Assembly: GCA_041670045.1 (NCBI GenBank)
Contig: JBAXZY010000001.1
Coordinates: 12,213 to 76,212, forward strand
Length of the DNA: 64,000 nt
Direction of reading: 5' to 3'
Source of the DNA: Bacilli bacterium
GTDB lineage: Bacteria; Bacillota_I; Bacilli_A; RFN20; CAG-288
Shown: piece after piece, positions 1 through 64,000 of the stretch
How positions within the stretch are numbered: the stretch's first letter is position 1
Layout: every line of letters starts with the position of its first letter
The notes under the pieces: model-generated
Database searches by the model: none
What the model saw: the letters and a program-made list of their open reading frames with translations, nothing else
What the model was told of the DNA's origin: nothing
Made by a program: the position numbers and the translations under genes

Positions 1-320
1 TTGAACATGACTTTGCTTCTCGAGATGACTTAGGTTCCGTAAAGGTTGGGTTCACCAACGATAAACTCGGTGACCTAGCAGTTGTCTCCAAAGCCATCAG
101 CGGCAAAGACCAGATTGCGATAATCGGTCCTAAGAGAATGGATTATAAAAAGATTCTCTCAGCTCTGGAATATGTCGTCTATATGATTGACAGATACATA
201 AATTCATCTTCCACCAACAATACCGCCTTAGTTCCAGTCAGCACTGCTACTGAAATCAAGACTGATAAGAAAAAGACTATAACGGCTAAAAAGAAAGTCA
301 GAAAAGGAGGCCTTAAATGA
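1..320 (+). CDS. hrcA: Heat-inducible repressor HrcA, 3' end (5' part lies outside the window); Lys-rich C-terminal tail
   Basis: Frame-0 translation '...KVGFTNDKLGDLAVVSKAISGKDQIAIIGPKRMDYKKIL...' matches the conserved HrcA C-terminus (IIGP.RMDY). It sits immediately upstream of grpE, dnaK and dnaJ as in the Firmicutes hrcA operon. The stop is TGA at 318-320. Confidence 0.75.
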   Translation, partial: EHDFASRDDLGSVKVGFTNDKLGDLAVVSKAISGKDQIAIIGPKRMDYKKILSALEYVVYMIDRYINSSSTNNTALVPVSTATEIKTDKKKTITAKKKVRKGGLK

Positions 321-1030
321 GTCAGGACAAAAACGAAAACGAAAAGAAACCGGTAACTGAGCCCGTCAAAGAAGAAAACAAAACACCTACATCACCTGCC
401 AAGCCGGTCGAAGAAGAAAAGAAAGAATCACCTGAAGTAGCTGCTCTTAAGGCATCTCTTGATGAAATGACCAAAAAAGCGCAGACTGCTGAAGCTAAAT
501 TCGAAGAAGCCGATAAGAATACTGAGATGTGGAAGAACAAATACTATTCCGTCTATGCTGACATGGCAAACACCCGCAAACAGATTGCTAAAGAAAACGA
601 TGACTTCAAGAAATACGCTCAGCAGGGTGTGATTGAAGAATTGATTCCCGCCCTTGATGGATTCGACATGGCTCTGAAGAAATCTCCTGATGATGAAGCT
701 ATCAAGAAATACTTGGAAGGCTTCAAGATGATCAATGAAAAGATCTTAGGAGTCCTCAAGAGTCTCAACGTCGAAATCATTGAGCCAAAGCCTGGCGATG
801 AATATGATCCTAACCGCATGAATGCTTTCTCTACTATCGACGGTAAGGAAGATAACAAGGTTGCTGATGTCTTCTTACGAGGCTATAAGCTCCACGATCA
901 TCTCCTTCGTCCCGCTGGAGTAGTAATCACTAAGAAAGCAGAAGTTAAGGAAGAGAAGAAAGACGATAAGAAGATTGATGTGAAAGATGGTAAGACTCAA
1001 GACAAGCCTAAAAGTCAAGAAAACAAATAA
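317..1030 (+). CDS. grpE: Nucleotide exchange factor GrpE
   Basis: 237 aa with an acidic/Lys-rich N-terminus, a coiled-coil region and a C-terminal '...FDP..H.A' like GrpE core. Its start overlaps the hrcA stop (ATGA) and it lies directly upstream of dnaK. Confidence 0.9.
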
Positions 1031-1047
1031 AATGGAGGATTGAATTT

Positions 1048-2931
1048 ATGGCAAAAGAAGTAATATTAGGTATTGATTTAGGAACTACGAACTCAGTTGT
1101 TTCTTATATGCAGGATGATCAGACCGTCAAGGTTATTCCTTCTCCGGAAGGAACCAACACTTGCCCTTCTGTCGTCTCTTTCAAGAGTGATGGCGAAGTC
1201 ATTGTCGGTAACGCCGCCAAGCGTATGCTTTTGACTAATCCTGACACTATTCACTCTATTAAGAGAAAGATGGGCACCGGTCAGAAGACACATGTTGCCT
1301 GCATCAACAAGGATTTCACTCCGGAAGAGATTTCCGCTAAGATCCTTTCTTATATGAAGGGCTATGCCGAAGCCTATTTAGGTCATCCGGTTTCCAAGGC
1401 TGTCATCACCTGCCCGGCTTATTTCAATGATGATCAGAGAACTGCTACTAAAAACGCTGGCACGATTGCCGGATTGGATGTCGTCCGTGTCATCTCTGAA
1501 CCTACAGCCGCTGCCTTAGCCTATGGTATGGATAGCAAGAAGTCCGGAAAGATCCTCGTCTTCGATTTAGGCGGTGGAACTTTGGATGTCTCTATTCTTG
1601 ATATCGGCGATGGTACTTTCGAAGTCTTAGCTACTTCCGGTGATACAAGCCTCGGTGGTGATGATTGGGATAAGCACATCATGGATTGGCTGATTGGTGA
1701 AATCAGAAATCAGTGCGGTATCTCTATTTCCTATGATGATCCTAAGGATCGTCCGACTCTTCAGAGACTCAGAGATGAATCTGAAAAAGCTAAGATCAAC
1801 CTTTCTTCTCAGGTTCAGACTGATATCTCCTTACCTTACATTGGATTCAAGGATGGCGCTCCGGTCAACTTCGCTACCACTTTAACAAGAGCTAAGTTCC
1901 AGGATCTGACTGCTGATTTACTTGATCGCTGCCGCACTCCTTTTGAAAAGGCTTTGGCTGATTCCAAGCTTTCAGTCACTGACTTAAGCGATATCATCTT
2001 AGTCGGCGGTTCTACCCGTATGCCGGCTGTTGTCGATTTAGTAACCCGTTTAAATAACGGCAAGAAGCCTAATCAGTCAGTCAACCCTGATGAAGCTGTC
2101 TCTGTCGGTGCTGCTATTCAAGGTGGCGTCATCCGTGGCGATGTCAAGGATGTTGTCTTGCTCGATGTCACTCCTTTAACATTAGGCATTGAAACCTTAG
2201 GCGGTGTCATGACTCCACTCATTCCTCGTAATACTACTATTCCTACTACTAGACAGCAGATTTTCTCCACTGCCGAAGATAATCAGCCTGGCGTTGAGAT
2301 TCAGGTCTACCAGGGTGAACGTCCGATGGCTCAGGATAATAAGTTCTTAGGAAGATTCAAACTTGAAGGCATCCGTCCTGCCCGTCGCGGTGAACCGAGA
2401 ATTCAGGTAACCTTCTCTATCGATGTCAACGGTATTGTCTCTGTTTCCGCTAAGGATATGGATACTAACCTTGAACAGCACATCACCATTTCTAACTCTA
2501 CCGGTCTCTCCAAGGATGAAATCGATCGTATGGTCAAGGAAGCTGATGCCAATAAGGATGCTGATGCTAAACGTAAGGATGAAGCTGATACCAGAAACGA
2601 AGCTCAGCAACTCATTGATTCCATCGACAGACAGTGCAATGATGTTTCTCATCCGATTGATCAGAAGACCAAGGATTCCGCTATGGCTATCAGAAACGAA
2701 ATCAAGGCTGATTTGGATAAGAACGATTTAGTTGCCGTCAAGAGCAAGATTGCTCAGCTCCAGCAGGCTGCTAGCCAAGTCTATCAGGCTTCAGCTCAGT
2801 CCAATGCCAATGCTTCTAGCGCTAATGCCGGAAGCAATGCCACTCCCAATGCTGAAGAAAAGCATTCTGAGACTGACAGCAAAGATCCGCATGTCGTTGA
2901 TGCTACCTTCACTGAAAAGAAAGATAAGTAG
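1048..2931 (+). CDS. dnaK: Molecular chaperone DnaK (Hsp70)
   Basis: 627 aa. The N-terminus 'GIDLGTTNS' and the motifs 'DLGGGTFD' and '[11 protein letters not shown]' are Hsp70 signatures. The C-terminal tail is low-complexity, and the RBS is GGAGG. Confidence 0.97.
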
Positions 2932-2942
2932 ACAAGTAGGAA

Positions 2943-2982
2943 CTAGCCCAGTGTAACTTACGCTGGGCTAGTTGTTTATTTG
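2943..2982 (+). terminator. Stem-loop between dnaK and dnaJ (ctagcccag...ctgggctag plus a T-rich tail); partial terminator or attenuator
   Basis: A 9-bp perfect inverted repeat with an 11-nt loop is followed by ttgtttatttg. Confidence 0.45.
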
Positions 2983-3000
2983 CCTCTAGAGAGGTTAATT

Positions 3001-4152
3001 ATGGCAGATAATAATCGCGACTATTACGAAGTCCTCGGTGTCAGTAAAACTGCCACTCAGGATGAAATTAAATCCGCATACCGAAAACTAGCCAAGAAAT
3101 ATCATCCTGACCTCAACCATTCACCCGATGCCCCAGAGAAATTCAAGGAAGTAACTGAAGCCTATGAAATTTTAAATGATCCCCAGAAGCGTCAGCAGTA
3201 TGATCAGTTCGGTAAAGCAGCTTTTGAAAACAATGGAGCCAATGGCTTCAATGGTTTCAACAGCGGCAACATGAACGCTGATGACTTTGGCGATATCAAT
3301 GATATCTTTGCTCAGTTCTTTGGCGGCGGACAAGGTGGACAGAGGCAGTCCAGAAGAAGAGATAACGTCCCTCGCAAAGGCCAAGACAAGATGGTCCGGG
3401 TCAAACTTAGTTTTGATCAGGCTGTCAATGGCACGAAGGTGGATATTCCACTTGACTATGTCACTACTTGTCCGGATTGTCATGGTACTGGAGCCAGAAC
3501 TCCTAATGATATTCAGACTTGCCCGACTTGCCATGGTTTAGGTCGAGTCAGAACCAGACAGAATACCCTCTTTGGAATGATGGAATCAGAAGAAGTCTGC
3601 CCGGATTGCGGCGGTACCGGTAAAAAGGTTACTGCTAAATGCCCGCACTGCCATGGTGCCGGAAGAGTCCGAATGACTGAAACCATTTCCGTCAATATCC
3701 CCGGTGGCGTAGATACGGGAGACAATATCCGTATCGCCAACAAAGGTGATGCCGGAGCTAATGGCGGTCCTAGTGGCGATTTAATCATCAGCATTGAAGT
3801 TGCACCAAGCCAGACATTTACTCGTAAAGGCGGAGATGTCTATATCAATGTTCCGATTGCTGTCAGTGATGCTCTCTTAGGAGCCACCGTAACTGTTCCC
3901 ACAGTCCACGGCGATTGTGACTTAGTTATCCCTTCCTGCACGGAACCTGATACCGTGATGAAGATGAGACAACAAGGTATCCGTCTTCCTAATGGAAGAA
4001 TCGGTGACCAGTATGTCACGATCAATGTCAAGTTCCCGAAGAATCTTAACAACAATCAGAAGGACCTCATCAGTAAGTTCTCTGATGAAGAAGATAAGAA
4101 GAATGATGGTCCCTTTTCTTGGCTGAAGCATAAGTTCAACGGTAAGAAGTAG
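3001..4152 (+). CDS. dnaJ: Co-chaperone DnaJ (the ORF track starts at 2980; the likely start is ATG 3001 after AGAGAGG)
   Basis: J-domain 'DYYEVLGV...HPD', a Gly/Phe-rich region, and four CxxCxGxG zinc-finger repeats ([32 protein letters not shown]). Confidence 0.95.
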
Positions 4153-4167
4153 AATTTCAAGAAATTA

Positions 4168-4206
4168 AAGCCTTCTTCAGCATTAATGCCCTGGAAGGCT
4201 TTTTTA
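4168..4206 (+). terminator. Rho-independent terminator after dnaJ
   Basis: aagccttc...gaaggctt stem (8 bp) followed by TTTTT. Confidence 0.6.
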
Positions 4207-4367
4207 GTATTTCCTGAATTCTGATTCTAATTTCAGTGGCTTTTCGATTAATGAATCTCAAATGGTGGTTTAGAAAGAAAAATCATTCCAAAGTAATTTC
4301 AAATAATTATTATCCCTCAATTCCTTTTTAGCCTTCTATTTACTATAATGGGTGAGAAAATAATAAC

Positions 4368-5213
4368 ATGAACGAATTAAATAAATTATCTATACGTATT
4401 CCTTTAGAAGGAACCATCAATACTAGGGACATGGGTGGCTATGAAGCTAAGAATGGTCTACATGTCAAATATCAAAGAGTAATCAGAACCGATAACCTTT
4501 CTCGCTCAACCACTAATGATCTTGATTTCTTTGAGAAGAAGCTCAATGCCAAATATGACATTGACTTCCGCTCATTAAACGAAGTTAAAGGTCAGGAAGA
4601 CAAAGCCATCAAAGGCTGTGAGTATATCGCCTGCCCCATTACGGATGACTTGAACTCCGGAAGAGGTCAGCATCCTCATGAGGAATTCATTATTGATAAG
4701 CCAAATATTAAAAGCTTGATTGGCTATATCTATACTATCTCCGATGATGGTGATGTCACTAAAGCCATGGAAAACTCCTATCGGGATTTTGTGGGTTTAC
4801 CTTTTGGGATCAAACACTACCGTATTTTTATGACTACCCTCCTTCACAATAAGGAGGGATCCATCCTTTTCCACTGCGCTGATGGCAAAGACCGCTGTGG
4901 AATAGGAGCGGCTTTGTTTCTTTCAGCCTTAGGTGTCTCACAAGAAGACATCATCTACGATTATCTGAAAACCAACGAATACACTGGTGACAAAGCCAAA
5001 AAGAGAATCAAATATCTGCGGGATGACTGTCATATCACTAATGAAAAAGTCATCAATTCCGTTTATATGTTGGCTGGTGTCAGACAGAATTGGATAGAAG
5101 CCGCCATTGATGAAATCAATACCAAGTTTGATGGCATCAATTCTTATCTTCATAACCAGATGCAATTAACGGATGATGATTTAAGAAGCTTAAGAAAGAA
5201 TTACCTTGAATAA
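4368..5213 (+). CDS. Protein tyrosine/serine phosphatase-like protein (CX5R active site)
   Basis: 281 aa. 'HCADGKDRCG' fits the PTP-loop C-x5-R signature and there is no signal peptide. Confidence 0.55.
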   Translation: MNELNKLSIRIPLEGTINTRDMGGYEAKNGLHVKYQRVIRTDNLSRSTTNDLDFFEKKLNAKYDIDFRSLNEVKGQEDKAIKGCEYIACPITDDLNSGRGQHPHEEFIIDKPNIKSLIGYIYTISDDGDVTKAMENSYRDFVGLPFGIKHYRIFMTTLLHNKEGSILFHCADGKDRCGIGAALFLSALGVSQEDIIYDYLKTNEYTGDKAKKRIKYLRDDCHITNEKVINSVYMLAGVRQNWIEAAIDEINTKFDGINSYLHNQMQLTDDDLRSLRKNYLE

Positions 5214-5370
5214 TAAGGTACTTTTGTCAATTTACTCAAAATGCTTTTACTAGTCTTTAACTATATATAAGAAAGTTTTCTTTTTATCATTTCTATTGAT
5301 TGAATTCTAAAACTAATCTATAAGTTAGATTATTGGTAAAATTAGTCGTATTTTTAAGCTGAATTTTTTT

Positions 5371-7698
5371 CTATTTCTTCACTATTCTCTTGAAATAAAA
5401 GCTAGTAGGAACAGTGGCTGGAGCAGAATTGCCACTAGTCCAGTTTAAGATACCCATCTTGCCACTAGTATAGACTTGATGTCCACCGATTCCTAAATCA
5501 AATGATATTGGAGCAGTAGTATTGCCAGCCTCATATTCACTTTCTTCATAGATGCTTAGAGTTGATCCACTGAATGACATTCTAAATGCTGTTCCATAGA
5601 CTTTCTTAGTAAAGACCCAGCCACCTAAATAATCACATTTAAAGGCTGTAGAATCATCACTGAAGGCATCAGAAAGATAGAAGACCTGAACAAACTGGTT
5701 TCCACCATTTGGCACTAACTGAATCAAGTATCCATCCAAGGAATGAGAAGTCCCGTGATGAGAAGCACGGGCTAAAATTCCTAAGCCATTAGGAGAAAAA
5801 TCAGGAGAAGTAGAATTGACTTCAAAGACTAAATCAAAATCATTGAAAGATGGTTTGCTCATAGCCCAGCCAACATAATCATCGCTGACCTGAACGATTG
5901 AGGGATAAGAATAAGTCCAAGAACGGGCATGCTCGGCACATAAATTCCATGCTGAAGGATCAGGATCATTGACGATGGAATTGGCTACCTCAGAAGCATT
6001 AGAAGCAATAGCAGCAATGCGAGTAACATAAGAAGTTAAATCAAAGGCGTTAACTTCATCAACTGTAGTCATTTTCTCCATCTCAGTTTTGGCTTCGGCA
6101 ATGACTGCTTCAGCTAAGCTAGCATTGTCATCAGAATAAGCAGCCTTTTCGTAATAGAAAGTAGACTTAATTCTTTTTTCGATAACCTTAGCAATATTCT
6201 TGGCTTCCTCTTCTTTCGTATACGCTGCATCAGTCTTTAAAACCTGAATAGTAGCTTTTAAAGTATCAAGAGCCGTCTCTATTTCCTCATAGCCTTTATC
6301 AACGATGCTGGAATTATAAAGAGCAATAGCTTCATCAATGCTGGTTTGTTCAGCTTCACGATAAAGCGTCTTATCAATAGAAGAAATATAAGCAGAAGCA
6401 AAGCCTTTCATCTGAGCAACACCATTGATGTTATCCCCCTTAGTTTTCTCTAAAAGATCAAATTTTACATCAACCGTCTTATCACCTTCCCATTGAAGAA
6501 TACTAGGATGGAAATCACTTCCTTCATATAAAGAGTAGGCTCCATTATTGGTTAAGTCTACATCGGTTCTAGTTGCTGTATCACCTTTTTCAGCATACTC
6601 ATTGGCATCAAAAATAGAAGCTAAGCCGTTCTCAAAAGAAATTCTAATACTAGTACCCATTAAATTGTTTGGATAGACCCAGCCTCCTATGTAAGTGCAA
6701 ATAGCAGATCCTTTGGAATTATAGGCATTATTGAGATACCAAATCTGAACAAAGTTATCGCCACTAGCATTATGAACAATGTTAGCTAAATAGCCGTCTA
6801 AGCCATCATTGTCACCAGTGGTATTGGGCCTGGATAGCATGATTCCAGCAATTCCTGGATAATCAGAAGAGTCAACAGTGAATGCCAAAGTAGTTCCACT
6901 GACATCATATGTTCCACCATCAGCAATTAAGTAGCCAATTGTATTAGCTTTAATACCATTAGAAGTCAAAGACCAAGAAGAAGCATGCTCATTAACTAAA
7001 GACCATCTAGAAGCTAAAGGAAATTTAGTCATTTCTTCCATCGTATAAGAAGCATTAGTCTTCAAAGAACTGATTAAAGATAAATAGGAAGTAAAGCTGA
7101 TGGCCTCAAGTTCTTCAAGAGTAGTGGCATCATTGATTTGCTTCTTTAATGAAACCTGTGCCTCAACAATCTTGTTTTCTTCTTCACTTCGATATTGTTT
7201 GATATCATTAAATTCCACTTTTTTCAGCAATTCAGTTTTCTTTTCGGACATAGCTTTTTCAGCTGCGGTTTTTTCTTCTTCAGAATACTGAGCATCAGTC
7301 TTTAAAGAAGAAACCAAAACCTTTAAGGAAGAGACAATGCTGTTGATTCTTTCTATAGTGATTTGCTTCTCATTCAAAGCCGATTTGGCTTCATTTATTG
7401 CTTCGTTTAAGGTTGCTCTTTCCGCTTCGCGATATAAGGAAAGATCCAAAGAATTAATATAGGAAAGAGCGTCTTCCTTAGCTTGCTCTAATTGGGATAG
7501 GCTACTTGAAGTACTGCTATCTAAACTAGAGGAATCAAAAGAAGTTTGCTTATCCACAGAAGAAATGTTTTCAGATGAAATGATTGATGATGTCGTATCT
7601 GAATTAGATACAAAGGAAGAAAAAGAGGAAGTACTTGTGGTAGTTCCGCAAGATGTCAGGAAGAGAGTTAACACGGCCAGTGAAATTACTTTTTTCAT
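5371..7698 (-). CDS. Surface lipoprotein with an internally duplicated two-module architecture
   Basis: 775 aa. The signal peptide plus lipobox is 'LFLTSCG', followed by a Ser/Thr-rich linker. Two ~350-aa repeats each carry an 'LYREAE...' helical segment followed by a beta-rich domain (LDGYL...FVQ(I/V)(W/F)YL...Y(I/L)GGWV...). The stop is TAG. Confidence 0.65.
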   Translation of the reverse strand: MKKVISLAVLTLFLTSCGTTTSTSSFSSFVSNSDTTSSIISSENISSVDKQTSFDSSSLDSSTSSSLSQLEQAKEDALSYINSLDLSLYREAERATLNEAINEAKSALNEKQITIERINSIVSSLKVLVSSLKTDAQYSEEEKTAAEKAMSEKKTELLKKVEFNDIKQYRSEEENKIVEAQVSLKKQINDATTLEELEAISFTSYLSLISSLKTNASYTMEEMTKFPLASRWSLVNEHASSWSLTSNGIKANTIGYLIADGGTYDVSGTTLAFTVDSSDYPGIAGIMLSRPNTTGDNDGLDGYLANIVHNASGDNFVQIWYLNNAYNSKGSAICTYIGGWVYPNNLMGTSIRISFENGLASIFDANEYAEKGDTATRTDVDLTNNGAYSLYEGSDFHPSILQWEGDKTVDVKFDLLEKTKGDNINGVAQMKGFASAYISSIDKTLYREAEQTSIDEAIALYNSSIVDKGYEEIETALDTLKATIQVLKTDAAYTKEEEAKNIAKVIEKRIKSTFYYEKAAYSDDNASLAEAVIAEAKTEMEKMTTVDEVNAFDLTSYVTRIAAIASNASEVANSIVNDPDPSAWNLCAEHARSWTYSYPSIVQVSDDYVGWAMSKPSFNDFDLVFEVNSTSPDFSPNGLGILARASHHGTSHSLDGYLIQLVPNGGNQFVQVFYLSDAFSDDSTAFKCDYLGGWVFTKKVYGTAFRMSFSGSTLSIYEESEYEAGNTTAPISFDLGIGGHQVYTSGKMGILNWTSGNSAPATVPTSFYFKRIVKK

Positions 7699-7712
7699 TT
7701 TTTGATTTTCCT

Positions 7713-9908
7713 TTAATCAATTGTTGGCGCTGCATTTCTGATTACTTCAGCTAATTTCTTATAACTATCATGAGTAGGATGAAGACCATCAATGAAACAG
7801 GTCGATATCGGTTGGTTACTGTCATTGCAGAAGAGATACTCACATTCAGCGAAGAACATCCAATCATACTTCTCACAGAGATTCTTATAGAGGATGTTGG
7901 TTTGATGGATCTGACTGGCAATAGTAGTTCTAGCCGTGCAATGATTGACTCCTAGAAGAACAACTTGGAAGTCAGGAAGAGCATTTTTCATCTTGACTAA
8001 GAGAGTTTCCACATTGTTTGTCGTAGTAGCTGGGGATACTCCACAGCTAAGATCATTGATTCCAATAGCATAAATGCCAAGTCGTGGCTGATAAGTGATG
8101 ACTTCTTGGTCATAGGTTTCATTCCATTGAGAGGCGATAGAGCCACCAATACCAATATCATTGACATCATCGTAGATGGCTAAGTCTTCTTTGTAAGTGC
8201 TTTTCCATAATTCCATGTAGGAATGACCAAAAACCAGAACCTGATTCTTTTCATGCTCAACTGAATTGCTAGTACTTATTGAAGAGATGAAGCAATTAGG
8301 AAGCTCTGCCTTAATTCCGAATTCCTTTCCAGTCAGAGGATTATCTTCGTGGATGTAGTATCGAAGAGTGTCTCTCATATAAACATAGATATCACTTCCA
8401 TCTAGAACGATTTTCAAATTATAGCTCAGTGAATTATTGACACCGGCGTTGATGTATTTCATCTTCAACTTGGTTGCCTGGCCATTTTCATAGCGAGTAA
8501 GTCCCATCATCTCTCCTGAACAGTACAGCCAATAATAAGAAAGTCCGGTTTCACTCTCATAGAAAGAAGAAACACTAGGGCGGGTGATTCTAAAAGCAAT
8601 TCCGTTATTGGCGTTTCCAGGTGTGAAGGTAACGTTAATGGTTCCGTTTTCCACCAAAGAATTCTTTACGATGCCAAAGGATTTACTTTCAGTTGACACA
8701 GCATTTCCTTCAAAAGAATCAAAGCCACCTGAGACAACATCCAAGGTATCATCCTTTTTCACATCCAAGGAATAAGAATGTGCTTTGATCTTGGTATAGA
8801 CCACTCCACTCTTTCCGGCTCTCAGTCCCCATTTGCCTCCTGTCAGAGGTGAAGACTGGATATTGGAAAAATACTTTTCACCATTTAAGTAGAACGTCGA
8901 ATACTTTCCATCAAAAACTGCTTTTAAAGTATAGGTACCGCTATTGGAGAAATCTGGTATCTGTTTCATTTGCAGTATCGACCATTGGCCATTGTCAGTT
9001 TTACCGACATAGGCTAAACCGCTGAGGGAAGTGAAGAAGAAATAGTAGGATATATTCTTGCCTTCCCAATAAGTGCTTTGATCATTATCAGAAAGCCCAA
9101 AAACTATTCCACTGTCAGAGGAGGAGGAAGAGCCAAGGTTCATAGTGGCTTCAATGGAGCCACTAGTCAGTTCCTTACTTTCATTGACACATAGAGAATT
9201 CGAATACAAAGAAATTAAACCCTTTTCGTTTGAATTAAAATCACCTTTTTTGACTGAGAAGTAATCTGGATTGTTGTCATAACTATTAACATTATCAAGA
9301 TAAACAATATTCAAGAAAGTAGTTCCTTTAATGGTGGATGAGAATCCATATTGTTCTCCAAGTTCGTTTTCGGAGGGAACATTGAATGAGAAAAAGAATT
9401 CATCATCAAGATAGACTTCTAAATATTTATCAATGGAATCAAAGAAAACAGAAATTATGTCATTTTTAGAAAGAGATAAGGATTCCGAATGATAAATCTG
9501 AGGATCCTGATTGTTTTCGTATTTAATCAGATTAAATTTTTTTCCAATTCCAGTTCCTAAATAATAATAAGAAGCCTCGTTAGCAAAAAGCACCATACCA
9601 TTTTCACCAAAGGTAGAAGGCGAATTGATGGAAAATGAAAAAGTACCACAGCTTGCCTTCTCTTTAAAAAGCATTAAGGAAGTATCACTAGAAGAAATAT
9701 AAGAAGCATCGGTGAATTCAAAGCTTCCTTTTATATTGTCAAATACATCATTTGCTTTTTCAGATGATGAAAAAGAAGAATCAGAAAAAGAAGATGGAAT
9801 TGAAGAAGCTGAATCAGGGGATGAGTTGGAACTAAAAGAAGTCTTGGCACCGCAAGAAGAGATAATAGAAACTGCGAGAAGACTTAAGAGCAATAGTTTT
9901 TTCTTCAT
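7713..9908 (-). CDS. Lipoprotein with a C-terminal SGNH/GDSL-type hydrolase domain
   Basis: 731 aa. The lipobox is 'IISSCG' and a Ser-rich linker follows. The C-terminal blocks 'VLVFGHSYMELW', 'GIGGS', 'GINDL' and 'DGLHPT' correspond to SGNH blocks I, II, III and V. The N-terminal ~480 aa are beta-rich and of unknown function. Confidence 0.65.
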   Translation of the reverse strand: MKKKLLLLSLLAVSIISSCGAKTSFSSNSSPDSASSIPSSFSDSSFSSSEKANDVFDNIKGSFEFTDASYISSSDTSLMLFKEKASCGTFSFSINSPSTFGENGMVLFANEASYYYLGTGIGKKFNLIKYENNQDPQIYHSESLSLSKNDIISVFFDSIDKYLEVYLDDEFFFSFNVPSENELGEQYGFSSTIKGTTFLNIVYLDNVNSYDNNPDYFSVKKGDFNSNEKGLISLYSNSLCVNESKELTSGSIEATMNLGSSSSSDSGIVFGLSDNDQSTYWEGKNISYYFFFTSLSGLAYVGKTDNGQWSILQMKQIPDFSNSGTYTLKAVFDGKYSTFYLNGEKYFSNIQSSPLTGGKWGLRAGKSGVVYTKIKAHSYSLDVKKDDTLDVVSGGFDSFEGNAVSTESKSFGIVKNSLVENGTINVTFTPGNANNGIAFRITRPSVSSFYESETGLSYYWLYCSGEMMGLTRYENGQATKLKMKYINAGVNNSLSYNLKIVLDGSDIYVYMRDTLRYYIHEDNPLTGKEFGIKAELPNCFISSISTSNSVEHEKNQVLVFGHSYMELWKSTYKEDLAIYDDVNDIGIGGSIASQWNETYDQEVITYQPRLGIYAIGINDLSCGVSPATTTNNVETLLVKMKNALPDFQVVLLGVNHCTARTTIASQIHQTNILYKNLCEKYDWMFFAECEYLFCNDSNQPISTCFIDGLHPTHDSYKKLAEVIRNAAPTID

Positions 9909-10046
9909 TGTTTGTCCTTTCTTATGAATAATGCTGGGCTATTTGTAACCGCTTTCTAATAAATCGTTATCATTTTATATTTGTCATATTGGTAAAACAA
10001 TCTCATAAAATACTATTTTGTTATCGTTTCTTGCTATAATGAAGTC

Positions 10047-10901
10047 ATGGAAGCAACAGTTTATTTAGACTACATTGGTAATTCTGTTTCGGTTCAAACC
10101 AAAGAAATCAAGTCAGACAACCCTTTAAACATTGTTCTTCAAATGGTTGGACACGAAATCACAGGTCCCCGCTATCGACTATCTCGTAACAACTACCAGA
10201 GCTATATGCTGACTTATGTCAAAAAAGGCCGCCTTGAAATTCTTCACGATAAAAAAGCTTTCCATCTTCAAAAAGGCAATGCCATCCTCATTGACTGCAT
10301 GAAGCAGCATGAAGCCTGGACTAGTTCTCTTGATGGCATGGAAATCTATTTCATTCATTTCTATGCACCTTATTTAGCGGACTTCTATCGAAAGATTACT
10401 TCAAAAGAGAATTTGCTTTCTGACTTTGATGAAGATAGTTTTATCTCCTTATGCAATACTTTGATAGAACTGACTAAAGACAGACAGGATTATGATCCCT
10501 TAGTTATCAGCGATTACCTCATCTCATTCCTTCTCAGACTGAAAAACTCACCAGAAATGAATACAAGAACCAGCCTTCATTATTTAGATGAAGCCGTTGG
10601 CTTCATCTCCGAGCATTTTACAGAAAACCTCAGTCAGGAAAGGCTAGCAAAAGCCGTCAACTTATCAACCAGTTATCTAGAAGCACTCTTCAGAAAAGAG
10701 CTTCATGTCGGTATTGGTTCCTATATCTCAACTTATCGCTTTCAAAGAGCCTCAGAGCTATTAAGCTTTGGCACTGAAAGCATTAAAAACGTTGCTTCAG
10801 AAGTCGGGTTGTCGACTCAAGCTTTAATTAGAATGTTCCTTAAGAAAACTAATGTCACGCCAAAACAGTATCGAATCAATCGTGTGAAGAAGATTGACTG
10901 A
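10047..10901 (+). CDS. AraC/XylS-family transcriptional regulator with an N-terminal cupin-like sensing domain
   Basis: 284 aa. The C-terminal double-HTH region '...LAKAVNLSTSYLEALFRKE...PKQYR' is AraC-like. It is divergent from the two lipoprotein genes. TATAAT at 10034-10039 lies only ~7 nt before the ATG, so the transcript may be leaderless. The stop is TGA. Confidence 0.8.
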   Translation: MEATVYLDYIGNSVSVQTKEIKSDNPLNIVLQMVGHEITGPRYRLSRNNYQSYMLTYVKKGRLEILHDKKAFHLQKGNAILIDCMKQHEAWTSSLDGMEIYFIHFYAPYLADFYRKITSKENLLSDFDEDSFISLCNTLIELTKDRQDYDPLVISDYLISFLLRLKNSPEMNTRTSLHYLDEAVGFISEHFTENLSQERLAKAVNLSTSYLEALFRKELHVGIGSYISTYRFQRASELLSFGTESIKNVASEVGLSTQALIRMFLKKTNVTPKQYRINRVKKID

Positions 10902-11401
10902 AAAGCTCTTTTCGAATTACGAAAAAAATATCAGATTATAAATCACTCACTTAGAAAACAGTAAATTTCAGGTCAGTGCCTTACTCATAGAGCAGACAGC
11001 TTTACCAATAGTAGTTTATTTATAGATGATAAAGAATAAGAAAATTTGATAAAAAATTATGTAAGCCGTTGAAACGACCTATCTTTCCAAAACATAAAAT
11101 CAGTAATAATAGTTCTTTGTTCCTTATTTCTTCAAAGATCACATTAATTAGAAGAAGCAGATTATAACTAACTTATTTTGCTTTAGAATCAAGTCATTAG
11201 GATATCAAAAGAAAGAGTGCAAGTTTCAAAGCAGTCTCTTTTTGTATTTTGCTACTATATCTCGAAAAATGTTTCTTTTCTTGCTATATAGGATCTGACT
11301 AAATTCTCGAGACTTTAACTATGACGCATAATCAAAACTTTGCTTCTCCTTAAATGAAACAATACAATTGTTCTAAAAGCTTCGGTACTTGTCAGCTAAT
11401 T

Positions 11402-11478
11402 CTTTTGTTTTTCCGTCCCTACTTTTTTTTCATCTAGTTGAGAACATACATTCAAACCAATTAAGCAATCAGAGCCTG
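11402..11478. repeat. Copy 1 of a ~70-bp direct repeat (tttttccgtccctactttttt..catctagttgagaacatacattcaaaccaatt..aagcaatcag)
   Basis: It is a near-identical direct copy of 14066-14148, found by eye, and the two copies differ by small indels. Confidence 0.8.
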
Positions 11479-11647
11479 TATTCCACCCATTTGTTCTTAG
11501 ATCTAACCGGGCTTTTATCGATGGACCTATAGGAGACCTCAGCCATCATTTTGCCATCACACTCATAGATCCCAGTGAAATGGGATTCATCAAGGATCGG
11601 GTAATAGGATATCCGGTTGTCCCTCTCCAGGAAGAAGAAAGTGGCTT

Positions 11648-12691
11648 TTAGAATGTTGGCATGGTGTTGTATCTTGGGCAAGTGCTTGCCAGAGTATGAA
11701 ACACAGTCAGTGTCTCTCCATCAGAGAAGAAATCAAGATAGGAATTGATTGAAACCGTTCCGACCATTGAATAGAAAAGAGTCTCATCTATTGATAGATA
11801 ATAAGGATTGGCAACGGAGACGCCCTTTCCAAAGAGATGGTCACTGAAAGCCTGCATCTTCAGACCCTTGCTCAAATAGTAGGCGTCAAAAATGAAGTCA
11901 TCGGCCTTAATCTGGGCAGAAGTCTGCCCAAGAAAGAAAAGCCCGTCAAAGGAAAGGGTCAGGCTATCCTGGTCAAATAAGGCATACAGCCCGTTGAAGA
12001 AGAGATAGTCCTTTCCTTTTCTAGTGATGACATTCTCAATCGGTTTTTCGTACGAATGAATATGGCTCCATCTAACTGAGTTAAGGAAGTCTACGCCGGA
12101 AACACTGATTCTTTGGCTTTCACCTACTGTGAAGGACGATCCGTCAAAAGAGAAAGAGCAGAACTCAGAATCGATATCTAAGTGTCCAAGTGACATACAA
12201 AACATTTTGTTATCGATAAAGAAAATTCCTGCTGCATCAAATAAATCACCATATGGCTCTGTATCAGGAAATACATTTGTTTTCTTTCCTAAAAGGTTAA
12301 AGTTCATATCGAAAGCATATAGATTCATACTGTCAAAAAAGAAAATATAATCGTTGTAGCACAGAAAGTTGCTATTGCTGATTTGGCAATCATAATAGAT
12401 AAAATATGTTCCGTTTAAAAAAGCATGTCCATCCGTGTAATCTTCATTAGTGTTAAAGTAAACCGGAATGGAGAGAAATGAATCATTGCCTTTAGGAATC
12501 CGGAATACTTCATCCTTAGGCAAAGAATAGAAGTCTTTTGAATAATAAGTGAACACCTGATCAGCGGTTGGGCATTTGCTGTTCTTTGATTCAGCAAGAT
12601 CGACAGCAGTCATAGTGAAGTTGTCTTCGAAATAATCGGTTGAAAAATAAGAGTTGCTCTGAGCATCACAGCTAGAGCATAACACAGACAA
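11648..12691 (-). CDS. Hypothetical protein, Phe/Tyr/Asp/Ser-rich and possibly secreted; the ORF begins at a TTG
   Basis: 347 aa with no recognisable motif. An out-of-frame ATG immediately upstream encodes 'MKLSKSVVCVML*' across an A4 tract (see findings). Confidence 0.4.
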   Translation of the reverse strand: MSVLCSSCDAQSNSYFSTDYFEDNFTMTAVDLAESKNSKCPTADQVFTYYSKDFYSLPKDEVFRIPKGNDSFLSIPVYFNTNEDYTDGHAFLNGTYFIYYDCQISNSNFLCYNDYIFFFDSMNLYAFDMNFNLLGKKTNVFPDTEPYGDLFDAAGIFFIDNKMFCMSLGHLDIDSEFCSFSFDGSSFTVGESQRISVSGVDFLNSVRWSHIHSYEKPIENVITRKGKDYLFFNGLYALFDQDSLTLSFDGLFFLGQTSAQIKADDFIFDAYYLSKGLKMQAFSDHLFGKGVSVANPYYLSIDETLFYSMVGTVSINSYLDFFSDGETLTVFHTLASTCPRYNTMPTF

Positions 12692-12706
12692 CGCTTTTGC
12701 TTAGTT

Positions 12707-13815
12707 TCATGCTTGATTCACTATATCATAAACTGCATTAGGAAACATTGTTTCAAGATTATGAGGAACAGCGGGGTCTTTTGGGGAGGATTTCCTGTTT
12801 TTCATTATCTTGAGGCAAACACCTAAAATATAAGTTGCGTTAATCAAATAATATTTTCTGCAATCAACTTCGAGGGGTTCACGTAAATCAGACAATAGGG
12901 TTAAAACAGGAACATGAAAAAAACCATTATTCAATTTTATGCTCTCAATAGGCAGTCCTTGACCGTTTCCGGTTCCAACCAAACCATCAAAGTCAATTTC
13001 AACACTATGGTCAATCTTGATTACCCAAAAAAGGATACGAATATAAGTACAGAATTGTATGCCGGTAGAAAATCCACATGCTGTGAAATCGAAAGAAGAA
13101 TGGTCACAATCATTCCATTTTTTTCGGTTTTGATATTCTAATTCAGAATTCGCTAAATCTTCATAGGCTCCACGATGTGGAAATTTTGATTGAACAAATC
13201 CTTGATTTTCTGATGGATTCTCTCCATCGTTCGACCAATGAGAAGAAGTCCCAAATATTCCCGGGACAAAGATATGAATATCTTTCGATGATTCATCTTC
13301 TATGACATTTTGAATGTTGTCTTCTTTTGGAGTAGAAACGTCTGCATCATATTTCCTCTCCTTCAAATTCGATTTAAAATATTGGATTTTAGACTCCATG
13401 GTAGGGAATGCTGTATTATCTTCTAAAACATTTTGAAAAGAAGAAGCATCCGCTTCAGCACAGTTTTCATTATTTAAAGAAAATTCCGGAACTGAAGAAA
13501 CCTGTACCGCGTCTGCATCAAATTGCTTTGAAAGAGAGATGATTTTATTGGAAACCGCTTGGGCATTTTCAATGCTGTAAGGCTTTTCATCAGTTAAAAA
13601 ACTATTCTTTGGCAATTGATTGTTTGCTGGAATCTGAGACACATAGGTCGGTGAAAACCCAATGATTTGCTTATGTCTGATTCTGCATAGGCAATCTTTT
13701 TATTAGCCAATCTAACAGGTGATTCATTTCTGATTTCGGAAGAAACAGGGAAAGAAAGAAAAGCACCACATAAAGATGTTAAACAAAGAACAAGCTTGAT
13801 AATTTTGAATTCCAT
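12707..13815 (-). pseudogene. Putative lipoprotein gene split by a frameshift: signal-peptide ORF 13815..13594 plus body ORF 13642..12707
   Basis: The 73-aa ORF encodes 'MEFKIIKLVLCLTSLCGAF...' (signal peptide plus lipobox). The 311-aa body ORF starts at GTG in another frame, and the two overlap by ~48 nt around an A5 tract (ctaataaaaagatt). Confidence 0.45.
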
Positions 13816-14065
13816 ATTTTTTCCTTTTTATAATTCCGCTTTTTGGTACTAGAAATTTGGCCAAAATAAAAACCGCTCTTAATTTTTCAAACCTAGAACA
13901 ATCCTATCAACTTTGGAAAAAGAGATTATTTGGCTTCAGACTCAAATGCTGTTCCCGTTTCCTCCTGCTATATCAATACTATTATAATTATTCTTTAAAG
14001 GCCCGTTTGCAATAGAAGTTCTTTAAAACAAGTTTAAATATAAAGCTAAGTGCTTTCGATTTTTC

Positions 14066-14148
14066 AAGTTTTCTTTTTCCGTCCCTACTTTTTTACATCT
14101 AGTTGAGAACATACATTCAAACCAATTAATTAAGCAATCAGCTTACCA
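14066..14148. repeat. Copy 2 of the ~70-bp direct repeat
   Basis: It matches 11402-11478 and lies upstream (on the minus strand) of the split lipoprotein gene. Confidence 0.8.
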
Positions 14149-14220
14149 TCCTCCATTTTGGGCAGGACAATGAAGGAAATGGCTGTCAGCTACTATTTAG
14201 TCTTTTTTTCATGCAATGAA

Positions 14221-14250
14221 TAAAAGACACTGGGGGCAGTGTCTTTTACT
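14221..14250. terminator. Bidirectional rho-independent terminator-like hairpin (agacactg-gggg-cagtgtct flanked by A and T runs)
   Basis: A perfect 8-bp GC-containing stem with a 4-nt loop has a T-run on both strands. It lies ~240 nt beyond the response-regulator stop. Confidence 0.5.
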
Positions 14251-14487
14251 CAATTTTCCTTTTGCTCTCTCCTCGACACGGCGTTTTTGGCAGCTTTTAG
14301 ATAAATTTAATCTGCATACAGTAAAGACTCTGCTTGGATATTTTAATGCACCGCCACTTTTAGTCTTAACCGTAATGCTAATTAATAGTCATTATCAGAA
14401 GTAGTTAAGGTAGTGATGGTGTATCCTCTTCTGTTATTGACGCCAATACTCTAACATGTGGCATGTTACATAAATGTGACAGGCAAA

Positions 14488-15273
14488 TTAATCTTTATAT
14501 AATTTTCCTATGGAGTCTTCCGCCCATTCATATCGGGTCATATATTCCCCTCTAAAGGAATTGATAGCCACGGGATCACCTTTTTGATAGTCAAAAAGGT
14601 CTGATTTGACTTTTGTGACATCCAAAGCATATTGATTGAAGTGCTTGATTAAAACATCCTCACAGCCAACGCTCTTCAGAGAGTTTTTCAATGAATGCCA
14701 GATCTGAGTCAGATAATTCTGATTGGCACTGCTATCGTCAGGGAAAAGAATTGCAATCAATTGGTTACGATTGACGGAGCTGCCTTGGCGGTCAACTAAA
14801 TAAGCTAATAGTTCCTTGGACTTGCTTCTTTCAAAGACTAAGGGCTGCTGTTTAGAGAAGACTTCAAAATGACCAAAGGTTTTACAATAAAGAAGGTCAT
14901 TCTTTTCTACTTTTAAGGGATAAAGAAGATTGTCGTATTCTTTTTTAACATCTTCAGCAGATACCGGCTTAGTAATATACCCCGAAGCATGCATGCTGAT
15001 AGCAGCCATGCTATATTCGGAATAACCGGTGACGAAGATGATATTGACAAAAGGATTGGTTTTCTTGATTTCCTTAGCTAAGCTTAAACCAGTCATATCA
15101 CCTAAACGAATATCTAAAAAAGCCAGATCAACCTTTGTCGTAGTGGCTAAACGTAGTCCTTCTTCACCGCTTTGAGCTTTTAAAATCTCGCCATGATCAG
15201 GTATAGCTTCATCAATGGCTTCTAGAAGAAGCTTTAAAGAGCCTGGTTCATCATCAACTGCCAATATGGTCAT
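14488..15273 (-). CDS. Two-component response regulator: receiver domain plus a C-terminal winged-helix output (OmpR/SARP-like) rather than LytTR
   Basis: 261 aa. The N-terminus 'ILAVDDEP...DLAFLDIRLGDMTG...' is a REC domain, and the C-terminus 'FGHFEVF..QPLVFERSKSKELLAYLVDRQGSSVNRNQLIAILF' resembles a trans_reg_C/SARP wHTH. It overlaps the kinase gene by 4 nt. Confidence 0.75.
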   Translation of the reverse strand: MTILAVDDEPGSLKLLLEAIDEAIPDHGEILKAQSGEEGLRLATTTKVDLAFLDIRLGDMTGLSLAKEIKKTNPFVNIIFVTGYSEYSMAAISMHASGYITKPVSAEDVKKEYDNLLYPLKVEKNDLLYCKTFGHFEVFSKQQPLVFERSKSKELLAYLVDRQGSSVNRNQLIAILFPDDSSANQNYLTQIWHSLKNSLKSVGCEDVLIKHFNQYALDVTKVKSDLFDYQKGDPVAINSFRGEYMTRYEWAEDSIGKLYKD

Positions 15274-16523
15274 AAATTAATTCCTTTCTTAGGTAAAAAA
15301 ACAGTCACCTTAGTTCCTTCATTTACTTTGCTTTTAATATCAAGGGAACCATTCATCATCGTGATTCGATTCTGAAGATTCTTCAATCCATAATGTCCAT
15401 CAAGCTTATGGAAGTCAGTAGCAAATCCGCACCCATCATCTTCAACAGTAATCACAATCTGATTGTTTTCAAAACGAGAGGAAATCTTAACCGTCCCATG
15501 ATTGCCTTTCTTCCCAAAGCCATGTTTAATGGCATTTTCTACCAACATTTGAATTGATAGAGGAGGAATAGAGAAAGAAGTATAGTCCAAAGAATAAATC
15601 ATCTTTATCTTACCATCCATCCTTAAGTTCTCTAAATCAACATAATTCTCCACATGTTCCATTTCTTTAGTAAAAAGAATCGGCTCATTTGAGGATAGAC
15701 TATTTAGATTGAATCGAAGATACTTAGCAAACTTAGCTAAGGCATCCTTCGTTTTTTTAGGAGTACCATCAATAGCCATAATTGCGGAGATGCAATTATA
15801 AAGAAAATGAGGTTGAACCTGTGAAATAACAATTCGGTCACTGATCTCTTGAATCTCTTTTTCACGTTGAATATAAAGAGCAGCATCTTTTTTGAGAGAA
15901 AAGATGATTACAATCAAAAGAAGGGAAGCAGAAGCGAATTGTGACGGATAAAGTCCATAATAGAAAGCCTGAATCAAAATACAAATAGAAGGTATTACAA
16001 TGTAACAGATAAAGGAAAGCAGTTCACCTTTTGTAAGATTCTTTCGATTAATAATAATAATCACTAAAAGAGCAATGAATAAAAAAGCAAAATAAACACT
16101 GTAGTAATTGAAAAACAATCCTCGGTAATAAACGTTATTTTCATCAATATAATAAACCCATCCCGTAAACACATTAATAATCAGAAGGATAACACAAGGT
16201 ATTACTAAATAAACAAAAATATATTGTTGGTTTATTTTTAAGACTTTCAGACAATAGTTGGAAAAGGCTGCAAAGTTTGCGGCTGTAAAAAGGAACTCGG
16301 AGAAATTAGATATCTTAAGAATGACATTAGCCATCTCCCCCATCTGACCTTTATAAATCAAGCCTAAAAGATTAGATAGAACCACCATCATATTGCAGAA
16401 AACCAACAACGAAAAAGAGACCGCATTTTTAGTGTTAAGCTTTCTTAAAAAGAATAACACTACCCAAGCAAAGGACAGGATAGATAAAAAGCAAATGTCT
16501 AAATAAATATAGATATCAGCCAT
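15270..16523 (-). CDS. Sensor histidine kinase, PF06580-type (LytS/YehU/YesM-like) with a multi-pass membrane N-terminus
   Basis: 417 aa with ~6 predicted TM helices. The H-box 'QVQPHFLYNCISAI' and the HATPase_c motifs ('ENAIKHG', 'DDGCGF', 'GLKNL') are present. Confidence 0.8.
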   Translation of the reverse strand: MADIYIYLDICFLSILSFAWVVLFFLRKLNTKNAVSFSLLVFCNMMVVLSNLLGLIYKGQMGEMANVILKISNFSEFLFTAANFAAFSNYCLKVLKINQQYIFVYLVIPCVILLIINVFTGWVYYIDENNVYYRGLFFNYYSVYFAFLFIALLVIIIINRKNLTKGELLSFICYIVIPSICILIQAFYYGLYPSQFASASLLLIVIIFSLKKDAALYIQREKEIQEISDRIVISQVQPHFLYNCISAIMAIDGTPKKTKDALAKFAKYLRFNLNSLSSNEPILFTKEMEHVENYVDLENLRMDGKIKMIYSLDYTSFSIPPLSIQMLVENAIKHGFGKKGNHGTVKISSRFENNQIVITVEDDGCGFATDFHKLDGHYGLKNLQNRITMMNGSLDIKSKVNEGTKVTVFLPKKGINL

Positions 16524-16704
16524 CTGGTCCTCGATTCATGCCCTTACAACATTTTTATTATAAAGTAAGAAGATTTGTTTAGCACTTAAATTTTCATTAG
16601 TTTTGGCCTTATTAACAACAAATATTAGTTACTTTAATAACAATCACAGGTAATCGGCTTTCTTTTTTTAATACAATTGGAAACAATACTTGTTATTTTT
16701 GAAT

Positions 16705-16750
16705 TAAAAAAGGTTGCCTTAAAATTTATCATTCTTTGGCAACCTTTTTG
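16705..16750 (-). terminator. Rho-independent terminator for the small minus-strand ORF (aaggttgcc...ggcaacctt plus a T-run on the minus strand)
   Basis: A 9-bp stem with an ~19-nt loop and an A/T-run on both sides. Confidence 0.45.
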
Positions 16751-16761
16751 ATTAAGACTGA

Positions 16762-16926
16762 TTAAGCAACCGTTTTAGCTTTCTTTTCCTTCTTGAATCG
16801 AAGAATAACTAAAGTAACAAAGGTTCCATCAGCCAATAGACATACCACATCAATAGCGATGACAATGAAGTAGTAATTTGCAAACGGAGTCTCAGCGACG
16901 ACCGTTCCGTTCTTAAAGCCGTTCAT
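16762..16926 (-). CDS. Possible small single-TM membrane protein (54 aa, below the ORF-track cutoff)
   Basis: Manual translation gives 'MNGFKNGTVVAETPFANYYFIVIAIDVVCLLADGTFVTLVILRFKKEKKAKTVA*'. It has its own downstream terminator and no strong RBS. Confidence 0.3.
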   Translation of the reverse strand: MNGFKNGTVVAETPFANYYFIVIAIDVVCLLADGTFVTLVILRFKKEKKAKTVA

Positions 16927-17533
16927 GGCATTGGAAAACCGTTCTATCTCAAAAGCAACGTTCTTTTATTTAGTGAATCAATTGAGACAATCGATAACCC
17001 TAGAAGCATCCAAGTCATCATCTTCGACTATTGCAATTCTAACTTTCATTTTCTGTTCAGGTTGCGCATTTTATGACACAGATGTTAAGGAAAAACAAGT
17101 TAACAGAAATCAACAAAAGGCTGTTTGTTAAAGAAATCAGTTAATACAAGAAAACGTTTTTAATTTTAATTTAGCGTAAAATATTGATTTATTTCTAATC
17201 ATATGATTGGTGTCCAACTTTGTAAGATATATAAAATTGGTTCTTGTCTTTATTTTATCTATAGATAAAGACACATAATAGTGGCTGGCTAGGTATTCTT
17301 CTTCTCCACAACATATACAGACTCCTAGTTGAATATCTAGGTTTTCTTTTCAAGCCTGCTCATTAATGTTTGAATTAATAGTCATAGATGATTAATGAAC
17401 AAATCGAGTCTCAATTTTAGCAATTCTAGTCAAAACCTCTAAGGGTTTTTATGGTTACGGATATAATATTACTAGCTATCTGATATTAGCAACCAATCAA
17501 GAATACTTTATCAGGCACGGAAAGGATACGTCT

Positions 17534-19900
17534 ATGGATTTCAATCACAGTTGGTCTTTCTATTCAGTTGGGCAAGAAGCTAATAAAAGAATTGTGGATT
17601 TACCTCATGATGCCATGCTTTATGAAGGCAGAGATGAAACTAATTTAGGCGGCACTAATATCAGTTTCTTCAAAGGCGGTAAATATATCTATGAAAAGGA
17701 ATTCACACTTGAAGATATAGATGACAGTAACAGTGTCTACTTTGAATTTGAAGGAGTCTATCAGAATACTAAGGTTTTCATTAACAACGAACTAGCATAT
17801 CAAAGAGAATACGGCTATACGGATTTTATTTTTGATGCCACCAAATATTGTAAGTTCCATCAAATTAATCAAATAAGAGTGGAAGTCGATAATTCACTTC
17901 AGCCTAACAGCCGTTGGTATTCAGGATCAGGTATTTATCGACCGGTTCATATCTTCATCAAGAAAGAAACTCATGTTCTTCCTGAATCCTTACAAGTAAA
18001 AACTCTTGATTATCAGACTGGCGTTGTTGAAATAACAGCTTCTTTATCAAAGCCAAGTTCTGCGGCTTTAATAATTCAAGATATGAGTAATCACATAGTC
18101 TTTTCAAAAGACTATCCTTCCTCAATGGATTTAAAAGAAAAAATTCAAATACCGGAATTAAATAATTGGTCTATAAATAATCCTTATCTGTATACCTGTG
18201 TTTTGAAGACTAAAGAAGACCAGGAAGAAAGAACATTTGGTGTAAGACAGGTTGAACTAGATACAGAGAAAGGTTTCTTAATCAATGGTGAAAGAGTAAT
18301 CATCTATGGCTGCTGTATTCACCATGACAATGGTCTTTTAGGAGCAGCCGCCTATTCCTATAGTGAAGAAAGAAAAGTAGCTTTATTAAAAAAAGCCGGT
18401 TATAACGCTCTACGTTTAGCACATAATCCTTCAAGTCAGGCCTTACTCAATGCCTGTGACAAGCTAGGCATGTTAGTCATGGATGAATATGTGGACTGCT
18501 GGTATATCCATAAGACACCTTATGACTATGCCGGAAAAGTCGAAAATAATTATCAGGAAGACTTAAAAGATCTGGTAAGAAAAGATTTCTCTCATCCATC
18601 CGTTGTTCTCTATTCAACCGGTAATGAAGTATCAGAGACGGCTTCCCATAAAGGAGCCCAGTTTACTTTGATGCTGACTAACTATCTTCACTCCCTTGAT
18701 GATACAAGACCAGTCACCTGCGGAGTCAATATCTTCTTCAATGCCTTATGTGCCTTAGGATTTGGTGTCTATTCTGATAAGAAAGCTAAGAAGAATGCTA
18801 CTTCTAAGAAAAAGAAAAGCGTCGGTTCTGAATTCTTTAATAAGGTAGCGGGCTTATTAGGTGCTGGATTCATGAAGTTTGGAGCCTCGCTTCCTATTTG
18901 TGATCGAAAGACAAAAGAGTCTTTTGCTAACATGGATGTGGCTGGCTACAACTATGGAATCAAACGATACAAGCATGACTTGAAGAAATATCCCAAGCGT
19001 TTCATTTTAGGAAGCGAAACCTTCTGCTCAGATGCTGCTGCTTTTTATTCTCTTGCTAAAAGCAACAATCGCTTAATCGGTGATTTTGTCTGGTCTGGCA
19101 TGGACTATCTTGGTGAATCGGGTATTGGTTCCTGGGTAAATAAAAAGATCTACCAAAACGACGATCTTAAATCTCATTGGCTGACTGCCGGTTCGGGAAG
19201 ACTTGATATCCTCGGCGATGAGAATTCCGAAATGAGTTACACTCGAGTGGCTTTCAATCAGGAAAGGATTGCAATGGGTGTAGTGTCACCTTTTGATTAT
19301 AAGGAAGGTCATTCACCTTCGGCTTGGAAACTATCCTGGGCTTTGAATTCTTATTCTTTTGAGGGAGCCGAAGGATTAAAGACAATAGTTGAAGTCTATT
19401 GCAAAGATTATCAGGTGGGTTTATATCAAAATGGTAAACTGCTAATCAAAAAGAAGCCAAACAAAGATGGTCGCTGTTGTTTTAAAATCAAGTACTGGCC
19501 TGGTACTTTAGAAGCTGTTTCTTATTCTAAGGATAATAAAGAAACAGGGAAATGTTCTTTAGTCAGCTCAAGTAAAGAAACAAAAGTTGCTTTAATACCT
19601 GAAACTCAATCTATACCCGTTAAAGATGGCTTAGCTTATATTCATGTCTACATTAAGGATAATAATGGCACAATCAAATCTACTAGCGATACGGAAGTAG
19701 ACATCACAAAGATTGATAATGGAAAATTGTTAGGTTTTGGAAATGCCTGTCCTTATAATCCAGATGGATACCTGAACACTAAGACTTCAACTTATTATGG
19801 TAAGGCTTTAATGATCATCAAACCTCTAGCTAAAGGACCAATTCAGGTCACTGTAAAATCAAAATACGGAAATGAAAGCGTATTAATGGTTGCAAAATAA
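17534..19900 (+). CDS. Glycoside hydrolase family 2 protein (beta-galactosidase/beta-glucuronidase-like)
   Basis: 788 aa. The N-terminus 'DFNHSWSFY...VDLPHDAM' (GH2 sugar-binding), 'NGE...HHD' and 'YNALRLAHNP...NEVSE' (TIM-barrel acid/base region) are typical GH2. It is preceded by a ~540-nt leader. Confidence 0.75.
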   Translation: MDFNHSWSFYSVGQEANKRIVDLPHDAMLYEGRDETNLGGTNISFFKGGKYIYEKEFTLEDIDDSNSVYFEFEGVYQNTKVFINNELAYQREYGYTDFIFDATKYCKFHQINQIRVEVDNSLQPNSRWYSGSGIYRPVHIFIKKETHVLPESLQVKTLDYQTGVVEITASLSKPSSAALIIQDMSNHIVFSKDYPSSMDLKEKIQIPELNNWSINNPYLYTCVLKTKEDQEERTFGVRQVELDTEKGFLINGERVIIYGCCIHHDNGLLGAAAYSYSEERKVALLKKAGYNALRLAHNPSSQALLNACDKLGMLVMDEYVDCWYIHKTPYDYAGKVENNYQEDLKDLVRKDFSHPSVVLYSTGNEVSETASHKGAQFTLMLTNYLHSLDDTRPVTCGVNIFFNALCALGFGVYSDKKAKKNATSKKKKSVGSEFFNKVAGLLGAGFMKFGASLPICDRKTKESFANMDVAGYNYGIKRYKHDLKKYPKRFILGSETFCSDAAAFYSLAKSNNRLIGDFVWSGMDYLGESGIGSWVNKKIYQNDDLKSHWLTAGSGRLDILGDENSEMSYTRVAFNQERIAMGVVSPFDYKEGHSPSAWKLSWALNSYSFEGAEGLKTIVEVYCKDYQVGLYQNGKLLIKKKPNKDGRCCFKIKYWPGTLEAVSYSKDNKETGKCSLVSSSKETKVALIPETQSIPVKDGLAYIHVYIKDNNGTIKSTSDTEVDITKIDNGKLLGFGNACPYNPDGYLNTKTSTYYGKALMIIKPLAKGPIQVTVKSKYGNESVLMVAK

Positions 19901-20117
19901 AGAGCTTTCCGCTCATCAATTTTATTCGTTCAAAGATAACACAAGACTTTTATCGCTATTATCTATCCAATTTCGAATTTAAATTGGGTAGATAATTTAT
20001 TTTTTGTTAAATGAGCCAAAGCTTCAAAGAATTCATTGTTTTTGTTTCCATCGCCTACTATGGTTGCAAATAATAGTAAGTGCTACAATAAGCCCATATA
20101 AGAAAGGGTCATTCATT

Positions 20118-21344
20118 ATGGACAAGAAAATACTTGATAGTTATGCTGATTTGATTGTTAAAGCCGGAGCTAATGTTCAAAAAGGACAGTATGTCGTTAT
20201 TAGAACCAACCCCTGCTGTGAAGAGTTTGCTGCTCTTGTTGCTAAGAAATGCTACGAAGCTGGTGCTAAACAGGTTTTCGTGCACTGGATAAGTTCTTCC
20301 TTAAACAAAGTTGATTATCAATATGCGGCTGAAGAGCAATTATCAACAGTACTTCCGTTTGAAGAAGCCTGCCATAAGTTCATGGCTGATAATAATCCAG
20401 TTCTGATTTGGTTAGATTCCGATGATCCGGATGGTTTAAAAGGTGTTGATGCTCAGAAGGTTGCCACTGTTAAATCAAACAAATTCAAAGTCTTAGCTAA
20501 ATACCGTGAAGCCCAGCAGAACAAAGCTCAGTGGACAATTGCCGGTGTTCCTTCAAAGGAATGGGCTATGAAGGTCTTCCCAAAGCTTACCGAAGCAGAT
20601 GCTATTGAAGCTCTTTGGAAAGCAATTCTGACAACGGCAAGATGTTTAGACGGCAATGGTATTGCTAACTGGGATAAACATGAAGTTGATTTAAAGAAGA
20701 GATGCGCTTACCTGAATTCTTTGAAATTAGCTAAGCTTCATTACCAATCCAAGACCGGAACTGACTTTACAGTCGGTTTGATTCCGGGTGTTATTTTCTT
20801 AGGCGGAGGAGAAAAAGATCTTCCTGGCCATTTCTTCCAGCCGAATATTCCTAGTGAGGAATGTTTTACTTCTCCAATGAAGGGTAAGGCTGAAGGCCTT
20901 GTTGTCGCTAGTAAACCCTTAGTCTATCAAGGTCAGATGATTGAAGACTTCACTGTCCGCTTCCATGAAGGAAAAGCTGTTGAAGTAACAGCTAAGAAAG
21001 GCTTAGAAGTCTTAAAGAGTATTCTGACTTTAGATAAAGGCAGTGCCTATTTGGGGGAATGCGCCTTAGTTCCTTTTAATTCACCTATTAATCAAACCGG
21101 TCTTTTATTCTTCAATACTCTTTATGATGAAAATGCCGCCTGCCATTTAGCACTAGGTGAAGGCTTTACTGAGCTTTATCCTAATTATGAGAAGTATACC
21201 GATGAAGAAGTCCGTTCCTTTGGTATCAATAAATCCATCAGTCATGTCGACTTCATGATCGGTGATCAGTATCTGAATATCACAGGCACTACTGTTGATG
21301 GCAACGAAGTAGCCATTTTCAGAAACGGTGCATGGGCTTTCTAA
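20118..21344 (+). CDS. Aminopeptidase, M29 family (PepS/AmpS-like). The ORF track starts at 20004; ATG 20118 follows a plausible RBS.
   Basis: 'MDKKILDSYADLIVKAGANVQKGQ' resembles the AmpS/PepS N-terminus, and the protein is ~408 aa. Confidence 0.75.
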   Translation: MDKKILDSYADLIVKAGANVQKGQYVVIRTNPCCEEFAALVAKKCYEAGAKQVFVHWISSSLNKVDYQYAAEEQLSTVLPFEEACHKFMADNNPVLIWLDSDDPDGLKGVDAQKVATVKSNKFKVLAKYREAQQNKAQWTIAGVPSKEWAMKVFPKLTEADAIEALWKAILTTARCLDGNGIANWDKHEVDLKKRCAYLNSLKLAKLHYQSKTGTDFTVGLIPGVIFLGGGEKDLPGHFFQPNIPSEECFTSPMKGKAEGLVVASKPLVYQGQMIEDFTVRFHEGKAVEVTAKKGLEVLKSILTLDKGSAYLGECALVPFNSPINQTGLLFFNTLYDENAACHLALGEGFTELYPNYEKYTDEEVRSFGINKSISHVDFMIGDQYLNITGTTVDGNEVAIFRNGAWAF

Positions 21345-21826
21345 AAAGACGAATTAACCAATAGAGCTGATACAATCAAAAGACAATCAAAAACATTAGC
21401 GTCATCTTTAACATCAACAAAAAAGAAACCGTTTCTTTTAAAGAAAAGATTTTGAATCTTGACTGAGGCAATAGTTTTATTACTCTCATCAAAAATATCA
21501 AATGCAAATTCAAGTTCGACATCTCCGACAATTTTCCAATTCATTGGAAGGCAGAAATAACATTCATCACATAAAAGTTTTGGGGAATTGGCAATGGATA
21601 ATACTTCTTTCCCGGTTGAATCAAGAACCATCAAATTGCATGAAAGGATTCCATCTTTTGGTTTGATTTCATAATAATCCTGACCCTTATAAACCACCTG
21701 GCCTTTTTGCCTCTGTGACTCAATCAAGGCAGTAGCAATAACAGTTTTGTCTTCAAGAGTAAAAACAAAAGAATTTGTCCAGTAGGACTCTTTAGTATAA
21801 GTAATATTGATAATCATAATTACCAT
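21341..21826 (-). CDS. Hypothetical protein (possibly LURP-one/DUF567-like fold)
   Basis: 161 aa with no catalytic motif. It is convergent with the aminopeptidase gene with a 4-nt overlap. The family guess is weak. Confidence 0.35.
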   Translation of the reverse strand: MVIMIINITYTKESYWTNSFVFTLEDKTVIATALIESQRQKGQVVYKGQDYYEIKPKDGILSCNLMVLDSTGKEVLSIANSPKLLCDECYFCLPMNWKIVGDVELEFAFDIFDESNKTIASVKIQNLFFKRNGFFFVDVKDDANVFDCLLIVSALLVNSSF

Positions 21827-21999
21827 TCCTCAAGAATAAATCATTCTTTGATTTTGTTGTTTGCTTTTTGCTTAACAACTATATTATGACACATTTAGTT
21901 TGGTCTTTCTTGAAGTAGTTTCATAATAAAACTCAAAAAGCCAACCTCCTAGAGAAGTTGGCTTTTATAATAAGTCTTTTGGATTAGGAGAAAAAGAAG

Positions 22000-24387
22000 T
22001 TACTTCTTATCCCACTTCCAATTAGCGATTTCAGGCATATCCATACCATATTCATGAATATACTGTTTGTGCTCAACCAATTTATCAGACATCTTCTGAT
22101 AGAGGTAGGCACCCCGGTTACCAAGCTGAGGAAGTCTAAGCAAGACATCCTGCACCAAATGGAAACGGTCAATATCGTTCTGCACTCGCATATCGAAAGG
22201 CGTCGTGATTGTTCCTTCCTCCTTATAGCCACGGACATGTAAGTCACGGTTGTGTCTTCGATAGGTCAGCTCATGTATTAAAGTGGCATAGCCATGGAAG
22301 TTGAAGATGATCGGTTTATCCTTAGTGAACAGCATATCGTATTCGGCATCCGATAAGCCATGGGGATGTTCAGCTTTCGGCTGAAGCTTGAATAAGTCAA
22401 CCACGTTGATGAAACGAATCTTAACTTCCGGTAATTCCTTATTCAGAATCGAAACAGCAGCTAATGCCTCAAGGGTGGGAGTTTCACCGGCACAGGCCAT
22501 AACAACATCCGGTTCCTGTCCTTGATCATTACTAGCCCATTCCCAGATTCCGATACCCTGAGTACAATGTTTGACAGCCTGCTCCATTGTGAGCCATTGC
22601 GGGCGAGGATGCTTAGAAGCAATGATGACATTGACATAGTTACGGCTTCTTAAGCAGTGATCCATACAGGAGAGTAAACAGTTAGCATCCGGGGGTAAAT
22701 AGATTCTGACAACATCGGCTTTCTTGTTAGCAATGTGATCCATGAAGCCAGGATCCTGATGAGTGAAACCATTATGGTCCTGCTGCCAGACCGTTGAAGC
22801 TAACAAAAGATTAAGAGAAGAAATCTTTTGTCTCCAAGGAAGTTGGTTGCAGACCTTCAGCCATTTAGCATGCTGAGCAACCATAGAATCAACAATTCTA
22901 ATGAAAGCTTCATAAGAGCAGAAGAAGCCATGTCTTCCAGTTAAAAGATAACCTTCTAACCAGCCCTCACAGCAATGCTCGGAAAGCATGGAATCAATCA
23001 CTCGGCCATCATCAGAAAGAAATTCATCAGTCGGAAGAGTAGCATTATCCCACTGACGGGAAGTAGCCTCAAAAATATAATTAAGACGATTAGATAATGT
23101 CTCATCGGGTCCAAATACTCTGAAGTTTCTCTGATCCTGATTTCCTTTGATGATGTCACGGATGAACTTACCAAGTTCAGTCATATCCTGTGCATCAGTA
23201 GCACCAGGAGTCTTTACCGGATAAGCGTAGTTTCTAAAGTCAGGCATTCTCAAATCTTTTAAGAGTAAGCCGCCATTAGCATGCGGATTAGAGCCAATTC
23301 TTTGATCACCCTTAGGGGCGAGATCTGCTAGGTCAGCTCTGAAATGACCGTCCTTGTCAAATAGCTTCTCAGGGTGATAGGACTTAAGCCAATCATTCAG
23401 TTCCTTTAAGTGAGCTGCAGAATCAATCATAATCGGAACCTGATGAGCTCTGAAAGACCCTTCAACAGGTAAACCATCGACTACCTTCGGTCCGGTCCAG
23501 CCTTTAGGTGAACGCAAAACAATCATCGGCCAAGCCGGTCTAGTAGGATCATTTTTCTCTCTGGCATGTTTCTGAATAGCTTTGATTTCCTCAATGCATT
23601 TGTCCATGGTTTCAGCCATCTTCTTATGCATAGTCATGGGATCATCGCCTTCGACAAAATAAGGCTTCCAGCCAGAGCCTTCCAAGTATTCTTCTAATTC
23701 TTTATGGGAAATACGACTGAAGACAGTCGGATTAGCAATCTTATAGCCATTAAGATTGATGATAGGAAGAACAGCTCCATCATGAATCGGGTTCAGGAAC
23801 TTGTTGGACTGCCATGAGGTAGCTAAAGGTCCAGTCTCCATTTCACCATCACCGACAATAACAGTAGCAATCAGATCCGGATTGTCGAATACAGCTCCAA
23901 AGCCATGAGCAATGGAATAGCCTAATTCACCGCCTTCATTAATACTGCCGGGAGTTTCCGGTGCACAATGGGATGGGACACCACCTGGGAAAGAGAACTG
24001 CTTAAATAACTTCTGAAGGCCTTCCTTATCCTGAGTAATCTCCGGATAGACTTCGGAATAGGTTCCTTCAAGATAGTCATTGGCAATAAAGAAATTTCCA
24101 CCATGTCCCGGTCCTGAAAGAAGAACCATATCCAAATCATATTTCTTAATGACACGGTTGCAATGGACATAGACAAAGTTCTGTCCAGGGACTGTTCCCC
24201 AGTGTCCGACAATCTTCTGCTTAATATCGCTTTGCTTAAGCGGTCGATCTAATAAAGGATCATCCAATAAATAAAGCTGACAGGCACTTAAATAGTTAGC
24301 AGCCATCCAGTATTCATTCATCTTCCCTAATAGAGATGAAGTGATTGGACCTTTTTCAAGGCAGGTCTCTTCTTTGGCTTTAGGCAT
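22000..24387 (-). CDS. xfp: Xylulose-5-phosphate/fructose-6-phosphate phosphoketolase
   Basis: 795 aa. 'GHWGT', 'EGGELGY' and the N-terminus 'WMAANYLS...LLDDPLL' are characteristic of ThDP-dependent phosphoketolase. Confidence 0.9.
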
Positions 24388-24736
24388 ATGATAATCTCCT
24401 TTTAATAGCTTCTAATATTATACATTTTTTGCATTCCATTCGGGTAAGATATACCAAAATTATGTTTCAAAAAAGATTTGTTTTTTTAAGCCTTATAATT
24501 AAAGATAAAGTCTTACTTCATTTTGCCTCTATAAACCAAAAAGAGATTCATTGAAAAAAAGAATTTCTAATGATTGTTTATATATTTTCAGTTTTCCTCA
24601 TAAAAAAAGAGTGCCTTTTTATCGTAATATTTTTAATAATTAAGTCTATGAATATTGAACGATTATTTAATTAGATAATTGTTTACTATTATTCTTATAG
24701 TGGCAATCCTATAATGCAAGTAAGAGGTAGAGAGCA

Positions 24737-26213
24737 ATGAAAAGAAAATCATTAATCATGATTCTTCTATCAATTCCTTTATGTTTAGCAAGCTGCGTGA
24801 CAAGTACAGGTACATCATCTGTTGACTCTGATACTGGTTCTTCATCATCACAAACAACTGATGCCGGTTCATCATCAACATCATCTCATTCCGGAGGACC
24901 ATGCGGTGGCACCTGAGGTGGTGGATCAGGGTCTGGTTCAGCTACTTATGGAGCTGCAACTGAGATTACCTCCACTGAAACTCAGACTGATAAGTCTTAT
25001 ACATCCTCTAATAGTGATGAAAGTGCCATTCTTTGTAAGACAGCTAATATCACTGGAACTATTCTGAATCCGACTGTCACTAAAACCGGTGACACCTCAT
25101 CAGCCGATAATTCCTCTTTCTATGGTCAGAATGCCTCAATCTTAGCTACTAACGGTACTTTAGACGTTAAAGGCGGAAGTATCAATTCTACTGCTAGCGG
25201 CGCACCTGGCTTATGCGGCTATAATGATGGTGTTGTCAATGTAGCTGATACAAGCGTTACTACCACTAAGAACTGATGCCTGCGGTGGAGGGACTGTCAA
25301 TGCCTGGAATATGACCGTATCAACAGCAGGGGAGCATTCCGCTCCCATCAGATCCAATCGCGGTGGCGGAACTATGCGAGTTGATGGTGGAGCCTATAAT
25401 TCTACCGGCGATGGTTCACCGGCTATCTATTCCACCGCTGATATTGCAGTTCATAATGCAACTTTAAATGCCTCAGGATCTGAAGCCGCTTCTATTGAAG
25501 GCAAGAACAGCATTCGATTGTTTGATTGTGACCTGACCGGCAATATGTCCGATTCCGAGCAGAATGATAACACTTGGGGTGTCATCCTCTATCAATCCAT
25601 GTCCGGTGATTCCACAGTCGGAACTTCCGAGTTTGCTATGGTTGGCGGAAAATTGAATATCAAAAACGGGGGATATTTCCATACCAACTCTACTTCATCG
25701 GAGTTTTTGCTTGATAATGTCACCTTGAGCCATGAAAACAATGATTCCTACGAATACTTGATCAGATGCTGTGGGAATAAAAGATGGAATTCCGGTGCCG
25801 GATCAACTTGCAACTTCACCTGTGTTGATCAGACTATGACTGGTAAAGTCATCTATGATTCAGCATCAACATTGAATCTTTATCTAACTGGTTCTACTGC
25901 TTGGACTGGTAACTCCAAAGTGGATTCTACCTATACCGGTTCAAAGACTTCTTCTATCTATATGGCTTCAGGATCCAAATGGATTGTCAATGGTGATTCC
26001 ACCATTGATAATCTCTATAATGCGGGCACCATTGTTGATAGCAATAATAAGACAGTCACTGTCATCGCTAATGGTACCACAAAAGTCAGTGGAACTTCTG
26101 ACTATACAATTACAGTCACTGGCTCTTACACCACTACCGCTGATCTATCAGATGCTTTAAGTGTACCTTCTTGGAGTGATTACGAGGTAACTAAGCCAGC
26201 TGATATTGCTTAG
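24737..26213 (+). pseudogene. Surface lipoprotein/adhesin-like gene (beta-helix-like NxT/GxS repeats) disrupted by in-frame TGA codons at 24914-24916 and 25274-25276 and a +1 frame change near 25272
   Basis: ATG 24737 encodes 'MKRKSLIMILLSIPLCLASC' (lipobox) then a Ser-rich linker. Frame 2 is open to 25276 apart from the TGA at 24914. The 300-aa ORF 25311..26213 continues the same repeat-rich sequence in frame 0 ('...TTTKN|DACGGGTVNAWNMTVSTAGEHS...'). Confidence 0.6.
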
Positions 26214-26307
26214 CCAATAGTCTTCTTCAAAAATGAATTAAACTGGCACTGCTTATATTGCAATGCCAGTTTTCTATTTTTTTCTATTATTTTTATAAAT
26301 AAGTCGA

Positions 26308-26337
26308 AAAAAGGGTGCTTTTTTACTATAATATTAG
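26308..26337 (+). promoter_or_regulatory. Putative sigma-A promoter for the REase gene (TCGAAA-17-TATAAT); the motif recurs at 24603-24632
   Basis: aagtcgaaaaaagggtgcttttttactataat has a -10 TATAAT, and the RBS AGAGGG precedes ATG 26362. Confidence 0.4.
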
Positions 26338-26361
26338 AAGCACATATCAAGAGGGAATTTA

Positions 26362-27132
26362 ATGATAAACAATCCAAACGGTGGTCCAAAAGACATCAAA
26401 GAGTTTATAGAAGAATACACAAAAATATGTGAACAGGGTTTTATAAAAAGCCATAGAAAAAGCGACACCGGAATTGGGAAAACCCTAGAAGACCTATTAG
26501 GAATAACCGAAAACGATATTCAGGGTCCTGATTTTGCTGATTATGAATTGAAAGCAAGAAGAATAAATAAGGACAATTCAATGGTTTCCTTGTTTACCAA
26601 AGCACCTGATGAAAAAGGCGCAAATAACAAATTAAGAAAAGAATATGGTTATAAAAGAAATCCTGATGACAAATACAACATTTTACATCTTACTTTGGAA
26701 ATGGGAACATCAGTTTGAGACAAAAAATTAGGATTGAAAATTGTAGATGACAAATTATTCATCACAAGTTTTGATAGTCCAATACCATATGCTTATTATC
26801 AAATTGACGGAATAATGAAAAGCTTAAATTCTAAATATGTAACTGGAAAAGCAGTTTTTGCAGAGGCTGAATCACGAGGTCCAAAAAGCAGCGAAGAATT
26901 TCATTATGAAGCAGCACAGTTAGCAACCGGATTGAACGTTAGCCATTTTTTAAGTATGTTAGAAGAAGGATTAATTAAAGTTGACTAGCGCCTAGGCGTC
27001 TACAAATCTGGTAAAAACATTGGAAATGTTCATGACCACGGAACCGGTTTTAGAATTTTTCCGAAAGATGAAATTAAGCTATTTGAAAATATTCAAAATA
27101 TCGTTGATTACACAAATGCAGATATTAAATAA
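26362..27132 (+). pseudogene. Type II restriction endonuclease, PD-(D/E)XK, MvaI/BcnI-like, inactivated by in-frame TGA (26716-26718) and TAG (26986-26988)
   Basis: Frame 1 is continuous from 26362 to TAA 27130-27132 apart from the two stops. The ORF track splits it into 118-aa and 84-aa pieces plus an unlisted ~47-aa tail. It carries 'TLEDLLG...GPDFADYELKARR', a PD...ExK core. 'LFTKAPD...YGYKRNP' and 'HDHGTGFRIFPKDEIKLF' resemble my recollection of BcnI (HDRGPHLRIP.SKLDKLY). Confidence 0.55.
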
Positions 27133-27186
27133 CTTGATTTCTAAATCAAACACTTGTATTCTATAGACAACATTTCGGAGGTAATT

Positions 27187-28800
27187 ATGATTCGCTCTGC
27201 TGTTGGCTATAGAATACAATCATTAATGCAGGAAAAAGGATATAACTATTCGACCTTGTCAAAGGATTCCGGCATATCAAGAGATCATTTATATCATCTT
27301 GTTGATGGTTCAAAAGAGATGGGAATAGATACAGCTGAAAAACTTGCTGAAACTTTTAAAGTTCCAGTAAAATCTTTATTTGATTTCTCATCTATGTCTA
27401 AAGAAAACAGGGAAGACAAATTAATAGTTGATGAATTTCGTTCTTTACCTAATAACTACTGGGATTTTGTAGATGCCAAAACAGATGAATTAATTCATGG
27501 CTTGCACAACTATCCAGCAGTTATGATTTGGCCAATTAGTAATTCGATAATTAGAATCGTTAGTAAATATCGCACGGTAAAATCTTTGCTTGATCCTTTT
27601 GTCAGATCTGGAACCGTAATTGTAGAAGGTCAAAGAGCAGGAATTAAAGAAGTTATTGGCAATGATTTAAATCCATTAGCTTTATTAATTTCAAAAGCTA
27701 AAACCACTTTGCTTTCTTCCGATGACTTTGCTTGCTGCAATACAATCAAAGATAGAATAAATGACATTGCCAATAAAAACGAAGCATTGATTAAATCATT
27801 TGTTGATTCAATAACGTCAAAATATTCTATTGTTGAAAAGGGAGATTGGGCTTCAAATGCCTCAACCATCACGAATAATTATTTTGATAAGTCTCCTTTG
27901 TCAAATTTTAAGATTAAAAATATTGATAATCTTGGTTTTTGGTTTAGACCAGAAAGTGTTATTGAAATTCAAATTATAAAGCAAGTGATCGACCAATTAA
28001 CTACCGAAAATTGCAAACCTTTCTTGTATTGTACCTTAAGTGAAACCATCCGCTTTGTTTCAAATACAAGAAACGGCGAATTCAAACTATATCGGAAACC
28101 AGTTAATAGAATATTAGAAAAAGAACACAAGCCTTTCATGTCTTTCTTATCTGCTCTCGAAAAGAACATAAAAAAAGAAGAAGAATATTTAAAAGCTGTT
28201 TCTAAAGATAGTCATGTTTCAACAATTTGTGAAAATGCTCAACACCTAGATTCAATTAAAGATGGAAGCATAGATATTGTCATTACCTCGCCTCCATATG
28301 GAGATAGTCACACAACTGTAGCCTATGGCCAATATTCCCGTCTTTCTAACATTTGGCTTGGTCTTACAGATGATAAAAATCTAGATTCAAAACTTTTGGG
28401 TGGCAAAAAAATCAAAGACCGTGATATAAAAGATCTTCAAAGTCCAACCTTAGAAAAGATTATCTCCCAGATATCAAACACTGATGCTAAAAGAGCAGCT
28501 GAGGTCTTAGACTTCTATTTTGAACTTGATGCCTCGTTACAAGAGATTTCCAATAAAGTTACAATTAATGGCTATGAATTCTGGGTTGTAGGAAATCGAA
28601 CAGTTAAACTCGTGAACATCCCAACCGATATAATCTTAAGTGAGTTAGGTATCAAATATAATTTGATTGTTTTAGACAAATATTACCGGATGATTTCAAA
28701 CAAAGTAATGCCTAATTTGAATTCTCCCTCAAATATTGCAGGTAATCATGCTCAAACTATGACAAGTGAAATTATTGTTTTCTTCAAGAAGACAATATAA
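27187..28800 (+). CDS. DNA amino-methyltransferase (N4-cytosine or N6-adenine) with an N-terminal XRE-type HTH. The ORF track starts at 27154; ATG 27187 follows GGAGG.
   Basis: The HTH is 'GYRIQSLMQEKGYNYSTLSKDSGISRDHLYHLVDG'. The SAM motif I-like 'LDPFVRSGTV...IGNDLNP' and the catalytic motif IV 'ITSPPYGDS' are present; SPPY favours N4mC, which is consistent with an MvaI/BcnI-type partner. Confidence 0.75.
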   Translation: MIRSAVGYRIQSLMQEKGYNYSTLSKDSGISRDHLYHLVDGSKEMGIDTAEKLAETFKVPVKSLFDFSSMSKENREDKLIVDEFRSLPNNYWDFVDAKTDELIHGLHNYPAVMIWPISNSIIRIVSKYRTVKSLLDPFVRSGTVIVEGQRAGIKEVIGNDLNPLALLISKAKTTLLSSDDFACCNTIKDRINDIANKNEALIKSFVDSITSKYSIVEKGDWASNASTITNNYFDKSPLSNFKIKNIDNLGFWFRPESVIEIQIIKQVIDQLTTENCKPFLYCTLSETIRFVSNTRNGEFKLYRKPVNRILEKEHKPFMSFLSALEKNIKKEEEYLKAVSKDSHVSTICENAQHLDSIKDGSIDIVITSPPYGDSHTTVAYGQYSRLSNIWLGLTDDKNLDSKLLGGKKIKDRDIKDLQSPTLEKIISQISNTDAKRAAEVLDFYFELDASLQEISNKVTINGYEFWVVGNRTVKLVNIPTDIILSELGIKYNLIVLDKYYRMISNKVMPNLNSPSNIAGNHAQTMTSEIIVFFKKTI

Positions 28801-28877
28801 TAACCGATTTGTTTTTAGGCATTTCTTTTAAATCAAAAAAAGAGGACCGGCAACTAGCTAGTCCTTTTTTTAATTGT

Positions 28878-29645
28878 TTAGTATTCGACGACGTTGATGT
28901 TTCTCATCAACAGGTCACGCTGAGACTGATCAGTAGTAGTGCAGAGCTTAGTAGCAGAGACAACAGAGACCCACTGCTGAACATATTCAATTCTCGTATC
29001 GGACTTCTTGCAGAAATCCTTGAGATACATCATGGCTCCCTTATCATCACCATCAAGAGTGAAAGTGAGGTAAGTCATTGCGGCATCAGCAGAGGCATTG
29101 CCACGTGTAGCATGTGCCCAGTCAAGGACATAAGCCTTGTCGCCATCGAAGATGACATTGTGAGGAGTTAAGTCACCATGGCAGAACTTGTAGTGGTTTG
29201 GCATCTTCTCAAGACGGACATGTAAGTCATAGCGAGTAGTGGCATCAAGGCCAGAATCAGTGATGTAGTTATTGAGCTTATCCTTGAGCTTAGGAAGCTT
29301 AAGGTTATCGCTTAAATGAGAGAGGATGGAAATCTGAATCTGAACTAAGCGGTCGATATACTTTTTCTTATTGGCAGGATCATCAATCATCATCTGAGCT
29401 AAGGTCTTGCCCTTAATCTCTTCAGAGGAGATAGCCCAATTCTTTCCAACTAAGAAGACAGAGATGACACGTGGAGCATTTAAGCCACATTCAATGGCAT
29501 ACTCCTGATTCATAGCTTCCTTCAAAACATCACTAGGATTATAGAGCTTGGAGTCAAATACTTTGGTGATAACTCCATTATTCGAATAGATGGATTTGTT
29601 GTGTCTTGTAATAATCAGCTTTCCTAAATCTTTTTCAGTAACCAT
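28878..29645 (-). CDS. Aminoglycoside/choline-kinase-type phosphotransferase family protein (APH-like fold)
   Basis: 255 aa. 'FCHGDLTPHNVIFDGDKAYVLDWAHA' is the Brenner motif (HGD...N) followed by the DW/D motif. Confidence 0.65.
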   Translation of the reverse strand: MVTEKDLGKLIITRHNKSIYSNNGVITKVFDSKLYNPSDVLKEAMNQEYAIECGLNAPRVISVFLVGKNWAISSEEIKGKTLAQMMIDDPANKKKYIDRLVQIQISILSHLSDNLKLPKLKDKLNNYITDSGLDATTRYDLHVRLEKMPNHYKFCHGDLTPHNVIFDGDKAYVLDWAHATRGNASADAAMTYLTFTLDGDDKGAMMYLKDFCKKSDTRIEYVQQWVSVVSATKLCTTTDQSQRDLLMRNINVVEY

Positions 29646-29663
29646 GTGTTTGCCTCCCTCGTG

Positions 29664-32300
29664 CTACTTCTTAATCTTATTATACTTCTTATTATACTCA
29701 TTTTCGCCGTAATAAGCTTTAAGATACAGGGTTTTTACTTCTGAAATAAGCGGATAACGAGGGTTAGCACCAGTGCATTGATCGTTGAAGGCAGCTTCTG
29801 ACATCTCATCTAAGGTAGCTAAGAATTTATCTTCGGCAATACCGGCATCCTTAATAGTAGCAGGTAACTCGATTTCTCTCTGTAAACCATCAATCTTCTT
29901 AAGAAGTTTATTGAACTTCTCCTGATCGGTCTTGCCAGTAATGCCTAACATTTCAGCAATTTCACAATATCTTCTTAAAGTATGAGGATATTTATACTGA
30001 GGGAAAGTTCCCATCTTAGTCGGAACTTCACCAGCATTGAACTTCATGACTTCCTGTAAAAGTAAGGAAACACAGACACCATGAGGCAGATGATGATAAG
30101 CACCAAGCTTGTGTCCTAAAGAGTGATCAATGCCTAAGAAGGCATTAGCAAAAGCCATACCAGCCATCGTGGCAGCATGAGCCATATGCTCTCTAGCTTC
30201 CGGATCATTGCCTAAATTCTTATAGGCTCTAGGAAGCCAAGTGAAAATTTCCTGGATTGCTTCCTTAGCAATACCATCAGTAAAGACAGTAGCATAAGTA
30301 GAAGCATATGCTTCCATACTATGAGTTAGAGCATCAATACCAGAAGCTCTAGTAAGGCCTTTAGGAATATCTCTCATCAAATCAGAATCGATGATAGCCA
30401 TAGTCGGCATGAGTTCATAATCAGTAATAGGATACTTAGTACCATCTCTCTGATCAGTGATAATGGCAAAAGGAGTGACTTCAGAGCCAGTACCAGCAGT
30501 TGTCGGAACACAGACTAACATAGCCTTAGTTCCCATCTTAGGGAAGGTAACGATTCTCTTTCTGATATCCATGAAATCCATAGCCATATCTTGGAAATTT
30601 GCATCCGGATGTTCGTATAAGACCCACATAATCTTAGCGGCATCCATCGGAGAACCACCGCCTAAAGCGATGATGGCATCAGGCATATAGGAAGCACAAA
30701 GCTTGGCACCTTCTTCAGCACAGGCAAGAGTCGGATCAGGAGCAACATCAGAGAAGACTTCGGTCTGAATTCCTAAATTGTCTAAAACAGTCGTGATCTT
30801 CTTAGAGAAGCCACTCTGATAAAGGAATTTATCAGTAACGACTAAAACTCTCTTACGATCATAAACGGTCTTTAATTCTTCAAGAGCCTTGCTTAAGCAG
30901 CCATTCTTGAAGAAAACCTTACTCGGAGTTCTGAACCAAAGCATATTTTCTCTCCTTTTAGCAACTGTCTTGACATTAAGAAGCTGCTTGACAGTGACAT
31001 TCTCACTGACTGAGTTTCCGCCCCATGAACCGCATCCTAAAGTAAGACTAGGCTTGATTCTGAAATTATAGATATCTCCGATGCCACCTAAGGAAGAAGG
31101 AGTATTAATAAGGATACGGCAGGCCTTCATCTTAGAAGCAAACTCATTAATATGGTCTTTGCCTAAAGCCTCATCAGCATATAAATCAGCTGTATGACCA
31201 AAGCCACCGTCTCTGACAAGACGATCAGCCTTAGTTAAAGCATCCTCAAAGTCCTCAGCCTTATATAAAGCTAGAACTGGGCAAAGCTTTTCATGAGCGA
31301 ATTCTTCACTCTTATCAGTCTTAGTGACTTCACCGATTAAAATCTTAGTGGTTTCAGGAACTTCGAATCCAGCCATCTTAGCAATGACATAAGCCGGTTG
31401 ACCAACAACCTTAGCATTGCTAGAACCGTTGATAATGACAGTGTGTCTGACTTTGTTAAGTTCTTCAGCATTGAGGAAGTAGCAGCCACGGTAAATCATT
31501 TCAGCCTTGACAGCATCATAGACATCCTTAACAGCAATGACTGAGTTTTCACTAGCGCAAATCATACCATTATCGAAAGTCTTTGAATGGATGATAGAGC
31601 TGACAGCCATCTTAACATCAGCTGTCGTATCAATAATGCAAGGAGCGTTTCCCGGACCAACACCGATAGCCGGTTTGCCACTAGAATAAGCAGCTGTAAC
31701 CATACCCGGACCACCAGTAGCTAAGATGCAATCGCAGGTCTTCATTAACTGGTTGGAAGCTTCGATAGAAGGTTCCTGAATCCAGGCAATGATATCCTTA
31801 GGTGCACCAGCTTCAACAGCGGCATCAAGAACAATCTGAGCAGCATGGATAGTGCATTTCTTAGCACGCGGATGAGGGGAGAAAATGATTCCGTTACGAG
31901 TCTTTAAAGCCAATAAGGATTTAAAGATAGCAGTAGAAGTCGGGTTAGTGCAGGGAACAATACCGGCTAAGATTCCTAACGGTTCAGCAATGGTCTCATA
32001 ACCCATATCTTCATCATCTTCTAAAACACCGCAGGTCTTTACTGAACGATAAGTGTTATAGATGTATTCAGAGGCAAAGTGGTTTTTAATAACCTTGTCT
32101 TCTAATACTCCCATTCCGGTTTCAGCTACAGCTTCCTTAGCTAACGGAATACGGGCTTTGTTGGCAGCAATTGCGGCTGCCATAAAAATCTTGTCAACCT
32201 GTTCCTGAGAATAGGTCGAATAGACTTCTTCAGCTTTTCTTACACGTTCAATTAATTCGGTAAGATCTTCACTGGCTTTAACTTTCTGTTCTTCATCCAT
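29664..32300 (-). CDS. adhE: Bifunctional acetaldehyde-CoA/alcohol dehydrogenase
   Basis: 878 aa with an N-terminal ALDH domain and a C-terminal Fe-ADH domain (GGGSPMDAAK, HxxxH). It is followed by a long ~435-nt upstream leader. Confidence 0.95.
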   Translation of the reverse strand: MDEEQKVKASEDLTELIERVRKAEEVYSTYSQEQVDKIFMAAAIAANKARIPLAKEAVAETGMGVLEDKVIKNHFASEYIYNTYRSVKTCGVLEDDEDMGYETIAEPLGILAGIVPCTNPTSTAIFKSLLALKTRNGIIFSPHPRAKKCTIHAAQIVLDAAVEAGAPKDIIAWIQEPSIEASNQLMKTCDCILATGGPGMVTAAYSSGKPAIGVGPGNAPCIIDTTADVKMAVSSIIHSKTFDNGMICASENSVIAVKDVYDAVKAEMIYRGCYFLNAEELNKVRHTVIINGSSNAKVVGQPAYVIAKMAGFEVPETTKILIGEVTKTDKSEEFAHEKLCPVLALYKAEDFEDALTKADRLVRDGGFGHTADLYADEALGKDHINEFASKMKACRILINTPSSLGGIGDIYNFRIKPSLTLGCGSWGGNSVSENVTVKQLLNVKTVAKRRENMLWFRTPSKVFFKNGCLSKALEELKTVYDRKRVLVVTDKFLYQSGFSKKITTVLDNLGIQTEVFSDVAPDPTLACAEEGAKLCASYMPDAIIALGGGSPMDAAKIMWVLYEHPDANFQDMAMDFMDIRKRIVTFPKMGTKAMLVCVPTTAGTGSEVTPFAIITDQRDGTKYPITDYELMPTMAIIDSDLMRDIPKGLTRASGIDALTHSMEAYASTYATVFTDGIAKEAIQEIFTWLPRAYKNLGNDPEAREHMAHAATMAGMAFANAFLGIDHSLGHKLGAYHHLPHGVCVSLLLQEVMKFNAGEVPTKMGTFPQYKYPHTLRRYCEIAEMLGITGKTDQEKFNKLLKKIDGLQREIELPATIKDAGIAEDKFLATLDEMSEAAFNDQCTGANPRYPLISEVKTLYLKAYYGENEYNKKYNKIKK

Positions 32301-32736
32301 GATAGATATTATCCTCCTATCATTACTTCGAAAAGTATAATCGATTTGCGCAATCTTGTAAATATAAAAACGCTCATTTTAGCCATATTTTGATTGTTTT
32401 GCTTATATTTTGCGCACTAGATGTAGAAACACGCATTTTTGTTTTGCTTATTATGCACTTTGAATGCAGTTTTAAAAAAACAATGTTCACTAAAACCCCT
32501 TTTTGATACATTTCTCCTATCAAAATGCTTTTTCTTTTAAGCACCTTTTTAAGAAATTTACTCTTTTCAAATCATTTTCAACCGCAAAAACAGTCACAAA
32601 AATCACAAAGACGGCATCTTATCTTTTCATTACCTATTTTATGGCAAACTTTTTATTGAAACTCTAACCTCTTTATGGTATTCTTTATAAGCACGTTTTT
32701 TAACGGTGAGAAGAATTAACTTAGGAGGATAGCTAT

Positions 32737-33048
32737 ATGTCAAGAATATGCCCAATTACTGGAAAAGGTCCGATGAGTGGTAATAATGTCTCTCATTCTA
32801 TGAGACATACCCGTCGCAGATGGAATGTCAACCTTCAGAAAACAACCATCATGGTTGATGGCAAGAAGGTCAAGGTCCGTCTTTCTACTAGTGCCTTACG
32901 TACTTTAAGAAAGAACGCCAAGGTCGCTAAGCCGGTTGCTGCCAAAGCTGCCGAAGTAAAGCCGGAAGCTGTCAAGACCGAAGCTGCCCCTAAGGCTGCT
33001 GAAGTTAAGACTGAAGTCAAAGCTGAAGCCAAGACTGAAGCTAAGTAG
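32737..33048 (+). CDS. rpmB: 50S ribosomal protein L28 with a ~40-aa Ala/Lys/Glu/Pro-rich C-terminal extension
   Basis: '[35 protein letters not shown]' is the L28 core. The tail '[40 protein letters not shown]' is additional to it. Confidence 0.9.
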
Positions 33049-33265
33049 TTTTATCTTTCTTTAAAAAACTTAGAGCTGTTGCCAGAATACTGGTTACAGC
33101 TCTTTTTGTTATTGATTTTTCAATTGATGATATTAAAAAGTCTTCTCTTATCTTTGATTAACTCAATGAAAAAAGTCTCTGCTTTCAATCAATGTCAGTA
33201 GTATTTTTTATTACTACCAATTGACTAGAGCAAAGACTTTTTAATTAGCAGAAAAAAATATCTTA

Positions 33266-33949
33266 TTAAATCAGTTTAACGGCAATCATGTCTATGAAAA
33301 GCAAGAAGGCAACCACATTCTCAGAAATCAGGTAGATCCATTCATATAAGGCAAAGAAGTTTACTTTAGGTTTCACGTAATAGACAGCTCCGTTTTCTTC
33401 AGTTCGATCCATCTTGCACCAATTCAGAAGCTTTTTGTTGAATAAAGCAAAGAAACTGAAGAATCCAATGACTCCGATGATGACTTCAATGACGACATTG
33501 ATATCTTCCGGATTAAGGGCAGCACCTGGCATAACCGTGGTGAAGGAGCAAAGGATGCAGGCAAAGGCAAAGGAGAAGAAGCTAGCGGCGGCAAAGGCAA
33601 TATGAGCCTTGTATTGGCTTAAAGAAAGAAGATTGGACACTAATAGAGACAAGGATGAGAAAGCAAAGAGTGAGCCTAATATAATTCCATAAGTGGAATT
33701 AAGGGAGTAGAAGAAGAAAAAGAAACCCAAAGCTAAAGCAAACATATCAATGATTGCAATTATATAAAGGAAGATCTTCGGAAGCTTAGACATCTCCGTA
33801 TAGAACTGTGAAGGATAGGAATTGCGTAGATGGCAGCGATTAGGTTTGCTGACTAAGGAATTGAAATAAAGAAGAAGACAGAAGTAAGCCATAGCACTAG
33901 CAAAGCCGACTATCAAAAACACATTACTTAGACCAAAGAAGTTATTCAT
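33266..33949 (-). CDS. Hypothetical integral membrane protein (~6 TM) at the position occupied by thiN in the B. subtilis cluster
   Basis: 227 aa, very hydrophobic, with no recognisable motif. A role as an ECF-type substrate-binding component is only speculation. Confidence 0.4.
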   Translation of the reverse strand: MNNFFGLSNVFLIVGFASAMAYFCLLLYFNSLVSKPNRCHLRNSYPSQFYTEMSKLPKIFLYIIAIIDMFALALGFFFFFYSLNSTYGIILGSLFAFSSLSLLVSNLLSLSQYKAHIAFAAASFFSFAFACILCSFTTVMPGAALNPEDINVVIEVIIGVIGFFSFFALFNKKLLNWCKMDRTEENGAVYYVKPKVNFFALYEWIYLISENVVAFLLFIDMIAVKLI

Positions 33950-34637
33950 GACTTAAGCCTCCCTTATTAATAGCTAGATGAACATCATCTAGTGCTTTCT
34001 TTCGATCAGGGGCATGGAAGAAATAAGATCCCATGACTAAGAAATCAGCTCCGTTTTGATAACATAGAGGTCCGGTGATTTCATTCAATCCACCATCGAC
34101 TCCGATTTGGAAATTAAGTTTATTCATCTTTCTGATCTGATCGAGTCTCTTAACCTTATTTTCGGATCCTGGAATATAGCTTTGCCCGCCTTTTCCAGGC
34201 ACGACTGACATTACTAGGAAGAAATCAAACATGCTAGCTAAGCCGATAACCAAGGAGACATCAGTTTCAGGAGAAAAAGCCAATCCGAATTTCACATCAG
34301 GAAAGTCTTTTCTCAGTTTCCGGTATTTACGGTATTTGTTGTGCAGCGCTTCGTAATGGAAAGAAATCTCTTTAGCTCCTAAAAGAGCAAACTGCCTAGC
34401 TTGCCTTAAAGGATCTTCAGTCATCAGATGAACATCGAATGTAATCTTCTTGGAATATTTGTCATTGACTGATTTAAAGAATGGTTCTCCAAAAGAAATA
34501 TTGTCAACGAATGTTCCGTCCATGACATCAAAATGGCAGTGCGTTATCTTCAGCGCTGTCAAAGACCTGAGGTCTTTCTTTAAATCGGTGAAATCAGAAG
34601 AGAGAAGACTGGGTCGAATCAGAGTTTCTTTTTCCAT
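33942..34637 (-). CDS. rpe: Ribulose-phosphate 3-epimerase
   Basis: 'HFDVMDGTFVDNISFG', 'DVHLM' and 'GVDGG' match Rpe. It lies downstream of rsgA as in Firmicutes. Confidence 0.8.
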   Translation of the reverse strand: MEKETLIRPSLLSSDFTDLKKDLRSLTALKITHCHFDVMDGTFVDNISFGEPFFKSVNDKYSKKITFDVHLMTEDPLRQARQFALLGAKEISFHYEALHNKYRKYRKLRKDFPDVKFGLAFSPETDVSLVIGLASMFDFFLVMSVVPGKGGQSYIPGSENKVKRLDQIRKMNKLNFQIGVDGGLNEITGPLCYQNGADFLVMGSYFFHAPDRKKALDDVHLAINKGGLSHE

Positions 34638-35521
34638 ACGTCATTAGCTTTCACTTCTTCATATATTTTAACGTAATTAGCGTAAGAATCATCAGAAAGT
34701 TTCTTCTCTTTGATATTTTCTAAGATACTGCACCCTTTAGTATTAGGAAGATGCAGGCAATCCTTGAATTTGCATTCACCATAATGAGATTCAAATCCTG
34801 GGAAGAAAGTAGCTAAATCAATTGGTTTCATCTCTAAAAGCTTTAGGTCCGAAAAGCCAGGGGTATCATAAATGAAGCCGTCCTGATAAGGAAGAAGAAT
34901 CACTTCCTTAGTGATATGTCTTCCTCGTCCTCCAGAAACCTGAAGGGAATCGACTTTGCGGTTGAATTCCGGATCAATTAAATTAATGAGAGTTGATTTA
35001 CCAACGCCGGTCTGACCCACAAATGCGGCTTTCTTCCCTTTTAGGAAAGCAATCAAGGCCGGAAAATCAAACTTTGTCTTATCATGACAATCCAAAAAGA
35101 AAACCTGATACTTAAGTTCCTGATAATAAGAAAGTCTTTTCTTCAAAGAAGTAAGCTGTCTCTTGTTCAATAAATCAGCTTTTGTAATAACAATGTTGGC
35201 TTTCAAAGAACTGAAATTAATCAGGGAAAGGAACTTATCCAGTAGATAAGAAGAGAAATCAGGATCTTTAGCCGATACCAAAACCAGAATCTCATCGGCA
35301 TTAGCAAGACGAGGTCTTTTCAGCAAAGAAGTTCTTTCCTTGACTTTAGCAATCATGGATTGAGAATCAAGAGTGACTTCATCGCCGATTAAGATCTTTT
35401 CATCATTATAAAAGGCTTTACCTCTTCTTTCATGAAGAGAAACCGCCTTAGTAACAGGATTATAGAGTTGATAGCCTAAAGAACAGGAGGAGAGAACCAA
35501 AAAGTAATCACTACTTGCCAT
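34619..35521 (-). CDS. rsgA: Ribosome small-subunit-dependent GTPase A
   Basis: It is a circularly permuted GTPase: 'VTKADL' (G4) precedes 'GQTGVGKSTLIN' (G1). The C-terminal zinc finger is 'CKFKDCLHLPNTKGC'. Confidence 0.9.
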   Translation of the reverse strand: MASSDYFLVLSSCSLGYQLYNPVTKAVSLHERRGKAFYNDEKILIGDEVTLDSQSMIAKVKERTSLLKRPRLANADEILVLVSAKDPDFSSYLLDKFLSLINFSSLKANIVITKADLLNKRQLTSLKKRLSYYQELKYQVFFLDCHDKTKFDFPALIAFLKGKKAAFVGQTGVGKSTLINLIDPEFNRKVDSLQVSGGRGRHITKEVILLPYQDGFIYDTPGFSDLKLLEMKPIDLATFFPGFESHYGECKFKDCLHLPNTKGCSILENIKEKKLSDDSYANYVKIYEEVKANDVWKKKL

Positions 35522-36497
35522 TTAGCTTTTCCTTTTTAGCTGCCTTAGCTGCCCTCTTCAAAGCCATCTTCTGTTGCTTCTCAACCCGTTTAGCCTCATT
35601 GTCAGGTGAATGCGGATGGAATAAATTATAAATGAAGCTAGTCTTCTCCTGCAGCATCGAGGGGTTCTTCAGGATCTTCTCAATATCTTTTCGCATCTCT
35701 TCAGCTGAAATATAACGATCAACCGGATTCTTCATGCAGGCTTTATAAATGATGTTCTCAATGCATTCCGGAGTCTTAGGATTGTACTTCTTGACAGAAG
35801 GGAACTTTTCATTGATATGCATTAAGGCAACAGTCACCGGACTATCAGAATCAAAAGGAACACGACCAGTGATCAATTCGAAGAAAGTAATACCCATTGA
35901 ATAAATATCGCTTCTTTCACTGGCAGGATTTCCTTGAGATATTTCAGGAGCCATATAATGAACAGAGCCTATAACAACTTCTGATCTAGTGACATGATTG
36001 CAGTTCTGAAAAGTGGCAATTCCAAAATCGCCTAGCTTAATAGTGCCATCAGTCGTCAGGAAAATATTCTGAGGTTTGATGTCACGATGAATGACTCCGT
36101 GCTGATGAGCATACATGGCAGCCGAGCAAAGCTGATACATAATATCGCAGGCTTCCAAAAAAGAGAACTTGCCCCTGATGTCCAAAACCTGTCTCAAAGT
36201 CTGCCCATTGATGAATTCGTTGACCATATAGGGAAGTCCTTGATAGGAGCCGACATTGACAACCTTGACAATATTCTGATGATTTAAAGAAGCCGCTGCT
36301 CTAGCTTCCCTTTCAAAACGGGCGAAGTTAGTCTTATTGGCAGCCGTTTCCGGTTTCATCATCTTGATGGCGACATCCTTGTCAGTAATCAAGTCATGAG
36401 CTTTATAAACAACCGCCATTCCTCCCTCACCTAACGTGAAGAGAATCTTGTAGCGGTCATCGATAACTTCATTGTCGCGTTTTAACTCATCTGTCAT
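35511..36497 (-). CDS. Ser/Thr protein kinase (PknB/PrkC-like catalytic domain only; no TM segment or PASTA repeats)
   Basis: 'VAIKMM', 'HRDIKPQNIFL', 'DFGIA' and 'APE' are all present. The protein is 328 aa and ends in a Lys/Ala-rich tail. Confidence 0.85.
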   Translation of the reverse strand: MTDELKRDNEVIDDRYKILFTLGEGGMAVVYKAHDLITDKDVAIKMMKPETAANKTNFARFEREARAAASLNHQNIVKVVNVGSYQGLPYMVNEFINGQTLRQVLDIRGKFSFLEACDIMYQLCSAAMYAHQHGVIHRDIKPQNIFLTTDGTIKLGDFGIATFQNCNHVTRSEVVIGSVHYMAPEISQGNPASERSDIYSMGITFFELITGRVPFDSDSPVTVALMHINEKFPSVKKYNPKTPECIENIIYKACMKNPVDRYISAEEMRKDIEKILKNPSMLQEKTSFIYNLFHPHSPDNEAKRVEKQQKMALKRAAKAAKKEKLNGK

Positions 36498-37264
36498 TAT
36501 GGTTTCTCCAAAACGGCTACGGCAACATTATCATTGCCTCCGCCTGCTAAAGCTTTGCTGATTAATTCCCGGCATTTGCTGTCGGAAGACAAACTATCGT
36601 TCTTTAAAGTCGATATGATACCTTGATCATCAACCATGTTGTATAAACCATCTGAGCAAAGAAGAAGGACATCATAGTCTTCATCAAGAATCGAAGTTTC
36701 TTCTACTTGTGAAAGATCAGGGTTGATTCCAACTGCGTTTACAAGAAGGTTTCTCTGTGGATGAGTCTTAATATCATTACGATTAATCTTACCAGCTTCA
36801 AACAGCAATTCAACGTAGGTCTGGTCAGTTGTCCTTAAAACCAACCCATCCTTCTTAGAATAAGTGTAACAGCGGCTATCACCAACAGCAGTGACTAAAA
36901 CACCGTTTTTGGTCTTCAAAGCTGAAACAGCGGTAGTTCCCATTTCCTTGAATTCGCCTTCCAATGACATCTTATAGATTTCCTTATTGGCTTTCTTCAA
37001 AGCTTTGTTGACAAATCTTTTAGCTGACAAAAAAGAGAATTCATGGCGAGTGCTAGCAAAAGAAAGAGCCAAGGAATCAACAACGATTTTTGAAGCCACT
37101 TCGCCCTTACGGTGGCCTCCCATTCCATCAGCGACAACTAACAAAGCGCCATACTGGCAAGAAGCCACATAAGCGGCATCCTCATTATTAAGACGCTTAT
37201 TTCCCTTATCGCTTAAACAGGCAATCTTCTCTTTCAAAAGAAGAGATTTATTTTCCTTTTGCAT
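36497..37264 (-). CDS. stp: PP2C-family Ser/Thr phosphatase (Stp/PrpC-like)
   Basis: 'DGMGGH' and 'DNVAVAVL' fit PP2C metal-binding motifs. It sits upstream of the kinase as in the stp-pknB pair. Confidence 0.85.
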   Translation of the reverse strand: MQKENKSLLLKEKIACLSDKGNKRLNNEDAAYVASCQYGALLVVADGMGGHRKGEVASKIVVDSLALSFASTRHEFSFLSAKRFVNKALKKANKEIYKMSLEGEFKEMGTTAVSALKTKNGVLVTAVGDSRCYTYSKKDGLVLRTTDQTYVELLFEAGKINRNDIKTHPQRNLLVNAVGINPDLSQVEETSILDEDYDVLLLCSDGLYNMVDDQGIISTLKNDSLSSDSKCRELISKALAGGGNDNVAVAVLEKP

Positions 37265-38291
37265 ATTTAGCCCTCAGCTGTCCACAGGCAGCATCAATAT
37301 CACTTCCGAATTCCTTGCGGATAGTAGACTTAACGCCTTTGGAAAGAAGATATTCATGGAAATCAGAAACGTTGCAGTCCGGGCTTCTTTCAAAGCCGTT
37401 CTCCATAACCGGATTATAAGGAATCAGGTTCACGTAGGCGAATGTTGGAGCAATCAAATTAAACAACTCATGAGCTTCTCTTTCAGAATCGTTGATATCC
37501 TTGATTAAAATATATTCGAAAGTAACTCTTCTTCCGGAATCCTTCTGATATTGAATGATTGCCGGAATCAAGACTTCCAAAGGATAAGCTTTATTGATAG
37601 GCATCAGTCTATCTCGTAAGGCATTAGTCGGAGCATGTAAAGAAATGGCAAGATTGACTTGCAGTCCTTCCTTACCGAATTTAACAATCTTGGGGGCAAT
37701 GCCGCAAGTAGAGACGGTGATATGTCTAGCTCCAATATCAATTCCAAAAGGTGAATTGATGGTTCGAATAAAAGAGAGCACATTATCGTAGTTATCAAAA
37801 GGCTCACCTGTGCCCATGACAACCACATGGGTGACACCTAATGAAGGATCTTTTTTCTTCAGATATTTATCAAAAGCCAATACCTGACCTAACATTTCAT
37901 GAGGCAGTAAAGCCCGTTTCTTCTTCAGCAAGCCAGAGGCACAGAAAGCACATGACATATTGCAGCCAACTTCGCTTGTCACACAAACGGAGTAGCCGTA
38001 AATGTAGTGCATCAAAACGCCTTCCACTTCCTCACCATCATCCAACTTAAAAAGACACTTCACAGTGCCGTCACGAGATTCCTGCGTGACTACCGGAGTA
38101 GGCAAAGCAAAATTATAGTTCTTCTTTAATACTTCCCGGAAATCCTTGGAGATATCAGTCATCTCATCAAAAGAGGAAACATTCTTTTTATACAGCCAAC
38201 TATAAATCTGTTTGGAACGGAACTTCGACTGACCAAGACTGATCATCTCATTAGTCATATCTTCCAGAGATAAGGAATAAATGCTTTTCAT
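37248..38291 (-). CDS. rlmN: 23S rRNA/tRNA adenine-C2 methyltransferase RlmN (radical SAM)
   Basis: 'CNMSCAFCASG' is the CxxxCxxC radical-SAM cluster. It occupies the expected position between the rsmB-like gene and stp. Confidence 0.9.
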   Translation of the reverse strand: MKSIYSLSLEDMTNEMISLGQSKFRSKQIYSWLYKKNVSSFDEMTDISKDFREVLKKNYNFALPTPVVTQESRDGTVKCLFKLDDGEEVEGVLMHYIYGYSVCVTSEVGCNMSCAFCASGLLKKKRALLPHEMLGQVLAFDKYLKKKDPSLGVTHVVVMGTGEPFDNYDNVLSFIRTINSPFGIDIGARHITVSTCGIAPKIVKFGKEGLQVNLAISLHAPTNALRDRLMPINKAYPLEVLIPAIIQYQKDSGRRVTFEYILIKDINDSEREAHELFNLIAPTFAYVNLIPYNPVMENGFERSPDCNVSDFHEYLLSKGVKSTIRKEFGSDIDAACGQLRAKYAKGK

Positions 38292-39565
38292 TAGTTGTCT
38301 CTCCTTAAAAGGCAGTAATAGCCGCCATCGCTATCCATCTCCATCGGATAAACATATTTTTCCTTAATGACACCGAAGTTCTTCTTGACGTTCAAGAACT
38401 GCTGGACAATGTCATGTCCTTCATTGTTGAGAATAGCGGAATTGATGAAAAGAAGATATCCTTCCTTCTTTACAAATTCGCTCGACTCCAATAAATCAGC
38501 CAGCTGCTTCTTGCAGCAGTTAGTGATGTGCTTCTTAGTCAGGGAAGGAAGAGAACCTGGATGTTTGCGACTAGTTCCGATCAAGGAATCATAGCCTTCA
38601 TTGACAACTAAATCAAAGTTATCGTATTCCTGATAAGTCTTGATCAAGGCTACCGGAGAGAGCAGGGGAGAAACAGTATTCAGGTTAAGCTTCTGCTTTT
38701 CATCAATGGCAAGACGATAGGTAAGAGGATTGCTGTAACTAGTCAAGATCGTGGCACCATAGAAGTCCTTCGTCTTCATAGCAAAATAAATGCCGCTGTC
38801 AGGATAATGAGAATCAGTGAATAGGATTCTAGGGCTGACAGAGGGAATGCTGACTTCGGCATAAGCTAAAGCAGCAATATAGTCCAGACGGTATAATTCA
38901 CCGGTCTTCAGTTCCTTAGGAAGAACAGAGCCGGTATCTTTATAAATAATCTGCCCATCGCTTAACTTGATAGCTGTGAATCTCTTATCATTGACATAAT
39001 TATCCATCGGTTTAATGAATAAATTAGCGGCATAGAAATTCACCGGCTTTTTGTGCAGTTCAAGAGAAAGCTTTACGGCGGTCTCACCACCTAATTCCTT
39101 GAACATTTCACCTAAAAGGAATTCCGGCATTTCCAAAGTCAAGGAATCATAGGCTAAAGGAAGTGCTTTGACTTCATCTGGTATTTTAAAAGGAGTCTTA
39201 ATCGCATTGGTCAATAAAGCCGCGTTAGCTTTAGCATCACCGGAAAGACGTAAACGGTTGAAGGCATCAACATAAGCGTTAGCAATGATCTTTTGGTCAT
39301 CCTTCAGTACACGTAACTGATACAAAGCCACAATATTCAAAAAGGTTTCATCATCGCCTTTCTTATATTCGGTAAAGACATTCATGGCATCAAAGCAAAG
39401 CTTGTTGTAGTTATTAAGAACTCCGTAAACCACAGCTTTTACTTTCTTGGCCTGAAGAGGAGCGACCTTTTCAGTCTGCAGGATTTTGAAAAGAGTGGGG
39501 GAATAAGGTTTCCTCTCTGAGACAATTTGCTTAACGGCAAGATATGCTGGTACTAAATCTTCCAT
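38291..39565 (-). CDS. RsmB/Sun-like protein with a NusB-like N-terminal domain; the methyltransferase motifs are degenerate, so it is likely non-catalytic
   Basis: 424 aa at the rsmB position. The C-terminus 'GYYCLLRRD' is like the RsmB end. Motif IV 'DAPCSG' is replaced by 'NEGYDSL' and motif VI 'STCS' by 'NSAI', so both catalytic Cys residues appear absent. Confidence 0.5.
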   Translation of the reverse strand: MEDLVPAYLAVKQIVSERKPYSPTLFKILQTEKVAPLQAKKVKAVVYGVLNNYNKLCFDAMNVFTEYKKGDDETFLNIVALYQLRVLKDDQKIIANAYVDAFNRLRLSGDAKANAALLTNAIKTPFKIPDEVKALPLAYDSLTLEMPEFLLGEMFKELGGETAVKLSLELHKKPVNFYAANLFIKPMDNYVNDKRFTAIKLSDGQIIYKDTGSVLPKELKTGELYRLDYIAALAYAEVSIPSVSPRILFTDSHYPDSGIYFAMKTKDFYGATILTSYSNPLTYRLAIDEKQKLNLNTVSPLLSPVALIKTYQEYDNFDLVVNEGYDSLIGTSRKHPGSLPSLTKKHITNCCKKQLADLLESSEFVKKEGYLLFINSAILNNEGHDIVQQFLNVKKNFGVIKEKYVYPMEMDSDGGYYCLLRRDN

Positions 39566-39758
39566 ATTTTTTACGACCTATCGTCTAATTATAGCTGAAA
39601 TCATAGTATAAATTAAGACTTTCACAGCAAAAGTTTGGTAATAATGTGAAAATAACTCTCTCATAGAACGATTTCAGTCAAAAAAGACGATTTTTTCCTT
39701 TCTAAAACAAAAAAGAGCAAGGAAGAAGCCTTCACTTGCTCAATAGTTTTACCTGCGA

Positions 39759-40205
39759 CTAGAACGTATCATAGATCTTATCGGCGCTCTTACTCAGTTC
39801 CTGGTTAAGAGTAGTGGCTCTCTTGCAGTATTCGTTCAGCTCCGTGATCTTGCTTTCGTAGACCGCCACCTCTTCCCTAGCTAAGGGAGTAGCGTTATCG
39901 ATATAGAAATAGCTGACTAGATAATCACGTTTCAGAATCACAAACCGCAAAGAAGCCTGCTCTCTCTCTGATAAGCCAGCTGATAAGAGCTTCAGCAAAG
40001 CCTCCGAGCCAATCGATTCATTATCGACAATGGCGCTTTTAGCTAAGCTTTCGGCTCCCGCCAACACTAAGCTCTTTTCTAATTTGCCATCATAGGAAGA
40101 GACCGCTTTTGCTAAATAAAGAACTCGAAAAGCGTTCTTGACTGCAAACTGACTTAATTGCAGGAAATTGCCCGTCAAATAGGTTATCTTCTCCATGTAA
40201 GTCAT
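39759..40205 (-). CDS. Hypothetical protein upstream of rpmF (the position of the DUF177/YceD-like gene in other Firmicutes, but it lacks the Cys ribbon)
   Basis: 148 aa with no motif recognised. Confidence 0.35.
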   Translation of the reverse strand: MTYMEKITYLTGNFLQLSQFAVKNAFRVLYLAKAVSSYDGKLEKSLVLAGAESLAKSAIVDNESIGSEALLKLLSAGLSEREQASLRFVILKRDYLVSYFYIDNATPLAREEVAVYESKITELNEYCKRATTLNQELSKSADKIYDTF

Positions 40206-40278
40206 AGTGTTCCTCCTAAAGCAAGAAAAAACCCACTCACGTGGGTTTTAAAATCAAACAAGCAAAACGAAAAAGGAA

Positions 40279-40464
40279 TTAGTCCTTTTCCTTAACGTCC
40301 ATGACCTTCTTGCCGTCATAATAACCGCAATTAGGGCAAACGTGATGGGGCTTGACCATCGCTCCACAATTGGAGCAAGCCGAAACATTGACAGCCTTTA
40401 ATCCTAAATGCTGTCTTCTCAGTCTCTTCTTAGTAACGCCTGTTCTTCTAAAAGGTACTGCCAT
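40279..40464 (-). CDS. rpmF: 50S ribosomal protein L32
   Basis: 'MAVPFRRTGVTKKRLRRQH' and 'CSNCG...CPNCGYY' form the L32 zinc ribbon. Confidence 0.85.
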   Translation of the reverse strand: MAVPFRRTGVTKKRLRRQHLGLKAVNVSACSNCGAMVKPHHVCPNCGYYDGKKVMDVKEKD

Positions 40465-40618
40465 ATGCTTAGCCTCCGCTATAAATCTTTTCTAAACAGC
40501 AAGGCTTATTATAAGGCTACCCCCCAAGAAAGTAAACAATAATTTATCAAATTCAGGAAGAAGACCTAATAAGCTTTTCAGATGAATCCCAGATTAATCC
40601 AATCCCGACATTCGAAGA

Positions 40619-42028
40619 CTATTTCCAGCTGATGGAATTATACAAGGCCAGGTATTCTTTAGCAGACTTCGACCAGCTGTAGTCACCCTTCATGCCGTTT
40701 TCGATAAGGACATGGAAATCAGGATCATGATAGTGTCTAGCCGAGGCTCTGAAGGCATTGATGAAGCCATAATAATCAGTGTTAGAAAAAACATAGCCGG
40801 TCGCTTCATTGCCTAAAGAAACATCCTTCACGGTGTCATTGAGACCGCCGACATTGGAGACAATCGGAACCGAACCGTAGCGCATAGCAATCAGCTGACT
40901 GGTGCCACAGGGTTCAAAATAGCTAGGCATTAAGAAGAAGTCGCAAGCCGCATAAAGCATATGGGCTAAGTTCTCATCATAACGCTTAATGAAATAGACT
41001 TCCGGATGATTAAGTGACTTATAGAGGAAATCGTCTTCCATCTCACCAGTCCCAATTACAATGAGACGGGCATCCGGTTCCTTCAAGTTGTTGAAGGTGT
41101 CCATGATTCTCTCAACGCCTTTCTGAGATGAAAGACGGGTGATGGCGGCATATAAAGGACCTGTGAAATGATCGTCCATGCCACAGAGTTTTAAGATGGC
41201 TTCCTTATTGGCTTTCTTGCCAGCAGCATAATCATTGATGCCATAGTTCTGGGCGAGATTCTTATCCGTCTCCGGATTCCAAACATCAGTATCAAGGCCA
41301 TTGACAATGCCGGAGAAATCAAAGTGGCGGCACCAATCAATGATGGCACCAATGCCGCCAAAGCCGTCATGGTCGCTGATAAGCTCCCTTGCATGAGTCT
41401 TGGAGACAGTGTTGATTTTATCGGCTGACATGATGCCAGTTTTTAAGAAGTTGAAAGAGTTGCCAAGTCTAGCAAATCCAGTATCATAATAGCCGGTATG
41501 AAGATTGAAGAACAAAGATAAGTCTTCGCGATTAGCCCAGCCTTGATAAGCCGGATTATGAATCGTCAGAATCGTTTTAATGGATTTAGGATTGTAATTA
41601 AGCAATAAAGGCACGATAGCCGTTTCCCAATCGTTGCAGTGGACGACATCAAATTCATTGTGTCTTGTGATGAAGGTATTGACAGCCATCATGAAGCAGG
41701 CAAATCTTTCATTGTCATCGCCATAGCCATAAAGATTGTCTCTTTCAAATCGATCCATGGCCGTGAAATAGAAGTTGACACCGGAATTGACGACATGGAA
41801 AACACCGCATCCCTGAGTACGCCAGCTCATCTTGAATTCAAACTGATCATATAATTCCTTAATGGTCTCCGGATGCTTGTTCTTGACGATGTTGTATAGA
41901 GGCATGATGACAGAGACCTGCTGTCCCTCTTTGACAAGGGCTTTGCTATAGGAATAAATGAAGTCAGCCAGTCCACCGGATTTAGCGTAAGGAAGAGCTT
42001 CACTAGTTACAAGAAGAATGTTCATCAA
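40619..42028 (-). CDS. glgA: Glycogen synthase (GT5, ADP-glucose type)
   Basis: 'EALPYAKSGGLADF' is the KTGGL-type motif. The protein is 469 aa and overlaps glgD by 4 nt. Confidence 0.9.
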   Translation of the reverse strand: MMNILLVTSEALPYAKSGGLADFIYSYSKALVKEGQQVSVIMPLYNIVKNKHPETIKELYDQFEFKMSWRTQGCGVFHVVNSGVNFYFTAMDRFERDNLYGYGDDNERFACFMMAVNTFITRHNEFDVVHCNDWETAIVPLLLNYNPKSIKTILTIHNPAYQGWANREDLSLFFNLHTGYYDTGFARLGNSFNFLKTGIMSADKINTVSKTHARELISDHDGFGGIGAIIDWCRHFDFSGIVNGLDTDVWNPETDKNLAQNYGINDYAAGKKANKEAILKLCGMDDHFTGPLYAAITRLSSQKGVERIMDTFNNLKEPDARLIVIGTGEMEDDFLYKSLNHPEVYFIKRYDENLAHMLYAACDFFLMPSYFEPCGTSQLIAMRYGSVPIVSNVGGLNDTVKDVSLGNEATGYVFSNTDYYGFINAFRASARHYHDPDFHVLIENGMKGDYSWSKSAKEYLALYNSISWK

Positions 42029-43140
42029 ACAATGTCTCCTCTGGAAATATAGAGCGGATCATCCAGGGTTCCGACAACTTCGGAGATATGAAGAACCTGG
42101 GCTTCTTTGTCAACCACGGCATTCTCAATATGGGTATTCTCATCAATGATGGCATCGGAACCGATGACCGCATTCTTGATGATGGCGCCTTTCTTGACAA
42201 CAACGCCACGTCCTAAAACGGAATTGATAACAGTGCCTTCAATGATGGAACCATTAGCAATGTAGGAGTTTTCAACATGGCAACCAGACTTGTAAAGAAC
42301 CGGAGGAGTATCATAAGTCTTGGTATAAATCGGCCATTTGTCGGCAAAGAGTTCATGGAAGGTGTTTTCATCCAATAGCTCTAAAGAGAACTTCAGATAA
42401 TGGCTTAAAGAATCAAAGCAACGGACATAGTCGTTCAGTTTGACAGCTTTGATCAGAACGGAAGAAGACAGGTAATTGAGGGTATCGGATAAACCAAAGA
42501 AAGAACTGGTTCCTTTAGCATAATCAAGTAAGCTTTCCAGCATCGGATAATCCATGATGTAGGTGCCTAAAGAAATATCGCCTTCATCCATTTCGCCACG
42601 GTTAGGTTCCATCTTCGTGATCTTTCCGCGGTCAGTCAGCCAGATCTTGCTTTGATTGATGAAACTCTTCTTCAGGTTAGTGCCATGCATGTAAAGCATG
42701 GTGATTCTAGCACCGCTAGCAATATGTTCCTGAATCAAAGCCTTGAAATCCGCCTCATAAACCATGTAGGGAGGAGCAATGACAACATAATCAGGTTTGA
42801 CCTGTCGCATAAACCACCGGTTTTCGTTGATATCAGCGACATCAGTGTTATAGCCTGGGTTTGCAACATTAGGTTCATCATACAGAACCTGGAAATCACC
42901 GATCTTGGTATTGTTGATCCAGGAACGGCCATTGCCGACATGACGGGAAAGGGAACGGATATGATTCTGACAGAGAATGCCGATTGAGGGAATGCCGGAA
43001 TTGAGGAAGTTAGATAGCGGAACATCAATAAAAGCATAACGTCCTAAAAAGGAAGTAGAAGCAATGGCGCGATGACGAGTCATCGGACCAAAGTCGGGAT
43101 TATCGAAGCAATTAACTAAGCCAAGTACTTTGACTGACAT
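42025..43140 (-). CDS. glgD: Glucose-1-phosphate adenylyltransferase regulatory subunit GlgD
   Basis: It has the nucleotidyl-transferase fold plus a left-handed beta-helix C-terminus and lacks the GGxGxRL catalytic loop. It follows glgC. Confidence 0.75.
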   Translation of the reverse strand: MSVKVLGLVNCFDNPDFGPMTRHRAIASTSFLGRYAFIDVPLSNFLNSGIPSIGILCQNHIRSLSRHVGNGRSWINNTKIGDFQVLYDEPNVANPGYNTDVADINENRWFMRQVKPDYVVIAPPYMVYEADFKALIQEHIASGARITMLYMHGTNLKKSFINQSKIWLTDRGKITKMEPNRGEMDEGDISLGTYIMDYPMLESLLDYAKGTSSFFGLSDTLNYLSSSVLIKAVKLNDYVRCFDSLSHYLKFSLELLDENTFHELFADKWPIYTKTYDTPPVLYKSGCHVENSYIANGSIIEGTVINSVLGRGVVVKKGAIIKNAVIGSDAIIDENTHIENAVVDKEAQVLHISEVVGTLDDPLYISRGDIV

Positions 43141-43154
43141 GTTTCTCTCCTCCT

Positions 43155-44264
43155 TTACTTGTCATTGACTAGAAGCGCATCAGTAGGCGTTCCAATCTTG
43201 TCTTGCGAAACCACAACCGAGCTTCCGACAATGGCATCAGTGACTTTGACACCGGCCTTGATGGTAGCTCCGGGCATAATGAAGCTGTCTTTGACGACAG
43301 CGCCTTTTTCAATTGTGACTTCATTGGAAATAACAGAATGATAGACACTGCCTCTGACAACGGCGCCTTGATTGACGATAGAATCATCAACAACGGCACT
43401 AGGAGAGATGAACTGAGGCTTAGAGAAGGTATCAGCGGAATAAATCTTGAAGCTAGGGGAGAAAAGATCAAGTGTGCATTTGTCATCCAACAAATCCATA
43501 TTGGCTTCCCATAAGGAATGAATCGTTCCGACATCCTTCCAATAGCCAGTGAATGGATAGGCAAAAAGACGTTTTCCGGCATCTAAAAGAGTCGGCAGAA
43601 CATCCTTGCCAAAATCATGGCTTGAGCCTTTAGTGTCGGCATCCTTGATCAAAGCCTCACGGAGCAGGGAATAAGTGAAGATATAGATACCCATTGAAGC
43701 ATAGTCGGATTTAGGAACTTTAGGTTTCTCCTGGAACTCATTGATGCGGTTTTCCTTGTCGGTGCAGACGATGCCAAATCTAGGGGCCTCGCTAAGAGGA
43801 ACCTTGATGCAGGCAATAGTCACATCAGCGGCATTCTTCTTATGGAATGCCAGCATCTCGGAATAATCCATTTTATAAATATGATCGCCTGATAGAATGA
43901 CCACATATTCGCAGTGGGTCTTATCCAGCCAATCAATATTCTGATAAATAGCATCAGCTGTTCCGGAATACCAGTTAGCACCCTTAGGTGTCTCTCTAGG
44001 AGGAAGAATCGAAGCTAAAGCCCCGGTTCCGTTCAAACCCCAGTTTCTTCCCGTACCGATATAATTATTCAAAACCGTCGATTCATATTGAGTAGCAACA
44101 CCGACGGCATTGATTCCGGAATTGGCAACATTCGAAAGTGGGAAATCGATGATACGGTACTTGCCTCCGAAAAATACGGCCGGCTTAGCGACTTTGGCTG
44201 TCAAAGACTGCAAACGTGTCCCTCGGCCACCAGCTAGGATTAATGCAACCATCTCTTCTTTCAT
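43155..44264 (-). CDS. glgC: Glucose-1-phosphate adenylyltransferase
   Basis: 'ILAGGRGTRL', 'FGGKYRIIDF' and a C-terminal hexapeptide-repeat helix. Confidence 0.9.
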   Translation of the reverse strand: MKEEMVALILAGGRGTRLQSLTAKVAKPAVFFGGKYRIIDFPLSNVANSGINAVGVATQYESTVLNNYIGTGRNWGLNGTGALASILPPRETPKGANWYSGTADAIYQNIDWLDKTHCEYVVILSGDHIYKMDYSEMLAFHKKNAADVTIACIKVPLSEAPRFGIVCTDKENRINEFQEKPKVPKSDYASMGIYIFTYSLLREALIKDADTKGSSHDFGKDVLPTLLDAGKRLFAYPFTGYWKDVGTIHSLWEANMDLLDDKCTLDLFSPSFKIYSADTFSKPQFISPSAVVDDSIVNQGAVVRGSVYHSVISNEVTIEKGAVVKDSFIMPGATIKAGVKVTDAIVGSSVVVSQDKIGTPTDALLVNDK

Positions 44265-44563
44265 TAAGATAGCCTCCCTTGCTTGTTTAGTGTAAACGCT
44301 TTCAAAGCTAAATATATTATATAACTACATATACTGGTTTTCATCAATTTTTATAGTAATTGTCTACTTTTTTACGTTGCCAGTAGGACATATTACGTTT
44401 GAAAGCAAAAAAGAAACGAATGAAGACAATACTGAAGTTCAGATAGCAGCTGCCAACTAAAAATCCAAAAGCTTAACTGATACTTTATTTTAGCAAGGAT
44501 ATTTATTAATTCATCTCTTTTAGAAATAAAAGCGGATACTTTTCAGAATTCAGCTGTAAAACT

Positions 44564-44589
44564 AAAAACCGGCAGTGTTTGACTGCCGG
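44564..44589 (-). terminator. Rho-independent terminator after the SMC-like gene (ccggcagt-gtttg-actgccgg; T-run on the minus strand)
   Basis: An 8-bp GC-rich stem lies 7 nt past the stop and is flanked by AAAAA on the plus strand. Confidence 0.65.
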
Positions 44590-44595
44590 ATTAAT

Positions 44596-47500
44596 TTACT
44601 TATTTTCGGAATCAGAATCAGATGATGGGGTAACAGCTGAAGCATCTGCTGCCGTAGTATCAGCTTTAGCATCGGTTGGAGTAGCAGCCGTCTCAGTTGT
44701 GGCTTCTTCCGGTTTTGCCGCACTTAGAGGAAGAGTAGCCGTCTCTAGGTCCGGGACAGCTTCTTCACCGTTAGCTAAGGAAGCAACCGGATTACTGTCA
44801 GACTTCTTTTCTCTCTTCTTCTCTTCATAGACATCCAAGCCAGAACGCTTACGCTTCTCATCATGGATGGTGACTAAGATCAGGTCAACGTAAGAGACCA
44901 AGTCTCTCAGTTTCTCACTAGGAGTCGATAAGATAGCCTGTAAACCGAACTGTCTTAATAAGTCAGTCGATTTCATGATACGGGCACTATCCATCTTGGA
45001 GAAGGCTTCATCGAAGATGACTAAACGGAGGGTGTTGTTGTCTTTAGGGTTGTTGGCTCTCGTCAATGAGGCAAAGGAAGCTAAAATAGCGATATAGAAC
45101 GGAGTCTGAGTCTCACCGCCGGACTGACTCTTGAATGATCTTCCTAAGGAGATCGTCTGGGAGCCTTCTCCGGTGCCTCTTGTGACCAGTAAGTCAAAGA
45201 GAATATAAGTAGTATAGGAAGTAAAGGTCTCAACATTCTTCAGCAACTGCTCACGCTGCTCACCGGTAGCACTGGTAGAGGAAGAAATCAAAGCGAAGAG
45301 ATCATCCATCGTGGACTTGTACTTCTCCATGAAAAGATTCTCGGCATCGCCGGCTTTAAGAAGAAGCGGATCCATAATCATATTGTAGTATTCAAGATAA
45401 TCCTTGTTGGGTGAAACCTTGAACTGATAGGAATCACGGCCAAAGCGGTTATCGGCTAAGGCAACATTGAGATCATCAATCTGACTGTTGACCGTTTCAA
45501 TGGCGGTTCTCAGTTTATAGATGAAGTCATCCTTGAACTCTCTGATTGACTGTTCATGAGCGGTGACGATCTTGCTCTGATAATCAGGAAGCATGACCTT
45601 GGAGATATTCTCCAGCTCCTTATCAAACTCACTGTTGTCTTTATCGTTGGTGACATTGTAGTTAAGGGTATAGGTGGCACAGTAGTCGCTTCTCAGTTTC
45701 AACAGGTTATCCTTATCGCCGCGCTGTTTGTTCTGGGCCTGAATGTATTCACGGCTGGCTTCGACTCTGATCTGGCTTAAAGTCATATGCTGTTCATCGA
45801 AGAGCTTGTTATAGAAAGGATCATATTCCTTGTTGACGACTTCGCCGTCAAAGGCATCCAACTGAACTTTGAAGTCAGAAGCATTCTTCATAGCTAACGG
45901 GATTTCATTGCCATTAAGACGGTTAGTCTCATTCAATAAGGAACCACGTTCAGTAAGCAGATCCTCTCTCTCTTTGCTGATAGTAGCAATATCCGCATTG
46001 ATGGCCTCAATCTTCTTTTCGACTTCAGACATGTCTCCTAAAGTAGCATCATGCATCTCACTGTCGACATTAGTAAGATTCTGCTGAAGCATAGAGATAT
46101 CATGGCTACGATCAATGTCGCTCTGATAAGTGTTGCATTCCTCAACGGACATCACCGGCAGAGTCAATAAAGTCTGTAACTTATTGAGAGCTTCCGACAA
46201 TAAGGAGTAACGCTTGTTCATCTCCTGATAATCTTTAGCTGATAAAGCCTTAGTATCATTGGAGACCTTGGTTCCTAAGAAATAGACGGCGGCATTGGCT
46301 TTATTCAGATACCAAGTGGCAAAGCCACGGTAGCCGGTGCAATCGGAAAGCAAGCCGGAACCCGACTGTCTTGCCTCATCAAAGGTAGTGCACTTCTTGA
46401 TTCTTCCTAAAAGATAATCGGAATAGGCTCTAGCACCTTCATCATTGGTATCAATCAGGTTGGCGATAGAATCATCGTTAGGATCGATATTGGCACGCAA
46501 CAGTCTTTCCGTATCAACTAAGGAAACACGGTAATAATGGTAAGTATCGGTCATTTCCTTCAATAAACGGTTAGCTTCCTCATAATACTGAGGATTGACG
46601 AAGAAGTTGAATTTCTGGGCATAGAGGACAGCCTCTAAAGCCATAGTCCATTCGGGATCATTGACATCCACTAAGTCGCAGAAAATATGAACATAGGCAT
46701 CGGAGTGACGGCTCTTGAGACTGGTTTCCAGCGACTGACGGATAGCCTGATAGTTTGGTCCAAGTTTCTCAAAAGGTTTCTTGCCTTGGTTGACGGCGCT
46801 TAAATCCGACTGCAAAGACTGCAAAGAATCAGAGACTTCGTAGAACTCATTGTTGAGAAGGGAGCGTAAAGACAAAGTCTCGTTGCGAAGACTCTCCATG
46901 TCGTTTCTAAAGGCTTTGACATTGTCAAAATCCACCTGGTCATTATCAACTTCGGTCAATAACTCCTTGGATTCATCGGCAATATCCTTAGCTAATTCCA
47001 ATAATTCATCAAAGCTCTTCTGAATCTTGGTTCCTAATCTTTCGGAATTGAACTGGGAATAATAAAGAGAGAATTCCGAGCAGATCTTCTGATAATCGGA
47101 GCAGTAATTGACAAGCTTAGTCATGACTGACGATACGGACATCTGAATTGAAGTGATCTGTTTAGTGATGTTCTCTTTCTTCATCGACAGCTTTTCAGTC
47201 AAAGAATAGTTGCTCGACTGCAGTTTCTTAGCCTGATAGGAAGACAAGTCACTGCGAAGATCTTCCATCTGATGGTCAAACTGGGCCAGCTGATTGGAAA
47301 TGGCCATCAAACGGTCATTGTCCTTCTTCAGCTGATCATTCAAATTATCCAGTTTCTTCTTGTTTTCTTCATAATAGACACGGGCATTGATATAGGTCAG
47401 CATATCAAGCTTGCGGTCATAGGAACGATAAGACTCATACGTCTCATGAATCTTATTTAGAGTCTCGACTTTAGCCGTTAATCTCTTGGCTTCCAATTCC

Positions 47501-48231
47501 AGAATCTTGTACTGTTCGATATTCTTCTGCATCGGAGTGATATCGACATTGATGTCGGCATCACAGATATACTCAGTGATGAAAGAAGAAATATCGCTGA
47601 TCGGGGAGAAAGAGACGGCCTTCTTGAACAAAGAGAAATATTTATCGGAAAGGTTTCCGAAGGCTTCCTTGATGAAGCTCTGATATTCAATATCGGAATC
47701 AAAGAAACGGAAATGGTTGACTTTGTAGTTAGCTCTAGCCCAAGTAGAAAGCTCACGGTAACGTAACGGACGGACTTTCTTTGAATTAGTCTCGGTTTCA
47801 TTGTTGTTGAAGTCATTAGCCGGGAAAGCGGAATCAAGATAGAAATAATGCTTATCAATGGAATCGGAGGCATCGACATCGAAGACGACACCTAACGTGA
47901 AATAACGGTTTTCGGTGTCATCAAAAATTTCGATGGCAATATAAGAAGTGAAGCTGCCGTCACGTAAGTTCATGACGGAGCCATCGTCCTTAATACCAGT
48001 CTGTCCTCGTAAATAAGAGAGCAAAGTACGACCGGATCGGCCCTTTTCGTTAGCGGCCTTATTGAAGTTATCAGGTCTAGTGGTACCAAGAATCAGAATC
48101 TGAAGAGCATCAATGATAGTGGATTTACCAGTGCCGTTAGGACCAGTCAAGAAGGTGATGTTCTTAATATCAGTCGTAGTATTGGAAAAGTAATGCCAGT
48201 TGATTAAACGCAGTTTAGTTAGGTTTTTCAT
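44596..48231 (-). CDS. MukB/MksB/JetC-family SMC-like ATPase (condensin-like) with an acidic, low-complexity C-terminal tail
   Basis: 1211 aa. The N-terminus 'LRLINWHYF...ITFLTGPNGTGKSTIIDAL' parallels the MukB 'LTLINWNGF...LSGGNGAGKST' head. Long coiled-coil arms follow. The C-terminal head has the signature 'SQSGGETQ' and Walker B/D-loop 'LVIFDEAFSKMD'. It is translationally coupled to the upstream gene (TAATG). Confidence 0.8.
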   Translation of the reverse strand: MKNLTKLRLINWHYFSNTTTDIKNITFLTGPNGTGKSTIIDALQILILGTTRPDNFNKAANEKGRSGRTLLSYLRGQTGIKDDGSVMNLRDGSFTSYIAIEIFDDTENRYFTLGVVFDVDASDSIDKHYFYLDSAFPANDFNNNETETNSKKVRPLRYRELSTWARANYKVNHFRFFDSDIEYQSFIKEAFGNLSDKYFSLFKKAVSFSPISDISSFITEYICDADINVDITPMQKNIEQYKILELEAKRLTAKVETLNKIHETYESYRSYDRKLDMLTYINARVYYEENKKKLDNLNDQLKKDNDRLMAISNQLAQFDHQMEDLRSDLSSYQAKKLQSSNYSLTEKLSMKKENITKQITSIQMSVSSVMTKLVNYCSDYQKICSEFSLYYSQFNSERLGTKIQKSFDELLELAKDIADESKELLTEVDNDQVDFDNVKAFRNDMESLRNETLSLRSLLNNEFYEVSDSLQSLQSDLSAVNQGKKPFEKLGPNYQAIRQSLETSLKSRHSDAYVHIFCDLVDVNDPEWTMALEAVLYAQKFNFFVNPQYYEEANRLLKEMTDTYHYYRVSLVDTERLLRANIDPNDDSIANLIDTNDEGARAYSDYLLGRIKKCTTFDEARQSGSGLLSDCTGYRGFATWYLNKANAAVYFLGTKVSNDTKALSAKDYQEMNKRYSLLSEALNKLQTLLTLPVMSVEECNTYQSDIDRSHDISMLQQNLTNVDSEMHDATLGDMSEVEKKIEAINADIATISKEREDLLTERGSLLNETNRLNGNEIPLAMKNASDFKVQLDAFDGEVVNKEYDPFYNKLFDEQHMTLSQIRVEASREYIQAQNKQRGDKDNLLKLRSDYCATYTLNYNVTNDKDNSEFDKELENISKVMLPDYQSKIVTAHEQSIREFKDDFIYKLRTAIETVNSQIDDLNVALADNRFGRDSYQFKVSPNKDYLEYYNMIMDPLLLKAGDAENLFMEKYKSTMDDLFALISSSTSATGEQREQLLKNVETFTSYTTYILFDLLVTRGTGEGSQTISLGRSFKSQSGGETQTPFYIAILASFASLTRANNPKDNNTLRLVIFDEAFSKMDSARIMKSTDLLRQFGLQAILSTPSEKLRDLVSYVDLILVTIHDEKRKRSGLDVYEEKKREKKSDSNPVASLANGEEAVPDLETATLPLSAAKPEEATTETAATPTDAKADTTAADASAVTPSSDSDSENK

Positions 48232-49106
48232 TAATTATTGTCTCCTTCATCCTTCTTTTCAGTTGAAGAAGAATCCTCAGAAACTGAGGTGTCAGTATCA
48301 TCTTTGACAGGAATGTCAGGGTTAAGGGGCTCGGTTTCGGTTTTAGCTTCATCCTTGACTGGAATATCAGTGTCTGGATTGCCGGAAGGAGTTGAAAGCA
48401 AGGCCTTAGCTAAGGTCTGAGAGGCATTCGGGTCAAGATTGTCGGAAGTATCGGCATTATTAGCTAAATTTGCTTTATCAAATAAGGAAGGTTCTTCTTC
48501 AGTTTCCGGTCCCTTAGTCAAAAAGTCGTATAAAGTATTCATCTTTTCGGAAGAAATGACATATTTGATAGTTGGCAGAATAAAGAAAGAATAGCTAGGA
48601 TCACCATATGTGCCGTTAGCTCTGGAGACGACATTATAGGAATCCAACTGACGCAAAGAAGAAGCAATCGTGCTAGCCGATAAACGTTTTGATAAATTGG
48701 ATAGACCCATTTCCTGAACTAAGGAATTCAAGGCGCCGCTAGTCATCATGACTTCAGTCTCCTGAGGTGTCTTGCTGATGGCTCCTTCATAAAAGGAACG
48801 AAGAGCGTAAACAATAAGGGTAGTGACACTATCCAGACGTAAATGGTTTCTTTCAGCTCCGGAAGAGACAAAAACAACTCCATCATCGTCATTTTTCGTC
48901 ATCTGCATATCCATATAAGAAAGATAGTCCTCGAAGGTCGAGTAATGTCTTTCAATAAAAAGATAATCCGGATCGGCACGGAACATGCCACTCTTTTTAT
49001 CAAAGGTCTTTCTAACAATGAAGCACTGGTAGAGCAAATCATTTACTGTTTCGGAGAACAGAGCACGATCACTGCGACTCATTTTATTGTAATCATCAAT
49101 AAACAT
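48231..49106 (-). CDS. Putative MukE/MksE/JetB-like (KITE) subunit with an acidic C-terminal extension
   Basis: 291 aa. The assignment rests on the middle position in a kleisin-KITE-SMC gene order and on size. No sequence motif was verified. Confidence 0.45.
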   Translation of the reverse strand: MFIDDYNKMSRSDRALFSETVNDLLYQCFIVRKTFDKKSGMFRADPDYLFIERHYSTFEDYLSYMDMQMTKNDDDGVVFVSSGAERNHLRLDSVTTLIVYALRSFYEGAISKTPQETEVMMTSGALNSLVQEMGLSNLSKRLSASTIASSLRQLDSYNVVSRANGTYGDPSYSFFILPTIKYVISSEKMNTLYDFLTKGPETEEEPSLFDKANLANNADTSDNLDPNASQTLAKALLSTPSGNPDTDIPVKDEAKTETEPLNPDIPVKDDTDTSVSEDSSSTEKKDEGDNN

Positions 49107-49111
49107 ACTTT

Positions 49112-50599
49112 TTACCTCACACTCTTATTTCGACGGGTGAATTTATAAAGTGGCATATAGTAGCCGTCATAATCAATTCGATCTTCCAGTTTCGTAGCAA
49201 CATAAGGGATGATTCCTAAGTTAGCCTTCAGGATTCCTAAGATCATCAAGACTAACTGATCGGTGCTGTAGATGTTGACATCATAAGTGGTGATCTCATC
49301 CTTGCCTTGCATGTTTTCTTCAATGAATTCGGTGATGGCTCTATCAGAGAAACGGTTTAGTTCATTATCGAAGACCTGATTCATCAATTCGGTCTGTTCA
49401 TCAAAAGGAATTTCATCTTCCAAAGGCAACGGTTCACCTTCTTCGATTTCCCCTCTTCTGAAGGGCATCGTCAAAGAGGAACTGTCCACATAGCCTTGAC
49501 GGTAGAAGGAAATAGAGTCGCTGGCTTTCTCTAAAAGTGGCATTTCTTCGTACTTTAATGCCGGATTGTTCTTGATTTCATTAGCTAAGGCCAGAATAAT
49601 GCGGTCAATCTTGCCTTTGACGGTCTTATCGTTGCTAGAAAGGTAATTGACCTTTCTTTGAACGGCTTCAGTATAGTTGGCGTTAGCAGAATCGATTTCA
49701 TTGAAGGATGAAGTCAGACGACTGAAGATATCAATGACTTCCTGAATGGTTTTAATGACATTCTTGGCAATGGTGGCTTCTTCAACGGTTCTATTAAGTG
49801 GCTCAGTTTTAGCTTCTCTGACTAATAATGTAATGATTCTTTCGGATTTAAGCCAATTCGAAAGCAGTTTGATAGTCGGCTGAGAATATAAGCCTAAGGA
49901 ATCAAATGTCTTCATCGGATGATAGTATTTATCGGAAATATCGACTCGGTATTCATCAAAATGCTGTTTCAAAGCCTGGTTAGGATCTAAAACCGAAGTC
50001 AGACGATTGCCAAAGACACAGATCTGCTGTCTTAATAAGACAACCGACATCTCAATTGAATCCGCATTCTGACGGGCATTAAGAAGAGAACGATACATAT
50101 AGTCATCTTCTTTCTCGTCTTCCATCTTCAGTTCGGCATAAGTCTGATGGACTAATGGCAGATAGGATCCAATATCACTAGTCAGATCATCCATTATTTT
50201 CAATAGCTGAATGGAATAAGCGGGAATATAAACGTATTCCACGTTGTTCTTTGGATTCTTAGAAATAATGAACCAGCCACAGCGAGAGAGCTTGCGGATG
50301 ATGTAATTGACTTTCTGACTTAATAAAGCCTCAGTATTGTCTAAAGGTATAGTGCTTTCGGCATCGATTTTTTCGATATCGTCATGGTCATCAAGACGGT
50401 CTGTTTCCACATTAAACAAAGACAGGATTTCTTCACCCTGACTCTTTAAAAGATTGGAATAATCGGTCTTTTTTATATCTGTTTTATATAATCGAAGAAG
50501 ATGATAAAGAGAAATCAGTGCGAAGGCATAGATTGATTTATATTTTCGAGATAAAGGGGCAAAAAGGTCTTCTGGAATTTTTTCAAATAAACGAGTCAA
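49112..50599 (-). CDS. Putative MukF/MksF/JetA-like (kleisin) subunit
   Basis: 495 aa and the first gene of the three-gene operon. The assignment is by order and size only. Confidence 0.45.
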   Translation of the reverse strand: MTRLFEKIPEDLFAPLSRKYKSIYAFALISLYHLLRLYKTDIKKTDYSNLLKSQGEEILSLFNVETDRLDDHDDIEKIDAESTIPLDNTEALLSQKVNYIIRKLSRCGWFIISKNPKNNVEYVYIPAYSIQLLKIMDDLTSDIGSYLPLVHQTYAELKMEDEKEDDYMYRSLLNARQNADSIEMSVVLLRQQICVFGNRLTSVLDPNQALKQHFDEYRVDISDKYYHPMKTFDSLGLYSQPTIKLLSNWLKSERIITLLVREAKTEPLNRTVEEATIAKNVIKTIQEVIDIFSRLTSSFNEIDSANANYTEAVQRKVNYLSSNDKTVKGKIDRIILALANEIKNNPALKYEEMPLLEKASDSISFYRQGYVDSSSLTMPFRRGEIEEGEPLPLEDEIPFDEQTELMNQVFDNELNRFSDRAITEFIEENMQGKDEITTYDVNIYSTDQLVLMILGILKANLGIIPYVATKLEDRIDYDGYYMPLYKFTRRNKSVR

Positions 50600-50835
50600 G
50601 GTTATTACCTACCTTTCGGTAATTAATTCAACTACTGAAAATTATAATAGACCATTTCTTTTAATACAATAGAAAACAGGAAATTTATTTTAGTCTTCAA
50701 TACACTTTCATAGGAAACAACTTTTTTGTCAGTAACGACTATACATGTACTCAAAATGGCAATTTAGTTTGATTAAGCTCACATAGAGGCAAAACCTAGC
50801 TCAAGTAAGGGACAAGGAGTGCTATAATTCAATTT

Positions 50836-51762
50836 ATGGAATCGCGGTATTCAGAGCTTACCAAAGGTCTCAGTTTGGCAAAAAAAGAAAGAATCTGGGA
50901 AATAGATTTCCTTAGATGCCTTCCTTTAATATTGATGGTTTTATATCACTTTTGTTTTGATATGGACTTTCTTCCCTCAGTCATCAGCAACTACGCTGCT
51001 TTCAGCACCAGTCATCCTGGCTTTAGTGCCTTTCAGATTTATGCCGCCGGAGTCAGTGAAAGCCCTGATATTGAGCTCTACCTAGTACCATTGTTTGGAG
51101 GAATCTTCCTTTTTGTCTGTGGGCTGTCGACTTCCTTATCCCACAACAATTTAAGAAGAGGCCTATTGCTTTGGTTAGGAGCTTTAGTCATATCTTTGGC
51201 AACTGGACTAGCTAGTTACTTTTTAGAATCAGACCTCTTTATTAATTTCGGTGTGATTCATTTAATGGCCTTCTGTGTGACTCTCTATGCTCTCCTCGAT
51301 TCCCTTTCTTTGAAGCTATTTAAAAAGGAACTCTCTTCTTTGTTCCTTTTGGCTTTAGGGTTACTCATCCTTTTGATAGGTGTCTTCCTGAACATTGGTT
51401 TTAAAACCTCAACTGGCAGTATCTATATCTGGCCAGTTACCTTCTCTAATGGAGGATTGGTGAACATGCTTAAGAAAGATCCCTGGTCATTAGTTTTATC
51501 TGCCCTTGGCTACTATGCCAACACCACTGACTGGTGGCCGATATTTCCTTTTGGGGGTGTCATATTCATTGGCATGGCTTTAGGAAAGAATCTTTATGGG
51601 ACTACCCATCAATCCTTGTTCCCAAAAATAAGCAACTGTAAAGTCATCAAGCCTTTTTGCTTCTTTGGCCGTCACACCATTTGGGTGTATCTGCTCCATC
51701 AACCGATTCTTATTTTAATTCTTTTTGTCGTCTTAACAGCAATGGGAGCAAAAATAATATGA
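50836..51762 (+). CDS. Integral membrane protein, DUF1624/HGSNAT-like acyltransferase family
   Basis: 'WEIDFLRCLPLILMVLYHF' is typical of the DUF1624 N-terminus, and there are ~9 TM helices. Confidence 0.5.
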   Translation: MESRYSELTKGLSLAKKERIWEIDFLRCLPLILMVLYHFCFDMDFLPSVISNYAAFSTSHPGFSAFQIYAAGVSESPDIELYLVPLFGGIFLFVCGLSTSLSHNNLRRGLLLWLGALVISLATGLASYFLESDLFINFGVIHLMAFCVTLYALLDSLSLKLFKKELSSLFLLALGLLILLIGVFLNIGFKTSTGSIYIWPVTFSNGGLVNMLKKDPWSLVLSALGYYANTTDWWPIFPFGGVIFIGMALGKNLYGTTHQSLFPKISNCKVIKPFCFFGRHTIWVYLLHQPILILILFVVLTAMGAKII

Positions 51763-53348
51763 CATTATATCAATCACTTAAACAATATGACGGAAGTCCT
51801 AAGACAGCCCTCTATTTCCGAAGTGAAAGTATCAGCTACTCGTCATTGATCAAAAGAGTGGATTCCTATGCCGACAAGCTTGTAAGTTTAGGAATAACTG
51901 AAAACACAGTAGTTTCAATTCTAGCTCCAAACGTTCCGGAAACTGTCATTGCTTTATATGCTTTGAATAAAATAGGTGCCATCGTCACTATTCTTCATCC
52001 TCTCATTCCACCGTCAATGCTATTAGAATCACTTCGTGAAACTAAAAGCTGGTACCTATTAATTCTGGATGCCCGTTATCATTCATATGAAAATGAGTTA
52101 AAGAGTTTTCCTATTCCAGTTTTCTTTCTGACAGCTTACCCGGATTTAAAGCCTTTGATAAAATTAGGATTCAAAATCGGATACCATAAAAGTCTGACTT
52201 CTATCAATAAAGAAAAATACCTATACCTAATTCAATCCCCTAAAAGAAAATTCAAAACCAACACTGATGATCAAAAACCATCAGTCTACTTACGAAGTGG
52301 AGGAACCACTGGCAAGAGCAAGACCGTCATTTTAAATGATACGAATATTCTCTACCCTGGAAGCCAGTCTGAGATTATCCTCAATCATGACTTATCAAAT
52401 GTTTCAATGATTGGTTTATTACCCATGTTTCATGGATTTGGTTTGTCAATGGGTATTGTGGCCCCTTTAATGAACCAGGCTGCCAGCTGCTTAATGATTA
52501 AGTTCAATTCCAACGAAATCATTAGAAAAATAAAGCAAGGAAAACTAAATGTATTAATTACGATTCCTTATATGACAGAGAAGCTATTAGCCAATAAACA
52601 TTTCAAAGGAAAAATGCTACAGAAAATATACGCTACTTATATTGGTTCTGATAAACCAGATCCACGTCTATTTAATCACTTCAATGATCTGATGGAAGAA
52701 TATGGTTCTCAGAATAGATTGTTGGAAGGATATGGATTAACAGAAACCGTGACTGTGAATTTTGTAAATACATTGTCAAACAATAAAACAGGTTCAGTAG
52801 GGAAACCATTACATCAAGTGAGATTCAGAATTTGCAAAGACAACGATTATAGAAACGACATCGGCCCCAATAAAGTTGGACAGATTTTAATCAGTTCACC
52901 AACAGTCTGCTTAGGTTACCTAAATACAAAACAAGAAGATCAGCCTTTTTATATTGATGCTGATGACACCCGTTATTTAATCACTGGTGATGAAGGGTAT
53001 TATGATTCAGACGGTTATTTGTTCTTTAAAAACCGGGAACATGAAGTCTATAAAATTGCCGGCTATAACATCTTCCCTACCGACATAGAGCAAACCGCAA
53101 ATAAAGTAAAAGGCGTCAAACAAGCTGTAGTCCTTTTCCATGAAAACAAAAATCATCCTTATCTATCATTGATTATAATCAGTGATAAAACTAAGGATGA
53201 TTCAGTGCTTCTAATAGATGTCAAAGACTACTTAGAGAAGAAACTAATCAAATATGCTCTTCCAGAAAAGACGTTCATCTTAGAAAGTCTTCCTCATACG
53301 GCAATCGGTAAGATCGATAAAGCTAAGTTAATTTGTTTAGGTTACTAG
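51759..53348 (+). CDS. AMP-dependent synthetase/ligase (acyl-CoA synthetase family). Start ATG 51759 overlaps the upstream stop (ATGA); the ORF track gives 51657.
   Basis: 'YLRSGGTTGKSKTV' (AMP-binding P-loop), 'GYGLTE' and 'ITGDEGYYDSDGYLFF' are the adenylation-domain motifs. Confidence 0.8.
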   Translation: MTLYQSLKQYDGSPKTALYFRSESISYSSLIKRVDSYADKLVSLGITENTVVSILAPNVPETVIALYALNKIGAIVTILHPLIPPSMLLESLRETKSWYLLILDARYHSYENELKSFPIPVFFLTAYPDLKPLIKLGFKIGYHKSLTSINKEKYLYLIQSPKRKFKTNTDDQKPSVYLRSGGTTGKSKTVILNDTNILYPGSQSEIILNHDLSNVSMIGLLPMFHGFGLSMGIVAPLMNQAASCLMIKFNSNEIIRKIKQGKLNVLITIPYMTEKLLANKHFKGKMLQKIYATYIGSDKPDPRLFNHFNDLMEEYGSQNRLLEGYGLTETVTVNFVNTLSNNKTGSVGKPLHQVRFRICKDNDYRNDIGPNKVGQILISSPTVCLGYLNTKQEDQPFYIDADDTRYLITGDEGYYDSDGYLFFKNREHEVYKIAGYNIFPTDIEQTANKVKGVKQAVVLFHENKNHPYLSLIIISDKTKDDSVLLIDVKDYLEKKLIKYALPEKTFILESLPHTAIGKIDKAKLICLGY

Positions 53349-53422
53349 GTTAGTTTATTATGTTAGTTTAAAGTTGCTTATTATTATAATAATTGAATTT
53401 ATAATTTTTATACTAATGTCTA

Positions 53423-54643
53423 CTATGCATAGAAAGAGCCATTAATGATATGGGCACCATTAATAGTGATGCCGGCTTTATCATATCCGACTCCTAATAC
53501 CATCTCGCCACGATAGGAAACAACATTAGAAGTGTAGTAAATAGTGGCAACCGCATCTACATAATCGGTAACCTTGGAATGATATTCACCAGAAACGGTA
53601 AAGGTGCCGGATTTGGAATCAAAATGATAAAGTAAATCAACAATCATATCTTTAGAAGCAGCACCAAAATTATCATACCCGCCCCATTCATCCATATAGA
53701 AAGATCCACAGCTTCCAGCCACTCCACCAGGATTCCATGTACCCCATCCCCACCAATCAGAACGGAACGTCCATCCGCCATTTGTCCAATTAGGTGAATA
53801 AATTTCTGATACCCAATTGTAGTTGACTGCTGGATAAGCATCTAGTTTTTTGTTTTCAAAAGAAATAAGGAAATCAAAATCTTCGGTTCCATCAAATTTC
53901 CAAGTGGCCACAGCAGAATTCCATTTGTCCCCGCTATCTGCAATCGGAGTCGTCACTAAATCAGCATTAAAGCCATTTTCATCGAGCAATTCATAATCAA
54001 TAGGTGAAGCATCATCAAAGAAAGAAGACTGATAACTTCCTAAATGGTTGTTAACTTTGGCCTGGAAAATCATTATTGTATCAGTTGATTTTCTAAATCC
54101 TAGCGTTTTATAAGTGACATAAAGTTCAAAAGATGCCTTATATAGCTTAGTTTTACTATCCAATGCCATCTTACCGCAATAGCCTTCAGTAAAATTCATC
54201 AGGCCATTTGTAGATGCATAAATGCTCTCCCTGACCGTGGGCTTTTCATAAGTACTGATTCCAATTTCAAAGGAATCACTATCGGAATACAAAGTCTTTC
54301 CAGTTAAAGGAACATCAGTGTAGAGTTCTGCAAAAACAAAAATACCTTTGGTTGAAGTAGTAGCATAAAATGTAGCATAATTCTTTTCGTCTTTACTAAT
54401 GGTATATGAATTAGCTTTAACTTTTTCAGTGTAGTTCTTTTCGTTCATAATACCGTCATAATCTAATAAAGGAGCTGAAGAAGAAATCTTAGTGCTAGAT
54501 GAAGAACTAACTTCCACGGAGTCCGAGTCGGAATTGCTGATCTGACTAGTATCGGAATTTGAAGATGTTCCACCACAGCTAAACAACGACAATAAAATAA
54601 TTGAAGAAAGAACAATAGTCTTCTTGGATTGAGTGTGTTTCAT
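53423..54643 (-). CDS. Lipoprotein of unknown function (beta-rich)
   Basis: 'LLSLFSCGG' is the lipobox and a Ser-rich linker follows. The protein is 406 aa. Confidence 0.6.
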   Translation of the reverse strand: MKHTQSKKTIVLSSIILLSLFSCGGTSSNSDTSQISNSDSDSVEVSSSSSTKISSSAPLLDYDGIMNEKNYTEKVKANSYTISKDEKNYATFYATTSTKGIFVFAELYTDVPLTGKTLYSDSDSFEIGISTYEKPTVRESIYASTNGLMNFTEGYCGKMALDSKTKLYKASFELYVTYKTLGFRKSTDTIMIFQAKVNNHLGSYQSSFFDDASPIDYELLDENGFNADLVTTPIADSGDKWNSAVATWKFDGTEDFDFLISFENKKLDAYPAVNYNWVSEIYSPNWTNGGWTFRSDWWGWGTWNPGGVAGSCGSFYMDEWGGYDNFGAASKDMIVDLLYHFDSKSGTFTVSGEYHSKVTDYVDAVATIYYTSNVVSYRGEMVLGVGYDKAGITINGAHIINGSFYA

Positions 54644-54716
54644 ATTATAAAAAAGTCCCCCTTTTTGAATCTATTTTCATTAGAACTGTATATAGTAGAA
54701 TATCTAGGCCTTAAAA

Positions 54717-57464
54717 CTAATGAAGTCTTTTAGATTTTTTGTTTCTTTTAATTAATAGAAAGCCTCCAAAACCTAATAATACACACAATGAGATGGTAAT
54801 TCCTAATATTAGCCCAATATTGCTTGTCTTTTCAGGTGTTGTTTCATCTTTTTCTTCTTGATAAACGGCATTCAAAGAATCATATTCGGTTTCCCCATTT
54901 TTGAAAGTGAGCTTTAATTTATGTATTCCTTTGGTACCTTTAAGGGTAATAACTCCATTGCTAGGAAGACAGTCAAGGCCGTCAAAAGTGAAAGAACAAT
55001 CAGTCATATTTTCCGGCAAATTCAAAGAATAGGTTGCGTCATCTGTGAATGAAATATTAAAGCACTGAACATAAGCATTATTACTATCAGTATATGAATA
55101 AAAGCTTTGATTTTTAGATAATGAATTAATGAGGATATCATCTTTAGCTATTTCTTTTGGAGAAAAAATTAAAGTATCCATTTGATCATTCACTTTAAGA
55201 AGAATATTGATTACTTGTTTAGCATTCCACAGCAATCGCTCTTTTGAAAGGCTCCCATTATTCAAAGCTGTGAGAACCTTTTGAACATTACCCGATAATG
55301 ATTGAACCGATGTTCCTGCTAATAGATTATCAACTTGGGAGCTGGAAGCATTCCAATCCGTAATACATACTCCATTGAATCCCCATTCGTCTCTTAGCAA
55401 AGAACTTACAAACTGATAATTGGAAGAAACATATTTTCCATTCGCTTGATTATAAGAAGTCATGATGGAATAAGGGTGAGCTTCTTTCACAGCAATTTCA
55501 AACCCCTTAAGATAGACTTCACGTAAGGCTCTTTCGGACACTTGAGCATCATAAGAAAAACGATTTGTTTCCTGTGAGTTTACGGCAAAATGCTTTAAAC
55601 ATACAGCCACTCCCAATGATTGGCATCCGTTTATTATATTTGAGCTGAATTTTCCTGAAATGAGAGGATCTTCACTAGCATATTCAAAATTTCGACCTCC
55701 AAGAGGATTACGGTGAATATTAATAGCGGGAGCCAACCACATCTGAATACCATCTTTTTTAGCTTCGGCTCCAACCGCCTGACCATATTGATAGGCGAGT
55801 TCTTCGTTCCACGTTGATGACAGCATCGTCATGCAAGGATACCAAGTTGATGTTGTACCATCAGTAAGTCTTAAACCAGCAGGTCCGTCACTACAGCCAA
55901 TATTTGGGATACCGTAAATACTATTAATATTCTTTCCGCCAAAACCTCCTACCGATGTAGAAGAAGAACCAATATCAGTTGTCAGCTGACAAAGGTTAGC
56001 TAAATCCTCATTGCTAAGTTGGTTTAAAAAGTCATCAATAAGGTCATTATTTTCATAGACTTCTTTGAAAGTAATTGTATCTTCAGAAGCAGCTTCTTTT
56101 TCTTCATGCCGGCCAAGAATTTTAGCTTCTTTTTTATCATCATTATGTGGCTCATAAGATAGGCTCTCATATTCACCATCAGCTTTTAATCTACTACTTA
56201 AAGCAGTCGGTGAAAGATCGGCTATTGATGCTTCCTTAACTTCATCTTCGGCTAAATTATAAGAATAAACGCTTGATGAATTTTGAGCTTCTTTTACTGA
56301 CGATCCTAAAAACAAATTATAGGTTCCCTTTTCTAAAACATAACAGTGGTTACTTATAGCACCGGTATCATCAAACGAAGCAAAGTCATCCAAATCGAAT
56401 GAAACATTAAGAATCTGACTTTGATTAGGACTTAGCAAATCAGATTTGGCAAATCCGACAAGATTCATTGCTTCTTTGCCTAACCGGCCTTGCGGTTCTG
56501 ATAAATATAACTGGGCCACTTCTTTTCCAGCCACTTTGCCAGTATTAGTTACTTTGATACTGACGTCTATCTGATTTCCCGCCTGGGTAATATTTTCGGC
56601 ACTCATTTCAAAGGTCGTATATGAAAGACCATAACCAAAAGGGTAGCAAACCTCAGCATATGTGGGATCAAAGGTTGAAAAATAACGATAGCCGACAAAA
56701 ATATCTTCGCTGTATTCAATGATATGGTTTCCTGATCCGAAATTTGAAGAGGAAGGATAATCCTCATAGCTTTTTGCCCACGTGTCAACTGTCTTTCCAG
56801 ATGGATTGGTTTGACCGGTGAGAACATTGGCTAAAGCAAATCCAGAAGCATAGCCGGCATAATAGGCACAAACAATCGCTCCAACGTCTTCTTCAATTAA
56901 CCAAGAAGTATCAATCACACCACCCGTATTTAAAACAATTACAACATTTTCATTCCCGTAATTAGAAATAAGAGTGGCAATATCCTGCTTTTCAGTATCT
57001 GACAAATAATAATATTTACTTTCGGAATTATCGGCGCCTTCAGTTGTGATCCTAGATACTACATAAATGGCTTTGTTATAGTCACCAACAGTATCAACGG
57101 CAGCGTTTTTATAACTTTCTATAAGTTTATTGGATAAGGCTTTTTTTAAGCCAACATCATAATTCACAGTCAGGGAATTATTGACTTCTCCCGAACCTTT
57201 TCCACCCATATAGGTATAGGTCATTCCTTTACCGACTCCAAGGATTCTATCTTCAGAAGTAAAAGGAAGAACCGAATAGTCATTTTTTAGAAGAACAATT
57301 CCTTCATTGGCAATATCAGAGGCTATTTCTCGGTTTGAAACAATGGCACCGGATATTTTCTTAGTAGGATTAATTAAAGAAGAAAGGGGACACTCGGTAT
57401 TAGAAAAAGCAGGCAAAGAAAAAGCCGTTAAAACGGCCAGCAGTTCTCTAATAGCTTTGCTCAT
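54717..57464 (-). CDS. Glycoside hydrolase family 3 beta-glucosidase-like enzyme, domain-permuted, with an N-terminal signal peptide and a C-terminal TM anchor. The likely start is ATG at 57464 after GGAGG; the ORF track gives 57533.
   Basis: The GH3 C-domain and FnIII-like region ('PFGYGLSYTTFE') come first. The GH3 catalytic domain then follows ('GGRNFEYASEDP', 'KHFAVNSQE', nucleophile region 'GVCITDW'). The C-terminal 'IGLILGITISLCVLLGFGGFLLIKRNKKSKR' is the anchor. Confidence 0.8.
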   Translation of the reverse strand: MSKAIRELLAVLTAFSLPAFSNTECPLSSLINPTKKISGAIVSNREIASDIANEGIVLLKNDYSVLPFTSEDRILGVGKGMTYTYMGGKGSGEVNNSLTVNYDVGLKKALSNKLIESYKNAAVDTVGDYNKAIYVVSRITTEGADNSESKYYYLSDTEKQDIATLISNYGNENVVIVLNTGGVIDTSWLIEEDVGAIVCAYYAGYASGFALANVLTGQTNPSGKTVDTWAKSYEDYPSSSNFGSGNHIIEYSEDIFVGYRYFSTFDPTYAEVCYPFGYGLSYTTFEMSAENITQAGNQIDVSIKVTNTGKVAGKEVAQLYLSEPQGRLGKEAMNLVGFAKSDLLSPNQSQILNVSFDLDDFASFDDTGAISNHCYVLEKGTYNLFLGSSVKEAQNSSSVYSYNLAEDEVKEASIADLSPTALSSRLKADGEYESLSYEPHNDDKKEAKILGRHEEKEAASEDTITFKEVYENNDLIDDFLNQLSNEDLANLCQLTTDIGSSSTSVGGFGGKNINSIYGIPNIGCSDGPAGLRLTDGTTSTWYPCMTMLSSTWNEELAYQYGQAVGAEAKKDGIQMWLAPAINIHRNPLGGRNFEYASEDPLISGKFSSNIINGCQSLGVAVCLKHFAVNSQETNRFSYDAQVSERALREVYLKGFEIAVKEAHPYSIMTSYNQANGKYVSSNYQFVSSLLRDEWGFNGVCITDWNASSSQVDNLLAGTSVQSLSGNVQKVLTALNNGSLSKERLLWNAKQVINILLKVNDQMDTLIFSPKEIAKDDILINSLSKNQSFYSYTDSNNAYVQCFNISFTDDATYSLNLPENMTDCSFTFDGLDCLPSNGVITLKGTKGIHKLKLTFKNGETEYDSLNAVYQEEKDETTPEKTSNIGLILGITISLCVLLGFGGFLLIKRNKKSKRLH

Positions 57465-57625
57465 AAAGCATTCCTCCTTTAGCATCAATCTAACCATAAT
57501 GATTATGGAGCTTAATTTTCGAATCAAGAACATTAAAAATAAAACTTATTCAAAAATAAGCATAATAGATAACTGCACACAAAAGACTCGTATCAGTATC
57601 TAATTAAAATAGAAAGAGTTGCTTT

Positions 57626-58438
57626 CTATCTTTTTTTGCAATGCTTAGTATCAATTAAGACACGGTTAAGCTTCTTATCAGAATAATGGTTAAGTTTCTT
57701 AACTAATACAGGATCACTCTTTTTCATTTCTTCAAGACTCTGAGCAATCATGCTTTGAACCTTATCAGCAATTTCCTTCGTAGAAAGATTCTCATAATCC
57801 TTAGGATACAAAGGAGTAAGGAAACGAACCTGAATCGGATAAGCATGATAATGATAATGAGGATTAAGAATTCGATCCGTTAAATATAAAGCCACCGGAC
57901 AAATGGGAAGATTGTTGTTTACTGCGACCTTGAAGCTTCCAGGATGGAAGGTTCCTAACTTGAAATCCGGTCCTAAAGATCGTGTCCCTTCAGGGAAGAT
58001 AACATATGAAAGCCCATTGTTTCTATTCAAAATGCTTTCGATGTTTTTAATTGCTAATATCTCACTTCTTAAGTCTTCACGATCAATGAAGGTACCATTC
58101 AATGCAATATTTGTTTTACCAATTATTGGCATTTTTGTGGCTTCTTTTTTAGCCATGAATCCTATTGGACGGTCAGAGATAGCAACCATTGTTATCGGAT
58201 CCCCATTTGAGGTGTGATTGGGTGTAAATAAAACCTGACCTTTAGGGAGCTTCTCCTGTCCCGAAATATAGAAGACAGCATGAAAAGAAGAATGGTTGAT
58301 ATTCTTAATCAGTCTTTGGAACCGATTGAATTTTTCGTTCAAATCAAAATTTTCAGGATGCTTGCTTGTCTTATTAACATAAGGCATGTCATGAATGATG
58401 TGTGGAAGAGCGGAAAACACTAATCGTAAATATTTCAT
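57626..58438 (-). CDS. 1-acyl-sn-glycerol-3-phosphate acyltransferase-like (LPLAT family)
   Basis: 'NHTSNGD' is the H(x)4D motif and 'FPEGTRS' is block III. Confidence 0.8.
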   Translation of the reverse strand: MKYLRLVFSALPHIIHDMPYVNKTSKHPENFDLNEKFNRFQRLIKNINHSSFHAVFYISGQEKLPKGQVLFTPNHTSNGDPITMVAISDRPIGFMAKKEATKMPIIGKTNIALNGTFIDREDLRSEILAIKNIESILNRNNGLSYVIFPEGTRSLGPDFKLGTFHPGSFKVAVNNNLPICPVALYLTDRILNPHYHYHAYPIQVRFLTPLYPKDYENLSTKEIADKVQSMIAQSLEEMKKSDPVLVKKLNHYSDKKLNRVLIDTKHCKKR

Positions 58439-58443
58439 TTCAT

Positions 58444-60606
58444 CTAATCCTTCTTAACACTAGTCTTATGAGAGATAAAGATATTGACTGATAAAGAATT
58501 GATGATGGCCATACGGATATAGAAGCCACTCTTTTCCACATTGCCGGAATCATTGAAAACCAAATTGACATAGTCATTGAAACTATAGACGAAGGATTTC
58601 TTGGAAGGATTAAAGATAACAAACATCGTGAAATCATTGAAATTATAGTTGATCTTCACCGATCCTTCAGGAAGATTTTCAAAGGTAATATTAGTAGCTA
58701 AATTATCATATTCACTATCTGGTAAAGTATAAAATCTCTTAACAAATTTGACGGCATCGCAAAAGAAATAATAGAGATTCTTCCTACTATTCAGCAATGA
58801 ATAATCAAAGCCGTTTACTTTATCACCGGAATTATAGGAATTTGCAAGGCCGCCCTTTGAGTGACCGATTTCCTGTCCTTCATGAAAGAACGGAATACCA
58901 CAGGCTAATAAGACAGCCATGTTGCACATCTTGATTCTCTTTAAGATTTCTTCCGGCTTATCATCAACGCAGCAAGAAGTCAATTTATCAAAAAGGGTAT
59001 TGTTATCATGGCATTCCACATAATTGACAGATTGACCAGGCTCTGTAAACATCGGTGGGAAAGCCAAAGCTACTGAGGATCCTAAAAAGACGTGTTTAAA
59101 GCCATCAAGATAATTGACATCACCTGAAAGATAGCCTTTGACTAATATTTCGGATCCAGAGCTTTTTCCTTTAACGACATCACGGAAACGGTCGTTGAAG
59201 AAAGAGCAGAAAGGTAATTTGTCAGCATTGAAGTAACTGCCTTTCTGATCAGCGGGAAGATTAGTCCACAAATCCCAGCCTTCACCATAGAACATAATGT
59301 TAGGCTTGATTTTCTTTAAAGTGTCATAAGCTAATTTCAAAGTATCAACATCAATGATTCCCATCAAATCAAAACGGAAACCATCGACATCATAGAAATC
59401 AATGAAATGAACTAAGCAGTCCACAATCAGTTTTCGGACCATATAGTTGCGGCTTTCAATGTCATTGCCACAGCCAGAGCCATTAGATAAAGTCTGATCA
59501 CCGTTATAACGGAATGTATACTGAGGGACTAAAACGGATAAAGAATTATAGGGTTCCGAGAAAACGTGATTGAAGACCATATCTAAATTGACACGCAAAC
59601 CTTTTTGATGAAGAGAGCCTATCAATTCACGTAATTCCAAAACTCTTTCATAAGGATCATTCGGGTCAGTGCAGTAACTGCCTTCTGGAGCAAAGAAGAA
59701 AGCAGGATCGTAGCCCCAGTTATAGGAATTGCTAGGATGATCATCATCAATGGTCTGGAAATCATAGACGGGCTGCAACTGAACATGAGTCACGCCTAAA
59801 GAAGCTAAATAATCTAATCCGATAGGTTCATTGGTCTTAGTCTTATAACCAGTCTGACTCAAGCCTTTATAAGTGCCTTTATCAGGAATCGAAGTAAGAC
59901 TAGTCATATCTCTGACATCACATTCATAGATAATTGATTTCATCCTATCCGAAAAAGCCGGTAAACAATCATCGAAGGTCAGAACCTTTTTGACTCTCTC
60001 AGGATTAATGACAAAAGCATGCTGTGAATTGCTGTCTAAGGAATAGGCATATGGATCAACTATCTCCTGAGTCTTGCCAAAGACCGTGACTGAATAAGTA
60101 TAACGGGCTTCATCTAAATCACCAGTCACTGTCAAGGAGAAGACACCGGTATTCATATCATGAACTAGATTAAGGCATTCATCGATAGAAGAGCCTTTTC
60201 TTTTTAGATTAAGAACAATCCTAGTAGCAAAAGGAGAGAAAACCCGGAAAATGGTTTTATCAGAGGCATAAATCGCCCCTAATTGCCCATCATAACGGTA
60301 TTTTGCTTCAAATTCCTTCGTTCTGCCTAAGAAGCCAATATCAACCGGAACTGAGAAATTATGGGGAGTGAGAAGAGTATAGCTAAGTCCAGGAACGTAA
60401 TTGATTCCTTTGACGACAACCGTATAAATATAACTGGATGTCGATTCACTCATACTTACCGGAGTCACCTGGCAGAGATATTTGCCATTTTCGTATAAAT
60501 TGAAATACTTCAAAGCAAAGGAAGAGAAATCCTTGTTCACATATACTTCAATGACATTGCTGCTTTTGGCCGTGGCCTGAATTAAAGCTTTTTCCATTTT
60601 GATCAA
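58444..60606 (-). CDS. pulA: Type I pullulanase/glycogen-debranching enzyme (GH13)
   Basis: 'YNWGYDP' is the type I pullulanase signature. 'GFRFDLM', 'GEGWD' and 'YVECHDN' are GH13 conserved regions II, III and IV. Confidence 0.85.
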   Translation of the reverse strand: MIKMEKALIQATAKSSNVIEVYVNKDFSSFALKYFNLYENGKYLCQVTPVSMSESTSSYIYTVVVKGINYVPGLSYTLLTPHNFSVPVDIGFLGRTKEFEAKYRYDGQLGAIYASDKTIFRVFSPFATRIVLNLKRKGSSIDECLNLVHDMNTGVFSLTVTGDLDEARYTYSVTVFGKTQEIVDPYAYSLDSNSQHAFVINPERVKKVLTFDDCLPAFSDRMKSIIYECDVRDMTSLTSIPDKGTYKGLSQTGYKTKTNEPIGLDYLASLGVTHVQLQPVYDFQTIDDDHPSNSYNWGYDPAFFFAPEGSYCTDPNDPYERVLELRELIGSLHQKGLRVNLDMVFNHVFSEPYNSLSVLVPQYTFRYNGDQTLSNGSGCGNDIESRNYMVRKLIVDCLVHFIDFYDVDGFRFDLMGIIDVDTLKLAYDTLKKIKPNIMFYGEGWDLWTNLPADQKGSYFNADKLPFCSFFNDRFRDVVKGKSSGSEILVKGYLSGDVNYLDGFKHVFLGSSVALAFPPMFTEPGQSVNYVECHDNNTLFDKLTSCCVDDKPEEILKRIKMCNMAVLLACGIPFFHEGQEIGHSKGGLANSYNSGDKVNGFDYSLLNSRKNLYYFFCDAVKFVKRFYTLPDSEYDNLATNITFENLPEGSVKINYNFNDFTMFVIFNPSKKSFVYSFNDYVNLVFNDSGNVEKSGFYIRMAIINSLSVNIFISHKTSVKKD

Positions 60607-60948
60607 TTATTTATTACAATCTTCCTCATATAATATCACAATCGCCCCGGCTTCTTCGTCGTGAGTTAAGGAAACAAACGATTTTGTAGGCAAACCATTC
60701 AAATAAAGACTTGGCTTTCCAGTTTCATCTTCCCGGATTTCAAGACAGCGATAGTCGACTTGTTTATCACCGCTGGCTTTGACATAACTTTCTTTGACCG
60801 CAAAACGTGAAGCTAGAAAAGAGGCTTGATCATGAGAATGAAGGTATTCCTGATATTCAGACTCAGAAAGAACTCTTTTAGCCAATTCTTTTTGTCCTTC
60901 ATATCGAGAAATCTTTGCTAGATCAATACCAACTCCAACAATCCTCAT
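60607..60948 (-). CDS. acpS: Holo-[acyl-carrier-protein] synthase
   Basis: 'MRIVGVGIDLAKISR' is the AcpS N-terminus. The protein is 113 aa. Confidence 0.85.
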   Translation of the reverse strand: MRIVGVGIDLAKISRYEGQKELAKRVLSESEYQEYLHSHDQASFLASRFAVKESYVKASGDKQVDYRCLEIREDETGKPSLYLNGLPTKSFVSLTHDEEAGAIVILYEEDCNK

Positions 60949-62192
60949 ACGTGCTCCAATAATGAAGTAGCCTTAGGCAGAGTCGAAATCGCACTAGTGA
61001 ATTCTTTCATCGTCGAATATTTCATCTTCGAAATAGAATCCACCATGCTCGTATAGGGAATATTATTTGAGTAAGCAGCAGCAAAGTTTGAAACAGCGGT
61101 CTTAGGAACAGCTAAGTACTTTAAAGCTGTGCAGTAATAGTTATTGCTGACACGGGAGAGATCTTCACGGCTGTACCGCTTCTCTAAAGCAGAGAGATAA
61201 TCAGTTAAAAAGATTCCTAAGCGGTTCTTGTCTGAGCATTTCATAGTTAAGAGAATAAAAGCATCCTCGTCTCCTTGCAACAATTTTGCTTCTAAAAGAT
61301 CTCCGTTTATGCCTCTTAGGCCATTTAGGAAGTTATTGTTGGAAGTGAATAAGAGAGGCAAAAGCAATTCATACATTGAGAAAGAAAGGACGCCATAATC
61401 TTCATATACTTTCTCTCTCTTTGGAAGCTTAATCCCTAAAGACATGACATCATAAGGATAGGGTAAATGCAATGTCCTGTTGAAGTGAGCTACCTGAGAA
61501 TAGTCTTCCTGATATTCAAGTTTCTTGTTGTAGGTAGTAGTAAAGCTAGGCACACGCAATTTACTGACCTGATCAATGACTTCGCCTGGACGGAAGTCTC
61601 CGGAAATGATCAGAGTCATATGACTGGCGGAATAATATTTGGTTTGGAATTTCTTCAAAGCGGAAGCATGAATAACCTTGGCCTGTTCCTCATTAGGAAT
61701 GAAACCTAACTTAATAGGAGATTCGCTGAAAAGATTTTCAACACAGGTCATCTTAGTAAGAATAAAAGGATTATGTGAGCGGTTAAAGAATAAAGAAGCA
61801 TTCACTTTCTTGAATTCTTCGACATCCATTTCATTGAAATCGAAAGAACAGATTTTATCTAAAACAACCTTTAAAGCCTTAAAAACATCTCCTAAGGTAT
61901 CAAGAGTAAAACAGGTGGAAGAATAATCCAAAGTACTGTCACCAATGACAGCCATTTCCTTCAATTCATCCTTAGTCTTCTCCGACATAATCATCTTTTC
62001 TAAGAAATAAGCGGATCCGAAGGGAATCTTGCTGGAATTGATTTCCTCATCATGAGAAAAGCCACCTTGCCCAACATAGATCAAAGCACTCTTCAGCTGA
62101 CTTTTGCGGGGGATGAAAATTACATTCAGACCATTAGCCAGTTTCTGCTCATAGAAAGGACAGCCCATGTGTCCTAAATCATTTTTGATCAT
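60945..62192 (-). CDS. M16 (pitrilysin)-family peptidase-like protein with a degenerate zinc motif (YmfF/YmfH-like pair member)
   Basis: It has the M16 fold at the HxxEH position, but the motif reads 'YFLEKMIM', so both His are lost. It follows ftsK as ymfF/ymfH do in Firmicutes. Confidence 0.55.
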   Translation of the reverse strand: MIKNDLGHMGCPFYEQKLANGLNVIFIPRKSQLKSALIYVGQGGFSHDEEINSSKIPFGSAYFLEKMIMSEKTKDELKEMAVIGDSTLDYSSTCFTLDTLGDVFKALKVVLDKICSFDFNEMDVEEFKKVNASLFFNRSHNPFILTKMTCVENLFSESPIKLGFIPNEEQAKVIHASALKKFQTKYYSASHMTLIISGDFRPGEVIDQVSKLRVPSFTTTYNKKLEYQEDYSQVAHFNRTLHLPYPYDVMSLGIKLPKREKVYEDYGVLSFSMYELLLPLLFTSNNNFLNGLRGINGDLLEAKLLQGDEDAFILLTMKCSDKNRLGIFLTDYLSALEKRYSREDLSRVSNNYYCTALKYLAVPKTAVSNFAAAYSNNIPYTSMVDSISKMKYSTMKEFTSAISTLPKATSLLEHV

Positions 62193-63331
62193 TACTTGTT
62201 GCCTTTCTGTTTAAAAGCCGTAAAGATAGCAAGCTGTTTCAAAGAAGAAACAAGCTTCTTGGCTTCTTCAATTGTGACATCCGGTTCAGTAAAGAAGGTT
62301 TCATCCTGAAGGTGGAAATCCTGAAGCAAAATCAATTTACTGATAGCTGCATTGACATCCATTGCTAATCGAACCTGATCGAGTTTTTCATCCTGAATGG
62401 CTTTAGCAAAATATGAATCCAGGTTGAGATTCTTCAGTTCCTTGATGATCAAATCATAGTTTAGAGAAAGGCGAGAACCGGAAGAGGTGATTTCAAAGAA
62501 TGCCTGATTTGGATTAATAAAATGGTAATAGCAATTAACCTGAAGATTGAAATGTTCTAGGAAATAATCCTGAGTAGCTGATTTCAATACTTTAAAAGCA
62601 ATCTGAGTCATTAATAATGTCTTACTGTCTTTAATGGCATCAAAGGAGTAGACAAAGCCAATATCCTCATTGACAAAATTGCCAGAAGTCACTGATTCAC
62701 TAGTAACCGCATAGGAACTATTCAAGTCAGAAAAATCGGTATCAAACTGGGGGAGCAAGGCTAAAACATCACTCTTAGGCTCCTGTCCTAAGAAAATATA
62801 AGTGCCGCAGCTTGATTTCTTGATGGTCTCAAGCAAAAGGCTTTCATCATCCATAGTCAGGTCATGAAGAAGCTTTTCATCTAGAATCGGAAAGCAATGA
62901 GGTAAGTTCAGTGTGCCCTCTAAAAAAGAAGAGGAATCTTTATTGTATAAGTGAGCGACATCTAAGACTCGAGCCTTGGCAGTCTCAAAATTCTTCTCTT
63001 CTTTTTTGAATCCAAGTTCAAAGACATCATTGAAAATAGTTAATCCCTTTTTATATGGATCCGAAAAAATAAAGTTCAGGGACTTATTCTGAGCCTGAGA
63101 TAAACGGCCTTCTAGAACATATCCGGAAGCAAAACTGTAAGCAAAGAAAGTCAGTTTTCCGCCGGCATAGCTTTCCAGTAACTTCTTATCCTGATAGCAG
63201 GGTGAAAGATTAAGAAGCTGAGCTAACAAAGCTAATTTCTCGAAATCCGTGTCTTCTCTTTTTAAATAGACTCGTTTGATTATGACTCTCTGACCATAGC
63301 CTTCTGTGAATAGCACTCGATTGTCGTTCAT
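62192..63331 (-). CDS. M16-family peptidase-like protein, non-catalytic partner
   Basis: 379 aa with no HxxEH. It is translationally coupled to the downstream M16-like gene and to ftsK. Confidence 0.5.
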   Translation of the reverse strand: MNDNRVLFTEGYGQRVIIKRVYLKREDTDFEKLALLAQLLNLSPCYQDKKLLESYAGGKLTFFAYSFASGYVLEGRLSQAQNKSLNFIFSDPYKKGLTIFNDVFELGFKKEEKNFETAKARVLDVAHLYNKDSSSFLEGTLNLPHCFPILDEKLLHDLTMDDESLLLETIKKSSCGTYIFLGQEPKSDVLALLPQFDTDFSDLNSSYAVTSESVTSGNFVNEDIGFVYSFDAIKDSKTLLMTQIAFKVLKSATQDYFLEHFNLQVNCYYHFINPNQAFFEITSSGSRLSLNYDLIIKELKNLNLDSYFAKAIQDEKLDQVRLAMDVNAAISKLILLQDFHLQDETFFTEPDVTIEEAKKLVSSLKQLAIFTAFKQKGNK

Positions 63332-64000
63332 TGGTTTTCCTCCATCGGCATTCGTTTAGTAACCACGTATTTTCCGCCCTGAGCCTGCATGATGATGCCT
63401 TCCTGAAGCATCCTGACTAAGAAGGTATCGACTTTGGAATATGTCAGAGCAAAGTTACGCATCAGTTTGGATTTAGCAACGATTCCCGTCTTCATCACGA
63501 ATTCTTTGACATCCGCATATAAGTCTTCACTAGTCTTGGCATCTCCGACTGTGGCATCCTCTTTCTTGACTTCCAAATCCAGGAAAGCGGGATTATAGGA
63601 AGGAGCACCAGCCTGCTGCTTAAGATAAGTAAGAACTTTTTCCATATCGGAATTAGAGATAAAGGGCGACTGAGCACGGATCAAAGCTTTCTTGCCTGGA
63701 CATTTGAAGAGCAAATCACCTTTGCCTAACAAAGTCTCAGCCCCGTTTTCATCCAAGATGACACGGCTATCCACATAAGTGGAGCAGGATAAGCCAATAC
63801 GGCAGGCTATATTAGCTTTGATGACCATCGGAATGACATGCTTGTCAGGACGCTGAGTAGCAATAATCAAATAGATACCAGCCGCTCGAGCCTTCTGGGT
63901 AAGACGCTGAACATAGTCAGCTACCTCATCGCCGGAGGTCTGCATCAAATCAGCGAATTCATCAATGACACAGACAATGTCTGGGAGTTCTTCCATCTGA
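63328..64000 (-). CDS. ftsK: DNA translocase FtsK/SpoIIIE, C-terminal part (gene continues beyond the window end)
   Basis: 'VIDEFADLMQ', 'RLTQKARAAGIYLIIATQRP' and the winged-helix gamma-domain-like C-terminus are present. Confidence 0.85.
   Translation of the reverse strand, partial: QMEELPDIVCVIDEFADLMQTSGDEVADYVQRLTQKARAAGIYLIIATQRPDKHVIPMVIKANIACRIGLSCSTYVDSRVILDENGAETLLGKGDLLFKCPGKKALIRAQSPFISNSDMEKVLTYLKQQAGAPSYNPAFLDLEVKKEDATVGDAKTSEDLYADVKEFVMKTGIVAKSKLMRNFALTYSKVDTFLVRMLQEGIIMQAQGGKYVVTKRMPMEENQ

What the first reader, a model, noticed from the sequence alone, without database searches (positions are those of the whole stretch)
26308..28800. Decayed R-M locus: MvaI/BcnI-like restriction endonuclease gene with two in-frame nonsense codons beside an intact HTH-fused methyltransferase
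A single reading frame from 26362 to 27132 encodes a PD-(D/E)XK nuclease ('GPDFADYELKARR' core, with further blocks that I recall as matching BcnI/MvaI). It is interrupted by TGA at 26716-26718 and TAG at 26986-26988 with no frameshift. The adjacent methyltransferase has an intact 'SPPY' catalytic motif and an FxGxG-like SAM motif, and carries an N-terminal XRE HTH typical of autoregulated MTases. A dead R gene beside a live M gene is the classic signature of post-segregational decay. The MTase may now act as an orphan or epigenetic regulator. Two independent nonsense mutations without indels also makes sequencing error unlikely.
Basis: partly seen in the sequence, partly recalled or inferred. 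Interest (0 to 1): 0.6.

Follow-up and report, generated by a model that had tools for sequence, protein, structure and literature searches.

The report
Decayed MvaI-type restriction-modification cassette
This is a small, horizontally acquired restriction-modification gene pair in an uncultured Bacilli genome whose DNA-cutting gene is dead, and whose apparently intact methylase gene carries a change at an invariant cofactor-binding glycine, so the whole system is probably an ordinary relic.

Summary
Frame 26362-27132 (+) is a full-length MvaI/BcnI-family endonuclease (Pfam E=2e-45; R.MvaI E=2e-30) broken only by TGA (26716-8) and TAG (26986-8). Each is one base away from the residue that relatives carry (GGA Gly, TTG Leu). 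Near-identical contigs from other metagenomes carry the sense codons, so these are real, ordered mutations and not sequencing errors.

The 537-codon methylase ORF (27187-28800) is uninterrupted and has SPPY, but its SAM motif reads DPFVRSGT. Arg140 replaces a glycine present in 119 of 119 homologues and in two sister haplotypes, and experiments on other methylases show this glycine is needed for AdoMet binding. The methylase is therefore probably inactive too. A sister lineage lost the R 3' end, the M promoter and the HTH in one 446-bp deletion.

The N-terminal HTH resembles controller proteins (C.BclI, C.AhdI). An 18-bp palindrome, TGTAnTCTATAGAnTACA, overlaps the M promoter in every locus recovered at ≤2 mismatches that holds the 5' end of an HTH-fused M gene, and in none of 83 other loci. 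This supports autoregulation.

Verdict: a recently decayed type II R-M cassette, a new member of a known kind, of low to moderate interest.

The parts
26304..26332 (+). Promoter-like site upstream of R (TCGAAA, 17 nt, TATAAT)
   Evidence: Consensus scan, 10 of 12 matches. This is a prediction only and was not compared across loci.
26362..27132 (+). R pseudogene: MvaI/BcnI-family type IIP restriction endonuclease, 256 codons plus TAA, with two in-frame stops
   Evidence: The equivalents of MvaI catalytic residues Glu36/Asp50/Glu55/Lys57 are E43, D57, E62 and K64, all present. The recognition residues D208, R210 and H224-D225-H226 are also present.
26716..26718 (+). Nonsense codon 1: TGA at codon 119, derived from GGA (Gly)
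   Evidence: L001 has GGA. The closest intact homologues P0002-P0005 have Gly, or Lys in one. TGA is shared by the window, L002, L003, L004 and L106.
26986..26988 (+). Nonsense codon 2: TAG at codon 209, derived from TTG (Leu). It lies between recognition residues D208 and R210
   Evidence: L003 and L004 have TTG. Homologues have Leu (110) or Ile (9) of 119. TAG occurs only in the window and L002.
26973..27418 (+). Segment deleted (446 bp) in the sister haplotypes L001 and L106. It is bounded by imperfect direct repeats AATTAA(A/T)AGTTGA at 26973-26985 and 27419-27432, and it removes R codons 205-256, the M promoter/operator and M codons 1-77
27134..27162 (+). Inferred M promoter: -35 TTGATT (27134-27139), 17-nt spacer, -10 TATTCT (27157-27162)
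   Evidence: The same TTGAnn, 17 nt, TAnTCT arrangement is seen in 7 of 10 homologous loci, read by eye. This pairing was not picked up by the consensus scan. It is an inference.
27155..27172 (+). Operator O1: 18-bp quasi-palindrome TGTATTCTATAGACAACA (family consensus TGTAnTCTATAGAnTACA), which overlaps the -10 element
   Evidence: Twelve of 18 positions are invariant across 9 loci whose M proteins are 48-85% identical, while the flanking non-coding DNA is not conserved. At ≤2 mismatches the palindrome is present just upstream of M in all 22 matching loci and in none of 83 other loci.
27177..27181 (+). Shine-Dalgarno GGAGG of M
   Evidence: Read from the sequence and conserved in most homologous loci.
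27187..28800 (+). M gene: C-protein-like HTH fused to a type II SPPY (N4-cytosine-type) DNA methyltransferase. The ORF is an intact 537 codons
   Evidence: PADLOC MTase_II, E=1.4e-110. The AlphaFold model has pLDDT 88.4. NCBI names the protein 'helix-turn-helix transcriptional regulator', MFA6860789.1.
27201..27218 (-). Second operator-like copy O2 (TGTATTCTATAGCCAACA on the minus strand, 1 mismatch), inside M codons 5-11. Together with O1 it forms a 19-nt inverted repeat that brackets the SD and the ATG
   Evidence: As RNA the region folds at -27.3 kcal/mol, z=-6.15. O2 is present only in the closest clade, and its changes are not compensated in O1.
27211..27387 (+). HTH domain (aa 9-67)
   Evidence: Pfam HTH_26, E=3.9e-7. 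The best PDB sequence hit is C.BclI 2b5a, E=2e-6, followed by C.AhdI. The model superposes on C.AhdI (TM 0.91, rmsd 0.7 Å) and C.BclI (TM 0.82).
27592..27615 (+). Motif I (AdoMet binding) DPFVRSGT. Codon 140 is AGA (27604-27606), giving Arg in place of the invariant Gly
   Evidence: Gly in 119 of 119 homologues. L001 and L106 have GGA. For the role of this glycine see PMC5173035.
28288..28299 (+). Motif IV SPPY (catalytic)
   Evidence: Invariant block TSPPYGDS in the 120-sequence alignment.

Best explanation
Window 26214-28877 is a roughly 2.7-kb, low-GC (32% against 39% for the window) mobile type II R-M cassette inserted in the chromosome of an uncultured Bacilli bacterium. Its gene order is R (MvaI/BcnI family) followed by an HTH::M fusion.

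How the intact ancestral cassette would have worked:
- This is inferred from intact relatives that share the architecture.
- M is transcribed from its own promoter in the 54-bp R-M gap.
- M N4-methylates cytosines in a CCWGG-like site.
- Its C-protein-like N-terminal HTH binds an 18-bp TATA-centred palindrome that overlaps the -10 element, which shuts off M's own promoter as the protein accumulates.
- The monomeric R enzyme cuts unmethylated sites.

In this genome the system is a recent relic:
- R is killed by GGA>TGA at codon 119. In the window/L002 sub-lineage it later also acquired TTG>TAG at codon 209. Both changes are shown.
- The M ORF is uninterrupted but carries GGA>AGA (Gly140Arg) at the first glycine of AdoMet-binding motif I. 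I infer that this abolishes or severely reduces methylation, which became tolerable only once R was dead.
- A sister lineage of the same species disabled M differently, through a 446-bp repeat-mediated deletion of the R 3' end, the M promoter and the HTH, together with A379S.

Shown: family membership, the stops, their ancestral states, the haplotype distribution, the motif-I substitution, and the conservation of the operator together with its exclusive association with HTH-fused M genes. Inferred: loss of M activity, binding of the HTH to the palindrome, the promoter assignment, and CCWGG specificity.
For: R family and pseudogene status.

Ancestral codons and population haplotypes. The tree from flanking SNPs is ((window,L002),(L003,L004)). 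TAG occurs only in the first pair, and TGA plus R140 occur in all four.

Standard genetic code: TAA, TAG and TGA end 20, 13 and 8 of the 41 long ORFs.

M motif I: Gly in 119 of 119 homologues, and it is one of only two positions at which the window M departs from a residue shared by at least 90% of homologues (the other is the conservative Glu446 for Asp). Experimental precedent for this glycine is in PMC5173035.

Conserved architecture: an intact R of 244-266 aa directly upstream of an HTH-M in every relative examined, often next to serine recombinases or MobL.

Operator.

C-protein likeness. The C-box architecture (outer TG/CA, GAC/GTC, central TATA) is described in PMC3488213.

MvaI-like recognition residues: Arg210 corresponds to MvaI Arg209, which contacts the central T, whereas BcnI has Cys at that position.

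SNP density between the window and L001 is higher in the cassette (10 in 2208 bp) than in the flanks (9 in 5402 bp), binomial p=0.026.
Against: - M activity was not measured, and a Gly-to-Arg change could leave residual activity.
- The M ORF, the HTH and motif IV are otherwise unblemished, and four haplotypes carry an identical M. That is compatible with continued use as well as with very recent decay.
- The order of events is not fully resolved. L106 combines TGA119 with the deletion, whereas L001 combines GGA119 with the deletion, so the four-gamete test fails. L001 comes from a 2.3x-coverage contig.
- No CCWGG or CCSGG avoidance was detected in 64 kb (O/E 0.99 and 0.73), so specificity is unsupported by composition.
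- The promoter was assigned by eye.
- The O1/O2 inverted repeat could also act as an RNA hairpin.
Confidence: 0.7

Rival explanations
1. One reading: R is dead but M is still an active, now solitary N4-cytosine methyltransferase, retained as an orphan or epigenetic regulator. On this view Arg140 is tolerated.
For: The ORF is an uninterrupted 537 codons with an intact HTH, SPPY and all other invariant positions. M is identical in four haplotypes. Promoter, operator and SD are intact.
Against: Arg replaces a Gly that is invariant in 119 of 119 homologues and is needed for AdoMet binding in tested methyltransferases. Sister haplotypes L001 and L106 have lost the M promoter, the HTH and 77 codons, so M is dispensable in this species. 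The divergence is too small for an intact ORF to indicate selection.
Confidence: 0.2
2. The conserved inverted repeat (27154-27172 and 27201-27219) acts mainly as an mRNA hairpin that sequesters the SD and start codon of M in read-through transcripts from the R promoter, rather than as protein operators.
For: 19-nt arms that are 95% complementary and bracket the SD and ATG. Fold energy -27.3 kcal/mol, z=-6.15, with 0 of 200 shuffles as stable. A similar hairpin is predicted in L005 and L008.
Against: The right arm is missing in more distant loci (L096, L097, L099), while the left palindrome is retained. Changes in the right arm in L008 and L005 are not compensated in the left arm. The left element is itself a dyad-symmetric, TATA-centred site of the kind bound by C proteins, and it occurs only with HTH-fused M genes.
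Confidence: 0.12
3. The stops are artefacts or are decoded: sequencing or assembly error, a non-standard genetic code (UGA read as Trp or Gly), selenocysteine or pyrrolysine, or read-through giving a full-length active R.
For: TGA sits at a Gly position, and UGA encodes Gly in code 25. One pipeline called a 214-aa product across the TGA in L106.
Against: - The same TGA appears in five assemblies from different samples, and the same TAG in two.
- TGA and TAG terminate 8 and 13 of the 41 long ORFs in the window, and no other long ORF needs recoding.
- There is only one TGA in R and none in M.
- The sister haplotypes have plain GGA and TTG at these positions.
- The ancestral residues are Gly and Leu, not Sec, Pyl or Trp.
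Confidence: 0.02

Closest known systems
MvaI restriction-modification system (R.MvaI, PDB 2OA9/2OAA; CC^WGG; M.MvaI N4-methylates the inner cytosines)
   Same: Same Pfam family (PF15515), with an alignment over almost the full length (E=2.3e-30). The catalytic residues Glu/Asp/Glu/Lys are conserved, as are the Asp-x-Arg and His-Asp-His recognition elements. These include the Arg that contacts the central T in MvaI. The partner methylase has the SPPY motif typical of N4-cytosine enzymes.
   Different: - The similarity to MvaI is distant.
- R here is a pseudogene.
- M carries an extra N-terminal C-protein-like HTH and a Gly-to-Arg change in motif I.
- Specificity is untested.
- Direct similarity of this M to M.MvaI could not be tested, because no M.MvaI sequence was available to the tools.
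BcnI (R.BcnI, PDB 2ODH; CC^SGG)
   Same: Same family and the same monomeric two-lobe architecture by homology.
   Different: A much weaker match (E=1.1e-10). BcnI has Cys where MvaI and all 119 relatives of this R have Arg, so BcnI-type specificity is less likely.
Controller (C) proteins of R-M systems and their C-box operators (C.BclI 2B5A, C.AhdI 1Y7Y, C.Esp1396I)
   Same: The HTH domain's best sequence and structure matches are C.BclI and C.AhdI. The operator is a dyad-symmetric site with a central TATA, flanking GTC/GAC-type triplets and outer TGT/ACA. It overlaps a promoter of the R-M system, like O_M of Esp1396I (PMC3488213).
   Different: The HTH is covalently fused to the methyltransferase rather than being a separate small protein encoded upstream of R. 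The triplets are arranged (G/T)TC-TATA-GA(C) rather than GAC-TATA-GTC. No operator was found at the R promoter. The second site lies 46 bp away inside the coding region rather than adjacent.
Methyltransferases with a regulatory N-terminal DNA-binding domain (M.SsoII, M.Ecl18kI)
   Same: An N-terminal region of about 70 aa on the methyltransferase binds an operator and controls transcription of the R-M genes (PMC3978073, PMC2760811).
   Different: Those enzymes are C5-cytosine methyltransferases with divergently arranged genes and an unrelated R family. Here M is an SPPY-type enzyme downstream of a co-oriented R.
Degenerate R-M systems and solitary methyltransferases left after loss of R
   Same: R is inactivated by point mutations while the M ORF persists. 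This is the expected order, because losing M while R is active is lethal (general knowledge of post-segregational killing by type II R-M systems).
   Different: Here M itself also carries a probable loss-of-function substitution, and it is deleted at its 5' end in sister strains. It does not look like a maintained orphan methylase.

Membership tests
MvaI/BcnI restriction endonuclease family (PF15515) | Significant full-length match to the family profile and to solved members | tested here: met
   155.9 bits against a cut-off of 25, profile positions 2-222 of 227. R.MvaI E=2.3e-30 and R.BcnI E=1.1e-10.
MvaI/BcnI restriction endonuclease family (PF15515) | PD-(D/E)XK catalytic residues (MvaI Glu36, Asp50, Glu55, Lys57) | tested here: met
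   E43, D57, E62 and K64 are present and invariant in the 120-sequence alignment. The residue list is from PMC1874612.
MvaI/BcnI restriction endonuclease family (PF15515) | Major-groove recognition elements (MvaI Asp207/Arg209 and His223-Asp224-His225) | tested here: met
   D208, R210 and H224-D225-H226 are encoded and invariant. They lie downstream of the first stop, so they are not translated.
MvaI/BcnI restriction endonuclease family (PF15515) | Uninterrupted ORF able to give an active enzyme | tested here: not met
   TGA at codon 119 and TAG at codon 209. The 118-aa product lacks catalytic-lobe strands and most of the recognition lobe (lobe boundaries from PMC1874612).
MvaI/BcnI restriction endonuclease family (PF15515) | Cleavage at CC^WGG or CC^SGG | not testable with these tools
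   There is only indirect evidence: the Arg210 equivalent of MvaI Arg209. No site avoidance was seen.
Type II exocyclic-amino (N4-cytosine type) DNA methyltransferase | Catalytic motif IV SPPY | tested here: met
   ITSPPYGDS at aa 366-374, invariant in 120 sequences. The link between SPPY and N4-cytosine enzymes comes from general knowledge. One homologue is named 'cytosine-N4-specific' by JGI.
Type II exocyclic-amino (N4-cytosine type) DNA methyltransferase | AdoMet-binding motif I FxGxG | tested here: not met
   The motif reads F138-V-R140-S-G142. Position 140 is Gly in 119 of 119 homologues and in L001 and L106.
Type II exocyclic-amino (N4-cytosine type) DNA methyltransferase | Overall similarity to type II methyltransferase families and a class I SAM-methyltransferase fold | tested here: met
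   PADLOC MTase_II, E=1.4e-110. Pfam PF01170 scores 25.7 bits against a cut-off of 22.3. The AlphaFold model (pLDDT 88.4) has weak Foldseek matches to an N4-cytosine methyltransferase (8s9m) and to TTHA0409.
Type II exocyclic-amino (N4-cytosine type) DNA methyltransferase | Demonstrated methyl transfer and target base | not testable with these tools
   This needs methylome data or an enzyme assay.
R-M controller (C) protein / C-box regulation | XRE-type HTH similar to known C proteins | tested here: met
   HTH_26, E=3.9e-7. C.BclI E=2e-6 and C.AhdI E=1.7e-3 by sequence. TM 0.82-0.91 and rmsd 0.7-0.8 Å by structure.
R-M controller (C) protein / C-box regulation | Dyad-symmetric operator with a central TATA at a promoter of the R-M system | tested here: met
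   TGTAnTCTATAGAnTACA occurs upstream of M in all 22 loci that match at ≤2 mismatches, and in 0 of 83 other loci.
R-M controller (C) protein / C-box regulation | Separate small C gene, usually upstream of and co-transcribed with R | tested here: not met
   The HTH is the N-terminus of the 537-aa M protein, and no separate C ORF exists between 26214 and 28877.
R-M controller (C) protein / C-box regulation | Protein-operator binding and a transcriptional effect | not testable with these tools
   This needs EMSA, footprinting or reporter assays.
Solitary (orphan) DNA methyltransferase retained for regulation | Catalytically competent M maintained across the lineage without a functional R | tested here: not met
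   Motif I Gly140Arg. M is truncated at its 5' end in L001 and L106 and frameshifted in L001.

The most novel reading that the evidence does not exclude
The R > HTH::M cassettes found here (R of 244-266 aa; M of about 533-556 aa, including caller-extended N-termini) form an uncharacterised sub-family of MvaI-like systems. In them a C-type controller is fused to an SPPY methyltransferase and reads a conserved 18-bp TATA-centred palindrome. In this Bacilli lineage the methylation-dead but otherwise intact fusion would persist as a DNA-binding protein, either as a domesticated repressor or as a decoy that interferes with incoming related cassettes that carry the same operator. An intact related cassette does occur in the same sample (L007 in ERZ27249489).
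Probability: 0.1. Interest if true: 0.45.

Novelty: new member of a known kind. Interest (0 to 1): 0.25.

Why it matters
The main value is for annotation and as a cautionary example:
- An 'intact' methylase ORF beside a dead endonuclease should not be assumed to be an active orphan methylase. Here a single substitution at an invariant cofactor-binding glycine, visible only against a deep alignment, probably silences it.
- NCBI labels the protein merely as an HTH regulator.
- The metagenome haplotypes give an unusually clean, time-ordered picture of how a type II R-M cassette decays within one species. R suffers a nonsense mutation, then M takes a missense change in one lineage and a promoter/HTH deletion in the other, and then R acquires a second nonsense mutation.
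- The conserved operator, together with the controller-methylase fusion, gives a testable regulatory module for a family of mobile MvaI-like systems.

None of this changes current understanding of R-M biology.

Tried and rejected
- **Alternative genetic code, Sec/Pyl or read-through.** Rejected from stop-codon usage in the 41 long ORFs and from the sense alleles in sister haplotypes.
- **Sequencing error.** Rejected, because the same stops occur in independent assemblies that differ elsewhere.
- **Perfect palindrome TTGATTTCTAAATCAA (27134-27149) as an operator.** I first suspected this, but it is not conserved in L005 or L008. The conserved element is the 18-mer at 27155-27172.
- **Site-avoidance test for specificity.** Uninformative: CCWGG 58 observed against 58.3 expected, CCSGG 27 against 36.8, with neither site inside the cassette.
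- **Genome-contig scan with the M alignment.** It returned only relatives at ≤44% identity, mostly without an HTH, and neither this species nor a close cassette. The two HTH-bearing hits (L032, L037, 37% identity) lack the palindrome at ≤2 mismatches.
- **Metagenome-contig scan with the HTH alignment.** It gave only 3 loci.
- **Search for an 'empty site'.** Every contig carrying the identical neighbouring APH-like kinase also carries M, so I found no cassette-free strain.
- **Rfam.** No RNA family in the window.
- **Foldseek against the PDB.** No full-length structural relative of M, only domain-level matches.
- **NCBIfam.** No model for R, and only sub-threshold hits for M.
- **Covariation support for the RNA hairpin.** None seen.
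- **Selection tests on M.** Not attempted, because there are too few substitutions.
Full report
**1. The observation**

Reading window 26362-27135 on the + strand gives a single frame of 256 codons ending at TAA (27130-27132). It is interrupted only by TGA at 26716-26718 (codon 119) and TAG at 26986-26988 (codon 209), with no frameshift.

With the stops masked, the product matches Pfam PF15515 (MvaI_BcnI) over profile positions 2-222 of 227, at 155.9 bits against a gathering score of 25. It also matches the solved enzymes R.MvaI (2oa9, E=2.3e-30) and R.BcnI (2odh, E=1.1e-10). A search of 5.8 billion proteins found 2135 relatives. The nearest intact ones (P0002-P0005, 54-67% identity) are 253-257 aa long.

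MvaI's catalytic residues are Glu36, Asp50, Glu55 and Lys57 (PMC1874612). They correspond to E43, D57, E62 and K64 here, all present and invariant in a 120-sequence alignment.

**2. The stops are real mutations, and they are ordered**

The nearest relatives have Gly at codon 119 and Leu or Ile at codon 209 (Leu 110, Ile 9 of 119). Each stop is therefore one substitution away from the ancestral codon: GGA>TGA and TTG>TAG.

Exact-protein look-ups recovered near-identical (99.4-99.96%) contigs of the same species from other metagenomes.

| Contig | Sample | R codon 119 | R codon 209 | Other features |
|---|---|---|---|---|
| window | – | TGA | TAG | M Arg140 |
| L002 | ERZ27249489 | TGA | TAG | differs from the window at 6 other positions in 13.6 kb, so it is an independent sequence; M Arg140 |
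| L003 | JGI 3300014206 | TGA | TTG (Leu) | M Arg140 |
| L004 | ERZ27247361 | TGA | TTG (Leu) | M Arg140 |
| L001 | ERZ724032 | GGA (Gly) | deleted | 446-bp deletion (26973-27418); M Gly140 |
| L106 | SRR15237818 | TGA | deleted | same 446-bp deletion; M Gly140 |

Flanking SNPs give the tree ((window,L002),(L003,L004)). TAG209 is thus a later, second hit in a gene already truncated at codon 119.

The window uses the standard code: TAA, TAG and TGA terminate 20, 13 and 8 of its 41 long ORFs. That excludes sequencing error, recoding and non-standard codes.

**3. The methylase is not as intact as it looks**

The ORF 27187-28800 (537 aa) has an HTH_26/HTH_3 domain at aa 9-67 and the block ITSPPYGDS at aa 366-374. 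It scores E=1.4e-110 against a PADLOC type II methyltransferase model.

Its motif I, however, reads DPFVRSGT. In an alignment with the 119 best homologues (39-82% identity) the consensus is DPFxGSGT. Position 140 is Gly in 119 of 119 sequences, and it is one of only two positions at which this protein departs from a residue shared by at least 90% of homologues; the other is the conservative Glu446 for Asp.

The codon is AGA (27604-27606). The sister haplotypes L001 and L106 have GGA, so the change is a recent G>A transition, found only in the group of haplotypes that also carries R-TGA119 without the deletion.

The first glycine of FxGxG is experimentally required for AdoMet binding. G197A abolishes binding in M1.HpyAVI, and the authors cite the same result for M.EcoKI and M.EcoP15I (PMC5173035). 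I therefore consider M probably inactive (about 0.75-0.8).

**4. Decay in the sister lineage**

L001 and L106 share a 446-bp deletion (window 26973-27418) between imperfect direct repeats AATTAA(A/T)AGTTGA. It removes R codons 205-256, the R-M intergenic promoter/operator and M codons 1-77, which include the whole HTH.

Both also carry A379S at an Ala that is invariant in 119 of 119 homologues. In addition, L001 has T79I in R (Thr invariant in 119 of 119), V139G, and a 10-bp frameshifting deletion in M (28564-28573).

M has therefore been disabled by different lesions in the two lineages, which argues that it is dispensable in this species.

SNP density between the window and L001 is 10 in 2208 bp in the cassette and 9 in 5402 bp in the flanks (binomial p=0.026). 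This is modest evidence of relaxed constraint.

One inconsistency remains. TGA119 occurs with the deletion in L106, but GGA119 occurs with the deletion in L001, so the four-gamete test fails. There are two possibilities:
- Recombination occurred between 26716 and 26973.
- TGA119 preceded everything, and L001's GGA is a back-mutation or an error. L001 is a 2.3x-coverage contig, but I estimate the chance that one of its five private SNPs restores exactly this base at about 8e-4.

Under the second scenario the order is simple: R dies first, then M decays twice independently.

**5. The HTH and its operator**

A profile of M and its relatives hits C.BclI best in the PDB (2b5a, E=2e-6) and also hits C.AhdI. 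The AlphaFold model (pLDDT 88.4, pTM 0.85) superposes its N-terminal domain on C.AhdI (TM 0.91, rmsd 0.7 Å) and C.BclI (TM 0.82). The HTH is thus a controller-protein-like module fused to M.

Every HTH-fused M homologue I examined (48-85% identity) sits 8-55 bp downstream of an intact, co-oriented MvaI/BcnI-family R of 244-266 aa. These cassettes often lie next to serine recombinases or a MobL relaxase, so the unit is mobile. It is also low in GC here, at 32% against 39% for the window.

In the otherwise unconserved R-M spacer of all these loci lies an 18-bp dyad, TGTAnTCTATAGAnTACA. Twelve of its 18 positions are invariant across 9 loci. In the window it is at 27155-27172. At ≤2 mismatches it occurs just upstream of M in all 22 matching loci, each of which holds the 5' end of an HTH-M gene. 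It occurs in none of the other 83 loci, which include about 80 HTH-less M homologues.

It overlaps a conserved TTGAnn, 17 nt, TAnTCT promoter-like arrangement, read by eye in 7 of 10 loci. Its layout (outer TGT/ACA, inner triplets, central TATA) parallels the C-box sites described for C.Esp1396I (PMC3488213), although the triplets are (G/T)TC...GA(C) rather than GAC...GTC. The most economical reading is autorepression of P_M by the HTH. Methyltransferases with regulatory N-terminal domains are known in the SsoII and Ecl18kI systems (PMC3978073, PMC2760811).

In the window's own clade a second copy lies inverted at 27201-27218 (1 mismatch), inside M codons 5-11. Together the two copies could form an RNA hairpin that hides the SD and the AUG (-27.3 kcal/mol, z=-6.15). 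The second arm is absent from more distant loci, and its changes are not compensated in the first arm. I therefore rank the RNA model lower.

**6. Specificity**

MvaI reads the central T through Arg209. It reads the C:G pairs through Asp207 and His223-Asp224-His225, and M.MvaI N4-methylates the inner cytosines (PMC1874612).

The corresponding D208, R210 and H224-D225-H226 are encoded here and are invariant in relatives. BcnI has Cys at the Arg position. This favours a CCWGG-type site but does not prove it.

The window shows no avoidance of CCWGG (58 observed, 58.3 expected). CCSGG is only mildly depleted (27 against 36.8).

**7. Host and annotation**

Identical proteins are deposited as 'MAG: Bacilli bacterium'. 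NCBI names M (MFA6860789.1) only as 'helix-turn-helix transcriptional regulator'. No cassette-free strain was found.

**8. Verdict**

R is a true MvaI/BcnI-family pseudogene, and M is an HTH-fused, probably autoregulated methylase. M most likely also lost activity through Gly140Arg and is not being maintained as an orphan methylase.
- Decayed type II R-M systems and methyltransferase-borne regulatory domains are both well known, so this is a new member of a known kind.
- Its modest interest lies in three things: the clean population record of stepwise decay, the warning that an intact ORF does not mean an active enzyme, and a well-defined operator for a controller-methylase fusion family.

Noticed in passing
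window 44596-50599 (- strand): Three consecutive genes match Wadjet components strongly: JetA (49112-50599, E=2.9e-84), JetB (48231-49106, E=1.9e-63) and JetC (44596-48231, 1211 aa, E=4e-293). No JetD was found. The next genes downstream are glycogen-synthesis genes (two NTP_transferase/hexapeptide proteins and a starch-synthase-type glycosyltransferase), and the four neighbouring ORFs upstream gave no PADLOC hit. This is a JetD-less Wadjet or an MksBEF-like condensin.
   Followed up: partly
window 27187-28800; NCBI MFA6860789.1: The public annotation of the 537-aa HTH::methyltransferase is only 'helix-turn-helix transcriptional regulator'. Pfam and NCBIfam barely detect the methyltransferase part, with PF01170 just above its cut-off.
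   Followed up: partly
L007 (ERZ27249489 k141_285087), with L005 and L006: An intact related cassette (R 67% and M 77% identical, with the same operator) occurs in the same sample as the decayed copy L002. It sits in a different genomic context, between an RNase_T-like or unknown gene and a TetR-type regulator.
   Followed up: no
L008 2793-6348; L096 1-1340; L097 3446-4945; L099 3160-4385: Intact R>HTH::M cassettes lie next to a MobL relaxase or large serine recombinases, which suggests carriage on plasmids or integrative elements.
   Followed up: partly
window about 30909-30945 (adhE, - strand), compared with L001: Haplotype L001 has an in-frame deletion of about 39 bp in the bifunctional acetaldehyde-CoA/alcohol dehydrogenase gene (865 aa against 878 aa).
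   Followed up: no
L106 615-1259: The public gene call for the R remnant in L106 (214 aa) runs straight through the in-frame TGA, so that pipeline evidently applied a TGA-sense code to this short contig. This is a possible source of spurious 'intact' proteins in the protein collection.
   Followed up: no
window 24737-26213 (+ strand): Upstream of the cassette are a 59-aa lipoprotein-like ORF with a Ser/Thr-rich tail and a 300-aa Ser/Thr/Gly-rich protein with no Pfam or PADLOC match. The start of the latter is called differently in different assemblies (279 or 300 aa). It is followed by a strong hairpin terminator at 26240-26272.
   Followed up: no

Follow-up and report, generated by a model that had tools for sequence, protein, structure and literature searches.

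The window, the whole 64-kb stretch of Bacilli DNA analysed here, contains a jetA-jetB-jetC operon, and we favour, with moderate confidence, the interpretation that it is a Firmicutes-type Wadjet derivative, domesticated and free of its nuclease, encoding an MksBEF-type SMC complex that most likely organises the chromosome. The three proteins have the identity and folds of Jet subunits, and the ATPase motifs are intact. No jetD gene lies in the neighbourhood. The operon is vertically inherited across the order RFN20, inside the glycogen operon, and is under strong purifying selection.

Organization of the jetABC locus

The three genes are tightly coupled and all lie on the minus strand (Table 1). 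Direct reading of the junctions places 5 nt between the jetA stop and the jetB ATG, while jetB and jetC overlap in TAATG. The original prediction of three coupled minus-strand ORFs of 495, 291 and 1211 aa is exactly what the sequence contains. The TTG start of jetA is preceded by GAAAGGTAGG, a putative SD at 50617-50608 that was read from the sequence. Further upstream, a putative promoter is composed of TTGTAT (50669-50664) and TATAAT (50646-50641), separated by a 17-nt spacer. All positions of the -10 hexamer fit the consensus, but the -35 hexamer matches at only 3 of 6, and the promoter is therefore below the promoter-scan threshold.

At the opposite end of the operon, a hairpin composed of CCGGCAGT-caaac-ACTGCCGG and followed by TTTTT begins 6 nt past the jetC stop. 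The terminator had been proposed from the sequence at a distance of 7 nt; the hairpin itself stands, both by direct reading and in a terminator scan, whereas the distance is corrected to 6 nt. A similar hairpin is located 3' of jetC in 42 of 79 relatives. Beyond it lies glgC with its own promoter-like site, and upstream of jetA is a divergent gene for an HGSNAT-type membrane acyltransferase, so both neighbours are those named in the original prediction. The surroundings consist of core housekeeping genes (rsmB-rlmN-prpC-prkC-rsgA-rpe, the dnaK operon and ftsK), and no integrase or defence island is found in the surroundings of jetABC.

Table 1 Features of the jetABC locus, in positions of the 64-kb window
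Feature	Position	Strand	Description
Putative jetA promoter and RBS	50608..50669	-	putative, read from sequence
jetA, kleisin	49112..50599	-	495 aa, TTG start
jetB, KITE subunit	48231..49106	-	291 aa
JetB acidic C-terminal tail, predicted disordered, residues ~201-291	48234..48506	-	past the end of the PADLOC JetB1 profile
jetC, SMC-like ABC ATPase	44596..48231	-	1211 aa
JetC acidic/Ser-Thr/Ala-Pro-rich C-terminal tail, residues 1144-1211	44599..44802	-	past the profile end
Intrinsic terminator-like hairpin after jetC	44569..44589	-	8-bp stem with 6 GC pairs, then TTTTT

Identity and folds of the three subunits

JetA matches the Pfam family JetA (PF18982, 1.9e-62) and, over residues 3-492, the PADLOC model JetA1 (2.9e-84). 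Plain and profile sequence searches of the PDB return spurious matches only, and hhalign detects no profile similarity to a DUF3375-type JetA. As these searches were uninformative, structure prediction was needed. The AF2 model (pLDDT 78) has winged helices at its N and C termini, with a helical bundle and a disordered linker (residues 365-397) between them. Its top Foldseek matches in the PDB are the Wadjet-II JetA (9qe0_E, 2.9e-6), MukF (9gm7, 3euh and 1t98) and the E. coli JetA (8q72_E).

JetB matches DUF4194 in Pfam (1.4e-16) and JetB1 in PADLOC (1.9e-63). Its folded domain spans residues 1 to ~200 and is modelled by AF2 as two winged helices, for which Foldseek ranks JetB (8dk1/8as8) first, MukE next and Nse1/3 thereafter. 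In addition, the clade profile of JetB matches only JetB chains in the PDB (8dk1 at 0.002). The proposed kleisin-KITE-SMC order, which had been made to depend on kleisin and KITE similarity of the two smaller proteins, is thus borne out by the Pfam and PADLOC family models together with the fold matches of JetA and JetB.

JetC has one half of its head at each terminus, long coiled-coil arms and, near residues 500-650, a hinge. Residues 1-1143 align with positions 1-1093 of the 1097 in the PADLOC model JetC1 (PDLC00519, 4.1e-293), and the Pfam matches are AAA_29, SbcC_Walker_B and a weak SMC_hinge at 518-622. The N-terminal head matches JetC structures in the PDB (9qxt/8as8) at 1e-16 to 4e-18. 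The head motifs are present as originally quoted and are conserved among 80 relatives, including the Walker A motif GxNxxGKST, INWHYF (at least 85%), the signature SGGETQ (95-100%) and the Walker B/D-loop FDEAFSKMD (100%). The catalytic motifs hold across divergence down to 36% identity.

Other assignments were rejected. RecN, SbcC or Rad50 would share with JetC only the generic SbcC_Walker_B and AAA domains, while the best full-length match is JetC and the kleisin and KITE genes are directly upstream; a grouping with RecN, which would have counted against the original prediction, is not seen. Scores against the NCBIfam models of canonical SMC, RecN and RecF are all far under the cut-offs. For canonical SMC (TIGR02168) the score is 48.6 bits against a cut-off of 567, and JetC is partnered by JetA and JetB instead of ScpA and ScpB, which argues against a Smc-ScpAB locus. 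Pfam MukB_N scores 21.9 bits, under its 23-bit cut-off.

JetB and JetC each carry an acidic, Ser/Thr-rich C-terminal tail that is clade-specific, predicted to be disordered and located past the profile ends, in agreement with the earlier claim that these tails are outside the canonical families. The JetB tail (pLDDT <50; DE 26%, ST 22%, KR 8%) harbors the short motifs EPSLFD, two copies of DIPVKD and a terminal EGDNN. These motifs recur in relatives whose JetC identity is at least 55%, and distant relatives are without the tail. The JetC tail, with 68 aa, is the longest among the 80 relatives; close relatives have 7-45 aa, the most distant ones none or a few residues, and the tail is absent in locus L012 and in the truncated locus L028. 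The two tails are lineage-specific additions, and we propose that they may act as regulatory or partner-binding peptides.

Absence of JetD and the N-terminus of JetB

None of the neighbouring genes has a Pfam or PADLOC match to JetD, and no frame of the window or of an extra 10-kb flank on each side matches a JetD HMM at E<=10. With the same HMM and cut-off, 80 of 80 related loci, which span JetC identities from 86% down to 36%, are likewise free of matches out to 10 kb from jetC. In a leave-one-out control, held-out Firmicutes JetDs were regained at 2e-34 to 3e-58. The reported lack of a JetD nearby is confirmed and extends to the window, its flanks and the related loci; an adjacent jetD, which would make this an ordinary Wadjet, occurs neither here nor in any relative.

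Three kinds of candidate were considered and rejected. One match in a relative (L074:2919-3710; 14 bits, E = 0.007) is judged spurious because its score is low and only one of the five leave-one-out profiles finds it. In some relatives, jetC and glgC are separated by an ORF of 341-405 aa or by two of ~150 and ~310 aa, for which Pfam returns a DEAD-box helicase, a radical SAM enzyme, a tocopherol-cyclase-like protein, DUF3137 or nothing, none of them JetD-like. In the window itself, an unannotated 406-aa ORF at 53423-54643 has nearly the length of JetD. It possesses a lipoprotein-like signal and a Ser-rich linker and has no match in Pfam, PADLOC, NCBIfam or to the JetD HMM.

The N-terminus of JetB bears on whether the nuclease is encoded elsewhere. 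In the JetD-less clade, this peptide is conserved as MFEEE[YF], with F2 in 97% and the N-terminal 9-mer ranking 24th of 192, and it resembles the N-termini of JetB from JetD-carrying systems (MSIFDT, MPMLFDL, MVFQEL and MGFETE). In canonical type I Wadjet, an IFDR motif at the same end of JetB contacts JetD (PMC10586767). The IFDR-like peptide could thus reflect a JetD-like partner that still exists, and the locus would then still restrict plasmids as a Wadjet, with JetD or a functional substitute encoded at another place in the genome and recruited through this N-terminus and/or the SLFD motif of the JetB tail. We consider this rather improbable, as the 80 loci without JetD within 10 kb cover the whole range of JetC identity and, of seven JetC-bearing plasmid loci examined, five have jetD directly after jetC. 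Moreover, JetB from a JetD-less Agathobacter system likewise begins MFE, so this N-terminal peptide may function without JetD.

Inheritance and selection

The best 80 genome matches to JetC are all from uncultured Bacilli, and the habitats of the jetABC-bearing Bacilli are gut and bioreactor. Published GTDB labels, available for two of the relatives, place them in the families CAG-826 and CAG-288 of the order RFN20 (PMC9302107). In homologue searches with JetC, JetA and JetB, the matches listed were all from this same clade, and these searches therefore gave no outgroup or outside context. Against seven outgroup JetCs the clade is monophyletic; the nearest, at 19-28% identity, are Firmicutes JetCs from Cohnella and Rossellomorea, whose systems include JetD, and from Agathobacter, whose system lacks it.

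The jetA-jetB-jetC order with all three ORFs intact is found in 75 of 79 loci, and the remaining four are partial operons, three of them cut by a contig end. Of the informative loci, 54 of 61 have glgC downstream in the same orientation, and 35 of 58 have glgB upstream. JetC pairwise identity follows that of GlgA, GlgD and GlgC (Spearman 0.80, 0.72 and 0.63), a covariation about equal to that between GlgC and GlgA (0.71). The dN/dS values of jetA, jetB and jetC are 0.01-0.08, equal to those of glgC, glgD and glgA. Together, the synteny upstream of glgC, the co-divergence with the glg genes, the dN/dS values and the invariant motifs indicate a vertically inherited, selected and nuclease-free JetABC. 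The original prediction had left two options, a chromosomal MksBEF-type condensin or a Wadjet derivative that lost or relocated its nuclease. Synteny, co-divergence and dN/dS favour the chromosomal MksBEF-type option, and a relocated nuclease is less favoured.

The same data bear on three further readings. The missing effector gene would suit a decaying Wadjet remnant without current function, but the selection analysis contradicts this, with low dN/dS, intact ORFs in nearly all loci and catalytic motifs that do not vary even among the most divergent relatives, and such decay is hardly credible. Small genomes can keep defence systems vertically, which counts against reading the operon as a domesticated condensin. 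A defence that is independent of the nuclease might operate if JetABC sensed small circular DNA by loop extrusion and then silenced, compacted or sequestered it without cutting, comparable to eukaryotic Smc5/6 on episomes. We regard this as unlikely, given that an order-wide fixed place among housekeeping genes is atypical of defence genes and that the cited papers describe JetD/MksG as required for plasmid defence in the systems tested.

Finally, the complex might be the sole condensin of the lineage, replacing Smc-ScpAB as MukBEF did in gamma-proteobacteria. It is kept across the order under housekeeping-like constraint, and smc, scpA, scpB, rnc and ftsY are all absent from ~84 kb around the locus and from 1.6 Mb of related loci, which represent a very small sample of each genome. 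On the other hand, P. aeruginosa carries MksBEF alongside Smc-ScpAB, and even minimal Mollicutes genomes are known to keep smc, making a sole condensin quite doubtful. Of similarly low probability is its extended form, a second independent MukBEF-like takeover, in the Firmicutes, by which a domesticated Wadjet motor became the sole condensin of RFN20, with the tails and IFDR-like peptides repurposed to recruit a new chromosomal partner.

Proposed function and significance

In the domesticated, MksBEF-type complex that we favour, JetC would dimerise via its hinge, and the kleisin JetA would bridge the JetC heads and dimerise via its own N-terminal winged helix, with JetB dimers seated on JetA. 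ATP binding and hydrolysis at the intact JetC heads would then drive DNA loop extrusion. Without the JetD Toprim nuclease, extrusion would stop short of cutting DNA, and the most likely task of the complex is therefore to fold the host chromosome and help to segregate it, as P. aeruginosa MksBEF does, instead of restricting plasmids. We infer this role in chromosome organisation and segregation from the vertical inheritance, the housekeeping context and the purifying selection.

Reviews propose a Wadjet defence motor as the ancestor of MukBEF and MksBEF, domesticated to maintain chromosomes once it had lost its nuclease. The clade described here would provide a clean natural example of this path from Wadjet to condensin, being deep, order-wide, syntenic, JetD-less and under housekeeping-level constraint, and its nearest sampled relatives include JetD-carrying Firmicutes systems. 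Its many sequences make it possible to ask which changes accompany domestication, such as new disordered tails or a retained IFDR-like peptide. In addition, RFN20 genomes are a place to ask whether a Wadjet-derived complex coexists with or replaces Smc-ScpAB in Firmicutes. Defence-system finders should not score such loci as plasmid-restriction systems.

Comparison with known systems

Type I Wadjet JetABCD systems (E. coli GF4-3, P. aeruginosa PA14 and the Cohnella/Rossellomorea plasmid systems) share with the locus a JetA kleisin, a JetB KITE subunit and a JetC with intact Walker A, signature and Walker B. The PADLOC type 1 models of JetA, JetB and JetC are matched full-length, and the models of JetA and JetB match the solved folds. 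However, type I operons contain JetD (DUF3322 aCAP and DUF2220/Toprim), which is found neither in the window and its 10-kb flanks nor within 10 kb in the 80 related loci. The JetD-carrying plasmid systems adjoin Abi, RES, toxin-antitoxin and Mob genes, whereas jetABC here adjoins housekeeping genes and is inherited vertically.

MukBEF has the same gene order (kleisin, KITE, SMC), and MukF and MukE rank high among the structural matches. Sequence similarity is marginal, with MukB_N sub-threshold and no Pfam match to MukF or MukE, so the likeness is at the fold level only. A nuclease-free chromosomal role would be common to both, known for MukBEF and probable for the clade. MukBEF occurs only in gamma-proteobacteria, in which it takes the place of Smc-ScpAB.

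The jetABC operon of the Agathobacter rectalis chromid (L082), from a gut Firmicute, is likewise a PF18982-type JetA/DUF4194/JetC operon without jetD. It differs in its JetC, which is only 19-24% identical, in its neighbours (gamma-carbonic anhydrase and an MFS transporter) and in its location on a 252-kb secondary replicon.

[quoted passage not shown] P. aeruginosa MksBEF is a kleisin-KITE-SMC operon of the Muk/Jet lineage without MksG/JetD, as is the operon here; its host belongs to a different phylum, and the two are likened by gene content and description. The present JetA is of the PF18982 type and shows no detectable profile similarity to a DUF3375-type JetA, and the acidic JetB and JetC tails are peculiar to this clade. 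Moreover, the scattered distribution of MksBEF is attributed to horizontal transfer, whereas jetABC is fixed and syntenic across an order. With these distinctions, the clade fits the known MksBEF category as a further member.

Organization and identity of the jetABC operon

The operon comprises three minus-strand open reading frames, whose coordinates and lengths match the original prediction exactly. Direct reading of the junctions located GAAAGGTAGG and a perfect TATAAT upstream of jetA, a 5-nt gap between the jetA stop codon and the ATG of jetB, and an overlap of jetB with jetC in the sequence TAATG. Downstream of jetC, direct reading and a scan identified a GC-rich 8-bp hairpin followed by TTTTT. 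The predicted terminator is present, starting 6 nt past the stop codon instead of the claimed 7 nt. glgC is located ~330 nt beyond this hairpin, with a promoter-like site and a ribosome-binding site of its own.

Features of the jetABC locus and its neighbours in the window
Feature	Position	Strand	Description
jetA	49112-50599	-	ORF, 495 aa, TTG start
jetB	48231-49106	-	ORF, 291 aa
JetB N-terminal peptide	49080-49106	-	residues 1-9, window form MFIDDYNKM
JetB acidic tail	48234-48506	-	residues ~201-291, predicted disordered
jetC	44596-48231	-	ORF, 1211 aa
Acyltransferase gene (HGSNAT-like)	50836-51762	+	upstream of AMP-ligase ORF
AMP-ligase ORF	51657-53348	+	mechanical call, TTG start, 563 aa
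Lipoprotein-like ORF	53423-54643	-	406 aa, signal (…LFSCGG) and Ser-rich linker

In Pfam searches, JetA matches the JetA family (PF18982, 1.9e-62), JetB matches DUF4194 (1.4e-16), and JetC matches AAA_29, SbcC_Walker_B and, weakly, the SMC hinge, with MukB_N below threshold. With the PADLOC type 1 models, each of the three gives an end-to-end match (JetA1, 2.9e-84; JetB1, 1.9e-63; JetC1, 4.1e-293). JetC scores far below the NCBIfam cut-off for canonical SMC (48.6 against 567 bits) and likewise falls far short of the threshold for RecF; it gave no NCBIfam match to RecN. Sequence searches of the PDB matched solved JetC by the N-terminal head only, retrieved solely the solved JetB chains, weakly, with the JetB clade profile, and found no match for JetA. 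The structures of JetA and JetB were therefore modelled. The JetA model (pLDDT 78) has winged helices at both termini, separated by a helical bundle and then a disordered linker, and its best fold matches are Wadjet-II JetA, MukF and E. coli JetA. JetB consists of two winged helices, with fold matches ranked JetB, MukE and Nse1/3 KITE proteins. Taken together, the family models, NCBIfam results and fold matches make the originally claimed kleisin-KITE-SMC reading sound; the family-HMM and PADLOC searches proposed as its check returned JetA, DUF4194 and JetC1.

Neighbouring genes

The glycogen operon of the window (40619-60606) is split, with glgB (58444-60606) lying ~14 kb from glgC-glgD-glgA (40619-44264). 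The interval holds genes for a PlsC-like acyltransferase and a GH3 glycosidase, the lipoprotein-like ORF, the HGSNAT-like acyltransferase and AMP-ligase (both plus strand) and jetABC, and many relatives have the simple order glgB-acyltransferase-jetABC-glgCDA. If it begins at the called TTG, the AMP-ligase ORF shares 106 nt with the acyltransferase gene upstream. Its true start probably lies further downstream, because the public call is 529 aa, not 563 aa. No Pfam, PADLOC or NCBIfam model matches the lipoprotein-like ORF, and several ORFs of 775, 347, 311 and 300 aa (5371-7698, 11648-13642, 25311-26213) lack matches in both Pfam and NCBIfam. The flank beyond the window start carries a cluster of Big_2/LRR surface-protein genes.

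Absence of JetD and the termini of JetB and JetC

Besides glycogen enzymes, the ORFs adjoining jetABC encode two acyltransferases (a membrane and a PlsC-like one), an AMP-ligase, a GH3 glycosidase and a lipoprotein-like protein, and domain-model searches detected no JetD domain among them. We built an HMM from five annotated JetDs of plasmid-borne jetABCD operons. At E<=10 in six frames it matched nothing in the window plus 10 kb past each end or in 80 related loci with 10-kb flanks, which agrees with the claim that no jetD is adjacent; its five source JetDs were the sole matches. In leave-one-out controls, Firmicutes JetDs omitted from the profile scored 2e-34 to 3e-58, but a distant proteobacterial one reached only E = 0.11; the HMM is thus sensitive to JetDs of the relevant kind but could miss others. 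A ~300-aa gene conserved between jetC and glgC in a distant subclade (L045-L050, L055, L066, L071, L074), often preceded by a ~150-aa ORF, has a weak to significant DUF3137 match and is not JetD-like.

The N-terminus of JetB in canonical type I systems bears an IFDR motif that makes contact with JetD (PMC10586767). JetB starts with MSIFDT, MPMLFDL, MVFQEL or MGFETE in the JetD-carrying systems compared, and the JetD-less clade conserves MFEEE[YF]EKL (F2 in 97%), a stretch ranking 24th in conservation among 192 nine-residue windows. The predicted acidic C-terminal tails of JetB and JetC are both present. The window has a JetB tail of 91 aa; in close relatives its length is 13-90 aa, and the most distant relatives mostly have just 3-15 aa. 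Several motifs recur in this tail (L001-L027): '[PS]SLFD' directly past the domain, 'DIPV' in one to three copies, and 'EGGN' at the C-terminus (forms 'KEGGNE/EGDNN'). SLFD is similar to the JetD-contacting IFDR/LFDL peptide, and also resembles the core of the beta-clamp-binding QLSLF motif. The 68-aa JetC tail of the window is the longest among the 80 relatives; tails of close relatives are acidic (7-45 aa), and the most distant JetCs have none or a few residues. Five relatives (L006, L007, L010, L021, L023) share 'GTQM[RK]IPDA[SN]' in the JetC tail, absent from the longer tail of the window.

The clade retains an IFDR-like N-terminal peptide and appears to have added SLFD in the JetB tail, with no adjacent JetD. 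Mainly for this reason a distal partner is kept in play; we consider a JetD relocated elsewhere in the genome quite unlikely.

Vertical inheritance of jetABC

A genome scan with JetC found at least 563 relatives, and the best 80, used for locus comparisons, are all uncultured Bacilli MAGs. A MAG announcement table places L030 (JALCRV) and L074 (JAKVOO) in order RFN20, families CAG-288 and CAG-826, respectively, and genus UBA7642 in CAG-288 (PMC9302107). The MAG name of L001, the closest relative of the window among the 80 (JetC identity 86%), matches UBA7642. The jetA-jetB-jetC order is retained in 75/79 loci with tight junctions. A same-strand glgC follows the operon in 54 of 61 informative loci, and glgB is upstream in 35/58. 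The Bacilli-type glgB-jetABC-glgCDA locus occurs in MAG records titled Alistipes onderdonkii, Prevotellaceae, Prevotella sp., Oscillospiraceae and Azospirillum sp. CAG:239 (L015, L017, L018, L039, L053), which suggests taxonomic mislabelling or binning contamination.

JetC pairwise identity correlates with that of GlgA, GlgD and GlgC (Spearman 0.80, 0.72 and 0.63), about as well as GlgC does with GlgA (0.71). In the JetC tree, the clade is monophyletic against seven outgroup JetCs, the nearest being Cohnella and Rossellomorea systems with JetD and an Agathobacter operon without it. The latter (Agathobacter rectalis NZ_CP143948.1, locus 2759-8351) resides on a 252-kb secondary replicon with a gamma-carbonic anhydrase gene 3' of jetC; its host, a cultured gut Lachnospiraceae, offers a culturable JetD-less case open to experiment.

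In close pairs, jetA, jetB and jetC have a dN/dS of 0.01-0.08, no different from glgC, glgD and glgA. The JetC signature motif and Walker B/D-loop are 95-100% conserved among the 80 relatives, and all JetCs of the clade keep the Walker A GxxxxGKST; a decaying remnant is hardly credible. The distant subclade L044-L080 has GxNAxGKST (e.g. GQNAAGKST, GLNASGKST) instead of GPNGTGKST.

Comparison with known systems

Plasmid JetD-carrying systems have Abi, RES, toxin-antitoxin and Mob genes as neighbours, whereas jetABC here is surrounded by core genes (rsmB-rlmN-prpC-prkC-rsgA-rpe, adhE, xfp, hrcA-grpE-dnaK-dnaJ, ftsK), with no mobile or defence genes in the window and flanks. In these surroundings, a defence complex working without a nuclease seems unlikely. 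The pattern matches a functional motor that has been domesticated and is inherited vertically without its nuclease; its role we infer. We lean modestly towards a chromosome-organising role; that jetABC is the sole condensin of the lineage is improbable. jetABC here corresponds to the MksBEF category, a kind of system already known. MksBEF is usually portrayed as spread patchily through horizontal transfer, whereas jetABC here keeps a fixed synteny across an order of Firmicutes, which is therefore a modest new fact.
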